DNA of 64,000 nucleotides from an uncultured Oscillospiraceae bacterium. Lineage in GTDB: Bacteria > Bacillota > Clostridia > Oscillospirales > Oscillospiraceae. Both the position numbers and the translations under genes were made by a program. The stretch lies in contig CAZLLK010000005.1 of assembly GCA_964560435.1 (NCBI GenBank), positions 5,711 through 69,710 of the forward strand, read 5' to 3'. Numbering within the stretch: position 1 is the stretch's first letter; every line of letters begins with the position of its first letter. Shown piece after piece: positions 1 through 64,000 of the stretch. The notes below the pieces were generated by a model. It was not told where the DNA came from. It ran no database searches and worked only from the letters and a program-made list of their open reading frames with translations.

Positions 1-1
1 C

Positions 2-646
2 GTTGCGAAAAACGAGAGAACGCTGGTCACAACGCTCACCAAAAAAATGGCTGAGGATTTGACAACTTACCTCGGCGGAGCGGGAATTAAGTGCCGCTAT
101 ATGCACCACGACATTGACACAATCGAGCGTATGGCGATTATCCGCGATTTACGTCTGGGCGAATTCGATGCACTTATCGGCATCAACCTCCTGCGCGAAG
201 GTTTGGATTTGCCAGAGGTGTCACTGGTTGCGATTTTGGACGCCGACAAGGAAGGCTTTTTGCGAAGCGAAACGAGTCTTGTCCAAACCATCGGTCGTGC
301 CGCAAGAAACGCAGAGGGGCTTGTCATCATGTACGCCGACAAAGTAACCCGCTCCATGGATGCCGCAATTAGCGAAACAAACCGCCGACGTGAAAAGCAA
401 CACGCCTATAACATTGAGCATGGAATAACCCCAAAAACCATCATCAAATCTGTTCGAAATCTGCTTGAAATTTCCGGTAAAGCTGATGATGAGCGAACCG
501 AAACGGGCGTTAAAATGACAGCTTCCGAACGGCGTTTGCTGATAGATAAACTTGAAAAGCAGATGAAGGACGCGGCAAAAATGCTCGAGTTCGAAATCGC
601 GGCAGAGCTGAGAGACAGACTCGTTAAGCTACGCGGCGAAAAATAA
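2..646 (+). CDS. uvrB: Excinuclease ABC subunit B, C-terminal part (5' end outside window)
   Basis: The ORF is open from the window edge. It has helicase C-terminal motifs ([36 protein letters not shown]) and a terminal UVR domain ([13 protein letters not shown]). Confidence 0.93.
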
Positions 647-700
647 AGGCGAAAGCACGACTGTTCACAGTACGTTATTACACTTAAAAGGAGCTAATAC

Positions 701-3259
701 ATGAAGCTCATGATTCTCGACGGCAACAGCATAGTAAACCGCACATTCTACGGTATTCGTATGCTGACAGCGCCGGACGGCACCCCCACAAACGGGATTT
801 ACGGTTTTCTGACGATCCTTCGCAAGCTCATAGAAGAGGAAAAGCCGCAGGCCGTGTGTGTGGCCTTTGACCTAAAAGCGCCCACCTTCCGCCATCTGCA
901 ATATGAAAACTACAAGGCTCAGCGCAAGGCAATGCCGGAGGATTTAGCGGTTCAGATACCAATTCTAAAAGAGGTGCTGGACTCCTTGGGTATTAAGCGT
1001 CTTGAGCTTGAAGGCTTTGAAGCCGACGACCTCATCGGCACAGTCAGCCGAATTTGCGGCGAAAGCGGCTATGAATGCGTCATCGTGACGGGCGACAAGG
1101 ATAGCTTTCAGCTTGTAACGAAAACCACTCATGTTAAGCACGTAAAAAGCCGCATGGGCAAAACCGAAACTGTGGAATATACTCCCGAGGTGTTTTTTGA
1201 AGAATACGGCTTTGAGCCGAAGAAGATAGTCGACCTCAAGGCACTCATGGGTGACGCGAGCGACAATATCCCCGGCGTTAAAGGCGTCGGAGAAAAAACC
1301 GCAATGGAGCTTATCCGCACCTATGGTACGCTTGAAAAAATTTACTCTGACATTTCCGCACTCGATATTAAGGACAGCGTTAAGACAAAGCTCACAGACG
1401 GTGAAGCTGATGCAAAAATGTCCTTTTCGCTTGCGACTATCGAAATAAACGCACCCATTGACTTTACGCCCGATAGCTGCATCTTCACCGGAGATTACAG
1501 TGGCGGCTACGCAATTTTCAGACAGCTGGGTTTTAATTCGCTCATCGAAAAATGGGGCATTACCGAAAAAGTGAACAGCGAAACTGCAAGCAAGTCGTCT
1601 TCTCTCCCTATCATCGACGTAACCGACGAAAACGAGCTGAATAAGCTTGCGGCAAAGCTTGAAGCTCTTCCCTATATCGCCGTTTTGCCACTCGACGGAA
1701 GCCTTGACGGACTGGAAATTTGCGACGGTGAAGCCGTATATATCCTTCGCTGGGCAAATCTCGGTGAAGGCTACAATAGCTTTTTAAAAGCACTGTTTTC
1801 TCAACAAGTTCACAAGCTTTCCCACAACAACAAGGATTTTATGAGTCTCATTTTGTCGGAAAATCTAGATTGCGGGGGTTTTGTCTTTGACACGGCGCTT
1901 TGTGCTTATCTGCTAGACCCCACGGAAAGCGGCTATGAGCTTGCGCGAATTTCCGCAAAATATTTGGGAGATGTAAAGCTCGGCACCGAGGCGATTTTTG
2001 AACTGTATCCCGTTCTTACGGAGCGGCTTAGCGCTGAAGGAATGACTGAGCTACTCGAAAAAATCGAGCTACCCCTCTGTGAAGTTATCGCCCACATGGA
2101 GAACAAAGGCTTTGCTGTTGACAAACCGGCTCTTTTTGAGTACGGAAAACAGCTTTCCGTCGGAATCGATGCTCTTCAAAAAGACATTTGGGCGCTTGCC
2201 GGAGAGGAATTCAACATCAATTCCCCGAAACAGCTCGGCGAAATCCTCTTTGAAAAGCTCATGCTTCCTTCCGGAAAGAAAACAAAAACCGGCTGGTCTA
2301 CAAATGCGGACGTTCTGGATAGTCTGCGCGGAAAGCATGAGATTATTGACAAAATCTCCGATTATCGTCAGCTCACAAAGCTAAAATCGACCTATGCGGA
2401 CGGTCTGATAAAGGTCATAGGTAAAGACGGACGAATTCATACGAGCTTTCAAATGACCGTTACCGCAACGGGCAGGCTCTCGTCCACAGAGCCAAATTTG
2501 CAGAACATTCCGGTTCGCACGGAGCTTGGCGCAGAACTGCGCAAAATGTTTATTGCATCGCACGGAAATGTGCTTGTCGATGCGGATTACAGCCAGATTG
2601 AGCTTCGTCTTCTTGCCCATATAAGCAACGACGAAACCATGAAAAACGCCTTTTTGAGTGGTGAGGACATTCACTCTGTCACGGCTTCGCAGGTTTTTGG
2701 CGTACCTCTGAACGAGGTTACAAAGCTTCAGCGTTCCCGCGCAAAGGCGGTCAATTTCGGCATTGTTTACGGCATTTCCGCCTTCTCGCTTTCACAGGAC
2801 ATCGGAGTTTTTCCGAATGAGGCAAAAACATATATCGAAACCTATCTTGAAAAGTACAACGGTGTACGCGAGTATATGGATAACATCAAGAAAAAGGCAA
2901 AGGAAGACGGGTATGTTACAACCCTTTTCGGACGCAGACGTCCCCTTCCGGAGCTTAGAGCTTCCAACTTCAACATTCGCTCCTTTGGTGAAAGAGTTGC
3001 GCTGAACACCCCCATTCAAGGCACGGCGGCAGACATAATCAAGCTTGCAATGGTTAACGTTCACCGTCGCATGGAGACTGAAGGCTTAGAGGCAAAGCTG
3101 ATACTGCAAATCCACGATGAGCTAATCGTGGAATGTCCGGAAAAGGAAGCCGAAACAGTTATTAAAATTCTGACGGAAGAGATGGAAAATGTCGTATCCT
3201 ACTCTGTTCCGCTGAATGTCGACGCGCATATCGGAAAAAGCTGGAGCGACGCGAAATAA
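701..3259 (+). CDS. polA: DNA polymerase I
   Basis: 852 aa. It has an N-terminal 5' nuclease domain and family A polymerase motifs (DYSQIELR, RSRAKAVNFGIVYG, QIHDEL). RBS AAAGGAG lies upstream of the ATG. Confidence 0.96.
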   Translation: MKLMILDGNSIVNRTFYGIRMLTAPDGTPTNGIYGFLTILRKLIEEEKPQAVCVAFDLKAPTFRHLQYENYKAQRKAMPEDLAVQIPILKEVLDSLGIKRLELEGFEADDLIGTVSRICGESGYECVIVTGDKDSFQLVTKTTHVKHVKSRMGKTETVEYTPEVFFEEYGFEPKKIVDLKALMGDASDNIPGVKGVGEKTAMELIRTYGTLEKIYSDISALDIKDSVKTKLTDGEADAKMSFSLATIEINAPIDFTPDSCIFTGDYSGGYAIFRQLGFNSLIEKWGITEKVNSETASKSSSLPIIDVTDENELNKLAAKLEALPYIAVLPLDGSLDGLEICDGEAVYILRWANLGEGYNSFLKALFSQQVHKLSHNNKDFMSLILSENLDCGGFVFDTALCAYLLDPTESGYELARISAKYLGDVKLGTEAIFELYPVLTERLSAEGMTELLEKIELPLCEVIAHMENKGFAVDKPALFEYGKQLSVGIDALQKDIWALAGEEFNINSPKQLGEILFEKLMLPSGKKTKTGWSTNADVLDSLRGKHEIIDKISDYRQLTKLKSTYADGLIKVIGKDGRIHTSFQMTVTATGRLSSTEPNLQNIPVRTELGAELRKMFIASHGNVLVDADYSQIELRLLAHISNDETMKNAFLSGEDIHSVTASQVFGVPLNEVTKLQRSRAKAVNFGIVYGISAFSLSQDIGVFPNEAKTYIETYLEKYNGVREYMDNIKKKAKEDGYVTTLFGRRRPLPELRASNFNIRSFGERVALNTPIQGTAADIIKLAMVNVHRRMETEGLEAKLILQIHDELIVECPEKEAETVIKILTEEMENVVSYSVPLNVDAHIGKSWSDAK

Positions 3260-3286
3260 ATTGCGCGTCATAATTGAGGTCAAAAG

Positions 3287-3745
3287 ATGATAATTACAGA
3301 CGTTAATTCTTCGCATCTTGATGAAATTCAGGCAATTGAAAACGAGTGCTTTTCTCTGCCGTGGCATCGTGCAGCCCTCGAAAACCAAATAATTGCGTCA
3401 AACTGCATATTTCTCGCTGCCTTAGACAACGACGGAGCCGTTATGGGTTACATCGGTATGATGCTCGTCATTGACGAGGGCTACATATCGAACATCGCAG
3501 TTTCACCCGAATTTCGGCGGCGCGGCGTTGCGGATGCGCTGATTTGTGCGCTCATTGAGCGCGCAAAAGAGTCCTTAGCCTTTCTTACGCTTGAGGTTCG
3601 AGAGAGCAATCACCCAGCAGTTTATCTTTACACTAAGCACGGCTTTGAAGTCGTTGGCAAACGCAAAAACTACTATGACAAGCCAAAGGAAAATGCACTC
3701 CTTATGACTTTGTTCTTCAAAAGAGAGGAATGTTCCCCATGCTAA
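3287..3745 (+). CDS. rimI: Ribosomal-protein-alanine N-acetyltransferase (GNAT)
   Basis: 152 aa GNAT fold (VSPEFRRRGVADAL). It sits directly upstream of tsaD and overlaps it, which is the usual rimI context. Confidence 0.8.
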   Translation: MIITDVNSSHLDEIQAIENECFSLPWHRAALENQIIASNCIFLAALDNDGAVMGYIGMMLVIDEGYISNIAVSPEFRRRGVADALICALIERAKESLAFLTLEVRESNHPAVYLYTKHGFEVVGKRKNYYDKPKENALLMTLFFKREECSPC

Positions 3746-3747
3746 TA

Positions 3748-4740
3748 ATGTCAATTGAGAGCACCTGCGACGAAACCGCCGTAGCAATAACCGAAAACGG
3801 TAGAAAAGTGCTCACGGATCAAATTTTTTCACAGGCTGACCTACACGCAGTCTATGGCGGAGTTGTGCCAGAAATCGCTTCGCGTTCTCATGTCGAAGTA
3901 ATTTCGCAGCTCTCCGAACGTGCGCTGACGGTGGCGGGCATTACGAAAAAAGACCTCGGCGCAGTTGCGGTTTCTTATGCTCCCGGTCTTATTGGAGCTG
4001 TTCTGGTGGGTGTGAATTTTGCAAAGTCCGTCGCTCTTGCGCTGGATATTCCGCTCATACCCGTCCACCACATCAAGGGTCACATCGCAGCGAATTACAT
4101 TGCTTTTCCAGAGCTTGAGCCGCCGTTTCTCTGCCTTGCGATATCGGGCGGAAACACGATGCTTGTCGATGTCCGCGGCTATACGGACATGAAAATTATC
4201 GGTGCAACACGCGACGACGCGGCAGGCGAATGCTTTGACAAAACGGCGCGAGTTCTTGGGCTTCCCTATCCCGGTGGCAAGCACGTTGACGCGCTTGCAA
4301 AATCGGGCGACGACTCAAAGTACGCACTCCCACGCTCACACGTTGAGGGTAATCCCTATGACATGAGTTTTTCTGGTCTGAAAACCTCTGTCGTCAATCT
4401 CGTACACAACACGGAGCAAAAAGGTGAGCCGCTCGACAGAGAATCTCTCTGTGCCTCCTTCACCCGAGCCGTTAGCGATAGTCTTATTCCTCGCACGATG
4501 CAGCTCGCGCGTGAGCTGGGCTACAAAAAGATAGCCGTCGCCGGCGGTGTTGCCGCAAACTCACGCATACGCGAGGATTTTCGCGTTGCCGCCGAAAAAG
4601 AGGGCGCACAGCTCTTTATTCCCCCGCTCTCCCTCTGCGGTGACAACGGTGCAATGATTGGCTGTCAGGGATATTACGAGTATCTGTCCGGAGCAAGAGC
4701 CGGAAGTGACCTAAACGCATACGCAAATATGGAGTTATAA
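3748..4740 (+). CDS. tsaD: tRNA N6-adenosine threonylcarbamoyltransferase
   Basis: Kae1/TsaD signature (SIESTCDETAVAI, HHIKGHI, GGVAANS). I place the start at the internal Met of the 3730 ORF (MSIES...). Confidence 0.93.
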   Translation: MSIESTCDETAVAITENGRKVLTDQIFSQADLHAVYGGVVPEIASRSHVEVISQLSERALTVAGITKKDLGAVAVSYAPGLIGAVLVGVNFAKSVALALDIPLIPVHHIKGHIAANYIAFPELEPPFLCLAISGGNTMLVDVRGYTDMKIIGATRDDAAGECFDKTARVLGLPYPGGKHVDALAKSGDDSKYALPRSHVEGNPYDMSFSGLKTSVVNLVHNTEQKGEPLDRESLCASFTRAVSDSLIPRTMQLARELGYKKIAVAGGVAANSRIREDFRVAAEKEGAQLFIPPLSLCGDNGAMIGCQGYYEYLSGARAGSDLNAYANMEL

Positions 4741-5171
4741 TGCAAATGGATATGACTATGGAAATAATCACTCATACTGTTGAGGAAACCGAGCTGGCAG
4801 GTCAGGCGCTTGCCAAAACGCTTTCGCCATACGCCGTCGTCGCACTATTCGGCGACCTTGGCGCGGGCAAAACGGCCTTTGTACGCGGAATGGCGCGCGG
4901 GCTTGACTCAACGAACCGCGTTACAAGCCCCACCTTTACCATTGTCAACGAATACAGCGGGAATCTAGAGCTTTTTCACTTTGATATGTACCGCCTTGGC
5001 AGTTCCGATGAGCTTTTCGACATCGGCTGGGAAGACTATCTCGCGAGAGGCGGCGTCTGTGTCGTCGAATGGAGCGAAAACGTCAGCGACGCTTTCGACG
5101 GCACCGAGACAAAGGTAACCATCGATAAGCTGTCGGACACCGAGCGAAAAATCACCATTAAGAACTCCTAG
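4740..5171 (+). CDS. tsaE: tRNA t6A biosynthesis ATPase TsaE
   Basis: 143 aa with P-loop [13 protein letters not shown] and the [11 protein letters not shown] motif. Its ATG overlaps the tsaD stop (TAATG). Confidence 0.9.
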
Positions 5172-5316
5172 TAGGAAAGTTCAAATCAAGTTCAAGCTTC
5201 ACAATCTCAAGTGCGTGTTGCTCATCTCACAGGCAACAACAGCACTTGCACAATTTTGACCTTTCAATTTTTGGTCATTTTGTGACTTGAAAGCAGTGAA
5301 AGGAATGGTCATAATC

Positions 5317-6015
5317 ATGCGAATATTAGGAATTGAATCAAGTGCAAAATCCGCCTCCGTCGCTATCTGCGACGAAAACGGACTTGTTTCACAATATTAT
5401 CAAAACAGTGGCTTAACACACAGCCGCACCCTGCTTCCCATGGCGGAAGATATGCTTAAAAATCTGTCGATGACCATTGCAGACATCGACCTTATCGCCG
5501 TTGCACAAGGCCCCGGCTCTTTTACGGGCGTGCGTATCGGCGTTTCAGCCGTAAAGGGTCTTGCCTGGGCGGCGGAGAAACCCGTCTGTGGAGTTTCAAC
5601 CCTGCTTGCGATGGCCTATAACGGTGTCGCCGCGCCCGAGGGCAGCATTATCTGTTGTGTTATGGACGCAAAACGCGGTCAGTTTTACAATGCACTTTTC
5701 ATCATGAGGGACGGAATTCCTGTTCGCTTTTGTGAGGATAGAGCAATAAGCACCGCAAAATTAGTAGAAGATATAGAAAATCTAAATAAATCCGTCTTTA
5801 TTGTTGGAGATGGTGCCGCAATGTGTTATAATGCATTGGAAAATTTCGAAGTGAATGCAATTCTCGCGCCCGAACCTATGCGTTATCAATCGGCATGGGG
5901 TGTTTGTACAGCGGCAAAGCGAGAACCTGCACAGTCTGTTCATGAGCTTCTGCCGGTATATCTGCGACTAAGTCAAGCAGAAAGGGAACGGCAGGAAAGA
6001 GTCTTCGGAAAATAA
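5317..6015 (+). CDS. tsaB: tRNA t6A biosynthesis protein TsaB
   Basis: MRILGIESSAKSASVAI, GPGSFTGVRIG. The start is taken at the ATG that follows AAAGGA, not at the upstream TTG of the ORF track. Confidence 0.88.
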   Translation: MRILGIESSAKSASVAICDENGLVSQYYQNSGLTHSRTLLPMAEDMLKNLSMTIADIDLIAVAQGPGSFTGVRIGVSAVKGLAWAAEKPVCGVSTLLAMAYNGVAAPEGSIICCVMDAKRGQFYNALFIMRDGIPVRFCEDRAISTAKLVEDIENLNKSVFIVGDGAAMCYNALENFEVNAILAPEPMRYQSAWGVCTAAKREPAQSVHELLPVYLRLSQAERERQERVFGK

Positions 6016-6050
6016 GTGTTTTTAATACAAAAGAATAAAGGGAGATTTTT

Positions 6051-6680
6051 ATGAGTAAAGTTACTGTTTTCGACCATCCTCTCATCCAACATAAGCTTTC
6101 CATTATGCGTGAGAAGGACACAAGCGTTAAAGAATTCCGTGAGCTGGTTTCCGAAGTTGCAACACTTATGTGCTATGAAGCCACACGCGACCTTCCTCTT
6201 GAGGAAGTCGAAATTGAAACACCGGTTGCCATTACAAAGGTTAAGCGCATCGCAGGCAAAAAGCTTGCAGTTGTCCCCATTCTCCGTGCAGGTCTCGGCA
6301 TGGTAGACGGTATGCTTACAATGGTTCCCAACGCAAAGGTCGGACATATCGGACTTTACCGTGACCCCGATACTCTTCTCCCTGTGAAATATTACTGCAA
6401 AATGCCTAAGGACATTGCCGAGCGCGATGTTATCATCGTTGACCCCATGCTGGCAACAGGCGGAAGTGCAACTGCGGCCATCACCTTCATCAAGGAATAC
6501 GGCTGCAAGCATATTAAGCTCATGTCCATAATCGGCGCTCCTGAGGGCCTTAAAAAGGTTCAAGACGAGCATCCCGATGTTGAAATCTATGTTGCCGCGA
6601 TGGACGAGCGTTTGAACGAGCACGGCTACATCGTTCCCGGTCTTGGCGATGCAGGCGATAGAATTTTCGGTACAAAATAA
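6051..6680 (+). CDS. upp: Uracil phosphoribosyltransferase
   Basis: 209 aa with the PRPP-binding motif [13 protein letters not shown] and the C-terminal [17 protein letters not shown]. Confidence 0.95.
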
Positions 6681-6750
6681 ATTCAAATAACCACCTCGAA
6701 AGAGTTACAGGGCGTTGCCGCTTTGCGGTGACGCCCTCAAAACAGGAGAA

Positions 6751-7884
6751 ATGATGAACAAACTATTTAACAGCGATATTTCGACGGATAGAATTGAGCA
6801 GTGGAGAGCCGACGGGAAGAAGGCTCTTGGCATCGTATGCTGCCATGTGCCGTTCGAGCTTCTGCACGCGGCAGACGCTCTTCCCGTAAGACTTAGAGCG
6901 ACCGCCTGCAAGGATTGCAGCGAGGGCGAAGCCTGCATGGGCAACGAGAGCTGCGGTTTCACAAAGGCAATTCTTCAATACCTCATCGAGGGCAAATATG
7001 ACCTTGATGGGCTTGTAACCTCCAACGGGTGCGGTACTGCGCCCGGAATAATCACGAACTGGAAGAAAATTACTGAACGCAACAATAAAGAACAATTTCT
7101 GTACGAAATCGAAGCTCCGCGCATGATGAACTCCAGCTCCTGCAAGTATTTCCACAGTGAGCTTGACGAACTGCGCGAGGGACTTGAAAAGTTCACGGGA
7201 GTTGAGCTTACAAACGAAAGACTCAAAAAAAGCGTTGACACTTATAATGAGGCAAGGCGGCTTGTAAAGCAGGTTTATGACCTGCACAAGGCCGAGTTCC
7301 CCGTGGTAAGCGGCGCAGAAACCTTAAGAATTACTCTTGCGGCAACCGAAATGCCGATTGAGGAATATGTGGAGTTTCTGAAGACTGTTCTGGCGGACTT
7401 GAAAAATCGTGAGCCAATCACGAATTTCAAGGCTCGTGTAATGCTGGTCGGAAGTGCAATCGATGATCCCGAATACGTTAAGGCAATTGAGGACTTGGGG
7501 CTTCTTGTCGTTGCCGATTTGAACAGCTTCGGCATCAGGTTCTTACGTGACGAAATTCCTTACAACGACGCTGATGTCCTTGGCTCAATTGCGGAATACT
7601 ACCTTGTTCGCTCGTCCTGCCCCCGCATGATAGATGATAGCGACGACACGCATGAATACATTTTTTCCACTGTTAAGGAATACAATGTCGACGGCGTTAT
7701 TATAGTAAGCATGAAAAACTGCGGCAAGTGGGAAACCGAAACCTTTGTCCTCGAGGCTCTCTTTAAAGAAGCCGATATCCCGCACCTTTCAATGGAACGT
7801 CAGGTGCAGATGTCGCAGCAAGGTCAGCTTGCAATTCGAGTTGAAGCTTTTAGAGAACTGCTTGAAAACAGAAAAGACAGCTAA
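6751..7884 (+). CDS. 2-hydroxyacyl-CoA dehydratase / BcrC-BadD-HgdB family subunit (orphan copy)
   Basis: Cys-rich N-terminal region (ALGIVCCHVPFELLHAADALPVRL). It is a clear paralogue of 36268..37398. The start is taken at ATGATG after AGGAG. No partner subunit lies adjacent. Confidence 0.7.
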   Translation: MMNKLFNSDISTDRIEQWRADGKKALGIVCCHVPFELLHAADALPVRLRATACKDCSEGEACMGNESCGFTKAILQYLIEGKYDLDGLVTSNGCGTAPGIITNWKKITERNNKEQFLYEIEAPRMMNSSSCKYFHSELDELREGLEKFTGVELTNERLKKSVDTYNEARRLVKQVYDLHKAEFPVVSGAETLRITLAATEMPIEEYVEFLKTVLADLKNREPITNFKARVMLVGSAIDDPEYVKAIEDLGLLVVADLNSFGIRFLRDEIPYNDADVLGSIAEYYLVRSSCPRMIDDSDDTHEYIFSTVKEYNVDGVIIVSMKNCGKWETETFVLEALFKEADIPHLSMERQVQMSQQGQLAIRVEAFRELLENRKDS

Positions 7885-7887
7885 ACC

Positions 7888-7923
7888 AAAAAGCGAGTGG
7901 AGGAAATTCCACTCGCTTTTATT
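7888..7923 (+). terminator. Rho-independent terminator
   Basis: GCGAGTGG / CCACTCGC stem with an 8 nt loop, followed by TTTTATT. Confidence 0.75.
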
Positions 7924-8005
7924 ATATGCTCATATTTCTTCGAAACACTTTTTTGTCGCTTCCACATCACATCTAATGTGAAGTTGACCGTGCTCAAAAT
8001 GTGTT

Positions 8006-8500
8006 TTATAGCTTCCACCAAACAGATTCGTCTCTTTTCGTTTCAACAAATCCGCAACGAATAAGGATGTTCTGCGACGGGGCGTTATCCAAATCGGTCT
8101 CCGCAATTACGTGCAAAACGTCCTTCTGCGACTTTGCCCACGAACACATTGCCGCAACCGCTTCGGTCATATAACCGTTATGCTCATATTCTTTGCCAAG
8201 CCCGTAACCAATTTCGACCTCACCGTTTTCGTCGGGACCGCTCTTAAAATCGGCAGAACCAACAACCGTTCTGTCGCTCCGTCTTATCAGAAGCCAGAAG
8301 CTATGCCAATAATATTCGGGCGCATTCTCCTCGGTCAAAACAGCCTGTCCCTCAACGATTTTCCGAAAAAAGCCCTCAATCGGTTCGGCTTTATATGAAC
8401 AGTTCAGCTCTTTTTCAAGCGTGGAAATATCTTCGAGCCAAAGTCTAATTTGTCGTGCATCAAGTACGGCAAGCTCAAGCCGTTCGGTATTTACAATCAT
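8006..8500 (-). CDS. GNAT family N-acetyltransferase (RimJ/RimL-like)
   Basis: 164 aa with the acetyltransferase core (EIGYGLGKEYEHNGYMTEAV). Confidence 0.7.
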   Translation of the reverse strand: MIVNTERLELAVLDARQIRLWLEDISTLEKELNCSYKAEPIEGFFRKIVEGQAVLTEENAPEYYWHSFWLLIRRSDRTVVGSADFKSGPDENGEVEIGYGLGKEYEHNGYMTEAVAAMCSWAKSQKDVLHVIAETDLDNAPSQNILIRCGFVETKRDESVWWKL

Positions 8501-8502
8501 AG

Positions 8503-9351
8503 TTACTCCTGAAAGTGAACGTGGCTGTTGATGTGGTCAATACAGAAGCAGTGATACCCGCCGCATTTGGAGCAAAAGCGGAACTCAAGGTCAGGATTTG
8601 TCCTGTCTGTTCTTCCGCAAACTTCGCATTTGCGGTTATACGGCTTGCTTGCCTGTTCTTTATTGAATTTTTTTGCAGCTTGCTTGAAATTTATCGTCTT
8701 CTGTTTCTGCTGAATTCGGGACGGACGTAGCAAATCAAACAGCCAGTCACCGCAGAACAAGAGGTAGTTAAGTACCGCAACAATCGGCAAAAGATTCGCA
8801 GGGAATGAAGTCGTTATTACTGCAAAGAGGAAAAGTGCCGCTTCAAAGTAGGCAAGCCACTTGATTTTTAAGGGTATAATTACTAGTAGAATCATTGTAT
8901 CAGGAAACAGCGTCGCAAACGCGAAGAGCATTGACAGGTTGAGATACATTGGGTCGATTTCCATGTTCTTACCAGTTATGAGCCACATAAGCGTGCAGAA
9001 AATAATATTAACCAGCATTCCACTCAGATAGTATATCGTGAACTTTCCCGAGCCCCATTGACGTTCAAGCGTGCTTCCTATCCAATAGTAAAAATAGAGT
9101 GCAAGGGCAAGCCACAATATCGAAAACGTGGACGGAACAAGGGCAAACGTTACAAGTCTCCAAATCTGTCCCTGTGTAAAAATCTCCGCAGCGTTGAATT
9201 CTAGAAGATGAATAAACGCCCCTGACCTGTCTGCCATACCGAAGAAAAACACGATAGCATTTCCGATAATGATGTACAGCATTAGGTTTTTTATCCCAAA
9301 GCGCGGGTGTGTAAGGCAAAAGCGGTCGATACGCCGCATAATACTTCTCAT
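8503..9351 (-). CDS. Rhomboid-like polytopic membrane protein with C-terminal zinc ribbon
   Basis: The QIWRLVTFALVP...WIGSTLERQWGSGKF segment resembles rhomboid TM2-TM3. I could not see a clear GxSG catalytic motif. The C-terminus has CEVCG...CSKCG...C.C..H. The start is taken at the ATG 8 nt after GGAGGG. Confidence 0.4.
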   Translation of the reverse strand: MRSIMRRIDRFCLTHPRFGIKNLMLYIIIGNAIVFFFGMADRSGAFIHLLEFNAAEIFTQGQIWRLVTFALVPSTFSILWLALALYFYYWIGSTLERQWGSGKFTIYYLSGMLVNIIFCTLMWLITGKNMEIDPMYLNLSMLFAFATLFPDTMILLVIIPLKIKWLAYFEAALFLFAVITTSFPANLLPIVAVLNYLLFCGDWLFDLLRPSRIQQKQKTINFKQAAKKFNKEQASKPYNRKCEVCGRTDRTNPDLEFRFCSKCGGYHCFCIDHINSHVHFQE

Positions 9352-9626
9352 AAGTGTAATTCCCTCCAACTGGAATATTTTGCACTGATTTTCTATAAGA
9401 TGATACCCTGTTTTGCGAAGGGTGTCTATGATAATTTTGTAAATTCGGGTGGATTTTCCGTAAAAAACAGAATTTCTTTAAAATATTACACTTTAAGTCC
9501 TGCGAAATTTGTGCTATCATATGTTAGCTTATTATGCAGTAATGCTATATTTCTATAAACGGATAAAATAACAGCTCAAAAAATGTCACCACTTCATATA
9601 TATACAGAAAAGAAAAGGAGTATATC

Positions 9627-10823
9627 ATGCAGAAAAAAATTACAAACAGAGTTTTCACTTCTGAGTCCGTCACCGAAGGTCATCCCGACAAAATGTGCGA
9701 CCAGATTTCCGACGCTGTTCTCGACACAATACTTGAAAAAGACAAAAAGGCACGCGTTGCCTGTGAATGTATTGCAACGACCGGTATGGTCGTCGTCTTT
9801 GGTGAGATTACAACCGATTGCTATGTAGACATTCCCTCCATCGTCCGCAAAACCGTTGATGAAATCGGCTATAACAATCCCGAATACGGCTTTGACAGCA
9901 AAACCTGCGCTGTTCTCACCTCCATTGATGAGCAAAGCTCGGATATTGCAATGGGCGTTGACAAGGCTCTCGAATCAAAAGAGGGCGAAAAGGATTTCGA
10001 CGAGGACACGGGTGCCGGCGATCAAGGCATGATGTTCGGCTTTGCCTGTGATGAAACCCAAGAGCTAATGCCCGCACCGATTTCACTTGCACACAAGCTC
10101 GCACGCCGTCTTGCGGAAGTTCGCAAAAGCGGTGAGCTGACCTGGCTTCGTCCCGATGGCAAAACTCAGGTTACCGTTCAGTACGGCCCCGACGGGTGCG
10201 TTGAGCGTATCCCCGCAATTGTCGTTTCAACTCAGCACGCAGACAGCATCAGCTCTAAGGATTTGCGCGAGGCCATAATGGAATGTGTCATTAAGCCCAT
10301 TATCCCCGCTCATCTCATCGATAACGACACCAAGTATTTCGTAAACCCCACAGGGCGCTTTGTAATCGGCGGCCCTGTCGGCGATTCAGGACTTACGGGA
10401 CGTAAAATCATCGTTGACACTTACGGCGGCTATGCCTCCCACGGTGGCGGTTGTTTTTCCGGAAAAGACCCCACAAAGGTCGACAGAAGCGCAGCCTATA
10501 TGGCTCGCTACGCCGCGAAGGACATTGTTGCAGCAGGGCTTGCAAAGCGCTGCCAGATTGAGATTGCCTACGCTATCGGCGTTGCCAGCCCCGTTTCCGT
10601 CGTTGTAGACACTCAGGGTACAGGCGTAGTTTCGGACGAGCGTCTTGCCGAAATCATATTCGAAAGCTTTGACCTTCGTCCGGCAAAAATCATCCAAAAG
10701 CTCGACCTTCTCCGTCCAATTTACCGTCAGACGGCGGCTTACGGTCACTTTGGCAGAAGCGACATTGACCTTCCTTGGGAGCGCACAGACATGGTCGAGG
10801 AGCTGCGCGATCGCGCGAAATAA
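9627..10823 (+). CDS. metK: S-adenosylmethionine synthase
   Basis: 398 aa with [17 protein letters not shown] and [27 protein letters not shown]. Confidence 0.96.
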
Positions 10824-11001
10824 ATTTGCGTTCACCGCATTCCGAAACTAATATGGATTTGGAGATAAGCTTGAATCAAATTTACCTCATACGCCAATTG
10901 CTCGCCGCTGAAGCGGCAACCGCAATTCATTCGAAAAACGACCACTCTTATTAAGGTTGTTTTGCTCGTATTGAATGCATCGAAAGGAATGGTCACACGC
11001 A

Positions 11002-11754
11002 ATGGATTTTGAAAATGACCGCGAAGACATAATCGAAGGGCGAAACGCCGTTATCGAAGCACTTCGCGCCGGCCGCGTTATAGACAAGATATTTATTCAA
11101 AAGGGCGAAACCGACAAAACTCTTGGACACATCGCCTCAAAGGCGAGGGACGCGGGTGTCGTGGTTGTGGATGCCGACAGGCGCAAGCTTGACGGTATGA
11201 GCCAAACCCACGCGCATCAGGGCGTTATTGCCCTTGCCGCAGTCCGTGAATACTGCACAGTTTCGGACATTCTGGCGATTGCCGTGGAGCGTAACGAGCC
11301 GCCTTTTGTCGTCGTTTGCGACGAGATAAGCGACCCGCATAATCTGGGTGCCGTAATTAGAACCGCGGAAGCGGCAGGCGTTCACGGCATTGTGATTCCA
11401 AAGCGCCGCAGTGCCGGACTAACCTCCATCGTTGACAAAACCAGTGCTGGAGCTGCCGAGCATATGGCGGTTGCACGTGTTGCAAATCTCACTGCCGCAA
11501 TCAAAGAGCTGCAAGACGCAGGTATCTGGGTATACGGCACAGCGGCAGAGGGTTCAAGTGCTCTTTGGCAAACCGATCTGAAAGGTCCTATCTGCATCGT
11601 CATCGGCTCCGAGGGCGACGGAATCAGCAGACTAATCAGAGAAAATTGCGATTTTCTTGTAAGCATCCCCATGCAAGGCAAGGTTTCCTCTCTCAACGCA
11701 AGCGCCGCGGCTGCGGTTCTGATTTACGAGGTTCTGCGCCAGCGCAACATATAG
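11002..11754 (+). CDS. rlmB: TrmH/SpoU family 23S rRNA 2'-O-methyltransferase (RlmB-like)
   Basis: SpoU methylase motifs (DPHNLGAVIRTAEAAG, GSEGDGIS, SLNASAAAAV) with an N-terminal substrate-binding domain. The start is uncertain (10975 or 11002). Confidence 0.8.
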   Translation: MDFENDREDIIEGRNAVIEALRAGRVIDKIFIQKGETDKTLGHIASKARDAGVVVVDADRRKLDGMSQTHAHQGVIALAAVREYCTVSDILAIAVERNEPPFVVVCDEISDPHNLGAVIRTAEAAGVHGIVIPKRRSAGLTSIVDKTSAGAAEHMAVARVANLTAAIKELQDAGIWVYGTAAEGSSALWQTDLKGPICIVIGSEGDGISRLIRENCDFLVSIPMQGKVSSLNASAAAAVLIYEVLRQRNI

Positions 11755-11851
11755 TCAGCGGCTCTGCCGCCAACAATTTTGATTACCGCGAAGTGGAGCA
11801 TTTTCAGCGTTTGCAAACAACTGCCGCGGCAATCTCCTTTCAGGGTGCGAT

Positions 11852-14140
11852 ATGGATAATATAAACAACGGAAAAAATTTGAGAGCAAGCAGTTTCGCCG
11901 ATCTTTCGGTGGAATCTATTCTCGCGGAGTTTAGGGCCGAGGAACAGGTTGCTGCTATCACTTACGAGGACATCACCTCACAATCCAATCCCATCGTCAT
12001 GGAGAATGAGGGACAGGTTATCGGAGAGGCTAAAATCAGCAGTGACTCGGATTTTAATGAGCCAGTCAAAGAAGACCGCTCGTTCTTTGATGAACCTAAA
12101 TTCCGTAATACCAATACAGATTCCAAGGAATACATACCGTCAAAACAAACTCCGATTTTTAAGGACCCCTTTGCAGAGCCCGCCTTCATCCCTCCAGAAG
12201 AAAAACGCGCGTCTTCTTATGCCGCCGACATCGATGATACGGTGGTTTTTGAAAAAAAGCCCCATTGCGAAGATGAGTCTGTTTGGACGGAAACGGCTGA
12301 CAGTGAACAAGAGGGCGGCGAATATGCACCATCCGGCGAATACGAGCAATCTGATTATGCTGAGGATGACCGTCCTGAAATGGAATCTAATATTAAAGAA
12401 CGGCTTTTCTCTCCCATAATCGGGCTGATTGCCGCTTCTTCACTAAAGCGCGAAGAAAAGCGCAAAGCTGAGCTGGCACGTACCGAGGAGGAAGCCAAAA
12501 AGCAACTTCCCGATATGAGTCCCGAAAAAGCCGCAAGACTTTATATTGACCAGGCAATCTCCATGCGGCTAAGATGTCTTTTTGCAACCGCGCTAAGCCT
12601 TGTTCTGGTCTGGCTGTCATACGGTTTGCCAGCAATGGGCATTCTGGGTAGCAGTCCGCTGGTTCGAACGTTCGTGTGTTTGATATTCCAGCTTGTCGTC
12701 ATGCTCGTGGGACTCGACATATTCACAAATGGCATAGTATCGCTTTTCAAAAAAAGCCCGGGGCTTGAATCGCTGATTGCGGTTTCCTGCCTTGTATCGA
12801 TTGCAGACGCGATCTACATAATAGTATCCAAAAACGTTGCCGACGGGCTGCCTTTCTGCGCGGTTTCGGCGCTTTCAATGACATTTGCACTTTGGGGTTC
12901 ATATCTGAACTGCAAAAGCTGCGCAATCGCTTTCCAAACCGCTGCAATGGCGAAAACTCCGTCTGTTGTGCTTTCAGAGGACGGAGGCAAGGATGTTGGG
13001 CGCGTATTGGTAAAGGTTTCGCGTCCGGTGACGGGCTTTGTCCGCAAAACTGAGGAAGCGGATATTTTTGAAAAATCGTTTTCGCTTTTCACTCCGCTTT
13101 TTATCATTTTTGCAATTATTCTCAGCCTTTTTTGTTTTCTTGCAAGCAAGGAATGCAACAACTTTATTCACACACTGTCCGCAGGGATAGCGGTCTGTGC
13201 ATCCTTCTCCGCTGTGTTCGGCTTTGCATTCCCCTTTTACGTCCTGACAAAACGGCTTGCGCGAAGCGGAGTTGCCATTGCTGGCTATGCAGGATGTGCG
13301 GATCTTGGAAAAATCAGTCAGATTGTAATAAAGGACAAGGACGTATTCCCCTCCAGAACCCTATCAATTGCCAACATAACCGTTCCGGACGGTTTCCGTC
13401 CCGATAAGGTCATTTCCTTCACCGCCAGCATGGTCGCGGCGGCAGGACTGGGCATTGCCCCAATTTTTACCGAGCTTATGAAAAAGAACGGTTACGCACT
13501 ACATACGGTCGAGGATTTCGCCTGCCATGAGGGCGGTGGTATAATTGCTAGGATAAACGGCGATCAGGTTTACGTCGGCTCTTCGAGCTTTATGCAGCTC
13601 ATGGGCATTAGAGCTTCTAAGGGTGCCGGCTCAAACAGCGCTGTTTACACCGCAATTAACGACGAGCTTGTGGGCGTTTTTGAGATCAACTATGTCCCCG
13701 TTGCATCCGTTCAAAAGGGACTTGTGACACTTCTTCGTGGAAATACCGAGCCTGTTTTTGCGGTCAGGGATTTCAACATCACGCCTTTGCTTGTCAAGCA
13801 AAAGTTCCGTTTGCCAAAGGAAAGCTACGATTTTCCCTCCTTTGCGGATCGCTACAGCATTTCTTCTCCCGAAACCGAAGAGAGCGGAAGTGTTGCCGCA
13901 ATGTTCGCGCGCGGCGGACTAAATTCAGTTGCAGGTCTTGTCAAGCGCGGCAAAATGCTCTATAACGGTCTGCTTCTTTGCGCCGTTCTGTCGATTCTGG
14001 GTGCTTTTATGGGTATGATAATCATGCTAGCCATGTGTTGGTCGGGGGCTTACGACTCCGCAAGCGTCGGAAACGCTATTTCGTTTATGATACTCTGGCT
14101 CGTGCCAGTTTTAGTAATCTCACTTGGACTTAGAAGATAA
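11852..14140 (+). CDS. Membrane protein with degenerate P-type ATPase-like architecture and acidic N-terminal extension
   Basis: 762 aa. It has multiple TM helices plus a cytoplasmic loop that is collinear with P1B ATPases but carries mutated signatures (see finding). Confidence 0.5.
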   Translation: MDNINNGKNLRASSFADLSVESILAEFRAEEQVAAITYEDITSQSNPIVMENEGQVIGEAKISSDSDFNEPVKEDRSFFDEPKFRNTNTDSKEYIPSKQTPIFKDPFAEPAFIPPEEKRASSYAADIDDTVVFEKKPHCEDESVWTETADSEQEGGEYAPSGEYEQSDYAEDDRPEMESNIKERLFSPIIGLIAASSLKREEKRKAELARTEEEAKKQLPDMSPEKAARLYIDQAISMRLRCLFATALSLVLVWLSYGLPAMGILGSSPLVRTFVCLIFQLVVMLVGLDIFTNGIVSLFKKSPGLESLIAVSCLVSIADAIYIIVSKNVADGLPFCAVSALSMTFALWGSYLNCKSCAIAFQTAAMAKTPSVVLSEDGGKDVGRVLVKVSRPVTGFVRKTEEADIFEKSFSLFTPLFIIFAIILSLFCFLASKECNNFIHTLSAGIAVCASFSAVFGFAFPFYVLTKRLARSGVAIAGYAGCADLGKISQIVIKDKDVFPSRTLSIANITVPDGFRPDKVISFTASMVAAAGLGIAPIFTELMKKNGYALHTVEDFACHEGGGIIARINGDQVYVGSSSFMQLMGIRASKGAGSNSAVYTAINDELVGVFEINYVPVASVQKGLVTLLRGNTEPVFAVRDFNITPLLVKQKFRLPKESYDFPSFADRYSISSPETEESGSVAAMFARGGLNSVAGLVKRGKMLYNGLLLCAVLSILGAFMGMIIMLAMCWSGAYDSASVGNAISFMILWLVPVLVISLGLRR

Positions 14141-14367
14141 AAGTCCCATAGTACTCTTTACGCCTAACAAGCCGACTCGCTGTGTAGCACCGCGGGTCGG
14201 TTTGTTTTTTGTTGTCAAACAAAATATTAATGACAAAAGTGATGAAGATTCCTGTGGTTTCGTACAAAAATCTTGTTGCAAATGCCACTTTACAAGTGTA
14301 TAATCTTAGCATATTGGTTTTGACAGAGTCAGCAAAATATAACTTATCAAGAAGGAGAAACCCCCAC

Positions 14368-16404
14368 ATGAGCTACGCAACAAAGAACATTCGTAATATT
14401 TGCCTTATGGGTCACGGAGGCAACGGAAAAACTAGTTTGGCCGAAAGCATTCTTTTCATGACGGGCGCAACCGACCGACTTGGAAAAGTCGTTGATGGCA
14501 ATACGGTTTCCGACTTTGACTCAGAAGAAATTCGCCGCAAGATCAGTATTGCTGATTCCGCTATGTTCAGCGAATATAACGGTATAAAAATAAATATCAT
14601 CGATACCCCTGGTTATTTCGATTTTTCAGGCGAAGTAAGCCAGGCTCTTCGCGTTGCCGATGCAGGCATTATCGTCTGCTCCGCAAAGGACGGCTTAAAC
14701 GTCGGCGCCGAAAAGGCTTGGAAAATGCTTGGCGAGGCAAAAAAGCCACGCGCAATCTTTATTTCCAAAACCGACGAAGAGAATTCAAACTACGACAAGG
14801 CCTTCGCTTCGCTTCGCGATAAGTTCGGCGTTTCTGTTTGTCCGATGATTGCCCCAATAATGGAAGGCGAGAAAATCACCGGTCTTGTCGAAGTCGCCAC
14901 AAAAAAAGCATTTACCTTTGACGCAAAGGGAAAGCGCACCGAAATCCCCGTTCCCGAAAGCATGAAGGCAACTTTGAATACACTTTATAAAACATTGGCA
15001 GAAGGCGTTGCCGAAACCAGCGAAGAGCTTATGGACAAGTACTTCGGCGGTGAAGACTTTACGCCTGACGAAATGAGTGCCGCTTTCGGCGAAGGTCTGC
15101 GCGACTGCACCATCTGCCCCGTTTTCTGCGGCAGTGCGTTTACCGCTCTCGGCATTACCCTGCTACTCGACGCAATTGTCAACTATTTCCCCTATCCCCA
15201 AGAGGGCGGCGAGATTGTCAAGGACTCCGGCCCCTCCGCCGCTATCATTTACAAAACAGTCTCCGACCAGTACGGCAAGTTCAGCCTGTTTAAAGTTGTT
15301 TCTGGCAAGATTACAAACGAGATGACTCTTGTAAACCCCCGCACCGGAACAAGTGAAAAAATCGGTCACCTCTATGTTATGCAGGGCAAGAAGAACATCG
15401 AGGTAAATGAAATAGGCTGCGGCGATTTGGGTGCGGTATCCAAGCTGTCCGACTCCAAAACGGGCGACACGCTCTGTGCTCCCGCTCTCAACAAGGCTCT
15501 TCCCGGCATTTCCTATACCACTCCCTGCTACTCAATGGCTATCTATCCCAAGGTCAAGGGTCAGGAAGACAAGATTGCCGCTGGACTCACCCGTATTGCT
15601 GAAGAAGACCTTACCTTCAAAGTATTAAACAACGCCGAAACCCACCAGATGGTCGTTTCTGGCGCCGGCGATATCCATCTCGACGTTCTGTGCTCAAAGC
15701 TGAAGAACAAGTTTGGCGTTGAAGTTGAGCTTGTCCCCGCTCGCGTACCTTACCGCGAGAGAATTCGCAACAAAGTCAAGGTAAACGGCCGCCATAAGAA
15801 GCAATCCGGCGGGCACGGTCAGTTCGGTGATGTTTGGGTTGAGTTTGAGCCACAGACCGAAACCGAGGATCTCATTTTTGAAGAGCACGTTTTCGGTGGC
15901 AGCGTTCCCAAGAACTTCTTCCCCGCCGTTGAAAAGGGTCTGCGTGAAAGCATCGGCAGAGGCGTTCTTGCAGGTTACCCCGTCGTTTTCCTGAAAGCAA
16001 CTCTCGTCGATGGTTCATATCACCCCGTCGATTCCTCCGAAATGGCTTTCAAAACAGCTGCAAGCCTCGCATATAAAGCAGGTCTGCCCACTGCAAACCC
16101 CGTTATCCTTGAGCCTATCGGCTACCTCAAGGTCTTCATTCCCGACACTTACATGGGCGACATTATGTCTGACCTTTCCAAGCGCCGCGGCAACCCCATG
16201 GGTATGAGCGCAGCAGACGGAATGCAGGTCGTTGAGGCTGAGGTTCCCATGGCTGAAATGTCAAGCTACGCTATCGACCTTCGTTCAATGACACAGGGAC
16301 GCGGCAGCTTCACATTCGAGTTTATCCGCTATGAAGATGCTCCCGCAATAATTCAGCAGAAGATTATCGAAGAGGCAAAGGCATTAGCTGCCGACGCCGA
16401 ATAA
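14368..16404 (+). CDS. Elongation factor G paralogue (EF-G-like translational GTPase)
   Basis: Start at ATG 14368 after GAAGGAG. G1 motif is GHGGNGKTS, G3 is DTPGYFDF, and EF-G domains II-V are present (GDLGAVSKL, HPVDSSEMAFK). It is not in a str-operon context. Confidence 0.85.
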   Translation: MSYATKNIRNICLMGHGGNGKTSLAESILFMTGATDRLGKVVDGNTVSDFDSEEIRRKISIADSAMFSEYNGIKINIIDTPGYFDFSGEVSQALRVADAGIIVCSAKDGLNVGAEKAWKMLGEAKKPRAIFISKTDEENSNYDKAFASLRDKFGVSVCPMIAPIMEGEKITGLVEVATKKAFTFDAKGKRTEIPVPESMKATLNTLYKTLAEGVAETSEELMDKYFGGEDFTPDEMSAAFGEGLRDCTICPVFCGSAFTALGITLLLDAIVNYFPYPQEGGEIVKDSGPSAAIIYKTVSDQYGKFSLFKVVSGKITNEMTLVNPRTGTSEKIGHLYVMQGKKNIEVNEIGCGDLGAVSKLSDSKTGDTLCAPALNKALPGISYTTPCYSMAIYPKVKGQEDKIAAGLTRIAEEDLTFKVLNNAETHQMVVSGAGDIHLDVLCSKLKNKFGVEVELVPARVPYRERIRNKVKVNGRHKKQSGGHGQFGDVWVEFEPQTETEDLIFEEHVFGGSVPKNFFPAVEKGLRESIGRGVLAGYPVVFLKATLVDGSYHPVDSSEMAFKTAASLAYKAGLPTANPVILEPIGYLKVFIPDTYMGDIMSDLSKRRGNPMGMSAADGMQVVEAEVPMAEMSSYAIDLRSMTQGRGSFTFEFIRYEDAPAIIQQKIIEEAKALAADAE

Positions 16405-16416
16405 GCATAAATGAAT

Positions 16417-16450
16417 AAGGGCCGAAATCAAACGATTTCGGCCCTTATTA
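16417..16450. terminator. Bidirectional terminator between convergent genes
   Basis: AAGGGCCGAAATC / GATTTCGGCCCTT stem flanked by A and T runs. Confidence 0.8.
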
Positions 16451-16476
16451 TCTTGATATAGATAAACTGTAATCTC

Positions 16477-17556
16477 TCACATATTGTCGAAGTATATGTC
16501 CTCGCCCATGCCAGTTAATCCGTCGAGTACGATTTTGTTGCCTGAATAATCCTTCACGAAGCCTTTTATGTATCCAAAGGGTGCAGTGTATTTTGAAGAG
16601 TGGAAGCCAAACCTCGAAGTAAGCTTGTAGGCGTCATCAATTTCGAAAGAAATGTCCACTACTCCATACTCATCGAAAACGTGCCATGAGCCGTTTTCTA
16701 AATGCTTAAAGTCAACGGGCGGTAGCAACTGAAGCTCACCGTTTATCCAGAGCAGGTTTTCACTGTACTTTTCAGGGCTTTCGGCTTGGTTTTTGCAGAG
16801 GTTGAAGCCTAGCGGCTTTCCTTCCGCAACGCCCATGCCAGTAACCCAGTCATAGTGCATATGCCTTGGATAGTAGCCCTTATGGTCATCGATTATTCCA
16901 ACGGAGTTTTCATTCATTGAAAATATTCGGTCACCAATTTTGATTTTGCCCTCCGCTCTAAAAAACTCCTTTTGAGTGTAAAGTGGTCTATTCTCGCCCA
17001 GCGGCATAATAGTAATACTTGGAGCGGCGCAACTGGTAAAGACAAGGTCTGCCGCCATAGGGACTCTCTTTTTGGACTTCGGAGAATAGTCGGCCTTAAT
17101 ATAGGCTTTGCCCTCCTGCAGCTGATTATTGATAATTGTTTCAAACGCGCCAGTTTTAAGACGGTTTGTGCTGTTAATAAGTGAATTGTTTATGCACTTT
17201 CTGGGTGCGCCAAAAATTTGGTTTGCAACCACCTTTTTTGTAGCTCTGTCGTAAAACATCATTATGTTGAAAACCGCTACTCCCAAGTCATAGGCCGCTC
17301 CGCAGATAAATCCCTCGTCAAAGCAGACCTCATAGGCCTCCCATTCCTTAATTCTCAAGCCGTTAGCAAAATGAGGAAGGATTGGAGATATTGGATTTTT
17401 AGCGTCAATTATGTTCACGTCCTTAATAGGCCCGTCAAAAGCTCCAAAAACCGACTTTCCATCGGCGACGATTGCGTCGGGTGCGCTTTGAGGCCGTCTG
17501 CTTTCGTGAATGTAGCTTGGATATTCAAGTCCACTTATACTTTCAATTTGCTCCAT
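16477..17556 (-). CDS. DUF2804-like protein
   Basis: About 359 aa counted from MEQIESISG (ATG after AAAGGA). The family assignment is from memory of the DUF2804 pattern (HYDWVTGMG...GFNL) and was not searched. Confidence 0.55.
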   Translation of the reverse strand: MEQIESISGLEYPSYIHESRRPQSAPDAIVADGKSVFGAFDGPIKDVNIIDAKNPISPILPHFANGLRIKEWEAYEVCFDEGFICGAAYDLGVAVFNIMMFYDRATKKVVANQIFGAPRKCINNSLINSTNRLKTGAFETIINNQLQEGKAYIKADYSPKSKKRVPMAADLVFTSCAAPSITIMPLGENRPLYTQKEFFRAEGKIKIGDRIFSMNENSVGIIDDHKGYYPRHMHYDWVTGMGVAEGKPLGFNLCKNQAESPEKYSENLLWINGELQLLPPVDFKHLENGSWHVFDEYGVVDISFEIDDAYKLTSRFGFHSSKYTAPFGYIKGFVKDYSGNKIVLDGLTGMGEDIYFDNM

Positions 17557-17901
17557 GTTATACAATCCTTTCTTTCTGCCATCGTTATTCTCCGGCAGCT
17601 GTGACCGACATTTGATAACGCCTCCATATGCAAACCTACTTGTTGTTTGCAATTACGCTTATTTCATTAAAAGTACGAATTATCGTTATTTATTATACCA
17701 AATGTTGGTGAAGAATACAATAAGATTACAACTTCCCTTTTTGCGTCTTGTCTTGAAGTAAGCTCTGTCTCTCCAGCCAAAGATTGACACCCTTGCAATA
17801 CAGTGATAAAATTAGCAGTGATACATTTTGAGATTAATCCAGTCTGAGCAGAATATGTCAATACTGCCAGAAATCACTTTCCCAAAATCATGGAGGTAAA
17901 A

Positions 17902-18744
17902 ATGAAAAGAAAAAAACAGGAAGGCGTTTACTTTTTCTGGTCAACGTCTATCGTAATATGTATGCTTGTCGCTCTTTTTGTTCTCGGCTTCACGTCCTGC
18001 AAAAAAGGCACAGTACCCCCACCAGCATCCACACCCCCAGCGGAATCTGCCGAGCCTGCGGGTCCCGTCGCTCCCACCGCACCGGAAGACACTACTACTC
18101 CGGGAAATACTTCTTCTCCCACTTCAAGCACAGACACCCGCTTGGGTGAAACCGAAGATATGGGTCAGGAATATGTCGACAAGTTTGTCTTTTTGGGAGA
18201 CAGCACGACCTATGGCCTCGGTTTTTATGACGTTGTTTCCGACAGTCAGATCTGGACTCCTGCCAGCGGTACGCTGACACTTAACCTTTGGAGCACAGCA
18301 ACTATTGCTTATCCCGAAGACAAATCGGAGCTTGCGATTAAAGACGCGGTTATAAAAAAGCAGCCCGAATATATGCTCATTACCCTAGGCGTAAACGGTG
18401 TCTCTTTCATGGAAGAGGAATATTTCATCAAGGAATACACAAGCCTCGTCCAGGCTATTCAGGAAGCAAGCCCCAACACGAAAATTATCCTAAATTCGAT
18501 ATATCCTGTTTCCGCTAGTTACCCGGAAAAGAACGGAATTACAAACGCAAAGATTGACACGGCGAACACATGGGTTGAGCGCATTGCCGCTTCTACAGGT
18601 GTAAAATTTCTTGACAGCGAAAGCGTGATTAAGGATTCTAACGGCGCTATGCCCGACAAACTAAGCAACGACAAAGCGCTGCATCTTAACGCCGACGGAT
18701 GTAAGGTTGTAATTGATTACCTGCGCACTCACGGCTATAAATAA
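17902..18744 (+). CDS. SGNH/GDSL hydrolase, membrane-anchored with Pro/Thr-rich linker
   Basis: N-terminal TM or signal segment, a PT-rich linker, then block I FLGDSTTYG and an SGNH C-terminal block. RBS GGAGG before ATG 17902. Confidence 0.7.
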   Translation: MKRKKQEGVYFFWSTSIVICMLVALFVLGFTSCKKGTVPPPASTPPAESAEPAGPVAPTAPEDTTTPGNTSSPTSSTDTRLGETEDMGQEYVDKFVFLGDSTTYGLGFYDVVSDSQIWTPASGTLTLNLWSTATIAYPEDKSELAIKDAVIKKQPEYMLITLGVNGVSFMEEEYFIKEYTSLVQAIQEASPNTKIILNSIYPVSASYPEKNGITNAKIDTANTWVERIAASTGVKFLDSESVIKDSNGAMPDKLSNDKALHLNADGCKVVIDYLRTHGYK

Positions 18745-18792
18745 TAGTGGCGTGGATGCGGCAAATAAAATATAAGGATGGACCAGACGAAA

Positions 18793-19281
18793 ATGACCAA
18801 AAAACATATTTCTCTTATCGCTGTAATGCTTTCGCTTTCCCTTCTCGCTGCCTGTGGCGGTAAAACTACTCAAGCCCGCAACGACGTTGCTGTGAGTGAC
18901 GTTTCAGCAGCTGTTGCCGCCGTTCTCAGCGGAGACACGCTTGTTTCCGTGCCCGATACGTATTATTCCGGTGCCATGAAGATGGATACCGCAAACTTTG
19001 AAGGTTATGATGTAAAAATCAACTCCAAGGGCATCAATATCGACGAGTTCGGTGTTTTCAAAGCAAAGGACTCTTCACAGGTTGCAACTGTTGAGAAAGC
19101 CGTCAAAGACTACCTTCAGTTCCGTCTTGACACTTGGATGGTTGAATATATGCCGGAAGAGCATCCCAAGCTCGAAAGCGCTGAAGTCAAAACTGTCGGA
19201 AACTACGTCATGTACGCAATTTTGTCTGACGACGGCAAGAAATCCGCATTTGCCGCATTTGAAAAGAGCCTTACTGCATAA
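18793..19281 (+). CDS. Lipoprotein, DUF4358-like
   Basis: Lipobox LSLLAAC|GG. The C-terminal pattern (VGNYVMYAILSDDGKK) recalls DUF4358. The start could be 18778 or 18793. Confidence 0.55.
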   Translation: MTKKHISLIAVMLSLSLLAACGGKTTQARNDVAVSDVSAAVAAVLSGDTLVSVPDTYYSGAMKMDTANFEGYDVKINSKGINIDEFGVFKAKDSSQVATVEKAVKDYLQFRLDTWMVEYMPEEHPKLESAEVKTVGNYVMYAILSDDGKKSAFAAFEKSLTA

Positions 19282-19429
19282 CAACATCTAAATCTACTTT
19301 CGGCTCTGTTGGCAAAACAATTTCTTTAATCAGAGCCGAAAGTCCTGTGTTTCAAAAATCTTGCATTCTTTCTGATTTCTGATATAATGGCGTCGAAATC
19401 ACCAATTTCACTGATTAGGTGGGTATTAT

Positions 19430-21199
19430 ATGCCAAATACAAAGCACAAATCATCTCAGAGTGGGAAACAGCGTTCGTCCATAGCGCAGGCTTCGATTCT
19501 CCTTGCATTGATCTGCGTTTTGGCTGTACTCGTCTACGAAAACGCCCATGACACATCAAAAAACTCGCAGGATAATGCTGGTTTGGCCGTTGAGCAGCCT
19601 ATAGTTCCGGATAAGTCTGCCACTCCAACACCGGAGGAAACGCCCGATTCAGATCCATCCCTGCCCAAATACGCCCCACAGGCAACGGACATCACAAAAC
19701 CAAATCTACTCATTTCTGAAACAGGAATAATGTTCGACGACCAAAGCATTTCTTCATACAGCTTTGACGACCCCATAGATTTCGGGCTTCCGGAGAATTA
19801 TACGAATGTTCAGGGCATCGTTACCTTCCGCGGCAACAACTTCCGCGACAGTGGCTCGTACGGAACGGCAAATCTCGTCAACAAATGCTTCGACGACAAT
19901 CATTGGACCGTGCCGACAGCTTCGCTCCAGGCGCCGAATGGCACCGTTTGGACTGGCAGCGGTTGGGTTGGTCAGCCGCTTATGATGACCTGGTCGAAGG
20001 ACGTCCGTGCGCACATGAATATGTATGACTGGGCTAAAAGTGCCGATTCGCTTACAGAGGTCATTTACGCAACAATGGACGGCAACATCTATTTTCTCGA
20101 CCTGCTGACAGGAAAAAAGACACGCGACAACATGAATCTCGGCTACACCTTTAAGGGTGCGGGCGCTCTCGACCCGAGAGGATACCCCATTTTATATCTC
20201 GGTGCGGGCTACAACAGCGCGAACGGCACCTCAAGAGCTTTCATCATCAACCTGCTTGACTGCTCAGAGATGTACAATTTCGGAGCAGCAGACAGTTTTT
20301 CAATGCGAGGAACGCTATCGTTCTTTGACGGCAGCGCACTGGTGGACGAGGAAACCGACAGGCTGATTTACCCCGGCGAAAACGGAATTCTCTACATAAT
20401 GAAGCTCAACACGAGTTACGATGCCAAAGCCGGAACTCTCTCAATGAACCCTTCCGATATTGTCAAGTGGCGGTACAACGGCACACGTTCAACCAAGGAT
20501 ACTTACTGGCTCGGAATGGAAGACAGCGCGATTATCTGGCGCGGTCACATCATAATGTCTGATAATGGTGGAAACCTCATGTGTCTTGATCTAAAAACGC
20601 TCACACTTGATTGGGTGCAGAACGTTCAGGACGACACGAACTGCACGCCAGTTCTCGAGCTTGAGGACGGTCACCCCTATGTTTACACGAGCACCTCCTT
20701 CCACGGCGGTTGGCGAGCCCCCACGAACGGAACCGCTAACATACCAATCTGGAAGATTGACGCGTTAACCGGCGAAATTGTTTGGCAAAAGGATTACTCC
20801 TGCTACACCGAGGACGGCGTTTCCGGCGGAACTCAGGGTACGCTTGCCATTGGCAAGAAAAAGATATCAGACCTCATTTTCGTGCCGGTCGCAAGAACTC
20901 CCAGCGCTGGAGCCGGAGTTCTAGTTGCTTTAAATAAGCACACGGGCTCAGTTGTCTGGGAAATCGAAACAAAGGTATATAGTTGGAGCAGCCCTGTGGC
21001 TGTGTATGATAAAGATGGCAACGGCTACATTGTCTACTGCACCGCTGGCGGATATATGTACCTCATCGACGGTCTTACAGGCAAGGTGCTCGACTCTCTT
21101 GATGTCGGTGGCAATGTCGAGGCCTCTCCGGCAGTCTTTAACAGCACCATAGTTGTCGGAACGAGAAGCCAGCTTATCTGGGGTGTAACCCTCACATAA
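19430..21199 (+). CDS. PQQ-like / BamB-like beta-propeller repeat protein, N-terminally anchored
   Basis: 589 aa. It has one N-terminal TM helix and a Pro-rich linker, followed by repeated G-x-hydrophobic-Y/W-x-hydrophobic-D propeller blades (DGNIYFLDLLTGK, GGYMYLIDGLTGK). Confidence 0.6.
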   Translation: MPNTKHKSSQSGKQRSSIAQASILLALICVLAVLVYENAHDTSKNSQDNAGLAVEQPIVPDKSATPTPEETPDSDPSLPKYAPQATDITKPNLLISETGIMFDDQSISSYSFDDPIDFGLPENYTNVQGIVTFRGNNFRDSGSYGTANLVNKCFDDNHWTVPTASLQAPNGTVWTGSGWVGQPLMMTWSKDVRAHMNMYDWAKSADSLTEVIYATMDGNIYFLDLLTGKKTRDNMNLGYTFKGAGALDPRGYPILYLGAGYNSANGTSRAFIINLLDCSEMYNFGAADSFSMRGTLSFFDGSALVDEETDRLIYPGENGILYIMKLNTSYDAKAGTLSMNPSDIVKWRYNGTRSTKDTYWLGMEDSAIIWRGHIIMSDNGGNLMCLDLKTLTLDWVQNVQDDTNCTPVLELEDGHPYVYTSTSFHGGWRAPTNGTANIPIWKIDALTGEIVWQKDYSCYTEDGVSGGTQGTLAIGKKKISDLIFVPVARTPSAGAGVLVALNKHTGSVVWEIETKVYSWSSPVAVYDKDGNGYIVYCTAGGYMYLIDGLTGKVLDSLDVGGNVEASPAVFNSTIVVGTRSQLIWGVTLT

Positions 21200-21464
21200 T
21201 CGAGGCTCAAGCACCTCCCAGCCAACTTATTTTTGGCTATGCGCAGATTTACTGCTATTGCAGATGGTAACCCCCCTGTTTGCATCAAATAAAAGGCATT
21301 CACCATATAATCGGTGGATGCCTTTCACCTATCTATCGAAAAAATTGTTGAAGAGTATGCTCAGGATTTTTGTGGCATTTTTTTCGCTTTTTTATCAAAA
21401 AAGTGTTGCATTTGCGATGCAGTTGTGGTAGCATAATTAAGCGCTGTGATGGCGTACCCCATAT

Positions 21465-21540
21465 CCGGGTGTGGCGCAGTTGGTAGCGCGCTTGACTGGG
21501 GGTCAAGAGGCCGCATGTTCAAGTCATGTCACTCGGACCA
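21465..21540 (+). tRNA. tRNA-Pro (anticodon GGG)
   Basis: Folded by hand. Acceptor stem CCGGGTG/CACTCGG, D arm GCGC-AGTTGGTA-GCGC, anticodon arm CTTGA-CTGGGGG-TCAAG, T arm GCATG-TTCAAGT-CATGT, discriminator A, encoded CCA. 76 nt. Confidence 0.9.
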
Positions 21541-21541
21541 G

Positions 21542-21585
21542 AAAAAGTCCTGTAATCTCAATGGTTGCAGGGCTTTTTCTTTTTG
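21542..21585 (+). terminator. Terminator hairpin after tRNA-Pro (also a candidate att-like core)
   Basis: AAAAAGTCCTGTAA / TTGCAGGGCTTTTT stem with two G-U pairs, then a T run. Confidence 0.7.
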
Positions 21586-21632
21586 CCTTGATATCTAAAT
21601 CTCCGTTTTTTCTAACACATTTTCTAACACCT

Positions 21633-22207
21633 CTAGATTTTCTCCGCCAAGTGACTTGAAAGCATGTCAGCCATGTTCTTTTTTCTACTCACCTCAATGT
21701 GGGAATATATATTGGCGGTCATCTTAATGTCGGCATGTCCTAGTCATTCTTGAACGTCTTTGAGTGAAAACCCCATATTGATAGGAAACTGGCGAAGCTC
21801 ATGGAATCGAATCCGCGGCAAGTTATGTTCATCCACAAGTCTCTAAATTTTTGTGACTCATAATCTGGAGAAAATGGTCTACCATCATCCCACTTTAGTA
21901 TGTAGTCGTTCAATATGTATTCCCTTCCGAACAGTTTCTGGCTTGCAGCTTCCCTCTTCTTGAGTTCTATCAGCAAAAGCCTAACTTCCGGCACAAGCGG
22001 AAAGCTCCTGTGACTAGTTGCGTTCTTTGTCTTGTCTTTTTCAACCGTTTCAAGCACTTTGACTACAGTGTGCTTTATGGTAAGCGTTCCTGCATCAAAA
22101 TCTACGCTGTCCCATTTCAAGCCGAGAACTTCACTTCTGCGCAGTCCGTAAATTGATGTAATCTTAACGAGCGGATATAGCGGTTCGCCTTTTATAGCTG
22201 CAAGCAG
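21633..22207 (-). pseudogene. Tyrosine recombinase (phage-type integrase) remnant
   Basis: Only the catalytic half survives (GLRRSEVLGLKWDSVDF...). The C-terminal box LPRIRFHELR...VQE*LGHADIKMTANIYSHI is readable only after a frameshift. It carries an internal deletion and a TGA where Trp is expected. The N-terminal domain is absent. Confidence 0.8.
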
Positions 22208-22437
22208 CTAAAGATATCAGCAAGGTCCAGTATTCCCCACAAGATTTCATTATAAATTGCCGAGAAGGACTATCATTTTCATAGTCCTTCTTTTAACATC
22301 TTTCAAGCGTAATAGTAGGCCGTTCTAACACTTTTCCCGTTGTTATCTCAAGGAAATTCACACAACAATTATGGTAATATGTGATGTGACATTTACGCAA
22401 GTACTTATCATGAAATATAAACTTCGCAAGCAAAAAT

Positions 22438-23655
22438 CTAACGAATCCGTTCAAGCAAAACTCCCATATCTCTGCATCGTCTCGGAGTGACCCCAAAGGC
22501 GTTCTTAAACGATTTTGTAAAGTGGCTCTGGTCATGATAATTTAACAAGGATGCAATTTCGATAATGGATTTGTCGGAAAACAGAAGCAGTTTCTTGGCT
22601 TCCTCCGCGCGGGTAGTTTGGATATAATCTTTCAGGGGTATTCCGGTTTCCTTCTTGAATTGTTCGGAAAGATATTCAGGGCAAAGGCCCAAATACGCAG
22701 CAATCCCTGAAACGGTAATTTTCTCATAAATATGGTTGATAACGTAATTTCGGCATCGGTTGATTCTGTAGGAGTAGTTGAGATGCCTTGTAACCGCAAC
22801 CATTCGTGCGAACTTGCATAGGGTTTGTTCTATCAGATGATAAATGCTGTCCATGTCTCGATACAATTCCAAATTCTGAATAGCCTCATCGCTCAACGAA
22901 AACGCAGACTCAGAATCAAGCCCCCCGGAAATAGCTGCGCGAGCAGCAAGTGTTATGGTACAGATGCAGTCATTCTTAAGATTTCGGAGCGGATGTTGCT
23001 TGTCAAGCAGGCCATAAGCGCCATCAGGGGGTGTTTTCATCATTTCCAGCAGTTTTTCCTCATTGCCCTCTGAAATCAGGCTAAAGAGATGGTTTTCATA
23101 AACTATGGAGTGATGGTGAACATTTTCAGTCTGGCTTGGAGCTGACGAGACATTGCCGCTTCGTTCCTTGTTTTTTGTTGTTTGTCTCCCGTCCATGCAG
23201 ACTTCAAGCAGTTCCTTTTCGTCTACCCATTCATCGTAAACAAAGTAAAACAGCACTATTGCCGCACTGACAGCATTATCAAAATTCTCGACCATTTGGT
23301 TCTTGGATGTGACGCTTCCCTGAAAATCTTTCGCAACGCACATAATCGGTCCGGCTGCAAGTCTGCCGCAAAATGTATCATTTTCGAACAAATCGACTGA
23401 AATATACATTTCCCCTGGGCGGGCGGCCACAACAACCGGTCGCCCACTTACATTTTCATCATTAAACAGCGCGCGAAAAAGATCGCTGTCATCGGTATGT
23501 GACGATGGCTGTCCATAAGCAAACGCGTAGCGAACAGAATTATCAGCGTTAAGATAATACACATGACATTGAAGCACTCGGCTAAAATGATGGCAGACTT
23601 TGGACGGCATTGAACGCTTGAAGCGTTCGGTGACGGAGCTTGGCATAGTAGTCAC
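22438..23655 (-). CDS. AraC family transcriptional regulator
   Basis: C-terminal double HTH (ITVSGIAAYLGLCPEYLSEQFKKETG, IIEIASLLNYHDQSHFTKSFKNAFGVTP). Confidence 0.88.
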   Translation of the reverse strand: MTTMPSSVTERFKRSMPSKVCHHFSRVLQCHVYYLNADNSVRYAFAYGQPSSHTDDSDLFRALFNDENVSGRPVVVAARPGEMYISVDLFENDTFCGRLAAGPIMCVAKDFQGSVTSKNQMVENFDNAVSAAIVLFYFVYDEWVDEKELLEVCMDGRQTTKNKERSGNVSSAPSQTENVHHHSIVYENHLFSLISEGNEEKLLEMMKTPPDGAYGLLDKQHPLRNLKNDCICTITLAARAAISGGLDSESAFSLSDEAIQNLELYRDMDSIYHLIEQTLCKFARMVAVTRHLNYSYRINRCRNYVINHIYEKITVSGIAAYLGLCPEYLSEQFKKETGIPLKDYIQTTRAEEAKKLLLFSDKSIIEIASLLNYHDQSHFTKSFKNAFGVTPRRCRDMGVLLERIR

Positions 23656-23800
23656 TTCCCTATCATTACCTTTGATTTGTAATAAACATCTTAGATATTT
23701 ACTAACATGATATCATGCAGAATGATAGAATACCAGCACAATCAATATATACTTAGTAAATATTAGACGATATTTGGATGTTGTGCATAGGAGGGGCTAT

Positions 23801-26065
23801 ATGCAAATTAACAGTAAAACGCTCATCAACGAACTAACCTTAGCGGAAAAAGCCGCCCTTTGTGCTGGGCTTGACAGCTGGCACACCGTTCCCGTTCCTC
23901 GACTCGGCATCCCATCAATCATGATGACCGACGGCCCACACGGAATACGTAAAGAATTGTACAAAGACGGTGACGATTTGCTTACAGTTCAGAGCCAGCC
24001 CGCGACCTGCTATCCGACAGCTGCAGCTCTTGCCTGCTCGTGGGACACCAAGCTGATGTTTAAGCTCGGTGAGGCCTTGGGTGAAGAATGCCTTGCGAGT
24101 GATGTTTCAATTTTACTTGGCCCTGGAGTCAACATCAAGCGTTCCCCTCTTTGCGGGCGGAATTTCGAATATTTTTCCGAAGACCCGCTCCTTGCCGGTC
24201 AATTGGCGTCAGGTTACATAAACGGCGTGCAAAGCAAGGGCGTTGGCGCATCGCTCAAGCATTTTGCAGTAAACAATCAGGAAACCTCACGCATGACAAC
24301 CGACACAACAATTGACGAGCGCACTCTGCGAGAAATATACCTCACAAACTTTGAAATCGCTGTTAAAACCGCAAAGCCTTGGACGGTCATGTGCGCATAT
24401 AACAAGCTTCGTGGTGAATACTGCTCCGAAAACGGTCGTTTACTCACCGAAATTCTCCGCGATGAATGGGGCTTTGACGGGCTTGTTATGTCAGACTGGG
24501 GTGCAGTCAACGAGAGAGATGACGGAGTCGTGACAGGGCTGGATTTGGAGATGCCCACGGGTGGCGAAGACAGCAAAAACAAAATAATTGCCGCTGTAAA
24601 AAGTGGAAAACTGCCCGAAAGCGTTCTTGACGCCACCATCGAACGAATACTTCAGCTTGTTTTCAAGTGCGTAGAGAACAAACAATCCACCACTTATGAC
24701 GTGCAGGCACATCACGAGCTAGCACGGAATATTGCAGGTGAATGTGCGGTGCTGCTTAAAAACGAAGGTGCTCTCCCTCTTGAGCGGAACGGCAAGCTCG
24801 CCGTCATCGGTGCATTCGCCAAAAAGCCACGTTTTCAAGGAGGCGGAAGCTCTCATATCAATCCCACTATTACGGCAATTCCGCTTGAAGAAATCATAAA
24901 ATCTGCCGGAAACGGTTTGGAAATTACATATTGTCAGGGGTATCACCTCGACGAGGACGGCGAAACATTCGGAAGCGGATTTGGCAGTATCTGTGAAACG
25001 CCCGACGACGACCTTATCCGTCAGGCGGTTGAAGTGGCAGCTTCGTCAGACAGGACGGTTTTGTTTGCAGGTCTGCCCGACTCATTTGAATCAGAGGGAT
25101 ATGACCGCACGCATATGTGTCTTCCTTTAGGTCAACTCAAGCTGATTGAAGAAGTTACCAAGGATGCAAAAAATGTTGTGGTTGTACTCATGAACGGCTC
25201 ACCGATAGAAATGCCATGGATTTCTCAAGTCGATGCAGTATTAGAGGCTTACCTTGCAGGCCAGGCTTCGGGAGGTGCCATAGCGGATATTCTGTTCGGT
25301 GACGTAAACCCAAGCGGAAAGCTTGCCGAAACCTTCCCTGAAAGGCTCGTCGATAATCCGTCATATCTGTTTTTCCCGGGGTCACATAACAAGGTGGAAT
25401 ACAGGGAAGGCATTTTTGTAGGTTATCGTTATTATGAGAAAAAGCAGGTCGCGCCACTGTTTTCCTTTGGTTTTGGACTAAGCTATACCACATTTGCTTA
25501 TTCAAATATTGAAACGAACAAGTATGAGATTAACGACAACGGTACGGTTATGGTAAAAGTCACTGTCAGAAACACGGGCTTACTCACAGGCAAGGAAACG
25601 GTGCAATTTTACGTTCGCGACGTTGAAAGCAGCGTAATCCGTCCCGAAAAAGAGCTTAAGGGATTTGTAAAGGTTGCATTAGCGCCCAATGAGGAAAAAA
25701 CCGTCAGCGTTACCCTCGACAGACGTGCGTTTGCCTATTATGACGAGGAAGCGCACGATTGGCAGGTTGAGAGCGGAGAATTCGATATTCTCGTGGGAGG
25801 CTCGTCGGTGGATACCCCGCTCAAAGCAACGGTCAAGGTTAATTCAACTGTACAAAAAAAGTCGATTTTTACACGCAATTCAACTATAGGTGAAATGCTG
25901 TCCGATCCTGTCGGAGCCGCAATTCTTTTCGAAATAGTTGGAGAAGAATATTTTTCAGCCCTCCCCGCTTTCGTTCTGCAAATGCCTTTGCGCAGTATCC
26001 ATATGCAAATGCCGGAAATCAACGATGAAGCTATCAGCGGTCTTATTGAAGTTCTCAATTCTTAA
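23801..26065 (+). CDS. Glycoside hydrolase family 3 beta-glucosidase
   Basis: GH3 motifs (GPHGIRK, KHFAVNNQE, nucleophile region LVMSDWGAV) and a C-terminal fibronectin-like domain. Start at ATG 23801 after AGGAGG. Confidence 0.9.
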   Translation: MQINSKTLINELTLAEKAALCAGLDSWHTVPVPRLGIPSIMMTDGPHGIRKELYKDGDDLLTVQSQPATCYPTAAALACSWDTKLMFKLGEALGEECLASDVSILLGPGVNIKRSPLCGRNFEYFSEDPLLAGQLASGYINGVQSKGVGASLKHFAVNNQETSRMTTDTTIDERTLREIYLTNFEIAVKTAKPWTVMCAYNKLRGEYCSENGRLLTEILRDEWGFDGLVMSDWGAVNERDDGVVTGLDLEMPTGGEDSKNKIIAAVKSGKLPESVLDATIERILQLVFKCVENKQSTTYDVQAHHELARNIAGECAVLLKNEGALPLERNGKLAVIGAFAKKPRFQGGGSSHINPTITAIPLEEIIKSAGNGLEITYCQGYHLDEDGETFGSGFGSICETPDDDLIRQAVEVAASSDRTVLFAGLPDSFESEGYDRTHMCLPLGQLKLIEEVTKDAKNVVVVLMNGSPIEMPWISQVDAVLEAYLAGQASGGAIADILFGDVNPSGKLAETFPERLVDNPSYLFFPGSHNKVEYREGIFVGYRYYEKKQVAPLFSFGFGLSYTTFAYSNIETNKYEINDNGTVMVKVTVRNTGLLTGKETVQFYVRDVESSVIRPEKELKGFVKVALAPNEEKTVSVTLDRRAFAYYDEEAHDWQVESGEFDILVGGSSVDTPLKATVKVNSTVQKKSIFTRNSTIGEMLSDPVGAAILFEIVGEEYFSALPAFVLQMPLRSIHMQMPEINDEAISGLIEVLNS

Positions 26066-26107
26066 GTAGATTTAAAAAAATCACATAATTCCGGGAGGTT
26101 TTGGCAT

Positions 26108-27355
26108 ATGGATTCGAAAAACACGCCTTTGCGCAGATTGACCATCGCACTAAGTATCGGCAAAAGCTTCAGCATGATGGTGGTTATTATACCAATTACG
26201 CTTTTATTGACCTTTAAAGCTGTGGAACTTGATCCGAGCCGACAGACCAGCATTCTAAGCCTAGTTACAGGCGTGGGTGCGCTGTTTGCGTTATTAGGTA
26301 ACCCGCTAGGAGGATTCTTAAGTGACAGAACGACGCTAAAATTTGGTCGCAGGCGTACTTGGATTCTGCTAGGAAGTATTCTGGGAAGTGCCGCAATGGT
26401 CGGCATTATGTTTTCAAAAACCATTACCAGTCTTCTTGCTTTTTGGTGCTTAACGCAGCTGTTTTATAATTTTGCTTTTGCCTCATATATGGCGCTTGTT
26501 CCCGACCAGGTACCCGAGTCGCGCCGTGGTTCCATTTCAGGCATCCTGGGGCTCGGAATGCCCGTTTCTATGGTCGTGGGTTATGTGATTATGACGGTTA
26601 TGAGCGGCACACCCCTCGCCGTCAGATTTGGAATTCTGGCTTTTATCGGTATAGCTGTTGCCATTTTAACCTGCGCCATGATAAAGGACCCTCCTGTAGA
26701 CAATTGTCAAACAGTCGAGCACAAACATTATTCATGGAAAAATGTTTATCCAAGTGTCAAGAAATATCCAACCTTCACATGGGGAATGCTTACAAGATTT
26801 TTTATGTCTATGACATACTGCTATCAGCTCTTCACGACGACAATGCTCATGCAGCGTTTTGATTTTGATGAAGCGAAAGCAACCGAGGTGTCCACAATCA
26901 TTATGGTTCTTAGTTTAGCATCCATGGCGGTTTCAAGTATCCTTGGTGGAGTACTATCCGATAAGCTCAGAAAGCAGAAGCCGTTTATTATTTCCTCTGT
27001 AATCGTAATGGTCATCGGTCTTTTAATGGTTGCGTTGGTACCGAGTCTGAAACTAGTCACTGTGGGTTGCATCATAATCAACTTCGGCTATGGCATATAT
27101 ACCGCCGTTGATACCGCTCTTATCGCTAGAATATTGCCGCGCAAGGAAGATGCCGCAAAGGATTACGGACTTATGAACGTTGCTGATGCTCTTCCGCAGT
27201 CTGTCGTTCCTGCCATGGCAGCTCCTCTAATTTCCCTCGGTAGCTGGCCGCTTTTCTACGGCGTTTTGGCCTTTTGCGGACTAATCAGTGCGGCCGTCGT
27301 TCGACCTATACCTGAAATGTCGGCCGAACAGGAATCGAATTCCTCCGCCCTCTGA
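26108..27355 (+). CDS. MFS transporter (GPH/sugar-cation symporter-like)
   Basis: 415 aa with about 12 predicted TM helices and the motif DRTTLKFGRRRTW between TM2 and TM3. It follows the GH3 gene. Confidence 0.8.
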   Translation: MDSKNTPLRRLTIALSIGKSFSMMVVIIPITLLLTFKAVELDPSRQTSILSLVTGVGALFALLGNPLGGFLSDRTTLKFGRRRTWILLGSILGSAAMVGIMFSKTITSLLAFWCLTQLFYNFAFASYMALVPDQVPESRRGSISGILGLGMPVSMVVGYVIMTVMSGTPLAVRFGILAFIGIAVAILTCAMIKDPPVDNCQTVEHKHYSWKNVYPSVKKYPTFTWGMLTRFFMSMTYCYQLFTTTMLMQRFDFDEAKATEVSTIIMVLSLASMAVSSILGGVLSDKLRKQKPFIISSVIVMVIGLLMVALVPSLKLVTVGCIIINFGYGIYTAVDTALIARILPRKEDAAKDYGLMNVADALPQSVVPAMAAPLISLGSWPLFYGVLAFCGLISAAVVRPIPEMSAEQESNSSAL

Positions 27356-27446
27356 CAGTCCACCCATCACCCCGTTTTTATAATATGAGTGCCAAATATT
27401 GAGATACTGCCTGGAATTGAGGTTTCAGTGTGTCTCTCTCAACGAC

Positions 27447-27496
27447 AAAAAAATCCGAACCTTTTCATATCCAGAAAAGTGTTCGGATTATTTGTT
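27447..27496. terminator. Long hairpin terminator, probably bidirectional
   Basis: AATCCGAAC-CTTTTC ... GAAAAG-GTTCGGATT, flanked by an A run and a T-rich tail. Confidence 0.7.
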
Positions 27497-27591
27497 CCAG
27501 AAATTGATTTAGCAAAGCTAGAAACAGGTTTAAGCATTTTGGGGAGGGTTGAATGTTGCAACACCCGCTAGCCCTCTATGGGTGTCTATAC

Positions 27592-28167
27592 TTATTTTGT
27601 GTGGAAGTATTTTTTGAACTCACGAAGCAAATCATTACCTAGCAACATGAAACAGGCTGCTAATAATGCTAATGCAAATGCGCCCATTACAACCAGCGCC
27701 CATCGGCTTTCTTCCTTCCAGAATATTAACCCCACAACAGAACACGCAATAGATGCGGCCATCATAAGCAACATCGGTGAAATATTCTGCTTTTGCCTGT
27801 CAAAATCGGTAAAAAGAAGTATACCCGCAACAGCCAATCCGCTGAAGCAAACGATAGGAACGACCTCTATTGCCCATCCGGGCGCAAGAAGAACATCAAT
27901 CATAACGAGCAAAACGGATGTATCTGCAATTAATTTTATAGACTGACTTAGACGATTGTATTCCACCAAATCCGTTGAAAACACAAATGACCAAACAATC
28001 CAGATTGACCACAGGACAACAAGGCTCCATGCGTGACCACCCACGCAGATATTCAATAAAGGGCAAATAAATGCTACAAACAGAAACGGCCACCGTACCC
28101 AATTTATTATGTCGTCCCTTTGAGACTTTTGCTTTTGCATAGGTGGATAGGTTATTTCAACTTTCAT
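27592..28167 (-). CDS. Hypothetical polytopic membrane protein
   Basis: About 191 aa from MKVEITYPP with 5-6 hydrophobic helices. It overlaps the stop of the upstream acyltransferase gene by 11 nt. Confidence 0.5.
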   Translation of the reverse strand: MKVEITYPPMQKQKSQRDDIINWVRWPFLFVAFICPLLNICVGGHAWSLVVLWSIWIVWSFVFSTDLVEYNRLSQSIKLIADTSVLLVMIDVLLAPGWAIEVVPIVCFSGLAVAGILLFTDFDRQKQNISPMLLMMAASIACSVVGLIFWKEESRWALVVMGAFALALLAACFMLLGNDLLREFKKYFHTK

Positions 28168-29857
28168 ACAATTCGCTCCCCTGTACAACCGTCTCAATGC
28201 CTTCCGAAAGCAACATACTCAAAAGTTTTTCTTCAAAGGAAGGGTCGGCTGTCATTTTTGTTATTGAAAGCATTGCGGTGTTTCCAAATGTCACCATAGC
28301 GCAATTTACTCTGTTAGTAGCCGCTGGACCCAAAACGAAATCCATATAGTCGATTTGTTCTTCAAGTTCACGTGGCATGGTAACAACGCCAAGATTTGAA
28401 AGAGTATCACTAAAAATGTTTTCTCCTAAATATCCATACACAATTCTGGCAACAGCTGACTTCAAGAACAGTGGAATGTGTTGCATTAGTTTTATCATTT
28501 GTTCTGTTGAATTCATCATCTCGCTCAAGCTTTGCTTCGATGCTTTCGTGGTGAGTTGATTCGAAATCTCTTCAAGAATGGAGTCAACATCTGTAATATC
28601 ACGGAGAGGTAGCTTTATGCCGCAATACATAGAAAAATTTCTCAACGACGAAGAAGGATAGTATTTCCTCATGTTCACCGGAATTTGAGTATTGAGATTT
28701 CCTTCAAGTTCGTCTGTTGCGTGCTTTCCTGCAACAAACATCAACGCAAGGATATAAGCAGTTATCGTCGCGTTTTTACCCTTGGCAACTTTTTTTAGAG
28801 CGGAAGCATCCATTTTGAAGTGATAAACACGGCAGGGCTTCTTCTTGGCAAGCTTTCCACTCATTTGAACGGCGGGTTTATCTACAAAACCGGAGGTCTT
28901 TTCGGTTTTATCCGCACGCGAAAACTCATTGGCCGTTTCGCTTGTGGTTGGAGTGTCGTTTACATTAAGAATTCCTTCATCTCCATCTGATGTAATGCCG
29001 AGCAAGCGAAGATATTCAGCTGTAAGCGTTTTCAAAAACACTATACCGCCAGTCCCATCAGTTAGAACATGAAAATACTCTACACTTATCCTGTTTGCAT
29101 TATAGAGCACTCGAAACGACTGTGAGCCGCTTTTTGAAATCTCTATAAAACTGCAGGGAATATTCGATTCCGGCGCAACGGAATATCTGCGCTTTGCCGA
29201 GCTTAGGTAATGCCAGAAGAACCCCTTCTTAACGGTTGTAGCAAAGCTTGGGAATCGCTTTATTGTAAATGTGAGTGCCATTTGTAAGAGTTCCGGGATG
29301 ACCGGTTGCTTTAGATATACTGACAGCCTGAATACCGACATTTGACCACGCTTCATAGATAATGGATATATTTTCGCTGCGTCGTCAAGCACAAACCATT
29401 GAATTGACGGTCTGACATAAAAACCGCCTAGATTTTCTATGCTTAACCTAGCAAGGGCAACGACAAGAGGAACACCAATTGAAGAGTAATACAAAATCGC
29501 TTTTTCGAAATCCAATCGCATACGAGCTTTTTCTTTTGGTGCAAGCGAATTGTGTCCGTTGAATTCCGTAAAAAAGTATGCTATATCATCCAAGTCTGTT
29601 TTAGATAGTGTTAGTTTAAATTGTTCAAACGAAGTATCTATTTTCTTTTTCATTAACACATCTTCTTTCAAAGGCAAAACGAAATTGACTGATTCTCCTT
29701 CGAACTTTCCATTCGTATTTGAAAGTGTCAGCCGCTTTCTTGTTATAAATAATACTATTAGCAGGTTGTTGCTGTCGTTGGGTTCGACCATTGGTAAGGT
29801 TCGTGCCATTAACCAGTACGAATCGTAATAAGCTTCGGTGGGAATATACGGGGCCAT
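28157..29857 (-). CDS. HxxxDG acyltransferase (condensation / alcohol-acetyltransferase-like)
   Basis: Contains YFHVLTDGTGGIVFLKTL, which is the HxxxDG catalytic motif of condensation/WS-DGAT/AATase-type enzymes. An alternative start is ATG 29653 (MKKKIDTSF...). Confidence 0.5.
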   Translation of the reverse strand: MAPYIPTEAYYDSYWLMARTLPMVEPNDSNNLLIVLFITRKRLTLSNTNGKFEGESVNFVLPLKEDVLMKKKIDTSFEQFKLTLSKTDLDDIAYFFTEFNGHNSLAPKEKARMRLDFEKAILYYSSIGVPLVVALARLSIENLGGFYVRPSIQWFVLDDAAKIYPLSMKRGQMSVFRLSVYLKQPVIPELLQMALTFTIKRFPSFATTVKKGFFWHYLSSAKRRYSVAPESNIPCSFIEISKSGSQSFRVLYNANRISVEYFHVLTDGTGGIVFLKTLTAEYLRLLGITSDGDEGILNVNDTPTTSETANEFSRADKTEKTSGFVDKPAVQMSGKLAKKKPCRVYHFKMDASALKKVAKGKNATITAYILALMFVAGKHATDELEGNLNTQIPVNMRKYYPSSSLRNFSMYCGIKLPLRDITDVDSILEEISNQLTTKASKQSLSEMMNSTEQMIKLMQHIPLFLKSAVARIVYGYLGENIFSDTLSNLGVVTMPRELEEQIDYMDFVLGPAATNRVNCAMVTFGNTAMLSITKMTADPSFEEKLLSMLLSEGIETVVQGSELYES

Positions 29858-29901
29858 TATGTTGTTCTATTCGCACTCGAGGTACAGCCACTTTCCCCTA
29901 A

Positions 29902-30612
29902 TCAGCCAACAAACCAGTTCCAATGATGCCAGAAACCCATTGTTCCCGCCGAAAACGCCAGGCCAATGAACGACAGCACGAAGCAGATTCCGAACACGGC
30001 AACCGCCCAGAGCAAAACCGTTCTGAGAGTTCTCCTTGTTTTCGGTTCAAACTGCGGATTCCACGGCAGTGGAGGCAATGCGCTTTTGGAGGTCATGTTT
30101 TTGTGCCACCTTACGCTTGCTTTTATCACCTGCTTCAAAAACGCGAAACAATAGATTGTTGCAACGGCGAAAATAATCGCAAGTCCTAAAATCGAAATTC
30201 CGAGTATAAGCGAGCCGAGATAAGGCATTCTTGGGAAAAACCTAAAATACTCAAAATATCCAACTAGGTAGACTCCCAATGTGCCAAAGCTTACAGTGGA
30301 GACCGCCAAAACAATATCCCATGACAAAAACAAAATGTAAAACATTGCTTCAAAAAGAGCTGTGAAGCCCAAGCCCAGCTTCAGAAAGAAGCCAGCGCCT
30401 GTTTGATTTTCCCCCATGTCTTTTGCGCTATCGAACTGAGCGGCTATCGTTTTGGGAGCGCCGAGCTTTGCCGCAATTTCCTCTTCCGAATAGCCGTCGG
30501 CCATTTTGAAAGCAAAATGCTGCTCATATTCCAGGATGATGTCATCCATGTCGGCTGCGTTATTTCGTTTAAGCTCTGACCTAAGCTCTGCCAAATACTC
30601 ATTCTTTTTCAT
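29902..30612 (-). CDS. DUF1700-like membrane protein (PadR-associated sensor module)
   Basis: The N-terminal helical region (YLAELRSELKRNNAADMDDIILEYEQHF) is followed by TM helices. It overlaps the padR stop, which is the typical PadR-DUF1700 pairing. Confidence 0.6.
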   Translation of the reverse strand: MKKNEYLAELRSELKRNNAADMDDIILEYEQHFAFKMADGYSEEEIAAKLGAPKTIAAQFDSAKDMGENQTGAGFFLKLGLGFTALFEAMFYILFLSWDIVLAVSTVSFGTLGVYLVGYFEYFRFFPRMPYLGSLILGISILGLAIIFAVATIYCFAFLKQVIKASVRWHKNMTSKSALPPLPWNPQFEPKTRRTLRTVLLWAVAVFGICFVLSFIGLAFSAGTMGFWHHWNWFVG

Positions 30613-30925
30613 CTTTATTCTCCTTCAGCATCGATTCAACGATTTTTGCAAACTGCAGATATTCTGTACGATCCGTGTCATATGTGCTTCGTCCGAGCTC
30701 CGTCAGCGAATAGTATTTTCTTGGTGGCCCGCCGCTTTCTTCCGAAAGGTATGTGGTAACAAGCCCGTCACTTTTGAGCTTTCGCAATATGGGATAGACT
30801 GTGCCATCGGCAATGTCGATGCGTTTTGACAAGTATTCCGAAATCTCGTACCCGTACCGGTTCTCGTTCTTGAGCATGGAAAGCACGCAAAGCTCCAGTA
30901 CGCCTTTTTTGTATTGTGTATTCAC
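30599..30925 (-). CDS. PadR family transcriptional regulator
   Basis: 108 aa winged HTH (RYGYEISEYLSKRIDIADGTVYPILRKLKSDGLV). Confidence 0.9.
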   Translation of the reverse strand: MNTQYKKGVLELCVLSMLKNENRYGYEISEYLSKRIDIADGTVYPILRKLKSDGLVTTYLSEESGGPPRKYYSLTELGRSTYDTDRTEYLQFAKIVESMLKENKDEKE

Positions 30926-31049
30926 GCAAGCCCTCCTTTTGTAAATATTCGCAATAGTGTTGTTTGTTTACTATTAGATAATACACAGTAGTTTCATTTT
31001 TGTCAATACCAATTGCAAAAACTATTTTTGAGCCATAGTGTTTCGGCTA

Positions 31050-31412
31050 TCACTTTTCAACCGAGCAACTGTTAATGCCTTTCGTTCTACGATATTCTCT
31101 AACCCACTGGCTCACCTTGTTAGTATCAATCCCCAATTCTTCTGCCACGCTGGTCGCGGATTTTTCACTCCTTAGAATGTGCTCCATACAGGAACGAAAA
31201 AACATCTGGACAGTATAGCAAAGACCTTGTTTCGCAGCACTTTCGGACAGCTGAACGAAACAAGGTCTGGGTTGCGATATCGCATACAAAAAGCTAGCCT
31301 TGGTTGGGTATATCTAGCCACCGCAATTGGCTTGTACAACAGAAAAATCAAAGGACATTCGGCACTATCACTTTTCACCGCTCTGCAGAATATTATCAAA
31401 AAGGAAATATAA
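31050..31412. mobile_element. IS3-family transposase debris (OrfA HTH fragment on minus, OrfB-like fragment on plus)
   Basis: Minus strand: ILRSEKSATSVAEELGIDTNKVSQWVREY, an IS3 OrfA HTH. Plus strand: GWVYLATAIGLYNRKIKGHS, which resembles the OrfB segment GWLYLAxxIDLYSRKIVGWS. Neither fragment is complete. Confidence 0.5.
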
Positions 31413-31468
31413 ATAGCGGTAGTGGCAAGTTGTTGGCTATCGTCCGCATTCGCTATCGCAATTACATT

Positions 31469-32006
31469 CTATGATGCGCAGTTGTTGAATGATTTGTTAA
31501 TCACATAGCCCACAAGTCCGCCAGCATAAAGAATGCCGCTCGAGTATGTGGCGTTGACAGTGCCGGAAACGCTTATGTTGCTAATTGTTCCCGTACCGCT
31601 CACAATGCCGAAAAGACCGACATACTGAGTCGTCGTGGTATTAATAGTCATCCCCGAAACGGAGAAACTTCCGCCATTGAAACTACCCACGAAATTAGTG
31701 GTTCCGTTACCTATTGGAATCCAGTAATGCTCGCTCAGGTCGATGCTAGTCCCAAGCGTAACTGTAAAGCCCGAATAGTTCTTGCCCCCGTTTACCGCTA
31801 CTGCAAGTCCCGCGAGCTGCTTAGCAGTCGTTATCGTAATATTTGCAGCAGCGGCGGTTGCAATGGTCGTATCGTAGTTGCCTGAATCCGTCCAGTTCCC
31901 ACTTGTCACTACATCTGCCTGTGCCGACGGCGTTACCGTCGGCACAGGCAGATGTAGTGACAAGTGTGATTATTATCGAAACGACCTTCCGAATCATGTT
32001 TTTCAT
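31469..32006 (-). pseudogene. GLUG-motif surface protein gene, disrupted at 5' end and truncated at 3' end
   Basis: The signal-peptide frame (MKNMIRKVVSIIITLV...) and the body frame (ADVVTSGNWTD...YVGLFGIVSG...YAGGLVGYV) are in different frames, joined at a perfect palindrome. The ORF stops abruptly beside the IS debris. Confidence 0.6.
31900..31966. repeat. Perfect inverted repeat, 31 bp arms with 5 nt spacer
   Basis: 31900..31930 is the exact reverse complement of 31936..31966. I checked this base by base. The spacer is CGTTA. Confidence 0.95.
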
Positions 32007-32252
32007 GGCGAGTCATCCAATGCATTTATTCTTTCTGTTGCTATTGATGGTTGTGTGGTTGGTAATGTTGTTTTGATTCAGTATTCGTCACATTTTCCAG
32101 CCACAACTTGAAAAAAGCTCAACTTAGACATAACCTGTAATACTGGATGGTTTTGCTTAGTGTTATGGACTTCATTCGTTCATCGCTATCTGCGCCATTG
32201 CGTTCAATTCTTTACGCAATTTCGAAAAAATTAGATATATGTATAAATTACT

Positions 32253-33122
32253 TTAAATTAGATTGGAGTTGTTAAGGAGCCTGTAAATAATCACCGTGGC
32301 TTCTGCTCTGGTTATGTTTGCTTTTGGTGCGATGTGCGTAGCATCCTTGCCGTTCACGATCTTTGTGTTGATCATCGCCGCCACCTCTGTTTTGAAGTAT
32401 TCCGCGACTGTCGATGCGTCTTTGTACTGGCTGAAAATTCCACTAATCTTGTCATCCGTTACGCCGGAGGCAAGCCCGGTTATGCTCATCGCTCTATAAA
32501 TCATTGCGAACGCTTGCTCGCGTGTTATTATCCCCTGTGGCTGGAAGCTTTCGTCGCCGTAGCCCTTCACTATGCCCATCTCGTACTCCGTCACAATATA
32601 TTTAGCGCACCAAGAATCTGATGCAACATCGGTATATGCACCGGCATTTTCGGATAGCTTAATTCCCAGTCCCTTTACTACCAGCGCTGCGAACTCCGCG
32701 CGAGTAATGCTCCGCTCAGGTTCGAACCAGTTCCCGCCAACGCCGTTTACCGCCGTTCTCGCACCCATGCTGTTGATTTCTTTCTCCGCCCAGTGTCTTG
32801 AAACATCCGTGTACGCACACGTGTTGAAAATGACTGCGTAGGTGCTATTGCTTAGGCTATTGATCTGTGCATAACTCACGCCGTCAATCGTTACCACCTT
32901 TGTCGGTATGTGCCTCGTTGCGCCGTCCAGTTCAAGAACAATCGCCGTCGTAATTTTTTCAGTCGGTGTACCATCCGGTATCCTAATCAGTCTTGATGTG
33001 TACCTCAGCAGTCTGCCAATTTCATATGTCTTGCCGCCGTATGTCGCCTGTGCCGTTGTAAGCCCTGCCACCTTAGCTTTGGAGTCTAGATTGATAAGAA
33101 ATGAGCCGATTGTTGCACGCAA
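32253..33122 (-). CDS. SLH-domain protein, probably 5'-truncated
   Basis: Three C-terminal SLH repeats (FTDVSRHWAEKEIN, YTDVASDSWCAKYI, YKDASTVAEYFKTEV). It has no signal peptide and only a TTG start abutting the island-end hairpin. Confidence 0.6.
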   Translation of the reverse strand: MRATIGSFLINLDSKAKVAGLTTAQATYGGKTYEIGRLLRYTSRLIRIPDGTPTEKITTAIVLELDGATRHIPTKVVTIDGVSYAQINSLSNSTYAVIFNTCAYTDVSRHWAEKEINSMGARTAVNGVGGNWFEPERSITRAEFAALVVKGLGIKLSENAGAYTDVASDSWCAKYIVTEYEMGIVKGYGDESFQPQGIITREQAFAMIYRAMSITGLASGVTDDKISGIFSQYKDASTVAEYFKTEVAAMINTKIVNGKDATHIAPKANITRAEATVIIYRLLNNSNLI

Positions 33123-33172
33123 TCGGCTTAAGAAAAAAGGACGTTCGGATTTGGATTGCCTAGTTGAGCCAG

Positions 33173-33216
33173 AATAAAGACGTCCTGAACCTCAATGGTT
33201 ACAGGACGTCTTTATT
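33173..33216. terminator. Strong hairpin (candidate island boundary or bidirectional terminator)
   Basis: AATAAAGACGTCCTG / CAGGACGTCTTTATT perfect 15 bp stem. The loop contains CTCAATGGTT, as in the hairpin after tRNA-Pro. Confidence 0.7.
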
Positions 33217-33490
33217 ATTCAGCAGCCCATTTTCGGCTTCAGTGGGAATATGTGTGGACTTGGCAGATAATTGAGCGTTTCAAAGGCATCTGCATTTATG
33301 GTTTTTATAATATCTCCCGCTATTTTCGTTCTTAATGAAAGACTATTGCTCTCGCGAAGAGTGCAGTCTTATTAACGCAACTTTCATCTAAATATTTACA
33401 TTTAAGGTTTTATTTATGATATAATTTTAACCTGAGGACATAAAAAAGATAGAAATATTTGCTATGCTCAATACAAAGGGAGGGATTACT

Positions 33491-34168
33491 TTGAATTATA
33501 AAATCCTGCTCGTTGAGGATGATTTGGATTTGCAAGAAATTATTGCAGACTATTTCGGTGACAAAAGCAAGGAAGAAATGTCGTTCACTTGCATTACTAA
33601 CGGTTCGGAAGCCTTGGCTTATGCAACCGACGGTGCGTTTGATTTAGTACTGCTTGACGTCATGCTGCCGGACGTGGACGGATTTACGATATGCAGAGAA
33701 TTTCGAAAGCACAACGATGTGCCAATCATGTTTTTGACCGCACGGCAGGACGAGACAGATAGGCTTCACGGATACAGCCTCGGCTGTGATGATTACATAG
33801 TAAAGCCTTTTTCCAATGCGGAGCTGTATGCCAAAGCTAATGCGCTAATACGCCGTGCTAAAGGTATCGTCAGAGAATTTGTTTTGACGGTTGGGCAAAT
33901 CAGGCTTGACATTTATCGCTGCACAGTCTTTGTTGATGACTCCGAAATCATACTCGCCCCCAAGGAGTTCGCAATGCTGAAACTTCTAATGGAAAACCGT
34001 GGTCGTGTTGTCAGCCGCGAATCTTTGTTGGTTAGTATTTGGGGATACGACTTTGACGGAAGTGACCGAGTGGTGGATAACCACGTAAAGAAGCTCCGCA
34101 AGGCGCTTGGCATAGCCGCAGGACAGGTAAAAACCGTTGTGAAAAACGGATACAAACTGGAGGAATAG
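33491..34168 (+). CDS. OmpR-family response regulator
   Basis: REC domain (ILLVEDD, DLVLLDVMLPDVDG, KPF) plus a winged-helix output domain. The likely start is TTG 33491, 6 nt after GGAGGG; the ORF track starts at 33464. Confidence 0.9.
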   Translation: MNYKILLVEDDLDLQEIIADYFGDKSKEEMSFTCITNGSEALAYATDGAFDLVLLDVMLPDVDGFTICREFRKHNDVPIMFLTARQDETDRLHGYSLGCDDYIVKPFSNAELYAKANALIRRAKGIVREFVLTVGQIRLDIYRCTVFVDDSEIILAPKEFAMLKLLMENRGRVVSRESLLVSIWGYDFDGSDRVVDNHVKKLRKALGIAAGQVKTVVKNGYKLEE

Positions 34169-34169
34169 A

Positions 34170-35855
34170 ATGAAACCTGTGAAACCTAAGCGTTCAATCT
34201 ATCTTCGGACGTTCGCCTGTCTCTTGAGCATTTGGCTTATTCTTATGTTAGGTTTTTCTGCATATCTTCTTCATGTAGAAAGGATAGCTGCGAAAAATGC
34301 GTTTGATAAGGATATAAACACAGTCTACTCTGGCTTAAACAGTTCAATTCGTGAAAATGAATACAGGCTCCAGCATACTCTGAATTCGTTGAACAACCAA
34401 CAGTTTTCAACCAAGTCGTTTGATTTCGCCGTATATTCAGGAGACTATGATTTAATTTGTGATTTCAGTAACACATGGGTATGCGAATACAGTGTTCCAG
34501 CTGGCGAAGGCATATGGAAACCCACATATAGATTTCTTTATCCTGAGAAATGGTTCAGCGCAGAGGAACTTAAACAAATTGTTTATTACTTAAACTTCAC
34601 GAGCGATTCAAAGAAAATTCGAGATTTGGATAGTTATTCTGTCCAGCTTAAAGGCTATGTTGAAGGGACTGAGTTCATTCCTGAAAAAGTCTATGTAATT
34701 GAAATGTATATAACAAGTGTTGATGACCTCGGGAATGTCTCGAGTGGAGGAACAAGTAGTGTGGATTGTGCTCCGACATTTGATACCGGATATAAAAACA
34801 CAAGTGGTTTGCCCAGTATTGAATTCGTGCATATCAGCGGCGGGTTTAGAAATTATGATGTAAATGCCAAAAAAAGCAAGCCCCATGCAGCGGTAACAGA
34901 TCAAGAGAAACTGAAAAGTGCTATTACTGATTGTGTGCAGGATATTAATAATGGTGTAGAAATCCGGACAGAAGCAATCGGATTTTTCACCGGCCAATTC
35001 TATATGGTTTTGCCTTACAATGATTCGCTTAATTTCATTTCAGGCACAAACCCAAAAATCGGTTGGATTGCCTTCTCAGGGGAGTGCAATTATTTATCCA
35101 ACATTTTCCCTTTGATGCTTGCCGTTTGGCTTATGTGCCTCGGCGTGTTCTCCGGCGCGGCATGGATACTTTCGTCGCAGACTTGGAAGACATATCAAAG
35201 GCGCGAGGAATTGGAACAGCAGCGAAGAGACACCACTAACGCCATTGCTCATGATTTAAAAACACCGCTTGCCGTAATATCCGGCTATGCCGAAAACCTT
35301 GTGAGCAACGTTCACACCGAAAAGCGTGAGCATTACGCCACCCGTATTCTGGAGAACGCGCGGCGCATGGATCAGATTGTTCAGGAGATGCTTGGCCTTT
35401 CGCGTTTGGAATCCGGCACGCAGAAAATTAGTCTGGAAGAGCTTTCGCTGAATGAAGTAACCGAGGCCGTAACTGGTGCTTACGCAGACATCTTTGCAGA
35501 ACAGAACATCACCTGCTCCATCATCGGTGACGCAAGCATTAAGGCTGATAAAACGCTAATTTCGCGTGCAATCAATAATTTTGTCAGCAATGCTGTAACA
35601 AACACAAGTCAAGACGGTGCGATTGAGATTTTGATAACCGACCACCGCTGGTCGATTATGAATACAGGTAATCAAATCCCCGAGGAGCAATTAAAAGCCA
35701 TATGGCAGGCTTATTTCAAAACAGACTCGGCTAGGAGCAATTCCAACGGCTCCGGGCTTGGCCTATCAATAGTCAAGTCGATTATCGAGCTTCACGGGTT
35801 CACCTGCGGCGTAGAAAACGTTGAGCTTGGAGTTCTGTTCTGGTTCGAATATTAA
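34170..35855 (+). CDS. Sensor histidine kinase
   Basis: Two TM segments flank a roughly 270 aa extracytoplasmic domain. H box AIAHDLKTPLAVISGYAENL, N and G boxes (NAVTNT, GSGLGLSIV). Confidence 0.9.
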   Translation: MKPVKPKRSIYLRTFACLLSIWLILMLGFSAYLLHVERIAAKNAFDKDINTVYSGLNSSIRENEYRLQHTLNSLNNQQFSTKSFDFAVYSGDYDLICDFSNTWVCEYSVPAGEGIWKPTYRFLYPEKWFSAEELKQIVYYLNFTSDSKKIRDLDSYSVQLKGYVEGTEFIPEKVYVIEMYITSVDDLGNVSSGGTSSVDCAPTFDTGYKNTSGLPSIEFVHISGGFRNYDVNAKKSKPHAAVTDQEKLKSAITDCVQDINNGVEIRTEAIGFFTGQFYMVLPYNDSLNFISGTNPKIGWIAFSGECNYLSNIFPLMLAVWLMCLGVFSGAAWILSSQTWKTYQRREELEQQRRDTTNAIAHDLKTPLAVISGYAENLVSNVHTEKREHYATRILENARRMDQIVQEMLGLSRLESGTQKISLEELSLNEVTEAVTGAYADIFAEQNITCSIIGDASIKADKTLISRAINNFVSNAVTNTSQDGAIEILITDHRWSIMNTGNQIPEEQLKAIWQAYFKTDSARSNSNGSGLGLSIVKSIIELHGFTCGVENVELGVLFWFEY

Positions 35856-35876
35856 CTTAATTGGCCTTCCGTTTTA

Positions 35877-35925
35877 GGTGGGTGTCCTACAAAAATTAAT
35901 TGTGGACACCCACCATTTTACTGTT
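35877..35925 (+). terminator. Rho-independent terminator
   Basis: GGTGGGTGTCC-ACA / TGT-GGACACCCACC stem followed by a T-rich tail. Confidence 0.7.
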
Positions 35926-36267
35926 TTACTAAATAAAGCATTCAAGGTAGTATGAAGAGTGGTTAAATTTAACAGTTTATGCACAGCTTACCCAGCAAGA
36001 ATCGCAATCGATTTTTCTTTGGAAGGTTACTTAAAAACATCAAAATAGCACGCAATTCCGAAAATCATCAGATTCATAATGCCTTGCGGACGTTTTTTTA
36101 AGAACTTGAAAAAGCCCATCAAGGTAATTTTATTGATTTCGCATCTCAATTTCAGAGAAGAACTAAAAAAGACTATCCAATCGTGATTATAGGCGAGGAA
36201 AACTTGCTCTCTTTGGCAATGTAGAGAAATCAGCATTTGTTTAATTTACATAAATTGGAGGAAGCAC

Positions 36268-37398
36268 ATGGATTATCAACGACTATTTGAAACCGGAGTA
36301 TCAGGAGATGCGGTAAAGGAATGGCGTGCAAAGGGCAAGAAGGCGCTGGGAGTTATCTGCTGTCATGTTCCCGAAGAAATCTTGCACGCAGCCGACATCT
36401 TGCCCGTTAGGCTCAGAGGAACCGACTGTGCCAACAGCGTAGATGCAGAGACATGGATGAGTAGCTTCAGCTGTAGCTTTGTCAGATGCATTCTGCAGTA
36501 TCTGATGGACGAAAAATACCAACTCGACGGTGTTGTTACCTCAGACGGCTGTGCGATGGTCACCCGCCTTTTTGACAACATCAAATATTTGAACGAAAAA
36601 GACAGTTGGGGCAAGTACTTAAACTTCTTAAATGTTCCTCGCATTTCCGATGATTTAAGCATTGAATTCTATAAGGATGAGCTAAAGCTCTTTATAGAGG
36701 ATATCGAGAAGTTTTCCGGCAACAAAATCACCGACGAGAAGCTGCGGGACTCCATCGAGCTTTACAACGAGGCTCGTAGACTTACCATGGAAATGTACGA
36801 GCTGCGCAAGGCCGACAAGCCCGTTCTTACCGGAACGGAAGCTCTAAAGGTTACGCTGGCGTTTACCGAACTGCCGGTGGAAGAATACATCGAGATGATG
36901 AAGTCTTACCTTGAGGATTTGAAAAAGCGTGAGAGTCTCACCGGCTACCGCGCAAGATTTGTTGTCATCGGCTCCGCCCTTGATGATCCCGAATACCTCA
37001 AGATTATTGAGGACAAGGGAGGCCTAATAGTAGGCGACGTCCTTTGCTTCGGCAGCAGACCCTTTGAAAAGCAATGTGTCGTCAACGATTCCGATGTGCT
37101 TGGCAGCCTTGCCAAGTATTATCTGGAAAGGCTAATTTGTCCGCGCATGGTCGATTCCAGAGTCGAACTCCACCACGAGGTCGTAAACGTGGCAAAGGAA
37201 TACCATGCCGACGGCGTTATTTACCAGAAAATGCAGAACTGCGAGGTTTGGGGCTCCGAAAACTTCTTGCTCAACGCAGATTTGGACAATGCAAAGATAC
37301 CCTATCTTATATTGCAGCGAGAAGAAATTCTTTCCAATGAAGGTCAGTTAGCGATTCGCGCCGAAGCCTTCATCGAGATGGTTGAAAAGGAGGGCTGA
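36268..37398 (+). CDS. 2-hydroxyacyl-CoA dehydratase family, beta-like subunit
   Basis: Paralogue of 6751..7884, with collinear similarity along the whole length (e.g. WRAKGKKALGVICCHVPEEILHAADILPVRL, YNEARRL, DDPEYLKIIED). Confidence 0.75.
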   Translation: MDYQRLFETGVSGDAVKEWRAKGKKALGVICCHVPEEILHAADILPVRLRGTDCANSVDAETWMSSFSCSFVRCILQYLMDEKYQLDGVVTSDGCAMVTRLFDNIKYLNEKDSWGKYLNFLNVPRISDDLSIEFYKDELKLFIEDIEKFSGNKITDEKLRDSIELYNEARRLTMEMYELRKADKPVLTGTEALKVTLAFTELPVEEYIEMMKSYLEDLKKRESLTGYRARFVVIGSALDDPEYLKIIEDKGGLIVGDVLCFGSRPFEKQCVVNDSDVLGSLAKYYLERLICPRMVDSRVELHHEVVNVAKEYHADGVIYQKMQNCEVWGSENFLLNADLDNAKIPYLILQREEILSNEGQLAIRAEAFIEMVEKEG

Positions 37399-37402
37399 GA
37401 AA

Positions 37403-38698
37403 ATGGCTGATAAACAGGAATTAATTCAAGCGGTGGTTAACGGCGAAATGTCCGCTGTAGACTTCATATGCCAAACCGCTGAGGATACATATGCCCGCGC
37501 TCAAGAGAGAAACCCCGACATTCTCTGGTCGATGGACGCAATGCTTGCCCACTGGCACATGATTCGTGACGCCCACAAAAACGGCAAAAAAGTCATATTC
37601 TTTGGCGGTCCGGTTCCTATCGACATCATCTATGCAATGGACTGCGTTCCCTTCTACATGAATATGCTACCTACTCGCCTTTCCACCACACCCGAGATAA
37701 ACGGAAAATTTATCGACATAGCGGAAAAATTTGCGGCGCCCAGTATGTGCGGCATGAACAAAACCGAAATGGGTATTTTGCTTTCTGACCAGTTCGGTGT
37801 TAAGCCCGACGCTTTCATTTGGGGTACCGCGCCCTGCGACTCAACTCGCATAGCGTATCCGAACTTCCAAGCCATGCTTCACGTCCCCACATTCACCTTC
37901 GATATCCCCTTCCTCAGAGATGACCGCGGTCTTGAATACCTTGCGGCACAGAACGAAAAATTCATTACATGGATGGAAGAGTTCACCGGCACCAAGCTGG
38001 ATTGGGAAAAGCTGAAATATCGCATGGATTTGTCCAACCAGTCACTGGAGCTTATGGAGCAGTGCGCGAACCTCCGCAAGCACAAGCCATGCCCTCTCCC
38101 CAGCCGTATGCTGGTGCTTAACGAGCTGGCGTCTCCCATGTCATGCACACAAGAGCTGGTGGATATGTTCAAGCAGCAGCTCGCTACGGGTCAAATGATA
38201 ATCGATATGGGACTTGGCGCTTGCATGAACGGCGAAAAGCATCGGGCTTGCATACTCCAGAATATGCTGTGGTCGAATATCGGCACTCTGGACTGGATGG
38301 AAAGAGAATATGACACGATAACGGTTATGGATGGCTTTGGATATAAGGACAAAAACACCTTTGACGACTTGAACGATAGACACCTGTGCATGAAACAGCT
38401 TGGTCTTAAAATGATTGACACACCTATGGTTCACGGCGCCGGCGGCCCCGCCGATCGTTTTGTGAATATGGTGGACGGCATTATGGGTGATTACGGCGTT
38501 GACGTTTCAATATTTATGGGTCACGTCGGCTGCAAGCACACATGGGCCGTGGCGAAAATGGTTACCGACATGATTCAGCAGAAGTATGGACTTCCAACGC
38601 TTTATATCGACGTTGATAGTCTTGACGGGCGTTACAAATCCACAGAGGATATTAGAGCGTCAATTACCGAATACATGGATACCGTTGTTAACAAATAG
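37403..38698 (+). CDS. 2-hydroxyacyl-CoA dehydratase family, alpha-like subunit
   Basis: 431 aa from ATG 37403, after AAGGAGGG, and 5 nt past the upstream stop. HGD-D family features include the conserved Cys positions (APSMCGMNK, TAPCDSTR). Confidence 0.7.
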   Translation: MADKQELIQAVVNGEMSAVDFICQTAEDTYARAQERNPDILWSMDAMLAHWHMIRDAHKNGKKVIFFGGPVPIDIIYAMDCVPFYMNMLPTRLSTTPEINGKFIDIAEKFAAPSMCGMNKTEMGILLSDQFGVKPDAFIWGTAPCDSTRIAYPNFQAMLHVPTFTFDIPFLRDDRGLEYLAAQNEKFITWMEEFTGTKLDWEKLKYRMDLSNQSLELMEQCANLRKHKPCPLPSRMLVLNELASPMSCTQELVDMFKQQLATGQMIIDMGLGACMNGEKHRACILQNMLWSNIGTLDWMEREYDTITVMDGFGYKDKNTFDDLNDRHLCMKQLGLKMIDTPMVHGAGGPADRFVNMVDGIMGDYGVDVSIFMGHVGCKHTWAVAKMVTDMIQQKYGLPTLYIDVDSLDGRYKSTEDIRASITEYMDTVVNK

Positions 38699-38764
38699 GG
38701 CAACTACAAAGCCTCACGCTTGGCAAGCCTAGAATTAAGAACAGCAAAATTACTGCCAGATATA

Positions 38765-38810
38765 GAAAATCGCACTGAAAACGAGTTTTCAGTGCGATTT
38801 TCTATTTTGA
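38765..38810 (+). terminator. Rho-independent terminator
   Basis: GAAAATCGCACTGAAAAC / GTTTTCAGTGCGATTTTC, an 18 bp stem, then TCTATTTT. Confidence 0.8.
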
Positions 38811-38876
38811 AAGAATGTTTGTGTTCATTTGACCACGCATCATTTTGAGAGCCTTCCGACAAAAACGTCCTCAACC

Positions 38877-39575
38877 CTAATCGCGTCTACTGCTAACGAG
38901 CACAAGAAGTCTAAGGAGCTGTGCAAGCGAAACAGCTAACGCGGCAACATAGGTCATCGCGGCGGCGCGAAGCACCTTGCGTGAGCCTTCAAGTTCACTG
39001 TCCGAGAGCATTCCCTGCCCCTCGATAGACACAAGTGCGCGGTGACTGGCGTTGAATTCTACCGGAAGCGTGACGAGCTGGAAAAAGACGCAGACAGCAA
39101 AAAATACAATGCCGACATAGGCAACCGTTAAATACAGCTCCCCATAATAGCTCATTAAAAGTCCTAGGATAACAAGCGGCATTGCAAGCTTTGAGCCGAT
39201 GTTCGTTGCAGGGATAATCGCCGCTCTCAGCTTTATCGGCCCGTAACCCTGCGCGTATTGCAAAGCGTGTCCTGCTTCGTGACAGGCAACTCCAATCGCA
39301 GCGGTCGAAGTGCTGTCAAAGACGGGCTGTGAAAGACGGATTACGTTCTCTTTGGGGTCGTAATGGTCAGTGAGATTGCCCGCAATGCGCTCAATGCGCG
39401 TGTTTGTAAGCCCGTTCAAGTAAAGCACCCGTTGCGCTGCCTGCGCGCCTGTTATGCGTGATGCCGAATACTGCTTGCTGTATTTATTGAATGTTGATTT
39501 CACCCCTGCGCTTGCAATCAAGGCAAAGATTACAGCCGGCAGGACGATATATAAATATGCCATGTCAAAATACAT
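38877..39575 (-). CDS. Membrane zinc metallopeptidase (Zn_peptidase_2-like)
   Basis: 232 aa with the HEAGHALQ zinc motif and TM helices at the N- and C-termini. Confidence 0.8.
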   Translation of the reverse strand: MYFDMAYLYIVLPAVIFALIASAGVKSTFNKYSKQYSASRITGAQAAQRVLYLNGLTNTRIERIAGNLTDHYDPKENVIRLSQPVFDSTSTAAIGVACHEAGHALQYAQGYGPIKLRAAIIPATNIGSKLAMPLVILGLLMSYYGELYLTVAYVGIVFFAVCVFFQLVTLPVEFNASHRALVSIEGQGMLSDSELEGSRKVLRAAAMTYVAALAVSLAQLLRLLVLVSSRRD

Positions 39576-39793
39576 AGGTGTTCTCCTTAGAATTCATATT
39601 CTCAAAATCTCGTAACTAGATATTATTCTCTTTGCTAAATATACTAGCTCAACTAGCGAGATAATTCATCAATAATCTGTTAATTTTACATTTTGCTCTC
39701 AACTAGCGCGATATTGACTATTTCTTATCATAGTATTATGGTAAAATTATCCTGTCTAGAAATTAATATTACTTCATATGGAGGATTCGGCTT

Positions 39794-40696
39794 ATGGAAG
39801 AAGAAAACAAAAGCGTTTTAGGCATTGCTTATCTTTACTCTACTATTTTAGCTATATTTGCGATAGCAACATATTTGCAGTTATTATTTTATAACCCTAT
39901 TGATAAGTATTATATAAAAGCTTTCGTATTATTATTTGGTACATATGCAGCAATTTGGTTTATATTGTTTAAGCTCAACAAAAAACGAAATCAAAGAATT
40001 GGCGAAATATTTAAAGATTGTACTGCCAGGAAAACAATAGGCGTTATTATTTTAATAAGCGGCTTTACCAGTTTGTTGGGATATATTATTAACGCCATTA
40101 GCTCTGCATCTATTATGCTCGAAACCGAAACGTTTTCGAGTATTATTCCAATTATTATATCTGTATTACTAGTCGTTTGTCAGGTTCTTATTGGATTATA
40201 CTTTTTGAAATGCAAACGCAAAACCGATGGAGTGTGCAAATCTGAAACCGTGATTGGCATTGCCTTTCTTTACTCAATTATTAACTTTGTTTTTTCTCTT
40301 GTAGAGAAGCTTTCACAGGCCACTATTTCTCAACATTCGTTAGATGAATATTTTTCCTTGTGGTTCGTGCCCTATGTTATAATATTGTTGGTATTATATA
40401 TACTCAACAACAAGCAAAGTCAAAGCTTTATTTCGATATTTAACAATAATACTATCAGAAAAGCAACAGGTGTTTTAGTATTAATAGAAGGCTTAATAAG
40501 CTTATCACTACTAATAAATACAGTTATAAACTCCATTTGGCTCAGAAGCTTTATCGGCGTAAATGGTTACCTCTTAGTTCAAAGTATTACCCGAAGTATT
40601 GTTGGTTTTTTAATTGTTGTGATCCAAATTCTTTTTGGAATATACCTGCTGAGGTTTAATAAAGAAAAAACCGCCAAACATTATATAGAGGAATAA
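39794..40696 (+). CDS. Hypothetical membrane protein with internal tandem duplication
   Basis: 300 aa. Its two roughly 150 aa halves align with each other (see finding). The gene is very AT-rich. Confidence 0.6.
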   Translation: MEEENKSVLGIAYLYSTILAIFAIATYLQLLFYNPIDKYYIKAFVLLFGTYAAIWFILFKLNKKRNQRIGEIFKDCTARKTIGVIILISGFTSLLGYIINAISSASIMLETETFSSIIPIIISVLLVVCQVLIGLYFLKCKRKTDGVCKSETVIGIAFLYSIINFVFSLVEKLSQATISQHSLDEYFSLWFVPYVIILLVLYILNNKQSQSFISIFNNNTIRKATGVLVLIEGLISLSLLINTVINSIWLRSFIGVNGYLLVQSITRSIVGFLIVVIQILFGIYLLRFNKEKTAKHYIEE

Positions 40697-40846
40697 TTTA
40701 CTGGAGGAATTCCCACATTTTTCACTCCCCTCTTCCAATTCTCCGCAAAATGTAGTATTTTTATAATTATCAAGCCGTATAAAATAAAAGGAGAAAAGTA
40801 ATGGAGCGCCCACTAATCGGAACGACTCCATTATACGTTAATACTT

Positions 40847-42444
40847 ATGACAACTCTTCTGAAAAACGGAAAGATTTTTGACGGCACGGGCGGTGAGCCC
40901 TATTATGCTGATATCCTGGTTGAGGACGACCGCATAACGAAAATTGCGCCCGACATTAAGGCTGACACGGACAAGGTTTTGGGCTGCACCGGGCTTGCGG
41001 TTGCGCCCGGCTTTATCGACTGCCACTCGCATAACGACTGGTTCGCCGCAAGGCAGAACAACAGCCGCTTTTTCGCGCCGTTTTTGGAGCAAGGCATAAC
41101 CACACAGGTCACGGGAAACTGTGGCTTCTCCCCCTTCGGCTTTGACGCAGACACGGAGCACCGCGACCTTCTGGGAAGCGGACTTTTCTCCATCGGCGAT
41201 GCGCAGGGCGACACCAGCACTCTGCCCGCCTTTTCAAAAGCAATAAAAACCCTCCCGTTGAACATTGTCCCGCTCTATGGACACATGAGCGGCAGAATTG
41301 GAATTGCAGGCTACGATAGCCGAGCTCTCACTGAGGATGAGCTTAAGCACTTCGACGAAATCATCGAGCAAACCCTACGCGACGGTGCAGCGGGTATTTC
41401 CTTCGGTCTTATGTATGAGCCTGACCGCTATGCACCCTACGACGAGCTAAAGCGTGCCGCGAAAATCTGCGCAAAGCACGGAAAAATACTTACCATTCAT
41501 GGCAGAGCTTGCTCAGCCTCCTCCACCTCATATAGTCCGACTGTGGGCGGACGGGCGCCAATCTGCGCGCACTGGATGAAATGGTACAGCTTGCCAGCGA
41601 AACAGGCGTTAAGCTTCAGCACTCTCACCTGATTTTTGTCGGTAAAAAGAGCTGGAAAACCGTGGGCGAAGCCCTTGCAATTATCAAAATGCTGAACGTC
41701 GAGGGGCTTTCCTTTAAGTACGATTCCTATTCGCTGACCTATGGTGCCTCTGTTATCTCCGTTGTGCTTCCGGTGTGGTTTTTGGCACTTCCCAAGGAAA
41801 AGCAAAACCGCAAGCTGGCAAGGCTTCGTCTGGCTTTCGAGATTGGACTAACAAAAAAAGCTTTGGGCTTTGATTTCGGCGATATTGTCATCACATGGAT
41901 AGCAGAAGGCCATGAGGCTCTCATCGGCAAAACCGTGACGCAGATTGCCGACGAATGGGGCGTTTCCGAGCTTGACGCTTACATTAAGCTTGTGGAGCTA
42001 AGCGGCGGCAAGGGACGGGTTCTCATGCACAGGTATTTAACGAAGAATATTGTTCTACAACTTATGGCAGACGAAAACTGCCTTTTTATGACGGACGCAT
42101 GGGTTGAGGAAGAGTGCAAGCAGAATCCCGCCTGCTATATTTGTATGCCGTTGTTTTTGAAGCTTGCCCGTGAAAACGGGCTTGCCCTGAAGGACATGAT
42201 ACATCGAATGACGGGCATGGCCGCTGACCGTTATATGATACCCGAGCGTGGCTATCTCAAGGAAGGCAACTTTGCCGACATCACCGTTTTCGATAAAAAC
42301 ACCGTCAGTCCCGGCACTTCGGACGAGGGACGCCCGTTAGGTATTAGCTTTGTCATGGTAAACGGCGAGTTGGCCGTGGATAACGGCGCATATTCCGGCA
42401 AAAACGACGCAGGACGTTTGCTTTTGCAGAAAGAATCCGAATAG
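40847..42444 (+). pseudogene. N-acyl-D-amino-acid deacylase (D-aminoacylase) family amidohydrolase, frameshifted
   Basis: The N-terminal metal site is APGFIDCHSHNDW. The reading frame changes between 41536 and 41632: ORF 40847..41632 continues in ORF 41581..42444 (LDEMVQLASETGVKLQHSHLIF). Confidence 0.7.
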
Positions 42445-42512
42445 AATTTGGAAACTGTCTGCTCTCGGCATAAACGAATTCCCCAAACCGACACACAAAA
42501 GGAGATACAAAT

Positions 42513-43715
42513 ATGCATTGTGCAAAAAAACTTACCGAGGATATTTTTTGGATCGGCGCAAGCGACAGAAGGCTTGCAAACTTTGAAAACGCCTTCCCGA
42601 TACCCCGCGGCGTTTCCTATAACTCTTATTTTATTAACGACGAAAAAACCGTTTCGTTTGACACCGCGGACAAAGCCGTAAGCGATAGGTTTTTTGAAAA
42701 TCTTGAATTTGTTCTCGGGGGCAGAAAGCTGGATTATCACGTTGTTAATCACATGGAGCCTGACCATTGCGCGACCTTGGGCGAGCTTGTTTTGCGCTAT
42801 CCGGAAGTGAAGATTGTGGTTAATCCGAAAACGCTCCTAATGATTAAGCAGTTTTTCGACTTTGACATTGATGCGCACGTCGTAATTGTCAATGAGGGTG
42901 ACACTCTTTGCACAGGACGTCACACGCTGAGCTTTTTTATGGCGCCGATGGTTCATTGGCCTGAGGTCATGGTCACATACGACTCTTGTGAAAAGGTGCT
43001 TTTTTCTGCGGACGCATTCGGCACCTTTGGCGCAATCAGCGGTAACGTTTTTGCCGACGAGGTGGACTTTGAATCCGAATGGCTCCCCGACGCAAGACGC
43101 TATTATTCCAACATCGTCGGAAAATACGGCGTTCAGGTTCAGGCGCTTCTCGCCAAGGCTTCCGCCCTTGACATTAAGATGATTTGCCCGCTCCACGGGC
43201 CTGTTTGGAGAGGAAACCTCAGCTGGTATATTGAAAAATATCAAAAATGGGCCGCATGGGAGCCAGAGGAAAAGGGCGTAATCATCCCCTACGCTTCAAT
43301 TTACGGTAACACCGCCAACGCCGCCGAAATTCTCGCGTCACTGCTCGCGGATCGTGGTGTTCGGAATATTCAAATGTATGACGTTTCCTCAACGCACCCC
43401 TCTTATATCGTTTCGGACAGCTTCCGTTTCAGTCACATTGTCTTTGCGTCCTCAACCTACAACGGCGGGATTTTTTCTGCTATGGAAACGTTGCTCCTCG
43501 CATTAAAGGCGCACAATCTCCAGAACCGCACAGTCGCTTTTATCGAAAACGGCACATGGGCGGCACAGAGCGGAAAACTCATGCGTGAAATTGTTTGTGG
43601 CATGAAGAACATGACTGTCATCGACTACACCGTTTCGCTTAAGTCGTCCGTTAAGCCCAACCAGCTCTCCGAGCTTGAAGCACTTGCCGACGCAATTTGC
43701 GAAACATTGAAATAA
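42513..43715 (+). CDS. FprA-family flavodiiron protein
   Basis: Metallo-beta-lactamase-like domain with the diiron ligands HMEPDH, plus a C-terminal flavodoxin domain. 400 aa. Confidence 0.88.
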   Translation: MHCAKKLTEDIFWIGASDRRLANFENAFPIPRGVSYNSYFINDEKTVSFDTADKAVSDRFFENLEFVLGGRKLDYHVVNHMEPDHCATLGELVLRYPEVKIVVNPKTLLMIKQFFDFDIDAHVVIVNEGDTLCTGRHTLSFFMAPMVHWPEVMVTYDSCEKVLFSADAFGTFGAISGNVFADEVDFESEWLPDARRYYSNIVGKYGVQVQALLAKASALDIKMICPLHGPVWRGNLSWYIEKYQKWAAWEPEEKGVIIPYASIYGNTANAAEILASLLADRGVRNIQMYDVSSTHPSYIVSDSFRFSHIVFASSTYNGGIFSAMETLLLALKAHNLQNRTVAFIENGTWAAQSGKLMREIVCGMKNMTVIDYTVSLKSSVKPNQLSELEALADAICETLK

Positions 43716-43770
43716 GTACGTTTTTATCTAAATCAGCAGGAATATCAGAAGCCGCAATCAACGTGAATTT

Positions 43771-43802
43771 GGGGGCTGCCGCAAAGCTTTGCGGCAGCCC
43801 CC
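43771..43802. terminator. Bidirectional terminator (perfect 16 bp palindrome)
   Basis: GGGGGCTGCCGCAAAG / CTTTGCGGCAGCCCCC between convergent genes, flanked by AATTT and TTTAT. Confidence 0.85.
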
Positions 43803-43851
43803 TTTATCTTGCCTTAGAGATTATTTTGTTTAGAGCGGTGCTTTTCTTTTG

Positions 43852-44283
43852 TTAATCGCACCAGCAGCATTGGCCTTTAATAAGGCAGCTAAGAAGCACC
43901 GCGAGCTCCACAACCATTAGCGTTGCAAAGAACGCTCCGAGCGCAAATAGAATTATAATGGGAATCGAAGTTATAATCAGGTCAATCGAAAGTGCAGCCA
44001 GCGTCAGAATAATCGTAGCAATAATTGCTACCAGCAGAATAGTGCCGTTGCAGCACAGGCATCTTCCCAAAAGTGTGCGCCTGAAAACCGAGGCGCCGAA
44101 GAGTCCTACTACAAGGAAGATTAAATTGAGCACAGCAAAGCCGAACACAATCCAAACCGCCGTAACAACATTTGGAATGAAGTCGAACGCAAACAAAAGC
44201 GCAACAACAGTAGCCACCACAACGCTGATTAGTACTACGATGCAAATATTACAAGGATTTCCGCATGATCTTTCGCAATCCAT
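43852..44283 (-). CDS. Small Cys-rich polytopic membrane protein
   Basis: 143 aa with four hydrophobic helices. Cys clusters sit at both ends (MDCERSCGNPCNIC... and ...CLIKGQCCWCD) and in a loop (GRCLCCNG). Confidence 0.45.
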   Translation of the reverse strand: MDCERSCGNPCNICIVVLISVVVATVVALLFAFDFIPNVVTAVWIVFGFAVLNLIFLVVGLFGASVFRRTLLGRCLCCNGTILLVAIIATIILTLAALSIDLIITSIPIIILFALGAFFATLMVVELAVLLSCLIKGQCCWCD

Positions 44284-44492
44284 TGTATCCCTCCTTTCGT
44301 TAGGAAAATGGGGGTTTTCCTAAAACTCAAATTTTGATTTCATCAGTAGGATTTTCTTTCGTACTTTTTCTCGAAACGTAATTCATATATTCTCTTTTCA
44401 AAGAATACTTTTCATCGCGTTTTGAGCGGGCACAAAGCCACGCCTCAATACATCTTATGTGAGCCGTGGCTTAAAGTTCGTATGAAAATGGC

Positions 44493-44524
44493 ACAAAAAA
44501 AGCTCCCTCACATATAATGAGGGA
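44493..44524 (-). terminator. Rho-independent terminator of the yyaL-type gene
   Basis: On the minus strand: TCCCTCA-TTATATG-TGAGGGA followed by GCTTTTTTTG. Confidence 0.75.
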
Positions 44525-44625
44525 TTAAGCTCTTTTCGCTTACTTTTTGTAATAAAGATCTATTTTTATCAACACAATAAGTTTCCGGCAAGGAATTTTC
44601 CAATTTTTGTGTAGTCCCCATGCTG

Positions 44626-46671
44626 TCAGAAAAGTTTGGACAGCTCTTCGTTCAGCTTTTCTAGCTTGTCCACAGGTTTCAGGCAGATACTTCCTTTGCA
44701 AAGATAATACATCGCTCCGCTTTCGGGAATTCGGTACTCTGCGGTAAACGGAGCTATGGTGGAGAGCTTTTCTTCGTTTTTGGGAGTTTTCAGCAAAACC
44801 GAAAAATTATCTGCGGTCTTTTTTGAAATCAGCTCCGTGAGTTCTGCTGGCACTTCGTTTTCCGAAGTTACACAGACGAGTTCCGCAGAGGAGTATTCCG
44901 CCTCCATGAGTGCAAGCAAGGAAAGGCTGTGCGAAGACGGCTGCGCGGCGATCACTTTGGAGACAAAGTCAAGCTGTTTTTCGGCGGCTTCGCCGAACTT
45001 TTCGTCCGCCGTCAATTTCGAAAGCTTATTAAGGAACAGCGCCGCCGCAGAATTTCCTGATGGCATCGCGCCGTCATAAATAGGTTTGGGTCTTGTGATG
45101 AGCTGCTCCGCATCTTTAGAATACATGAAATACCCACCGTTTTTCTCGTCAAAAAACAGTTCGTTCATCACATTGGCGATTCGTGCCGCCATTGAGAGAT
45201 ACGAAACATCAAATGTTGCACCGTAAAGCTCCAGAAGTGCAAGCCCAAAAAACGCATAGTCGTCAAGCTGGCCTTCATTTGCAGCCTCATTATCCTTCCA
45301 ACGTAATTTTAGGTGTCCGTTTTCTCTCATTAGTTTACCGCATATGAATTCACCGGTCTTTATTGCCGCATCAAGATATTTTTCGCACCTAAATATCCTG
45401 CCCGCTCTTGCCAATGCTATTATCATAAGCGAGTTCCACGAGGTCAGAACCTTGTCGTCCTTATTGAGTTTTGTTCTGTGAAAGCGGTGTTCATATAGTT
45501 TTTGAGAAGACTCCGTTATTTTAGGGTCTTCCTCTTCATATGCTTCACATTTTATAAGATTGGGAACACTTTTGCCCTCGAAGTTGCCGCTCTCGGAAAT
45601 ATCAAAACGTCGGCAAAACACTTCCCCGTCCGTTTCACCCAAAACATTCTTAATGTCTGACTGGGTAAAAGCGTAGTATTTTCCCTCCACGCCCTCGCTG
45701 TCAGCATCCTGCCCGCACAAAAAGCCGCCCAGCGTGTCTGTCAACTCCGACAAAACGTAGTTAATCGTTTTTTCGGCAACGCTTTGATAAAAAGCCCGTC
45801 CCGTCAGTTCAAACGCCTTAGAATATGCCCACACGAGCAGCGCATTGTCATATAACATTTTTTCAAAATGCGGTATGAGCCATTTTTCGTCAGTGGAATA
45901 GCGCGAAAAACCGCCGCCGATGTGGTCAAAAATTCCTCCGCGGTACATATGCTCCAGTGTGCACTCCGCAATGTTCAAGGCCGACTCGTCATGTTCAAGT
46001 GCCGAAAAGCGAAGCAGGAAAATAAGATTGTGCGGAATCGGGAACTTCGGCGACGAACCGAAACCTCCCCATTTTTCGTCAAAGCTACGCGCAAAGCTCG
46101 TTTTTGCAGCTAAAACGAGCTCCTTTGCAGGCTTTCTAGAACCATAAGAAGCATTTTCCGCATTCTGCATATAGCTTGTTATTTGTTCGCCGCTGTCAAG
46201 CAGAGCCTTGCGATTTGTTTGCCATCGCTGCGAAATCGCGGATAGCAAATCAAGAAGTCCCGTCATGCCGTATCGCGAGTTTTTCGGCAGATACGTCCCC
46301 GCAAAAAACGGTTTTTTGTCCGGCGTCATAATAATGGTCATCGGCCAGCCGCCCGAGCCCGTCAACGCCTGACATACGTCCATATAAACCGCGTCCACGT
46401 CGGGGCGTTCCTCTCTGTCCACCTTCACTGCGATGAAACTGCCGTTCAGCATTTCGGCAACCTCATCGTCCTCAAACGATTCGTGCGCCATCACATGGCA
46501 CCAATGACAACAGCTGTATCCAATGCTGAGGAAAACGGGCTTGTCCTCCGCTTTGGCCTTGGAAAAGGCCTCTTCTCCCCACGGGAACCAGTCCACGGGG
46601 TTATGAGCGTGAGAAAAAAGATATGGCGATTTCTCGGTTATTAAGTGGTTGGGCGCTTTACTGTTAGTTAT
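44626..46671 (-). CDS. yyaL: Thioredoxin-domain protein of the YyaL/DUF255 type (thioredoxin fold plus six-hairpin glycosidase-like domain)
   Basis: [45 protein letters not shown] followed by about 600 aa. The ORF track starts at GTG 46596. The conserved N-terminus ([19 protein letters not shown]) is in frame upstream, back to an ATA at 46671 that sits 9 nt after AAGGAAG. Confidence 0.85.
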
Positions 46672-46687
46672 TAATCATCGCTTCCTT
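46501..46687 (-). repeat. 5' module copy 0 (part of the intact gene): RBS plus first ~52 codons up to CCHW
   Basis: Reference copy of the reiterated module. The junction codons CAT TGG are the reverse complement of CCAATG at 46501..46506. Confidence 0.95.
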
Positions 46688-46910
46688 TACTATAAACTTT
46701 TACTCTCAATTTAATATACCCCAAATAAAAAAAGATACTAATATCAAATTTGCAATATAGTCTTATTAGCGGAATATAGTTTTGTTTGCACACAAAACTA
46801 TATTTATCGCCTTTAGACTGAATTAATTCACACAATTTGGTATTTATGTTATAATTATGTGATACTTAATATGTTTTGTGTTATATGTCAAATTATTGGG
46901 GGTACTTATT

Positions 46911-47471
46911 ATGAGAAAAATATGGTTTGCTTTGTTTTTTGTAATTATGGTTACTTGTATTGGATTTATTATATACTTAAGCCCATATACCATTAGCAAT
47001 AATGAAACACAATTAGAGGATATTATACTGAGGTTTATTAACAGACCCACTGCAATTGCTTATAATATTGATATTAAACAAGAACTAAACCTTGATAACA
47101 AAAAGCATGTCTTGTATACAATAGATAATGAAATGGGTGAAGCAGAATTAACTAGAGGTATTAACAATAAATACAAAATGGAATTTGTAAGCTATGGAAG
47201 TTCCCTATTTAAATGTGACGTAAGAAAAACAAACAAGGGTAAATATATTTTCCTACAAGGCAAAAACGTTGATAACGAAATTGCGTATGTCAATGTACAA
47301 TCGGGTTCCGATGAATATAGAATCGATATTCCTCAACAGGAGTTCTTTGTGGTTAGTTGCCCAGTTCCAATTGATACTCAACTCGGATTTGTCGCTGCTA
47401 ACACTATAAAATTCTTCAATAATAACGATGCTAATATTACTAATGAGATGCTAGAAATTATACTTAAATAG
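46911..47471 (+). CDS. Hypothetical N-terminally anchored protein (cassette 1 cargo)
   Basis: 186 aa from ATG 46911. It has one N-terminal TM helix (IWFALFFVIMVTCIGFIIYL). AT-rich. I recognise no family. Confidence 0.5.
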   Translation: MRKIWFALFFVIMVTCIGFIIYLSPYTISNNETQLEDIILRFINRPTAIAYNIDIKQELNLDNKKHVLYTIDNEMGEAELTRGINNKYKMEFVSYGSSLFKCDVRKTNKGKYIFLQGKNVDNEIAYVNVQSGSDEYRIDIPQQEFFVVSCPVPIDTQLGFVAANTIKFFNNNDANITNEMLEIILK

Positions 47472-47535
47472 CTCTTAATGCCCTTACGGAACGAAGTAAT
47501 TTAATTTCCTCAAAAAGCTTGAAATTTAGTTGTTT

Positions 47536-47748
47536 CATTGGTTCAAGTAGCGGAATTGACGCCAATGGCAACAGCTGTATCCGATGCTGAGGAATACAGG
47601 CTTGTCCTCCGCTTTCGCTTTCTCAAACGCCTCATCGCCCCATGGATACCAGTTCACGGGGTTATGGGCATGGGAAAGCAGATAGGGGGATTTTTCACAA
47701 ATTAATCTGTTTGGCACATTACTGTTAGTTATAGGGCATCACCTCCTT
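47536..47748 (-). repeat. 5' module copy 1 plus tail motif
   Basis: Encodes [51 protein letters not shown], then diverges into the tail (RQFRYLNQ stop). RBS AAGGAGG is at 47742..47748. Confidence 0.95.
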
Positions 47749-47982
47749 ATTTGTTTCATAATTCGATATTTAATTCCCGAATTAATATTTACAAATTGAG
47801 CGGATAAATACTCAACTGCTAATAACATAAGTCATTCCAATAATGGACTTTTAAATTATTCTTGAAATTGGGTGTTCTAGATAATACTATGAGCACGAAA
47901 TCTATGATAGATTTCAATACTATTAACTAAAGTATTATTCGAACCTGAATCAGCAAGAAAAAATATATATAAAGAGGTTGAA

Positions 47983-48453
47983 ATGAAAAGGAAAATACTA
48001 TGGTCGTTATTTGTGTTATACTGCATTATTGCCGTGTATTTCTTGTTCTTATGGAATCGAGTACCTTATGTAGGCACTCGTACTGATTATATAAAGTCAT
48101 ACATGAACCTTATTCCATTTAAAACAATTTCGAATTCTTTCTTGCTGGCTATACAAGAGTCCAAATTTTTAAAAAATGGTCGCTTCGGCGGATTAATATG
48201 TATTATTAATCTCGTAGGGAATATTATAGTCGCTGTTCCTCTTGGTATCCTCTTGCCAAGTCTTTTCAATAGGTTTAATACTTTCACATCATTCATTCAA
48301 ATTACTTTAGCAATAGTCTTAATTGTTGAATTATTACAATTATTTTTCATGGTTGGAAGCTGCGATATTGATGATTTAATTTTGAATGTAATCGGTGCAT
48401 TGATGGGGTTTGGTATCTTTAAAACAAAATGCTTCCGAGAATTGCGTAATTAA
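47983..48453 (+). CDS. VanZ family protein (cassette 2 cargo)
   Basis: 156 aa with four TM helices and VanZ-like motifs (NLIPF, NLVGNIIVAVPLGILLP, CDIDDLILNVIGALMGF). Confidence 0.75.
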   Translation: MKRKILWSLFVLYCIIAVYFLFLWNRVPYVGTRTDYIKSYMNLIPFKTISNSFLLAIQESKFLKNGRFGGLICIINLVGNIIVAVPLGILLPSLFNRFNTFTSFIQITLAIVLIVELLQLFFMVGSCDIDDLILNVIGALMGFGIFKTKCFRELRN

Positions 48454-48534
48454 AACAGAAATATATTAATATAGTTAGAGGTTATGAATTTCCCAGGAAC
48501 AATCTATCAATTTCAATTGCGCATTGATAAGCAC

Positions 48535-48751
48535 CATTTGAGCAAGTAATCAGAGCGACACCAGTGACAGCAGCTGAAGGCGAAGTTGAGGAATATAGGC
48601 TTGTCCTCCGCTTTAGCCTCAGAAAACGCTTCCTCGTCCCATGGATACCAGTACACGGGGTTATAAGCATGTTGTAATAAATAAGTAGACTTTTCATTTA
48701 TCAAAGCATTGGGTATTTTCTTGATTGATGTCATAGTATAACCCCCTTTCG
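48535..48751 (-). repeat. 5' module copy 2 plus tail motif (most divergent copy)
   Basis: Encodes [58 protein letters not shown], then the tail CRSDYLL. Confidence 0.95.
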
Positions 48752-48899
48752 TTTCTTTGATATTGCACATATTACAGTTGCCCGCTATGTTATAAATTAT
48801 ACCTTGACTTGAAGCCATATAGCATTGACTTTGTCGTGACATTTTCCCCCTTACATGCTATGCTAGTATGAAAAGCTAGAAAGAAGGTTATGTGATTTC

Positions 48900-49763
48900 A
48901 TGAAAGATATTAGAATTGTAATCGTTGATGACTCGGCTTTCTCAATTTCATTTATTAGAAACATTCTCGGTAATAATGGGTTTGATGTTGTTGGTGATGC
49001 CGGCTCACTGGAAGAAGTGAAAGCAGTTGTTAAAGACAAGAAACCTACTTTGGTAACGATGGATATGACCTTGCCCGGGACAGACGGACTTGAGTGTACT
49101 CGTGCTATACATGAAATTGATGAAAATATCAAAGTAATCGTTATCAGCTCTATGATGGATGAAGAAATTGTAAACGAGGCAAAGAAAAACAAAGTATCAG
49201 CCTACATTCAAAAGCCCGTTGACGCTGATGAGCTTCTCACGGCAATTAATAGGGTTATGGCTTCTGATGAACTGTATCAGTTTCTGGAAGATGAATACTT
49301 TGCGGTATTTAAAGAAGCTCTTATGGATGGAATGAATAAAATGACCAAAACCCTCCTAACATACACGGATGAATATTCTTCTGCCGAAAAACATGAATCA
49401 GCAGGTATGACAATTATTATCGGAATTAGCGGCAAGTTTTCAGGCCGGATGCTCATTGATTTATCAAATGAAACCGCTACAAACATAGCAACCGCAATAT
49501 TCAGGAGCGAACCGAAAAACAGCGATGAAATGATGGCTGCACTTGGAGAATTCGCAAATATCATAGCCGGAAATGCATGTTCTATTCTGAATAGAAAGAA
49601 CAAGGCTTTAGGACTTCGTTTAGCTCCGCCTTCTATCCTATCCGGTGATAGTGTTCTCATATCGGCTCCTACGTTCGAAACAACCACCGCAAAAGCCGAA
49701 ACAAATTTTGGTGAACTGTTCCTGAATGTAGGTTTCAAAAAGGGGGCAGAAGAGTGGATTTAA
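48900..49763 (+). CDS. CheY-like receiver fused to CheX/CheC-like phosphatase domain (cassette 3 cargo)
   Basis: REC domain (IVIVDDS, LVTMDMTLPGTDG, YIQKP) plus a C-terminal segment carrying GEFANIIAGNA. Confidence 0.75.
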   Translation: MKDIRIVIVDDSAFSISFIRNILGNNGFDVVGDAGSLEEVKAVVKDKKPTLVTMDMTLPGTDGLECTRAIHEIDENIKVIVISSMMDEEIVNEAKKNKVSAYIQKPVDADELLTAINRVMASDELYQFLEDEYFAVFKEALMDGMNKMTKTLLTYTDEYSSAEKHESAGMTIIIGISGKFSGRMLIDLSNETATNIATAIFRSEPKNSDEMMAALGEFANIIAGNACSILNRKNKALGLRLAPPSILSGDSVLISAPTFETTTAKAETNFGELFLNVGFKKGAEEWI

Positions 49764-50215
49764 AATATATAAACCCCTTTATTCAATCCTTCACCTCAGT
49801 AATGCCCGAGTTGGGATTTGGCGATGTGAAAATGGGCACTCAGAATGGCAAAGGTAAAGAAATAACAGGTTCGGGGGTCTTTGTTATATTGGGCATCGTT
49901 GGAGCTATCAGGGGCAATGTCGTTTACATAATAAATATAGAGTCTGCTAAGCAAATAGCATCGACCATGATGATGGGCGCTCAGGTAGATGAATTTGACG
50001 ATATGGCCAGCAGCGCAATATCGGAATTAACGAATATGCTAACCGCTAATGCAGCAACCGCTTTCTCTAACGGTGGGATTTTAATCGATATTTCAACTCC
50101 GACAATGCTTCAAGGAGAAAATATATCTATTAATATGAGTTCCGATCAGGTTCTTTGCTTCCAACTCTTAGCTGATGACATTCCGATTGAAATCAATATA
50201 TCATTTGAAACCTGA
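49754..50215 (+). CDS. CheX-like chemotaxis phosphatase (cassette 3 cargo)
   Basis: 153 aa with INPFIQSFTSVM and ISELTNMLTANA. The GTG start overlaps the upstream gene. Confidence 0.7.
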   Translation: MDLKYINPFIQSFTSVMPELGFGDVKMGTQNGKGKEITGSGVFVILGIVGAIRGNVVYIINIESAKQIASTMMMGAQVDEFDDMASSAISELTNMLTANAATAFSNGGILIDISTPTMLQGENISINMSSDQVLCFQLLADDIPIEINISFET

Positions 50216-50323
50216 AGTGGTTTTTTAGGTCATTACCTTAGCCTTCCAATAAAATCTCTTGCATATCTCAACTATTGCAAAGGGTGTCCATTTTGACACC
50301 CTTTGCAATTTTATCTAATTTCG

Positions 50324-50536
50324 ATTTGGTTCAAGTAATCAAATTGCCACCAATGACAGCAGCTATATCCGATGCTGAGGAAAACGGGCTTGTCCTCGGC
50401 TTTGGCTTTTTCAAACGCTTCGTCGCCCCACAGGAACCAGTCCACGGGGTTAAACATGTGTTCACAAGATAAGGCGATTTTTCATTAATTAAACTGTTTG
50501 GATCTAATTCACTCATCACTAAATAATCACATCCTA
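50324..50536 (-). repeat. 5' module copy 3 plus tail motif (frameshifted)
   Basis: [17 protein letters not shown], then a 1 nt frame change, after which [37 protein letters not shown] is read in another frame. The tail is WQFDYLNQ. Confidence 0.95.
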
Positions 50537-50642
50537 ACTTGTCATTCTCAAACTATCTATCCAGAATCCCCTATATGTTGACTTTTATAACAACTTATAG
50601 GATAATTTATCCAATAGTAGCTGTTTTATCCCGGAGGTTAAT

Positions 50643-51518
50643 ATGAAAGTATTGGTATTAGGCGGTACCCGTTTTTTTGGAACACATATGGTCCATTCAT
50701 TATTGGATAAAGGGCACAGTGTTACTATTGCCACGAGAGGAAACGCAAAGGATAATTTTGGGCAAAAAGTTGAGAGAATCACCATTGAACGTACCAACGC
50801 TGATAGCTTAACAAAAGTATTATGTAACCAGTATTTTGATGTGGTTTGTGATAACCTTGCGTACTGCTCAAATGATGTAAAAGTTCTATTGGATTGCTTA
50901 AAGTGCGAAAGATATGTGATGACTTCTTCGGCATCTGTCTATATTAGTCAACATCTTCATACGAAAGAAAACGAGTTCAATCCACTATCTCATACTCTAA
51001 AGTGGTGCTCTCGACAGGATTATTCTTATGATGAAATAAAACGTCAGGCAGAATGTGCATTATTTCAGACATATTCTGGCTTGCCAGCAGTTGCTGTTCG
51101 TTTTCCTTACGTTATCGGACAAGATGATTATACCCAGAGATTGTTTTTTTATGTTGAGCAAACTATTAAACGAAATCCTATGTATGTTGATAATCTGAAT
51201 GAACAAATTAGCTTTATTGAATCAACTGAGGTGGGAAATTTTCTTTCATGGGTTGCAGAGCAGAAATTTACTGGAACTATAAACGGAAATAATATTGGTA
51301 CTATTTCCTTGAAAGAAATAATTTACTATGTAGAACAAAAAACTGGAAAAAAAGCAGTATTCTCGGCTGAAGGATTAACCGGGCCATATAACGGGCAAAA
51401 GTCATTTAGCCTTGATACTGAACGCGCTAATAGTTTGGGATATACTTTTTCTGAATTAAACGGGTGGATTTATGAATTGATAGATAGCTATATTAAGAAA
51501 GTGAATTTATATCTTTAA
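50643..51518 (+). CDS. NAD-dependent epimerase/dehydratase family protein (cassette 4 cargo)
   Basis: 291 aa with the Rossmann motif VLVLGGTRFFGTHMV. Confidence 0.75.
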   Translation: MKVLVLGGTRFFGTHMVHSLLDKGHSVTIATRGNAKDNFGQKVERITIERTNADSLTKVLCNQYFDVVCDNLAYCSNDVKVLLDCLKCERYVMTSSASVYISQHLHTKENEFNPLSHTLKWCSRQDYSYDEIKRQAECALFQTYSGLPAVAVRFPYVIGQDDYTQRLFFYVEQTIKRNPMYVDNLNEQISFIESTEVGNFLSWVAEQKFTGTINGNNIGTISLKEIIYYVEQKTGKKAVFSAEGLTGPYNGQKSFSLDTERANSLGYTFSELNGWIYELIDSYIKKVNLYL

Positions 51519-51590
51519 AGAGTAAGACTGACATCAGTTATTTGACATTGCTACAATTTGTAATTACGTAACAAATCTTATTGCTTTAAT

Positions 51591-51803
51591 CAAATGAGCA
51601 AGTAATCAGAACGGCACCAATGGCATCTGCTATATCCGATGCTGAGGAAAACGGGCTTGTCCTCGGCTTTGGCTTTTTCAAACGCTTCGTCGCCCCACAG
51701 GAACCAGTCCGCAGGGTTGTGGGCGTGAGAAAAAAGATATGGCGGTTTTTCGTTTTTTAAGTAGTTGGAGTTCTTTTACTTGTTTACAATGAGCCACCTC
51801 CTC
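51591..51803 (-). repeat. 5' module copy 4 plus tail motif (no start codon, CC changed to RC)
   Basis: No ORF of 60 aa or more exists here. The nucleotide homology is clear (…GATGCTGAGGAAAACGGGCTTGTCCTCGGC…). RBS GAGGAGG is at 51797..51803. Confidence 0.95.
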
Positions 51804-51927
51804 AAAAATCAAATGAATAAAAAAGCAAAAGGATACTTATTATAGTATCCTTTTATTGCTTAATTGACCGTGTCAATTTAAAGTTAGGCTTGACTCTTAC
51901 CTTCCGAGAATTGATTTCAGTTGATTA

Positions 51928-52494
51928 TTATATGTAATTTGCTTTTTTCCAAAATGTTTTTTCGTGTAGTGAATTATTTAATATCGCAAATACTCCATAT
52001 CCAATTAAGCCGCCAATCGTGTTAAAAATTAAATCGTCGACATCTGCACGTCGTCCGATAAAATATTGGAACGTTTCAATGCAGACGATAAATGCTACGA
52101 TGCACAGCACCGTTTTCCACCACTTTCTACAGTTTTTAAACACAACGGGCAATATAAACCCTGCTGGTATTAGCATAATCAAGTTAATCAATACCTGCTT
52201 TGATATTTCTGTTATACCTATTTCGTTTATTTGTTTCATCCAAATAAACGGCACAAGATTCATATAATGATGTTCAGGATTAAGTGTAACATAACCATCA
52301 ATTAATATTGTCCCAAATGTCACATATAGAATACTTAATAAAACTACGATAAAAGTAAAATTAGCAAAATGGCGTTTAAATGGTCTTTTTCCATATTTTT
52401 TTCTTTTCACAAAATGCACAGGCAAGTAAAGTAAAAGTGATACTATTGTCACTCCTGGCAACACCATAATCAAATAGCCTAATAGAATACTCAT
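51928..52494 (-). CDS. VanZ family protein (cassette 5 cargo)
   Basis: 188 aa with VanZ-like motifs (NLVPF, LINLIMLIPAGFILP, ADVDDLIFNTIGGLIGYG). Confidence 0.75.
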   Translation of the reverse strand: MSILLGYLIMVLPGVTIVSLLLYLPVHFVKRKKYGKRPFKRHFANFTFIVVLLSILYVTFGTILIDGYVTLNPEHHYMNLVPFIWMKQINEIGITEISKQVLINLIMLIPAGFILPVVFKNCRKWWKTVLCIVAFIVCIETFQYFIGRRADVDDLIFNTIGGLIGYGVFAILNNSLHEKTFWKKANYI

Positions 52495-52669
52495 TATTCA
52501 TTTCTCCTCAAAATACAAATAATTTGTTATTCCTAAAACGTCTTTGCTTTTTTTCATGCATACCATCATCACTCATTGAAAACCACTTTTTTGTCTACAG
52601 TCTGCAATATATTTGTCTGTATTTAATTATTATGTCGTTTTTTATATATAGTTGCTGTAATAAATATAA

Positions 52670-53245
52670 CTAAAGCAATAAGAAAAATCGATACCGCAAA
52701 AAAATATAATCAGCAGTATAAGATTGCGCTTTATGGTTATCTTCTTTTGATTGTGGATTTTGTACGCTAGCATTGGTCAGAGCAGATGGTTTCTTTGCTT
52801 TCTCATCCAACCTTTTTTGTGCTTCATAGTATTCTCCGTCATTTATATATTCTTCATAACGAATTACCAATTCGTCTTGTTCGCCTACAAGCTTTAAGCT
52901 CTTATAGTCATCGGATGTGCTTTTGAAAACCCAAGTATCATCAATCTTATCGTCATCTAACAAAACTGCTACAATAAAGTCTCCAGTTTGGGGCTTATCA
53001 CTTGTCCCGTGATATTTATCAAACTTCTTTATTTGAACCTCAGATTGTTCGATGCTCCCCATCATTACCGAAGATGGTGTGATAGTTATTGTGTCGGTAT
53101 CAATAGCCGTAATTTTCCCAATGAATAGTGCCTTTTGTTCTCCTGCCATAAACGACTCAGGTATATCTCCCGCGAAAGCATTTAGACTCGTCAATGGCAA
53201 TAACACAAGAAATAAAAGAACAAAATTGCAAACTTTTTTCAACAT
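52670..53245 (-). CDS. Secreted hypothetical protein (cassette 5 cargo), C-terminus possibly altered by a homopolymer frameshift
   Basis: Signal peptide MLKKVCNFVLLFLVLLPLTSLNAFA. An A7 tract lies at 52698..52704 (see finding). Confidence 0.55.
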   Translation of the reverse strand: MLKKVCNFVLLFLVLLPLTSLNAFAGDIPESFMAGEQKALFIGKITAIDTDTITITPSSVMMGSIEQSEVQIKKFDKYHGTSDKPQTGDFIVAVLLDDDKIDDTWVFKSTSDDYKSLKLVGEQDELVIRYEEYINDGEYYEAQKRLDEKAKKPSALTNASVQNPQSKEDNHKAQSYTADYIFLRYRFFLLL

Positions 53246-53552
53246 TTCAAGTTCCTCCTAACAGCTCTTCTCCGACAAGTAATGTATCGAAATTATATTT
53301 TGTACTTTTATCTAAAAGAAATCATACATTATTTAACATTATATATTATAAAATATCCCAATGTCGAATATTGTCGAAATGTAATAGCAGGGTACCGTTG
53401 TGCATCTGATCCAAAGAATCATAACTTAAATAGCAAAATATAAAGGAAATATTTTCATGTATGTGAAATATGTAATAGAAATACACTTCTGAATAAACTG
53501 AGTTACAAATCCAATTTATTTTCAACTTTTTGATACATTCCCTGACAAATGT

Positions 53553-53770
53553 CAGTTGAGCAAGTAAATAAAACGATACCCAATGGCAGCAGCTATTTCC
53601 AATGCTGAGGAAAACGGGCTTGTCCTCGGCTTTGGCCTTGGAAAAAGCCTCTTTTCCCCACGGAAACCAGTCCACGGGGTTGTGAGCGTGAGAAAAAAGA
53701 TATGGCGATTTTTCGTTTTCAAGTGGTTGGGGATTCTGCTATAAGTCATTTTCAACACCGGCAACATTTT
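53553..53770 (-). repeat. 5' module copy 5 plus tail motif (frameshifted; outermost copy)
   Basis: ATG 53749: [10 protein letters not shown], then a 1 nt deletion, then [31 protein letters not shown] in another frame. The tail is VSFYLLAQ. Confidence 0.95.
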
Positions 53771-53875
53771 TTCAAAGAGCTAATCTTCACCTTTTAATGC
53801 TGCATTTGATACTGTATAATACATTAATACAAAACGACAAGTTGTAACTCTATTATTATGGGAGGTGTGAGAAAA

Positions 53876-54304
53876 ATGGATTTTGAATATGAAGTAACAA
53901 TTCCGGAGGAAAATGAAGCCGAGCATATAGGCAATATGTTACTGCAATTTAATATTGAGTCAAAACCGCTCACTCAGGAAAAGCCATTTATTAACATTAA
54001 CAGATGTATCAAAGATGATAACGGTGAGATTATAGGTGGAATTTTGGCTTGTTCGGCATTGTGGAACGTTCTATCTATTGACACGTTATGGGTAAAGAAA
54101 GAATGTCGCAATAATGGGATTGCAAAACAATTATTAAGTGTTGTTGAAAATGAGGCGAGAAATATTGGGTGCCATCTTGCATATCTGAGCACCTATGATT
54201 TTCAAGCTAAAGACTTCTATTTGAAAAATGGATATGAAATTTTTGGTGTTTTAGAGGACTGCCCTAAAGATCATAGGCTATATCATTTATCAAAAAAATT
54301 ATGA
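53876..54304 (+). CDS. GNAT family N-acetyltransferase
   Basis: 142 aa from ATG 53876, after GGGAGGTG. Core sequence WVKKECRNNGIAKQLL. Confidence 0.7.
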   Translation: MDFEYEVTIPEENEAEHIGNMLLQFNIESKPLTQEKPFININRCIKDDNGEIIGGILACSALWNVLSIDTLWVKKECRNNGIAKQLLSVVENEARNIGCHLAYLSTYDFQAKDFYLKNGYEIFGVLEDCPKDHRLYHLSKKL

Positions 54305-54446
54305 GCTTCAGTAAAGCTTTTTTCTTCATTTTTCAACTGTTTTTTAGGTCGCTTTTTCACCTTATATTGTATTGAGCATTGTAAAATGAAGGCAACAGTG
54401 ATATTCTAACATTTAGTAACTTATTGATTTTGGAGGAAAGAACATA

Positions 54447-55124
54447 ATGAAGAAACTGATTGTTTTATGTATGAGCGTTATACTGCTCATGAGCGCTCTG
54501 TCCGGCTGTGGGGATAAAATCGTCAAACCGACGGAGTCGCCAAAAGCATCTGCGGAATCGCCGCAAGCGCCTAACGTAGAAAAAGATAATTATCCTGTTG
54601 AATTGTCCAGCTCGGAGATTGCCGATTTTCAGACCGCCTTTAGCGCTGACGAAAATTACGGTTTCCTGCTCTCTGACTATAGCGATATTCGTGATATCGA
54701 TTTGTACCAGGTGCTTTACACAGGCGCAGGAATGGTTGACCCCGAAAACGCAGAAGAAATAACCACTGCTTATCTGGCTGCAATTGGCGAAACAGAGCTA
54801 TTTACCGATTGCACTATCCTAACCACAAAGCAACTCGATAACTTTTTGCTCTCGAAAACAGGGTATAAGCTTTCAGAAATGAAAAACACCTTAGGATGGG
54901 AATATATCGAAGCATATGACGCCTATGTCAATCAGCACGGTGATACAAACTACTTCGCCGCAACCTGCACTGGCGGCCGCGCTATCAGTCCAGACGTGTA
55001 CGAAATCGAATATGTATTTGAAGGCGGATTATATAGCACCGACGGCGAACTTTTTTCCGGTGGAACTGTGACCGTTAACACTGCGGGCGTTGCCTTGCAG
55101 TTCATTTCCAACATCATACACTGA
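54447..55124 (+). CDS. Lipoprotein, function unknown
   Basis: Lipobox LMSALSGC|GD. 225 aa. Confidence 0.6.
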   Translation: MKKLIVLCMSVILLMSALSGCGDKIVKPTESPKASAESPQAPNVEKDNYPVELSSSEIADFQTAFSADENYGFLLSDYSDIRDIDLYQVLYTGAGMVDPENAEEITTAYLAAIGETELFTDCTILTTKQLDNFLLSKTGYKLSEMKNTLGWEYIEAYDAYVNQHGDTNYFAATCTGGRAISPDVYEIEYVFEGGLYSTDGELFSGGTVTVNTAGVALQFISNIIH

Positions 55125-55181
55125 TACTTCAAATTCCTGAAGGTAGCTTGGCAGAAACGCCAGGAAATTTTCCGTCTCAAC

Positions 55182-55232
55182 AAAATAGATGCAAGTCGTT
55201 GGCAAAACGACTTGCATCTATTTTGTTTTTTT
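55182..55232 (+). terminator. Rho-independent terminator
   Basis: AAAATAGATGCAAGTCGTT / AACGACTTGCATCTATTTT, a 19 bp stem, then GTTTTTTT. Confidence 0.85.
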
Positions 55233-55295
55233 GAGGCTCACTGTCAATAACAGTTCCCCTTAATTAGGCTTAATACAGCAGCTCTTATTAATTAG

Positions 55296-56639
55296 TTAAT
55301 TTGCATCCCTATGGTGTAGGAACCTACGGCCCTTTACGTTTGCGTTTTTAACTTCCTCAACTTCATTCTTTTCACCAGCTTGTTCAAGATCCTTGAGTTC
55401 TTCTAATCTGTTCTCCGCTCGCTTCTTCAAAACTGCCGATATTTGAGTATTCATTTTTGCTTTGTGATAGTAATTTCTTGCTTCTTTGATATTTCCAAGC
55501 TTAGCATTTAATTCGCCAATTGTCATAACAAGCTGTATTTCACCGTCCGCTGACAAATCCAACTCCAGATAAGCCTTCATATATTTATCAAGGGCTTGCT
55601 TTGACAAATTCATTTCCATTTGCTCGTCTTTACAGTCTTGATACAGCCAGCTAAGCTTATGCAAAAGCTTTGCCTGAATTAGTTGGGCTTTTGAAAAGCT
55701 ATTTGGTGCACAAAACAATGCCAAATAGTATCCTGCAAAAATAGATGCAGTATCGGGCTTAGTTCCAAACTGAAAGTTAACAGTTTTTTTAAGCTTTTCT
55801 AGTTCTCCCGCCAAACCTGTTTCTAGGTCTTCAGCTTTTTCGAATATATTCTCCAACGCACTATATAGGCAATGTGGACAGGTTATTACCTCATAATAAA
55901 CCGGCTCAAAATCTTTATAATGCTTGCGCAGGTCATCATCTATGGTTGGGGCTCCAAGTTTGGACGATAGTATCTTTAGTCCTTTGAACTTGTTGCCACA
56001 TACAGGGCACCTGTAATCTGCCTCGCATATGCTTGTGTTGTCATTAGTTAACGTTAATTTATACTCGCCCGTGTGTCCTTCGGGGAACAATTTGAAGTCA
56101 ACCTGTGACGCAACCACCGCTCTTCCATCAATAAGTGGATCAGCAGGCTGAAGCCTATCATCTGCTTGATCGCATTTATTCAGAATGTTTGGCTTCGTTT
56201 CGGTGTCTTTATTAGCTAATATTGGTTTGCGTTCTATCCACATATTGCCTGTAGCAGCTTCATAATCATCTCTTATTTTTTCAACGCGGTCATACATGGC
56301 TTTCATGAGCTCATATGCAAATTTAGGTTCCCCTACGATAAATGAAGCCAAGCTGATCTCGCTAATTGGTAGTGCGATTACATCAGTAATTGCACTCGAT
56401 GTAATATGCAATCTTTTTTTGGAAAACACTAATGGTGTATCAAAGAAGTCACCTGGACCAACAGTTTCAATAACAGTATCATCCAGGCTATTTATTATAG
56501 CAACTTCACCTTGAAAAACCACAAACATTTCAGTGCCTGTTCCGTCTCTGCTAAATATTGTTCCACTTTCATATTTTCTAACTTGTGAAAAATCTTGTAA
56601 CGTTTCTATTTTGATCAACGGTATGCCCCCCACAATCAT
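55296..56639 (-). CDS. cNMP-binding-domain protein fused to a zinc-ribbon/helical (DUF2225-like) module
   Basis: N-terminal cyclic-nucleotide-binding-like barrel (GTIFSRDGTGTEMFVVFQGEVAI). Central CPVCGNKF...CPHCLYSA. Helical TPR-like C-terminus. Confidence 0.55.
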   Translation of the reverse strand: MIVGGIPLIKIETLQDFSQVRKYESGTIFSRDGTGTEMFVVFQGEVAIINSLDDTVIETVGPGDFFDTPLVFSKKRLHITSSAITDVIALPISEISLASFIVGEPKFAYELMKAMYDRVEKIRDDYEAATGNMWIERKPILANKDTETKPNILNKCDQADDRLQPADPLIDGRAVVASQVDFKLFPEGHTGEYKLTLTNDNTSICEADYRCPVCGNKFKGLKILSSKLGAPTIDDDLRKHYKDFEPVYYEVITCPHCLYSALENIFEKAEDLETGLAGELEKLKKTVNFQFGTKPDTASIFAGYYLALFCAPNSFSKAQLIQAKLLHKLSWLYQDCKDEQMEMNLSKQALDKYMKAYLELDLSADGEIQLVMTIGELNAKLGNIKEARNYYHKAKMNTQISAVLKKRAENRLEELKDLEQAGEKNEVEEVKNANVKGRRFLHHRDAN

Positions 56640-57077
56640 CTAATATGCTTTTAAATAATATAACCTCAGCTATTTTGCCCATTATTAATCTTTATTTGAC
56701 AGTTTCTGAAGCGTCAATTCACAAAACGCATTTACATTTGCCCCCTGCTACAGCGCTTTTCCTCCTAATTTTTTAGTAGCCGCAAAAAACATCCTCTCGG
56801 CTCCACAAGGCCAAAAGGATGCTTTTGTAACACATATGATTATATATGCAACTGGCTGACATAGCGATAATCCGCCTTAGTCCCTTTAGCTTTGCGCCAT
56901 CACCTTTCGATGATTTTGCCAATATTAAAAGGTCTTATGACCCAATCGGAATATCCATTATTGGTATTATAACCCAGTGTATATCACTTGTCAATTAAGC
57001 TTCATCTTGTATTGCGACAATTTTCGACATTCGCATCTGTGCATCATGCTCAATTTTCTCGGCAATGGTGGTTGACC

Positions 57078-57722
57078 TTAAAGGAAGGGTCTATCCAATC
57101 TGTTTTCGTAGCCGCCATGCTTCTTTTGCATTTTGTGCCACCCTATCTTTGAGACGCCGATTTTATCCAATGCATCTAGACGCCATACGGCAGATTTTGA
57201 AAGCTCATAGGGTTTTGCAAATTCCTTTATATACTTCTCAGAAAACGACCCAGTCTGCTCATAATCCAGACCAAACGCGGCAAATCTTTTTGCAAGCTTT
57301 TTGAACATCTTTGGCATAATGGCTATCCCTGCACACTCACCTTTGGCAACCGTACCAAGATAATTGTAGTTTAACTGTCTCATTAAATCTGCAAAATATC
57401 GAGATATTATTTCACTTTCTGCCGTTTCGGGGTAACCAGCCTGAATTACAAGTCCAAATGACTGATGAGAGTTGTTTGCAGGATGAAGCTTTTCAAAAAA
57501 CTTAATAACTCCCCCAGGTACCGCGTGTACATAATTCGGAGTAAAAATAATAACATTATCGAAGTCTTCTATGTATTTTATAAGGCTTTCCGTATCCTCT
57601 TTGGAAATCGAACGTATTTCGCAAGGCTGTTCCATTTCGCTAACAAATGCTTTTGCCAGAAAGTAGCTTCCACTTTTTTCGACATTTCCTTTTGGCGAGC
57701 CATTTAAAATAATAGTTTTCAT
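57078..57722 (-). CDS. Flavodoxin-like fold NAD(P)H-dependent oxidoreductase
   Basis: MKTIILNGSPKGNVEKSGSYF N-terminus, typical of the FMN-reductase / flavodoxin-like family. Confidence 0.6.
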   Translation of the reverse strand: MKTIILNGSPKGNVEKSGSYFLAKAFVSEMEQPCEIRSISKEDTESLIKYIEDFDNVIIFTPNYVHAVPGGVIKFFEKLHPANNSHQSFGLVIQAGYPETAESEIISRYFADLMRQLNYNYLGTVAKGECAGIAIMPKMFKKLAKRFAAFGLDYEQTGSFSEKYIKEFAKPYELSKSAVWRLDALDKIGVSKIGWHKMQKKHGGYENRLDRPFL

Positions 57723-58201
57723 CTCTTAACAACCTCACTTGAATAAAAATTAGAAACCGGTTTTATGGATATGTTTTTTGAGTAAAACTGTTTAAAAACT
57801 TTATTTATGTAATCGTAAAAGATTCTGCGGCCTTCTTCACTCTCAAATTCGCCCTCATAGTAAAATTCGATATCCGGATATTTTTCATATCTGGGTGAAT
57901 GCATTGTTCCGCCATCTGCGAAAATGCAGTAAGGAAGATAGTGCGGAATCATTCTGTCAATGAGTGTTTTTAGATTTCCACTGACAAAGCCTCTGTTAAG
58001 CTTTGCGAAAAAAACAGCCTTATCAGCGGTTAGGTAGTCATGGTAAAAACTGTCCAAGTCTTTATGTACACATCTGCCCGGCGTCGTCCACCAACAATTC
58101 CAGCAACCAAGACAATCCTTTACTGTTGTTGTGGATAAGTCTAATACAGGTGCCTCAGGTATACTAAAGTCTCCAAATTCTTTTATTACAACTGTTTTCA
58201 T
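57719..58201 (-). CDS. Flavodoxin-like family protein with Cys cluster
   Basis: 160 aa with CLGCWNCWWTTPGRC, as in iron-sulfur flavoprotein-like members. It overlaps the downstream gene by 4 nt. Confidence 0.45.
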   Translation of the reverse strand: MKTVVIKEFGDFSIPEAPVLDLSTTTVKDCLGCWNCWWTTPGRCVHKDLDSFYHDYLTADKAVFFAKLNRGFVSGNLKTLIDRMIPHYLPYCIFADGGTMHSPRYEKYPDIEFYYEGEFESEEGRRIFYDYINKVFKQFYSKNISIKPVSNFYSSEVVKR

Positions 58202-58269
58202 ATCGTATCTCCTTCTATTTCTATTCTATATTTCGCCATTGTTTTCACCGCAAATCGTTAAGCTTAATA

Positions 58270-58860
58270 TTATAAATTTTTCATCCAAAGAATATCCTCA
58301 ATCTTCGAGTCCCACTCCTTGCTATAATGAACGCCTTTCATATTAGCAATTGTCGATAACCCATGTACCGTCGCCCAACAGGAAATAAGTTTGACCTCCC
58401 ACAGATTCTTTGGAATCCCATTCGCCTTAAATATCGGCAAAACCGTTGTTTTAAAAAGCTCAAAGGGTGGAAAGTTCTCGTTTCCGTCATCTTCTAGTGA
58501 TAAATTTGCACGCGCACATGGTTGAGTAAATAGAAACGAAAAATACTCAGGATTATCAATAAAAAATAATACGTAGCATTTTCCCATATCAATCATCAGC
58601 TGCAAGGAAGTTTTATCGGAACACGAATCAATAATGTCCTGCATTTGACTTACCAGTTGAATTACAACATAGTCCTGCATACACTCAAGCAGATGATCCT
58701 TATTTCTAAAATGGCTGTAGGGTGCCGAATGACTTACGCCGCATAAAACAGCTATTTTTCTCAAGGACAATTGTTTTACACCCTCGTTGTTTATAAGCTG
58801 AATTCCCGCTTCAATCAGATTATTCCTCAAATCACCGTGGTGATAGGGCTTGCTATCCAT
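58270..58860 (-). CDS. TetR/AcrR family transcriptional regulator
   Basis: N-terminal HTH (LSLRKIAVLCGVSHSAPYSHFRNKDHLL). Confidence 0.88.
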   Translation of the reverse strand: MDSKPYHHGDLRNNLIEAGIQLINNEGVKQLSLRKIAVLCGVSHSAPYSHFRNKDHLLECMQDYVVIQLVSQMQDIIDSCSDKTSLQLMIDMGKCYVLFFIDNPEYFSFLFTQPCARANLSLEDDGNENFPPFELFKTTVLPIFKANGIPKNLWEVKLISCWATVHGLSTIANMKGVHYSKEWDSKIEDILWMKNL

Positions 58861-59035
58861 AGTGCAATGACTCCAATCTAAATAAACTTGACACTGTAAA
58901 GATTATGTCACGCAATCTTTACAGTGTCAAGTTGTTGGTCGAATTATTTATGCTTTTGCGAGACTAAAGAGTCTGCTAGTGCGGAGCAACCCCTCAAGGA
59001 GGTTTACCTACTCAAAAACAATTACTCATTAATGC

Positions 59036-59341
59036 TCAAAACATCGATAGCACAGAGTTTTTAGGTTGAACGCCCATCGACTTCTTCACTATTTCGCCAT
59101 TGTCCATAACAACGAGAGTCGGAATGCTCATGACTCCGAATTGGCGTGCTAGCTCCGGCTGCCCGTCGACGTTAACTTTGCAAATTTTCTTGTCTGTTAC
59201 CTCGTTTGCAATTTCTTCAATTACAGGAGAGAGCATTTTGCAGGGGCCACACCAGCTTGCCCAAAAATCGATTAGAACAGGAACGGTGGATTTCATTACT
59301 TCATTTTCAAAATTGTCTTTTGTAATAGTTACTACTGACAT
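59036..59341 (-). CDS. trxA: Thioredoxin
   Basis: WASWCGPCKM active site. About 101 aa from the second ATG, which has correct spacing to AAGGAG. Confidence 0.92.
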   Translation of the reverse strand: MSVVTITKDNFENEVMKSTVPVLIDFWASWCGPCKMLSPVIEEIANEVTDKKICKVNVDGQPELARQFGVMSIPTLVVMDNGEIVKKSMGVQPKNSVLSMF

Positions 59342-59823
59342 ATTAAGCATCTCCTTAAAGATTCGTTGGTATATTTCTTTCTTGATTTGTTTATATTATA
59401 TCCCTAAAACAACCGTTATTCCGTGATTCGGTCACTAAGAAATGCTTTTACAAAATATTTTTAAATCGCCATAAGCAGAACTTTTAGAAAAAGAAGTCAG
59501 AATCACTTACATTTTTGGCAAATACCGGCGTAAAAAAATAGTATTTCGGAACTTGCATAAAAACATACACAATATCGCCAAATGTAAGCCATGGTTGGTA
59601 ACACTCTGCAATACGCTCAACAAAAATCATTGCAAGTGGAACATCGGGTTATATACAGGCGGATTCCGAATTTACAGTATATGAGGTGAGAAAATGATTA
59701 TCGACGTTTTGGTTTGCCGGCCTGACGGCACGCAGGAAATTGAAAAACAAGAGGTTCCGGAGGATTGGTTCACAGTTCCTGAGGCGGTGCCACCAGTGGA
59801 AGAGAAATAAAAGAGTAGATTTA

Positions 59824-59862
59824 ATAGTAAAAAACGCCCCAAGGCACAAGCCTTGGGGCGTT
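59824..59862 (-). terminator. Rho-independent terminator of the S-layer gene
   Basis: AACGCCCCAAGG / CCTTGGGGCGTT stem. On the minus strand it is followed by TTTTTAC. Confidence 0.8.
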
Positions 59863-59907
59863 CCTCTATCTAAACGCGGTCAGCGCGTTTTTGATGATGC
59901 GTAACTG

Positions 59908-62451
59908 TTATGCGATCTGATAGATATAGATAGCAGCGGTGGTTGTGTCTGTGGTGGAAGTGGGCAGTACGTATGCTACGTCATTTGCGCCAGCATAGGT
60001 CAGAGCAGCAGCCTGGTCCGCAGTAATCTGAGAAACTGTGGTGGTTGTGCCGTTTACGCTGCAGAGGTAGATTGGGCATGTGCCGCTGAGGACGTAAGCA
60101 CCATTGGGAGTTCCTGTGATTGTCATTGTGCCGTTGAAGTGTGCAACAGCTGTCAGAGCAGTGTGGGTTACACCAGAAAGTCCTGTGGAAGCACCACCGG
60201 AAACGACAGCGCCGTTAGCTGCGTAATCCTTTGTGAAGTACAGAGTGCCCTTGTCGAGTGCGCTATAGCTGGTGACGGTCTTGTTAACTACGCCATTGAC
60301 AATTGCCTCGTAGGAGTAGAGCGATGTTCCATTTGCATCAATTGTTGTGGTAGCAGTGCTGGTTACAAACACCTTGTCATAAGAAGAGGTGGATGCAGTG
60401 GTTGTGCCGCCGGAGCAGATAACTACCTGAGCATAGGTGTTAGTTGCAGAATCTGAAAGGACGTAGATTGTGCCGCCTGCTGCGTAGGAAGCTGCGTTTG
60501 TAATGCCAGTCTTTACAGTGTAGGTCTTTGCGATTGCATCATAATACATGAAGATTGTGCTTGAAGTTGCAATCTTAGAAGTGGTGTATGCTGTGGTAGC
60601 ACCGGTCCAAGTTCCATCACTAACTGCAGTTGCAGCGCCGAGGAACTGAGCGCGGTTGCCGGTTACTACGAAGGATGTGTCGGCAATGTCAAGAAGAGTA
60701 TTGCTTACACCCTTTGTAAGGTCGGTAAGATTTGCGGTCTGGTTTGTTGCAGCGGTCAGGTTGTAGGAACCGTCAGCGTTTACAGCGTAGGTATAGAAGA
60801 TGCCTGCGCCGAGGTTGCCGTTAGCGGATGAACCTGCGGTTGTGCTTGCTACTGCGGTCATAGCGCCACCGAAAGCAGAGGTCTTAGCAACTGTGATAAC
60901 TGCCTGAGTGCCGTCCATCTTAACAACGTTTGCCTTATAGGTCGTTGTGCCGAAGGAGGAGGAGGTATCGGTTGCAGCAACAAAGAATGTGTTGCTTACG
61001 GTTGCAACGTTGGTGGAAGCTACGGTGTAGCAGATGTTCTTGCCGTTGTCAAGATAGAAGGAGAAGCCTGCTTTGCCGATGAGAGCCTGCTGTTCTGCAA
61101 GTGTGTCATAAGCAGCGGGTGCGCCTGCAAGTCCGGAAACGGAATACTTAACTCCGCCAATGGTTACATAAGTTGCAGTGTAAGAAGCGATAGCGCCGGT
61201 AACTACAGCTGCCTTCTCGACATAGGTCATGCCGGTTGCAGATACGTAGTAGAGGATAACGTCGCCCTTTGCAAGGCCAGCGGGGAAAGATACGTTGGTG
61301 GTGTTGAGATTAGCAAGGGGAGCAGCGCCAAAGGTGATAGTTGTGACTGAGCCGGAAGTTGTTGTAACAGGAGCTGCAGCAAGCTGGAGAACAGTCTTAA
61401 CTGTTACAGAAACCTTGTCATACTTGCTGTTGTTATCTGTATCGATGAACTGAACTACAGCGCCGGGGGTTGCAGCATAGCCCTTGATGGTGGCTTCGTT
61501 GTTAGCAACTGTATCAGTTGCGGGATAAGAGAGTGAAGCTACGCCGTCATTGTAATAATAGGTAACTGCTGCATCTGCCTGATACTTGATGTAGGAGGAG
61601 TTGGTAGCTGTTACAAGGTCTGCATAAGGTGTGCCGTCTGTGCTGGAAGCGAGAACTACGTCACTGGAAACGAAAGAGGTAAGTTCTGTTGAACCTAATT
61701 TCCAGAAGTATCCAACTCTGCCGCCTGCGATTGTAGCAGTCTTCGAAAGAGTTGAGTAGACATCTTCAGCGATCTGGAGGTAGTTGTCGCTATTGATATC
61801 GTTTGTGTTCTTTGCTGCGTTTGTGTAAGTAGCAAAGAGCTTGTTGTAGGAAACTTCGGGAACCTTTGTCAAAGCATTGAACACATAGAGGGCTGCTTCT
61901 TCACGAGTAGCTGCTTTTGTGTAATCGCTTGACTTGGTGCCAGTGAATACGCCGAGCTTGTTTGCGGATACTGCAACATTGAGTTCCCAGCTGGGGCCGA
62001 TGAATTCATTTGCTGCGCCGTGGCCTGCTGCGCAGAGCATCATCTTTGCGAGCTGATAGGCGGTGACATTAGCTGTGGGAGCAAATGTGCCGTCGCCCAT
62101 GCCGTTGATAATTCCCTTGCTTACGCAGTAAGCGATGAAGGGGGCAGACCAACGGGAGTTAGCAACATCCGAGAATCCGGTAGCGGTTACGGAAAGTCTA
62201 GATGCTACTGTGGGGCCGAGGACAGCATAGGTAATCATTTTTGCTGCCTCTTCGCGGGAGATTGTGCCTGTGGGTTTGAAGGAACCGTCGGTATAACCGT
62301 TGATTGCGCCGATGCCTGTCATAACACCGACTGCCTCTGTGTACTGAACGGAAGCGGCATCGGAGTATGTTGCTGCAGAAGCAATGCCGAACATTCCGAA
62401 TACCATAACCAGTACGAGTACGAGGCTAAGAGTTCTGTTCAGAGATTTCAT
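59908..62451 (-). CDS. S-layer / cell-surface protein with N-terminal SLH domains
   Basis: 847 aa. Signal peptide ...FGIASA|AT. Three SLH repeats (YSDAASVQYTEAVGVM, FSDVANSRWSAPFIAY, ...). The body is long and rich in Thr, Ala and Gly. Strong RBS GGAGGAG. Confidence 0.85.
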   Translation of the reverse strand: MKSLNRTLSLVLVLVMVFGMFGIASAATYSDAASVQYTEAVGVMTGIGAINGYTDGSFKPTGTISREEAAKMITYAVLGPTVASRLSVTATGFSDVANSRWSAPFIAYCVSKGIINGMGDGTFAPTANVTAYQLAKMMLCAAGHGAANEFIGPSWELNVAVSANKLGVFTGTKSSDYTKAATREEAALYVFNALTKVPEVSYNKLFATYTNAAKNTNDINSDNYLQIAEDVYSTLSKTATIAGGRVGYFWKLGSTELTSFVSSDVVLASSTDGTPYADLVTATNSSYIKYQADAAVTYYYNDGVASLSYPATDTVANNEATIKGYAATPGAVVQFIDTDNNSKYDKVSVTVKTVLQLAAAPVTTTSGSVTTITFGAAPLANLNTTNVSFPAGLAKGDVILYYVSATGMTYVEKAAVVTGAIASYTATYVTIGGVKYSVSGLAGAPAAYDTLAEQQALIGKAGFSFYLDNGKNICYTVASTNVATVSNTFFVAATDTSSSFGTTTYKANVVKMDGTQAVITVAKTSAFGGAMTAVASTTAGSSANGNLGAGIFYTYAVNADGSYNLTAATNQTANLTDLTKGVSNTLLDIADTSFVVTGNRAQFLGAATAVSDGTWTGATTAYTTSKIATSSTIFMYYDAIAKTYTVKTGITNAASYAAGGTIYVLSDSATNTYAQVVICSGGTTTASTSSYDKVFVTSTATTTIDANGTSLYSYEAIVNGVVNKTVTSYSALDKGTLYFTKDYAANGAVVSGGASTGLSGVTHTALTAVAHFNGTMTITGTPNGAYVLSGTCPIYLCSVNGTTTTVSQITADQAAALTYAGANDVAYVLPTSTTDTTTAAIYIYQIA

Positions 62452-62675
62452 ATAATGAAACTCCTCCTTAATGTAGTACCCCTTTTCAAGGGGCCTGATT
62501 TATGTACAACATTTAATGATTTGGATATCCTAAGCCAACCATCAAATGGAAGTACCGAGATAGGGATTGTGCATTTACAAATATTCTTTTCATAGTCGTT
62601 ATGCTAACACAAGTCATTGGTGAGGTCAACACTCTCGACGTCCATGTAACGTAACTGTAATATAGGTTCGTAAGT

Positions 62676-62722
62676 TTTGACATCGTGTTCCAAAGATGGA
62701 AAGTTTGGAGCACGATGTCAAA
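62676..62722. promoter_or_regulatory. 19 bp inverted repeat in the leader region upstream of the S-layer gene
   Basis: TTTGACATCGTGTTCCAAA (62676..62694) pairs with TTTGGAGCACGATGTCAAA (62704..62722). There is one mismatch and a 9 nt spacer. No T run follows on either strand. Confidence 0.5.
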
Positions 62723-62842
62723 GCAGTATGGGGGTGCGTACACTCAATCGCCTTCGGAATACCACTTGTTAGGTTCGTTTTGAAACGAAGGTATACATAT
62801 TAATATAACGTCTGTGTGAAAAGAAAAGCTCTCCGTCGTAGA

Positions 62843-63523
62843 CTATTTTGTGCCCGCCATTTCATTTAGTCGTGCCTCGTCTATCACTTTGACCCCGCCT
62901 CGCGCAACCTCAACGAGTCCCTCGGCGGAGAAATATTTAAGCATTCGCGAAACAACCTCTCGTGCGGAGCACATATATTTTGCTATCTGCTCCTGTGTTA
63001 GCTTAATTGTGTCGCCGCCCTCTTTGGCAAGCTCGTCAAGCAAAAACACTGCAAGCCTGCGGTCAAAGCTCATAAAGAGTATCTGCTGCATCGCCCACAT
63101 AACCTCGGAAAAGCGTTCTGTTGCTGTTTTCAGCGCAAAGTTCTCTACATAAATGTTTTCTTCCACCAGTTTTGCAAATACACCTGAGTTTATTATATAA
63201 ACTTCACTTTTTACTTCGGCGTCCACAAAGACGTCGAAAGTAATGGTCTGCAAGACGCAGGACGCCGAAAGCATACAAATATTGCCTGGATAAAGCCTAT
63301 ACAGGGTGATTTCCTTGCCCTCGTCAGAGAGCATATAAGTCCGAAGAATTCCGCTTTTTACGAGAATCGCTCCTGTGCAGTTGCCTGCATTGCCGTGAAC
63401 ATTTGTTCCCTTGTCGTATTCGGCAAAGGCGGTTTGTATGCAAAGCGTCTTTTTCTGTTCCTCGCTCAGCTTATCCCAAAAAGAAAAGTGCTGGGCGAAT
63501 AATTCAGCACAGTTAAAGGGCAT
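62843..63523 (-). CDS. Crp/Fnr family transcriptional regulator
   Basis: cNMP-binding-like barrel plus a C-terminal HTH (TQEQIAKYMCSAREVVSRMLKYFSAEGLV). Confidence 0.88.
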   Translation of the reverse strand: MPFNCAELFAQHFSFWDKLSEEQKKTLCIQTAFAEYDKGTNVHGNAGNCTGAILVKSGILRTYMLSDEGKEITLYRLYPGNICMLSASCVLQTITFDVFVDAEVKSEVYIINSGVFAKLVEENIYVENFALKTATERFSEVMWAMQQILFMSFDRRLAVFLLDELAKEGGDTIKLTQEQIAKYMCSAREVVSRMLKYFSAEGLVEVARGGVKVIDEARLNEMAGTK

Positions 63524-63753
63524 AAAGACATTCCTCCTGTTCGGAATTTTGAAATTAGCTTACCACATCTCGGCTTTACGTTCAAGTTAAACTACATAGG
63601 CCGAAAAACAGCATCCGGCTGTCTTTACATATTCTGCCGATGTGCTATAATGTTTGCAAGGTCGGACTCAGCGGTTAAATTTGGTATAATTCAGGCCGCC
63701 TTTCATATAATGAAGGCGGCTATATTCACATATTTATGGAATCGGAGGTTATT

Positions 63754-64000
63754 ATGAGTAAAATTTTAGTGCTTGGCGGGGCGGGATATATCGGTTCCCA
63801 CACTGTTTATGAGCTTTTGGATGAGGGCTTCGAGGTCATCGTAGCCGACAACCTTGAAACAGGCCATAGGTCGGCCGTTCATCCTGACGCAAAACTTTAT
63901 GTAGGCGATATTCGTGACGGAGCTTTTCTTGATAGCCTTTTCAAAAGCGAAAAAATCGACGTGGTCGTACATTTCGCAGCATACTCCATTGTTGGCGAGA
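63754..64000 (+). CDS. galE: UDP-glucose 4-epimerase, N-terminal part (runs off the window)
   Basis: Absent from the ORF track because no stop is reached. ATG 63754 follows GGAGG. It translates to [34 protein letters not shown]...[12 protein letters not shown]. Confidence 0.85.

Follow-up and report, generated by a model that had tools for sequence, protein, structure and literature searches.

The yyaL locus described here is probably a stack of junctions at an attB site within yyaL that is used by a clade of SPbeta-like large serine recombinases (LSRs). Within the window (the whole 64-kb stretch of DNA analysed), five putative attL-type junctions appear to be stacked on one regenerated attB-type site. 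This suggests that phage-type LSRs have repeatedly put small cassettes, each with a spare gene start, into yyaL. We found no description of a comparable gene stack at yyaL in the literature searched, in agreement with an earlier, sequence-only reading of this DNA, which knew of no such system at this gene.

Anatomy of the array

A repeat search detected six direct copies of the yyaL 5' module on the minus strand, each 192 nt long (46496-46687, used as the reference, and 47557-47748, 48556-48747, 50345-50536, 51612-51803 and 53575-53766). Identity to the gene copy at 46496-46687 ranged from 66 to 78% across this 192-nt family. All six modules have a common breakpoint at the C-H-W codons, with the last G of ...TG(Y) CA(Y) TGG in the minus-strand copies lying at plus-strand coordinates 46501, 47562, 48561, 50350, 51617 and 53580. 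The copy at 46501 alone runs on into yyaL (TGCCATGTGATGGCG...). In copies c1-c5, homology to yyaL is lost 0-5 nt past TGG, and TG.C is still present in most of them. The six minus-strand modules with a shared break proposed in the sequence-only reading were thus recovered, with start coordinates that match exactly.

The intact yyaL ORF matches the Pfam family Thioredox_DsbH (E = 8e-77), and ORF and Pfam analysis of the part lying 3' of the crossover (the B' side, 44626..46500, minus strand) showed the remainder of the thioredoxin-like domain and a six-hairpin domain. The putative attB-type site (B-O-B', 46476..46529, minus strand), centred on the TG of the Trp codon at 46503-46502, is the sole junction that runs on into yyaL. 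The current 5' end of yyaL is module c0 (46501..46687, minus strand), comprising the RBS region and ~52 codons; it carries ATA where related modules carry ATG, and its first canonical start codon does not occur before Val27. The displaced 5' ends, all on the minus strand, are c1 (47562..47748), with a 60-aa ORF starting at GTG; c2 (48561..48751), the most diverged of the copies, for which public assemblies call a 73-aa gene (P0001); c3 (50350..50536), with a 1-nt deletion in its coding part; c4 (51617..51803), a chimera with a Cys to Arg change (AGC AGA TGC); and the outermost, c5 (53580..53770), which has lost 1 nt, carries Asn in place of Tyr at one position and is 91.5% identical to c0 over 153 nt.

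The modules are separated by 0.8-1.7 kb of AT-rich cargo. As had been noted from the sequence, cargo and modules differ in composition, with a GC content of 0.29-0.39 in the cargo, 0.43-0.50 in the modules and 0.48 in the remaining yyaL. Cargo genes are mostly antisense relative to yyaL. Unit 1 (46878..47471, plus strand; unit GC 0.29) encodes a 197-aa membrane-anchored protein that had no match in Pfam and PADLOC scans, and unit 2 (47983..48453, plus strand) encodes a VanZ-like protein (PF04892, E = 1e-25). Unit 3 (48900..50215, plus strand) carries a CheY-receiver/CheX fusion (48900-49763) and a CheX-like protein (49754-50215), and unit 4 (50643..51518, plus strand) an NAD-dependent epimerase/dehydratase-like protein. 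A second VanZ-like protein (51928-52494) is found in unit 5 (51928..53245, minus strand), along with a 191-aa secreted protein (52670-53245) for which a family search gave no match.

Comparison of the modules revealed that they are mosaics of one another with internal crossover points. The 5' half of c4 is c5-like and its 3' two-thirds are identical to c3, while c0 combines a c1-like UTR, a c5-like body and a c1-like last 20 nt. Since the modules are mosaics, homologous exchange is probably also at work on the array. The sequence-only reading was silent on the mosaic modules, on the ATA of c0 and on the conserved tail described below.

Conserved tails at the junctions

Repeat search and alignment showed that c1-c5 each carry a conserved ~24-nt tail directly past the break. 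The consensus from 25 distinct junctions is CAYTGG/TGGCAATC.G.TTACTRTAACCA (break at the slash), beyond which the information content is zero, and the tails in the window belong to the same motif family as those of related loci, TG.C......TTACT. Comparison with more than 60 related loci indicates that the tail is most likely the P' half-site of an LSR attP. The putative P' arms all lie on the minus strand. That of unit 1 (47537..47561) forms an attL-type junction with c1, scores 5/7 for the distal motif TGGTTCA, and has GCG in place of GTG beside the centre. Those of unit 2 (48536..48560, GTGTCGCTCTGATTACTTGCTCAAA) and unit 4 (51592..51616, GTGCCGTTCTGATTACTTGCTCATT) both score 3/7, and that of unit 3 (50325..50349, GTGGCAATTTGATTACTTGAACCAA) scores 5/7 and is the nearest of the window copies to the family-1 consensus. 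The arm of unit 5 (53554..53579, GGTATCG...TTTACTTGCTCAAC) has a 1-nt insertion beside the centre. Distal motif scores of the window arms therefore span 3-5/7, with two arms altered beside the centre. Neither an attR-type site (P-O-B') nor a P arm was found in the window.

Complete sites are imperfect palindromes of ~52 bp whose centre is the TG of the Trp codon, with scores of 20/26 (L050) and 16/26 (L007_1919) against a null mean of 6.8 and a probability of 0.00025 for a score of at least 16. The left-arm motif of the gene, HGGNTAY, occupies -19..-13 in 34/41 sites. Its mirror image is seen at +18..+24, and at no other offset, in 22/28 family-1 tails, which is exactly 5 bp farther out than the motif of the gene itself. 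Class B left arms carry HGGNTAY at -24..-18 (4/4 checked). These arm positions lay outside the search pattern used. In published serine integrase sites the ZD motif is 5 bp nearer the centre in attB than in attP (PMC3783163), and the HGGNTAY offsets, as read from sequence, match this rule. Additionally, palindromic attP sites could be rebuilt in silico from recombinase-less mini-elements that retain both ends, scoring 17/26 for a 0.85-kb element (L033) and 17/26 for a MerR cassette (L007), compared with 9-11 for the junctions as found.

Recombinase genes and related loci

Pfam analysis of the ten ORFs in 44.6-55.1 kb found no integrase, transposase or recombinase domain, which upholds the earlier statement on 44.6-55 kb, and none of these domains was found in 30 further ORFs scanned across the 64-kb window (40 ORFs in total). 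In viral contigs, however, five proteins with Resolvase and Recombinase domains directly adjoin a yyaL CHW site, and four of the five also match Zn_ribbon_recom. The core TGYCAYTGGTG lies within ~100 nt of the end of the LSR gene in 23/45 LSR relatives from viral contigs, for a chance expectation of ~0.01 per locus. Among solved structures, SPbeta integrase is the nearest to the L050 LSR (E = 1e-29). The kind of recombinase had been left unspecified in the sequence-only reading; the junction anatomy is that of an LSR, and LSR genes adjoin the same core. No LSR gene was seen beside the family-1 arm, the family of the window, in the loci examined. Family-1 and window-subfamily P' arms were absent from the viral collection searched. 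These two points count against the LSR account, as do the lack of an LSR gene in the window and the distal motif scores of 3-5/7 in its P' arms.

Taken together, the related loci show attL, attR, attP and regenerated attB sites, in support of the earlier proposal that repeated site-specific insertion with a replacement 5' end was followed by accretion. Over 35 loci, drawn from genomes and metagenomes, have the same architecture; they hold 1-3 units each, and their accessory cargo is unrelated. One and the same cassette can be found behind differing upstream contexts (L011/L016/L018/L035/L013; L014/L019/L025; L008/L015).

Proposed mechanism

We propose that attB corresponds to the C-H-W-C codons of yyaL, where strands would be exchanged at the TG of the codon for Trp, and that a unit would consist of a ~25-nt P' half-site, foreign cargo, and the promoter, RBS and first ~52 codons of yyaL. 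On insertion at attB, the resident 5' end would be left upstream, joined to the incoming P' arm (attL-type, B-O-P'), and the incoming 5' module would be placed ahead of the remaining yyaL. Each new insertion would shift older 5' ends outward, and the outermost unit, at the c5 end, would be the oldest. Every incoming module in the window is an in-frame fusion with a gene-type (B) left arm. Each insertion would therefore have re-created an attB-type site, which would explain how a further unit was able to insert at precisely that nucleotide and how five units came to be stacked. An LSR probably made these particular junctions and, since the 64 kb contain no LSR gene, the enzyme would have acted in trans, from a phage or other element.

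Canonical serine integrases recombine only attP with attB, and attL with attR in the presence of an RDF (PMC3783163). As the window has no attR, its units would be unable to exit by the canonical attL x attR route and, the P' arms also being degenerate, they look trapped under canonical LSR rules and not actively mobilised in trans. The sequence-only reading had envisaged recombinase-less units mobilised in trans; the lack of a recombinase in cis was borne out, and mobilisation is at odds with the missing attR and degenerate arms. A circle with an in-frame module would offer B-O-P', a non-canonical substrate, which counts against an account based on LSR action alone. The in-frame state of all five units would therefore need a second step, for which repair, gene conversion or homologous recombination are candidates. 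RecA-type exchange between the ~150-nt modules probably acts on the array, and may be the way in which split, P-arm-bearing cassettes become in-frame ones and spread. The mosaic modules and uniformly host-like GC are as compatible with homologous recombination as with LSR action, if not more so.

Alternative explanations

Could homologous recombination alone have built the array? Circles with a ~150-190-nt copy of the yyaL 5' end would enter by a Campbell-type single crossover within a module and exit via flanking modules with no site-specific recombinase, the breakpoint being the end of an ancestrally captured fragment. We consider this unlikely, although the internal crossovers in c4 and c0 fit it, as do six modules that are host-like in GC and more alike mutually than to modules elsewhere, the absence of P arm, attR and recombinase from the window, and stand-alone attR-type split alleles elsewhere, whose simplest origin is homologous recombination between modules. 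It leaves unexplained the 24-nt tail kept beside wholly unrelated cargo in many organisms, the mirroring of the gene arm motif exactly 5 bp farther out, and the 52-bp palindromes formed by tail and P arm beside LSR genes; besides, a module identity of 66-78% makes a poor RecA substrate. More doubtful is an active platform. Here the in-frame cassettes would have kept their mobility, a relaxed, Ccr-like LSR able to use B-O-P' sites would capture or release them in trans, and the array would work like an integron instead of being a fossil stack. The same in-frame cassettes do occur at differing array positions and in differing genomes, P-O-P' junctions within arrays (L007_1919, L008_1039) need non-canonical site pairings, and some LSRs build SCC tandem islands with recombinase-less units (bioRxiv 10.1101/336396). 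Against this, the P' arms in the window are degenerate, a cognate LSR was not found in the loci examined, and canonical LSRs do not use such pairings (PMC3783163).

The sequence-only reading had used the label integron-like. Such a system, based on a tyrosine recombinase and on attC-type sites that fold, would give a similar outcome, in which small cassettes that lack a recombinase and carry diverse accessory genes are lined up in order at one site. It is very improbable here, as neither a tyrosine recombinase nor an attC-like site was found in the window or the related loci examined, each unit is bounded by a 150-nt coding module and a 24-nt arm instead of attC with R''/R' core sites, and the cargo is mostly antisense to yyaL. 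The LSR site anatomy effectively refutes this reading. The chance that the array is an assembly artefact or a simple tandem duplication is negligible. Repeats can mislead short-read assemblers, and a Logan assembly of SRR13723396 is broken within c3 and c4. However, the copies diverge by 9-34%, the intervening cargo is wholly unrelated, and dozens of unrelated assemblies contain this architecture too. Moreover, the Logan assembly independently reproduces 45253-49292 (c0-c1-c2) and 50414-51658 (c3 to c4) at 100% identity, supporting c0-c1-c2 and the c3-c4 interior, with no such support for the c4-c5 cassette.

Comparison with known systems

Among known systems, the closest analogue of the stack is the SCC composite islands. 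SCC elements are moved by the Ccr large serine recombinases and integrate at rlmH/orfX, restoring ~15-18 nt of the rlmH 3' end. Common to both are the LSR family, a conserved housekeeping gene as target, restoration of a gene end by the element, and tandem islands in which some units have no recombinase. In SCC islands several units, some of them pseudo-SCC elements without a recombinase, lie between direct repeats of the attachment core (bioRxiv 10.1101/336396), an arrangement that the yyaL stack shares. In contrast, the yyaL elements bring a promoter, RBS and ~52 codons of a 5' end and not the 3' end of rlmH, the LSRs found at yyaL-type sites lie nearest to SPbeta integrase, anaerobic Firmicutes and metagenomes take the place of staphylococci as hosts, and units can be as small as 0.85 kb.

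Within-gene integration by a large serine integrase is well known for SPbeta in spsM, skin in sigK and A118 in comK. Like the yyaL system, SPbeta-type prophages encode a Resolvase + Recombinase + Zn-ribbon LSR beside attP, have attB inside a coding sequence, exchange strands at a central dinucleotide, and show the 5-bp shift of the ZD motif between P and B half-sites. However, they do no more than split the gene and restore it on excision, whereas many yyaL elements come with a 5' module that replaces the resident one, fused in frame or leaving a split gene that has a new start, and build up into arrays. ICEs of the SXT/R391 group also give their target, prfC, a new promoter and 5' coding end, but they are large conjugative elements that rely on a tyrosine recombinase, and they build no stacks of 1-2-kb units without a recombinase.

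Integrons share with the yyaL stack the ordered, small, recombinase-free cassettes with diverse accessory genes at one site. Their IntI tyrosine recombinase is encoded beside attI and recombines attC sites as folded single strands; the yyaL array has neither IntI nor attC sites. Tandem accretion with partial target copies between units, including integrase-less units, is a further likeness of the stack to tRNA-gene islands, CIME/ICE accretion and tycheposon arrays. Tyrosine recombinases act in all of these, with attL and attR staying substrates, whereas the site logic of the yyaL stack is that of serine integrases.

The yyaL array and its cargo

A repeat search of the window region returned one family of direct repeats, with six copies of about 190 nt each on the minus strand. 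The array had been proposed from the sequence alone and was recovered in full: the copies (modules c0 to c5, from the current start of the gene outward) lie at 46496-46687, 47557-47748, 48556-48747, 50345-50536, 51612-51803 and 53575-53766, with the last base of TGG at 46501, 47562, 48561, 50350, 51617 and 53580, respectively. Read on the minus strand, every copy consists of an RBS region and about 52 YyaL/DUF255 codons, with a 3' end of ...TGY CAY TGG (C-H-W). Only c0 runs on into yyaL, the intact ORF of which matched Thioredox_DsbH in Pfam (E = 8e-77). The spacers between the copies are 0.8-1.7 kb of mutually unrelated DNA with a GC content of 29-39%, as against 43-50% in the modules and 48% in the rest of yyaL, which upholds the earlier description of AT-rich cargo between host-like modules.

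Pfam analysis of the cargo (units 1 to 5, between the modules) identified two VanZ-like products, a CheY-CheX fusion, a CheX-like protein, an epimerase-like protein and two products without a family match, and PADLOC showed no convincing defence system in this cargo. The sequence-only reading had reported no integrase or transposase within the array, and this absence extends further, since no recombinase or transposase was present among 40 ORFs scanned with Pfam across the 64-kb window. An independent assembly of run SRR13723396 was 100% identical over 45253-49292 and 50414-51658. The MetK protein of the window organism is a singleton at 90% identity.

The start of the intact gene is unusual. 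From an in-frame TGA to a GTG (Val27), c0 (46596-46690, minus strand) lacks any canonical start codon; the ATG of related modules (...CCCTATGAAC in the related locus L011, for instance) corresponds to ATA in c0 and c1 (...TAATAACTAAC and ...CCCTATAACTAAC, respectively). The window yyaL may use an ATA start, begin further in and so lack the 26 conserved residues at its N-terminus, or have low expression.

A conserved tail and related loci

Directly after the TGG break, each of the five displaced copies carries a conserved tail of about 24 nt that is missing from the intact gene and had been overlooked previously. When one truncated module ORF was searched against a large protein collection, all of the matches (42/42) were short N-terminal fragments of YyaL, many of which end in CHW plus residues encoded by the tail, for example WQSGYCNH. 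A second protein search, using a consensus query of fragment plus tail, gave 4,957 matches, and the best 120 of the 4,957 were all short (53-112 aa). Junction ORFs of this kind are currently annotated by pipelines as short 'DUF255/YyaL' proteins.

Our first junction patterns demanded TACTTG and Cys-Cys codons and were too narrow, giving only chance matches in viral contigs (L001, L002) and species-representative genomes (L003, L004). The related loci compared here (L-numbers) are the genomic contexts of the fragment ORFs, together with 25 metagenome loci obtained with a refined junction pattern. These loci repeat the architecture of the window, with one to three displaced modules, accessory cargo between them and, in several, an intact yyaL at the end. 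Their cargo includes MerR, PadR and HxlR regulators, a UbiD/UbiX operon, methyltransferases, a TIR protein, a DUF4411/ImmA pair, VanZ and a 7.3-kb metabolic island. Across 25 distinct junctions the tail consensus was CAYTGG/TGGCAATC.G.TTACTRTAACCA (the slash marks the break), and information content was zero beyond it. The window tails belong to one motif family (family 1), and tails of other families were found in L009, L010, L025, L032, L042 and L054. Family-1 junctions are also present in GCA_947568225.1 and in contig_25091 of ERZ25039477. Family-1 tails and the TTACTTG subfamily were absent from the viral collection searched, and GenBank phages gave one weak, unannotated module match only.

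By-eye comparison of the tail consensus showed no resemblance to a Xer/dif-like site, IS200/IS605-type ends, Tn7-like ends or integron core sites, and there was no convincing symmetry on the scale of a tyrosine-recombinase core (inverted 9-11-bp sites with a 6-8-bp spacer).

The related loci also showed some individual features. A Cys-Cys variant of the usual SIGYS-T-CHWC motif is present in all six window modules and in the modules of L011, L013, L016, L035 and L037. In L016 (407-1455, oriented coordinates), two ORFs, by eye an IS630-type transposase, cut off the 5' part of a displaced module, and this insertion is a secondary decay of an array. A cassette in L022 contains a fragment of IS66 Orf2. 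L037 includes a phage-like element, the LSR (large serine recombinase) gene of which would be expected at its far end. Behind its second junction, L007 has a larger element (6590-10145) that encodes an AAA ATPase and S8 peptidase pair, which recalls the IetAS anti-phage system, as well as a small resolvase, an HTH_17 protein and a Phage_endo_I/HIRAN protein. This resolvase (202 aa) was rejected as the acting enzyme, being 3 kb from the junction and found in no other locus.

Anatomy of the proposed recombination sites

A second class of module (class B) reads ...SIGYS, a stop codon, an extra 17-45 nt and then TGYCAYTGG. The extra arm and the tail together form an imperfect palindrome of about 52 bp, with its axis at the TG of the Trp codon. 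Palindrome scores were 20/26 in L050 and 16/26 at the L007_1919 junction of L007 (null mean 6.8; P(>=16) = 0.00025). In-silico reconstruction of attP from recombinase-less mini-elements that have both ends gave 17/26 for L033 (0.85 kb) and 17/26 for the MerR cassette of L007. The related-locus and reconstructed sites thus have the form of an attP, being about 50 bp long with imperfect dyad symmetry and a non-palindromic central dinucleotide.

In the published structural model of serine integrases, the zinc-ribbon (ZD) motif lies 5 bp nearer the centre in attB half-sites than in attP half-sites (PMC3783163). The same shift was seen here. The sequence HGGNTAY, covering the Ile-Gly-Tyr codons, occupies -19..-13 in the gene's own left arm in 34/41 sites and -24..-18 in the class B left arms checked (4/4); family-1 tails have its mirror image at +18..+24 (22/28), with no other offset represented. 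These positions fell outside the pattern used for the junction search. A 13-bp palindrome, GGTTAC-T-GTAACC, had been considered as an independent operator but is better explained as part of the distal motif of P'.

Because of the palindromes and the 5-bp shift of the ZD motif, we assign the tail as the predicted P' half-site and the extra arm as the predicted P half-site. On this assignment, a displaced in-frame module with its tail is a putative attL (B-O-P', where O is the crossover centre), and a module with an extra arm continuing into the gene is a putative attR (P-O-B'). Canonical pairs of attL and attR were found in L033 and L017, and an attR in L047. A selenocysteine reading of the SIGYS-plus-stop fragments was rejected, since the stop can be TGA, TAG or TAA, the ORF that follows uses a different frame, and the 17-45-nt insert has the properties of a P arm.

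GenBank plasmids yielded one further attL-type junction, L054, in plasmid pHD04 of Paenibacillus sp. IHB B 3084. This 55.9-kb plasmid (NZ_CP013207.1) contains an unannotated displaced yyaL module with a different tail (TGTCATGTCCCCAAAATACACCTACTTAAAC) at about 54962-55126, and according to the search output the record has another copy of the module at a different place.

In L047 (7660-7720, on the same contig as L084), the P arm of a prophage attR contains a stop codon that closes the module ORF, together with a Shine-Dalgarno-like GAGGA and an ATG in frame (ATG TTT ACT TGT CAT TGG...); yyaL would yield two polypeptides after integration. An in-frame GTG occupies the equivalent place in L033 and at L008_1039, a junction of L008.

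Recombinases beside the yyaL core

A protein-level scan of viral contigs found 14 module-bearing loci. In five of the 14 (L040, L043, L046, L047 and L050), a protein of about 500 aa directly adjoins the CHW site, and we identify these proteins as large serine recombinases (LSRs) since all five contain Resolvase and Recombinase domains and four also contain Zn_ribbon_recom. The core TGYCAYTGGTG lay within about 100 nt of the end of the LSR gene in 23/45 relatives from viral contigs, where chance would give about 0.01 per locus. Some of these sites include a full yyaL module, and others only a palindromic site around the core. The solved structure closest to the L050 recombinase was the SPbeta integrase (E = 1e-29). 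No tyrosine recombinase domain was present in the window ORFs scanned or in the cassette regions of the related loci. A search for the module or tail next to a recombinase gene, suggested earlier on the basis of the sequence, thus succeeded in part: LSRs adjoin the CHW site in viral contigs, but no LSR specific to family-1 arms was found among the related loci and the viral collection searched.

Several large viral contigs have an LSR gene followed by a palindromic attP on the yyaL core and no yyaL module. These are L071-L079 (sample 3300045988) and L083 (3300029305), which are IMG/VR contigs of 96-158 kb, and L065/L066; an example of the site is GGAGCAAGTTTTAAACTTGCCAT[TG]GTGCCACGTGTAGAACTTTCTCC. 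Such elements would simply disrupt yyaL.

Stacking and spread of the units

In the window, the five displaced junctions are of attL type and the gene-proximal junction is of attB type (B-O-B'), and neither an attR nor a P arm was found. By motif, the P' arms fall into family 1, yet they match the distal motif at only 3-5 of 7 positions, and two are altered adjacent to the centre, where unit 1 has GCG and unit 5 has gained 1 nt. Decay is visible in the displaced modules: c3 and c5 have each lost 1 nt, c4 has a Cys to Arg change, and c5 also has a Tyr to Asn change. All mechanistic steps discussed here are based on sequence anatomy. Since each incoming module is fused in frame with a gene-type arm, attB would have been re-created at every insertion, and the units would for this reason stack at one nucleotide. 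The same arrangement would leave the units unable to exit by the canonical attL x attR reaction.

The origin of in-frame cassettes may be sought in homologous recombination. Module c4 is a mosaic with a 5' half like c5 (45/50) and the rest like c3 (48/50 and 47/50), and c0 is a mosaic in which the UTR and the last 20 nt resemble c1 and the body resembles c5. A stand-alone split yyaL of attR type, away from any element or LSR, was found in Desulfitobacterium chlororespirans DSM 11544, and the split allele P0030 occurs on 22 contigs (8 places examined). Both the mosaics and the stand-alone alleles are what one would expect if a module carried by an element recombined homologously with a displaced module of the host. 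Such an exchange would keep an attR scar on the chromosome and release a circle in which an in-frame module is fused to P', and this circle could then enter any yyaL by a single crossover. We infer that homologous recombination is the route that yields in-frame cassettes; it would also explain the host-like GC of all six window modules. Identical or related in-frame cassettes recur with differing upstream contexts and array positions (L011/L016/L018/L035/L013, L014/L019/L025 and L008/L015), indicating that cassettes do spread. Instead of homologous recombination, a relaxed Ccr-like LSR may handle these sites directly, as the P-O-P' junctions inside arrays (L007_1919 and L008_1039) imply site pairings other than attP x attB.

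The two-piece layout in L055 (10001-12119; D. chlororespirans DSM 11544, GCA_900143285.1) and L057-L064 has no adjoining mobile element and consists of a 53-54-aa ORF ending in SIGYS and a stop, about 40 nt, and a 626-638-aa ORF in another frame. In L055 the second ORF as called starts after CHWC, and the thioredoxin-type active site may consequently go untranslated. We read these stand-alone alleles as probable attR-type scars.

Comparison with known systems

The yyaL system shares its enzyme family and site logic with the serine integrases. In its outcome it comes closest to the composite SCC island at rlmH, which is built by Ccr LSRs and restores the end of the gene. Composite SCC islands contain tandem units, including recombinase-less ones (bioRxiv 10.1101/336396), and the window similarly has five units with six modules between them, the core as direct repeats, and the gene continuing from the last module. 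The systems differ in the target, which is yyaL and not rlmH, and in the related LSRs, which are nearest to the SPbeta integrase when judged among solved structures only; no ccr-like gene was present in the window ORFs scanned. SXT at prfC likewise supplies a promoter and a 5' end but, unlike the present system, uses a tyrosine recombinase. More generally, ICE/CIME accretion, SXT included, depends on a tyrosine integrase and on attL and attR sites with a common core that stays a substrate; no tyrosine recombinase was found here, and the anatomy of the yyaL site is of the serine-integrase type.

An integron-like system had been suggested from the sequence, but both defining features of integrons are missing. 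Integrons require IntI next to attI, a tyrosine recombinase of which there is none in the window ORFs or related cassette regions, and they require attC boundaries, with inverse core and core sites that fold as a single strand, whereas the boundaries at yyaL are a coding module and a 24-nt arm with abruptly ending conservation. No R''/R' pair was found at the unit boundaries, and Rfam gave no match over 43-56 kb. The earlier view that a system of this kind is undescribed at yyaL agrees with full-text literature searches, none of which turned up yyaL as an attachment site.

Large serine integrases are usually viewed as serving one phage and one site, in one direction. Here, a whole LSR clade targets the codons of the yyaL thioredoxin motif, which are the best-conserved stretch of a gene with a wide distribution. 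Since many elements bring a spare promoter and 5' end, the host yyaL would survive, either intact or in two pieces. Recombinase-less elements down to 0.85 kb possess what appear to be proper attP arms, and in many uncultured anaerobes accessory genes accumulate at the site in ordered stacks. It is conceivable, although we hold it rather doubtful, that LSRs and RecA 'healing' of attR to attB through a displaced copy constitute a genuine gene-capture platform in anaerobic Firmicutes, in which non-autonomous mini cassettes, made up of a P' arm, cargo, the yyaL promoter and a 5' module, and in some cases a P arm, would be moved by enzymes acting in trans and could pile up indefinitely at the yyaL C-H-W-C codons. 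If true, the integron would have a counterpart built on serine recombinases, one that also keeps its target gene working, and mobilisation in trans would make it an integron-like capture device from another enzyme family. In addition, the natural attB/attP pairs and the 5-bp shift, present in dozens of variants, offer comparative data on site recognition by LSRs that are of use for genome engineering.

Other features of the window

An AT-rich stretch at 39794-40800 (GC 0.32-0.36, compared to about 0.5 in adjacent DNA) contains a 300-aa ORF without a Pfam match and may be another foreign insert. The window also encodes three paralogues of the 2-hydroxyglutaryl-CoA dehydratase D-component family (6715-7884, 36268-37398 and 37382-38698) and SLH-domain proteins (32253-33122 and 59908-62451), which are consistent with an anaerobic Firmicute. 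The convergent genes at 54447-55124 (plus strand) and 55296-56639 (minus strand) have between them a perfect inverted repeat of 22 nt around a 5-nt loop (55179-55227), most likely a bidirectional terminator.

Follow-up and report, generated by a model that had tools for sequence, protein, structure and literature searches.

A tandem array of recombinase-free cassettes at the CHWC codons of a DUF255/YyaL-type gene, with a conserved tail that most likely forms half of a recombination site

The window, i.e., the whole 64 kb stretch of DNA that was analyzed, carries on its minus strand an intact DUF255/Thioredox_DsbH (YyaL-like) gene (44626-46665; Pfam PF03190, E = 8e-77), in which the position of the ATG start of its relatives is occupied by ATA. 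The first ~190 nt of this gene are repeated directly five times, also on the minus strand, and these fragments span the RBS, the start region and the first ~60 codons, all of them ending at CATTGG, i.e., at the H-W codons of the CHWC motif. Fragment c1 (47562-47748) likewise has ATA at the start position, c2 (48561-48747) retains an intact ORF of 73 aa (P0001), c3 (50350-50536) is frameshifted, and c4 (51617-51803) is without a start codon. The outermost copy, c5 (53580-53766), has a 1-nt deletion and is 91.5% identical to the 5′ part of the intact gene over 153 nt; it is probably the 5′ end that the chromosome originally had. Within an array, the repeats share 66-91% identity and include identical runs, e.g., GAGGACAAGCC. 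Direct repeats of ~190 nt could allow RecA-dependent excision and Campbell-type reinsertion with no dedicated enzyme.

Each of the five fragments is followed by a related tail of 26-27 nt that is missing from the intact gene. The initial annotation had proposed this arrangement; alignment bore it out, and the six strings quoted in support were all found in place. Tails 1 (47536-47561; in gene sense, CGTCAATTCCGCTACTTGAACCAATG) and 3 (50324-50349; TGGCAATTTGATTACTTGAACCAAAT) form subtype 1, while tails 2 (48535-48560; TGTCGCTCTGATTACTTGCTCAAATG), 4 (51591-51616; TGCCGTTCTGATTACTTGCTCATTTG) and 5 (53553-53579; GTATCGTTTTATTTACTTGCTCAACTG, a decayed version with one additional base) form subtype 2, with the consensus TGYCGYTCTGATTACTTGCTCA, in which the gene's next Cys codon (TGY) is retained; all five lie on the minus strand. 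This division, noticed earlier, is real, and the suggestion that two element lineages contributed is confirmed by an independent copy of subtype 2 in another array (L126). Tails resembling tail 1 also occur in loci L130-L132 and in peptides P0099 and P0101, and tail 3 is the nearest to the general consensus, TGGCAATCnnGTTACTryAACCA.

A repeat search recovered six ~190-nt units (family D1) and the tails as a family of their own (D4). In a six-way alignment, homology to the intact gene ended at CATTGG(TG), the fragments and the gene parting at CATTGGTG, and past the tail the copies were dissimilar, in agreement with the earlier remark that sequences farther out are not conserved between cassettes. 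On the plus strand, CCARTG directly follows every one of the five tails. The pattern CAAGTA-N11-13-CCARTG occurs five times in the 64 kb window, always at a tail, when shuffled sequences would lead one to expect 0.04 occurrences. The CATTGG/CCAATG inverted pair previously pointed out in c1 is exact and real, but it is not general across the copies or in other arrays. At the junction itself, c1 and c5 differ (CG.. and GTATCG..).

The region from 46.5 to 53.8 kb comprises five cassettes of 1061, 999, 1789, 1267 and 1963 bp, and the GC content is 32-39% in the array versus 45-51% in the gene. Cassettes 1 to 4 have their cargo on the plus strand, i.e., a hypothetical protein with no Pfam match (46878-47471), a VanZ-like protein (47983-48453), a CheY-CheX fusion with a CheX/CheC-like protein (48900-50215) and an NAD-dependent epimerase/dehydratase family protein (50643-51518); cassette 5 has its cargo on the minus strand (51928-53245), encoding a second VanZ-like protein (51928-52494) and a hypothetical protein (52670-53245). 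With at least 11 found elsewhere, there are at least 16 complete cassettes of 1-9 kb, and the cargo ranges over regulators, VanZ, chemotaxis-related proteins, a TIR-domain protein, redox enzymes and whole operons. Larger elements occupy the same site in L130-L132 (a ParA-ParB-Tad cluster, >10 kb) and in L091 (>8 kb, encoding an HTH_17 protein and a small resolvase), the DNA covered ending within each of these elements.

In the intact gene, the sequence TGT CAT TGG TGC CAT G (46493-46508, minus strand; codons C-H-W-C-H) would represent a native or attR-type site. On the plus strand, CCAATG lies at 46501-46506, and the sequence preceding it is unrelated to the tails. In L009 and L010, the closest relatives, gene order downstream is the same and DUF255 fragments are absent, so that their sites are empty. 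When the 80 DUF255 loci that matched best, drawn from genomes across many phyla, were taken with up to 10 kb of upstream DNA each, a second DUF255 fragment was present in only one.

The initial annotation had called for the motif to be sought in independent arrays, and it is conserved there. A scan of metagenomes with the tail pattern yielded 31 loci, in about 22 of which a 5′ piece of DUF255 stops precisely at CAYTGG, several with an intact gene 1-5 kb downstream, although in this set the conserved blocks are partly fixed by the search pattern (an ascertainment bias). The same junction and tail were found in arrays retrieved by protein similarity (L091, L092, L094, L126, L129 and L130-L132), and the tail begins at the same nucleotide after DUF255 5′ fragments in several Logan contigs and in the 2.9 Mb genome contig of L129. 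In the latter, a single 7.3 kb cassette separates the fragment and its tail from the intact gene; over 272 nt, fragment and 5′ part of the gene share 91% identity, and homology ends at the junction. For 14 sites that came from outside the tail-pattern scan (five in the window and nine from protein-retrieved loci), the major-allele frequency was 0.68 over tail nucleotides 1-25, versus 0.47 over the next 25 nt and 0.71 over 30 nt of coding sequence. The variable positions of the tail are out of step with codon phase. Past the tail no universal motif was found, and the right-hand limit of conservation is sharp in many lineages despite unrelated cargo.

All members of this tail family have their junction at one and the same nucleotide, rather than at the variable positions that homologous recombination had been expected to leave. 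In a second tail family the junction is also fixed, but at a point 7 nt away. In two groups of short contigs, near-identical tail and cargo adjoin different 5′ fragments, with identities of 69-87% to the left and 80-100% to the right in group A, and of 71% versus 98% in group B. These same-cassette comparisons suggest that the break in relatedness lies within CAYTGGTG and not inside the repeats, so that exchange probably took place within this stretch. From position 9 of CAYTGGTGG onward, the bases in the tails are of the element type, where the intact genes of the same loci have TGY.

The att sites of large serine recombinases are 40-50 bp long and show imperfect dyad symmetry about a non-palindromic central dinucleotide. 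An inner palindrome, TGYCAY-TG-GTGGCA, is centred within the probable exchange stretch, but of the three competing axes of dyad symmetry (4.5, 7.0 and 16.5), each only ~3-4 sd over background, those at 7.0 and 16.5 score equally well. The layout CAYTGGTGGCA-N6-TTACTnnAACC fits, by its spacing, the 11-6-11 arrangement of a 28-bp site with XerC and XerD arms. An attC site is an imperfect palindrome whose single strand forms a hairpin with R''/L''-L'/R' boxes, crossover taking place at G|TT. Folded as single-stranded DNA, the junction and tail gave no attC-like hairpin (0 kcal/mol for subtype 2; best z of -2.3, for c1), and GTTRRRY is absent from the junction.

No recombinase gene was present in the at least 16 complete cassettes, and neither Pfam nor phmmer detected a recombinase pseudogene in these units. 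Similarly, no recombinase was found among the ORFs of the window (for part of the 1-40 kb region, among the top families listed) or near about 30 arrays. There was no intI, attI or Pc near the array and no ccr-like gene. When the resolvase of L091 was compared by phmmer with six-frame ORFs of the window and of all loci, it matched only itself. Searches of 2.9 million viral contigs gave no matches, nothing was found in phages or plasmids, and neither an excised or circular form nor an occupied and empty pair from the same strain was seen.

We think it likely that the array consists of five small integrative cassettes in tandem, site-specifically inserted into the C-H-W codons of the CHWC motif of the DUF255/YyaL-type gene. 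In gene sense, each cassette would run from the tail through the cargo to a replacement leader and the first ~60 codons, ending at CAYTGG; the first ~165 nt of the intact gene (46501-46665) and its upstream leader would thus be part of the gene-nearest cassette. On integration, the resident 5′ end would be joined to the incoming tail and be left as a dead fragment at an attL-type site, and the incoming 5′ end would be joined to the remainder of the gene (attR-type), which would therefore stay whole. Repeated integration would produce the observed ladder of fragments, presumably growing from c5 as the first 5′ end. The comparative anatomy supports the earlier proposal that tail and junction form the element-side half of an att-like site: the ~25-nt tail most likely makes up half of a compact recombination site, with strand exchange probably within CAYTGG-TG. 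Because the cassettes are without a recombinase, the enzyme would have to act in trans, supplied by a larger element using the same site or by the host.

That the tails are a chance likeness or, as the initial annotation had considered, decayed coding sequence has a negligible probability. Subtype 2 does retain the next Cys codon, but no tail aligns with the gene beyond CAYTGGTG(YC), the pattern matches far exceed chance, and the same tail, variable in a manner that is not codon-like, recurs in dozens of independent loci; this candidate was rejected. A different account, which we regard as unlikely, is that one ancient illegitimate event made the first fragment-tail junction and that later moves were RecA-dependent (Campbell-type) between the ~190-nt repeats, or occurred by transformation, the tail being kept by descent and not as a site. 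The identical runs within the repeats would suit this, as would the failure to find a recombinase near the arrays or a universal motif past the tail. However, the repeats are so diverged that they are poor substrates for RecA, and the tail is conserved like coding sequence when the adjoining 25 nt are not and the host fragments differ by 20-30%. The sharp right-hand limit in many lineages and the break in relatedness at the junction, outside the interior of the repeats, also speak against descent alone, and the fixed junction of the second tail family argues for enzymes that recognize this sequence.

Each unit might instead be what is left of an ICE, IME or prophage that carried an integrase, integrated here and later lost both this enzyme and its genes for transfer (strict CIMEs), in which case the small units would never have been mobile alone. 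Accretion of this kind is established at other targets (PMC5704250), and larger elements do occupy the same site in L130-L132 and L091. Even so, we give this explanation little credence: at least 16 complete units have both ends and their cargo ORFs intact with no recombinase pseudogene, related tail and cargo units reappear beside different fragments, and the viral contigs gave no match at all.

Site-specific cassettes as proposed here have several relatives among known systems. Elements that insert at the 5′ end of a gene, such as SXT/R391 in prfC and the dusA-specific integrase islands, supply a new 5′ end and encode their own tyrosine integrase beside the att site. As with these, an element-borne leader and N-terminal codons would restore the gene and the old 5′ end would become a dead fragment, but the present cassettes encode no integrase. 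The SCC composite islands at rlmH use CcrAB large serine recombinases, and IMEX exploit Xer at dif; recombinase-free units of the pseudo-SCC and TLC/RS1 types integrate in tandem at compact sites with an enzyme encoded elsewhere. Recombinase-free units in tandem and compact sites are common to these systems and our array, whereas target, site sequence and host range all differ, and the target is not dif but lies inside DUF255 coding sequence at every locus. Against the B. subtilis dif sequence, the match of the tail to the XerD arm was weak (11/22 positions).

Like integron cassettes, which recombine by attC x attI exchange under the tyrosine recombinase IntI, the cassettes are small, recombinase-free, stacked at one site and varied in accessory gene content, each with one short conserved recombination element and, by our reading, a recombinase in trans. 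Unlike integron cassettes, they have no intI, attI or Pc nearby, their tail is neither an attC-like hairpin nor furnished with GTTRRRY/RYYYAAC boxes, the orientation of the cargo is mixed, and every cassette includes ~190 nt of the target gene. CIMEs are without integration and transfer genes and lie in tandem accretion arrays (PMC5704250), an example being the ICESt1/ICESt3-related islands at fda in Streptococcus thermophilus (Pavlovic et al., 2004). Our array is similar in lacking such genes, in its head-to-tail arrangement at one chromosomal site with the target gene left intact, and in its six repeat units, which without exception stop at CAYTGG and in five cases continue into a tail. It differs in its target (the 5′ part of a DUF255 gene, at active-site codons, rather than fda), in its repeat (~190 nt of coding sequence that has diverged, together with a conserved tail of 25 nt), in the mostly single-gene size of the units and in that no integrase-bearing ICE or IME was seen as a parent. 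Site-specific tandem accretion is a known principle, for which this is a new target and a new site.

A bolder reading, possible but doubtful, is that Firmicutes possess an IntI-independent, integron-like capture platform in which a trans-acting recombinase inserts, excises and reshuffles single-gene cassettes at the DUF255 CxxC codons via a ~25-nt site, with at least two site families whose junctions lie 7 nt apart on one ultra-conserved target across genera. The recombinase of such a platform could be host-encoded or borne by a helper element.

If the cassettes are integrative as proposed, the highly conserved active-site sequence TGY CAY TGG TGY CAY would serve as a broad-host landing pad, at which accessory cassettes could stack without inactivating the gene. 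A search for the recombinase would then have a concrete candidate site of ~50 bp and many natural substrates. The signature, i.e., a DUF255 5′ fragment followed by TGGCAATCnnGTTACT, would locate accessory-gene arrays in metagenomes and in the genomes of Clostridia and Negativicutes. The proposed reading would also account for a recurrent annotation artefact, i.e., the short proteins of 55-110 aa that public databases list by the hundreds as "DUF255/YyaL". In public data, all 42 of 42 matches were truncated DUF255 ORFs with tail-encoded ends; a wider search gave 401 matches with E-values up to 1e-5, with tail-encoded ends among the matches listed. Many of the truncated ORFs end in CHW+WQxxYYNH or CHW+CRSDYLL.

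The intact DUF255/Thioredox_DsbH (YyaL-like) gene (minus strand, about 44626-46665) encodes a protein of 678 aa (Pfam E-value 8e-77). A repeat search revealed that its leader and first ~60 codons are repeated five times, in direct orientation, upstream of it, i.e., at higher coordinates. These copies, which make up repeat family D1, are c1 (47557-47748), c2 (48556-48747), c3 (50345-50536), c4 (51612-51803) and c5 (53575-53766). When aligned in the gene sense, all five matched the intact gene as far as CATTGG(TG), which encodes the H and W of the C-H-W-C redox motif, and diverged beyond it, where a short tail starts. All of the copies except c2 are pseudogenes, c3 and c5 being frameshifted and c4 having no start. 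They are separated by intact accessory genes encoding, in cassette order, a hypothetical protein; VanZ; CheY-CheX plus CheX; an NAD-dependent epimerase; and VanZ plus a hypothetical protein. An exact-protein look-up returned no record for the CheY-CheX protein. The GC content is 32-39% in the array and 45-51% in the gene. The tail strings and coordinates listed in the initial annotation were correct when read back from the window sequence, and the pattern CAAGTA-N11-13-CCARTG had five matches in the window (0.04 expected), solely at the tails.

Both the intact gene (46650-46690, minus strand) and c1 (47715-47745) have ATA at a position where the relatives at L010 and L009 (loci from other genomes or metagenomes carry L numbers) have an ATG start, and an out-of-frame ATG ORF of four codons with a good RBS overlaps it; the intact DUF255 gene may have a non-canonical start codon or be poorly translated. 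Beyond c5, the low GC content persists (32-41% at 53800-59500) in a region with GNAT, lipoprotein, DUF2225, flavodoxin-like and TetR genes, and synteny with L009 returns only from an SLH-domain gene (59908-62451). The stretch 53800-59500 may be a further accessory region without bounding DUF255 fragments. A perfect 22-nt inverted repeat with a 5-nt loop (55179-55227), which follows the ORF at 54447-55124, looks like a terminator.

The same tails occur in other loci. Used as a protein query, the c2 ORF gave 42 matches, every one a DUF255 N-terminal fragment of 53-116 aa, and several of these end in CHW+CRSDYLLK (c2/c4 type) or CHW+WQxxYYN(H/Q) (c1/c3 type). A second search, using as query the 65-aa fragment-plus-tail ORF of one retrieved protein (P0004), gave 401 matches at E-values no higher than 1e-5; of these, the best 120 were all 53-113 aa, and endings of the CRSDYLLK/WQxxYYN type recurred among the matches read. 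The contigs encoding the fragment proteins repeat the array anatomy of the window: in L091 a MerR cassette separates two fragments, L092 combines three fragments with cassettes measuring about 1 and 8.9 kb, and L094 and L126 have one fragment each, the latter with an independent subtype-2 tail, i.e., of the kind seen at c2, c4 and c5 (TGTCGTTCTGATTACTTGCTCA). A clean single cassette is present on a 2.9 Mb contig (L129), where 7.3 kb of metabolic genes lie between a fragment plus tail and the intact gene downstream; this fragment shares 91% identity with the 5' part of the gene, and the homology ends at the junction. Scanning metagenomes with the pattern CAYTGGTGGCA-N6-TTACT-N2-ANCCA yielded 31 loci, in about 22 of which a DUF255 5' fragment ends exactly at CAYTGG directly upstream, several of them with further fragments, or with the intact gene 1-5 kb downstream. 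The rest were chance or decayed matches. Long contigs with arrays are CANOOQ010000001.1 (GCA_947568225.1, 2.9 Mb), Ga0498941_000707 (with the far end of its ParA/ParB/Tad element in positions 1-67302), FWWL01000073.1, ERZ773359 NODE-51 and LSQX01161056.1, and SRR13723396 is one of the array-bearing samples.

The alternative that the tail is merely decayed coding sequence, raised in the initial annotation, is ruled out, because the tails do not align with the continuation of the gene and are widespread elsewhere. Conservation was assessed with 14 sites not found via the tail pattern, i.e., the window's five copies and nine from protein-retrieved loci. The mean major-allele frequency was 0.68 at tail positions 1-25, compared with 0.71 in the final 30 nt of coding sequence and 0.47 in the 25 nt that follow position 25. 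Past ~25 nt there was no motif common to all lineages, TTCAATAC being limited to one of them. The variable positions of the tail are out of codon phase (TGG CAA TCn nGT TAC, where the fourth codon varies at its first two bases and not at its third). Because the variation does not track codon phase, the constraint acts on the DNA rather than on a peptide.

To describe the junction, we numbered positions from the C of CAYTGG. The tails carry an element-type TGG from position 9, where the intact gene in the same locus has TGY, and in subtype 2 the departure from the gene begins at position 11. In two groups of loci, near-identical tails and cargo adjoin clearly different fragments left of the junction. 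In group B (L115 versus L119), identity was 71% over the left 45 nt and 98% over the 60 nt rightward from position 9; in group A (L094, L098, L103 and L096) it was 69-87% on the left and 80-100% on the right, with differences reaching position -1, and position 3 in L103. The break in relatedness is therefore probably inside CAYTGGTG, in agreement with the exchange point proposed earlier. The tail GTGGCA and the gene TGYCAY form a near-perfect palindrome about a central TG, its centre also inside CAYTGGTG. Two rival dyad axes score similarly, each only ~3-4 sd over background; the outer one pairs ATTGGNTAYAGY of the gene with ACTATAACCAAT of the tail, and the other pairs CAYTGGTGGCAAT with the tail end. 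The outer-arm dyad was dropped as a guide to enzyme class, since it occurs only where Ser is encoded by AGY and two other axes compete with it. An attC-like hairpin was unsupported, as the junction and tail gave no convincing single-stranded fold, and the inverted pair CATTGG/CCAATG picked out initially at c1 is not conserved.

The gene's closest relatives are L009 and L010 (84-85% amino acid identity), both of which share its downstream neighbourhood (window 36-44 kb) and have no upstream fragments. Among the 80 best-matching DUF255 loci, from many phyla and covering up to 10 kb upstream of each, a second fragment was found only in L071. Its tail belongs to a different family (TGYCRYGTCYAYAAAA), with the junction 7 nt deeper into the gene, after CAYTGGTGYCRYGTC; the fragment had been considered as an IS256 remnant, a reading rejected on this assignment. 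Sites of the second family are at 104 and 8235 in L071, 10184 in L090 (C. estertheticum) and 10166 in L093, and the family matches many truncated ...CHWCHVHKRY... ORFs, e.g., in Clostridium estertheticum. Arrays of this family also have no recombinases. The CHWCH-coding stretch is a hotspot for at least two site families. Because W has one codon, and C and H two each, the DNA encoding it should be nearly invariant across taxa, which makes such a hotspot plausible.

Recombinases were sought with Pfam/NCBIfam models in the window ORFs and in about 105 ORFs of related loci, and by phmmer with a resolvase from L091. The yield was solely that one small resolvase, one IS66 and one IS630-like ORF. 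There was no recognisable recombinase or transposase in the five cassettes of the window or in at least 11 further complete ones (1-9 kb), and none was detected in the remaining window, which is housekeeping (UvrB, PolA, MetK, TsaD and others). The L091 protein (4823-5428, minus strand, 202 aa), of the resolvase/invertase type, is the only site-specific recombinase seen in any array; phmmer with it, the only serine recombinase seen, found no other in any locus. A divergent gene for an HTH_17 protein (5822-6286) lies beside it, and the element, which exceeds 8 kb, also encodes an AAA ATPase and an S8 peptidase. Larger elements also occupy the site in L130-L132 (10175-20225), where a c1-like tail is followed by >10 kb encoding ParA, ParB, RcpC/CpaB, a TadA-like ATPase, TadB/C-like proteins and a large adhesin (a Tad-type cluster), with older, decayed DUF255 fragments some 3 and 4 kb upstream. 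Such an element is a candidate for an autonomous or helper role. Scans of viral contigs with four tail patterns gave chance matches or none, with no carrier of the site, and BLAST of plasmid and phage records with the c3 unit found one full-length plasmid gene and no site carrier.

Cassette cargo includes MerR regulators, methyltransferases, FMN reductase, an old-yellow-enzyme-type oxidoreductase, VanZ, a TIR-domain protein, an M6 peptidase and a UbiD/UbiX operon. VanZ-like cargo occurs twice in the window array (47983-48453 and 51928-52494) and once in an unrelated array (L119, 1104-1844), four other arrays carry MerR-family regulators, and chemotaxis-related proteins adjoin tails both in the window (CheY-CheX) and in L111 (a CheB/CheR fusion). 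Insertion sequences lie in or beside arrays in L098 (407-1452, which we read as an IS630-like ORF) and L117 (3132-4661, IS66 by Pfam), and one of these truncates a DUF255 fragment.

The most economical reading of the arrays is site-specific tandem accretion. A circular cassette carrying fragment, core and tail would recombine with the resident fragment-core-(rest of gene), joining the incoming tail to the old 5' end and giving the gene a new one. The tail would be the cassette-side half-site, kept because only tail-retaining cassettes could move, and the recombining enzyme would be supplied in trans. Alternatively, homologous recombination between the 190-nt repeats might spread the cassettes, the tail being conserved by descent only, but neither the sharp conservation of exactly ~25 nt at the DNA level nor the relatedness break centred on the junction fits well with this. 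That the units are eroded larger, integrase-bearing elements also fits poorly, given at least 16 complete units without any recombinase remnant.

SXT in prfC and the dusA islands are examples of elements that restore the 5' end of a gene, and on the accretion reading the DUF255 cassettes follow the same logic. The array resembles integrons in having small cassettes without a recombinase, but falls outside them by the tests for integron membership. The accretion reading also matches the logic of CIME/accretion arrays as defined in PMC5704250. The accretion principle is already known; what appears to be new is the target, the site and how prevalent single-gene units lacking a recombinase are, and our literature search found no paper naming DUF255/yyaL as an integration target or quoting the motif.

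A 20-nt insertion seen in some fragments was rejected as a second site or inverted tail. Because the same in-frame TGA plus 18 nt is present in the intact L107 gene (1810-1850), it marks a Sec-type DUF255 subfamily, in which an in-frame TGA and six additional codons (S-[TGA]-RGCSMT-TCHWC) immediately precede the CxxC. The variant also occurs in L113, and in fragments in L091, L092, L112, L117, L118 and L122. The TGA probably encodes selenocysteine in a UxxC motif, and many public "...FLSIGYS" proteins of 53-60 aa are gene calls that end at it.
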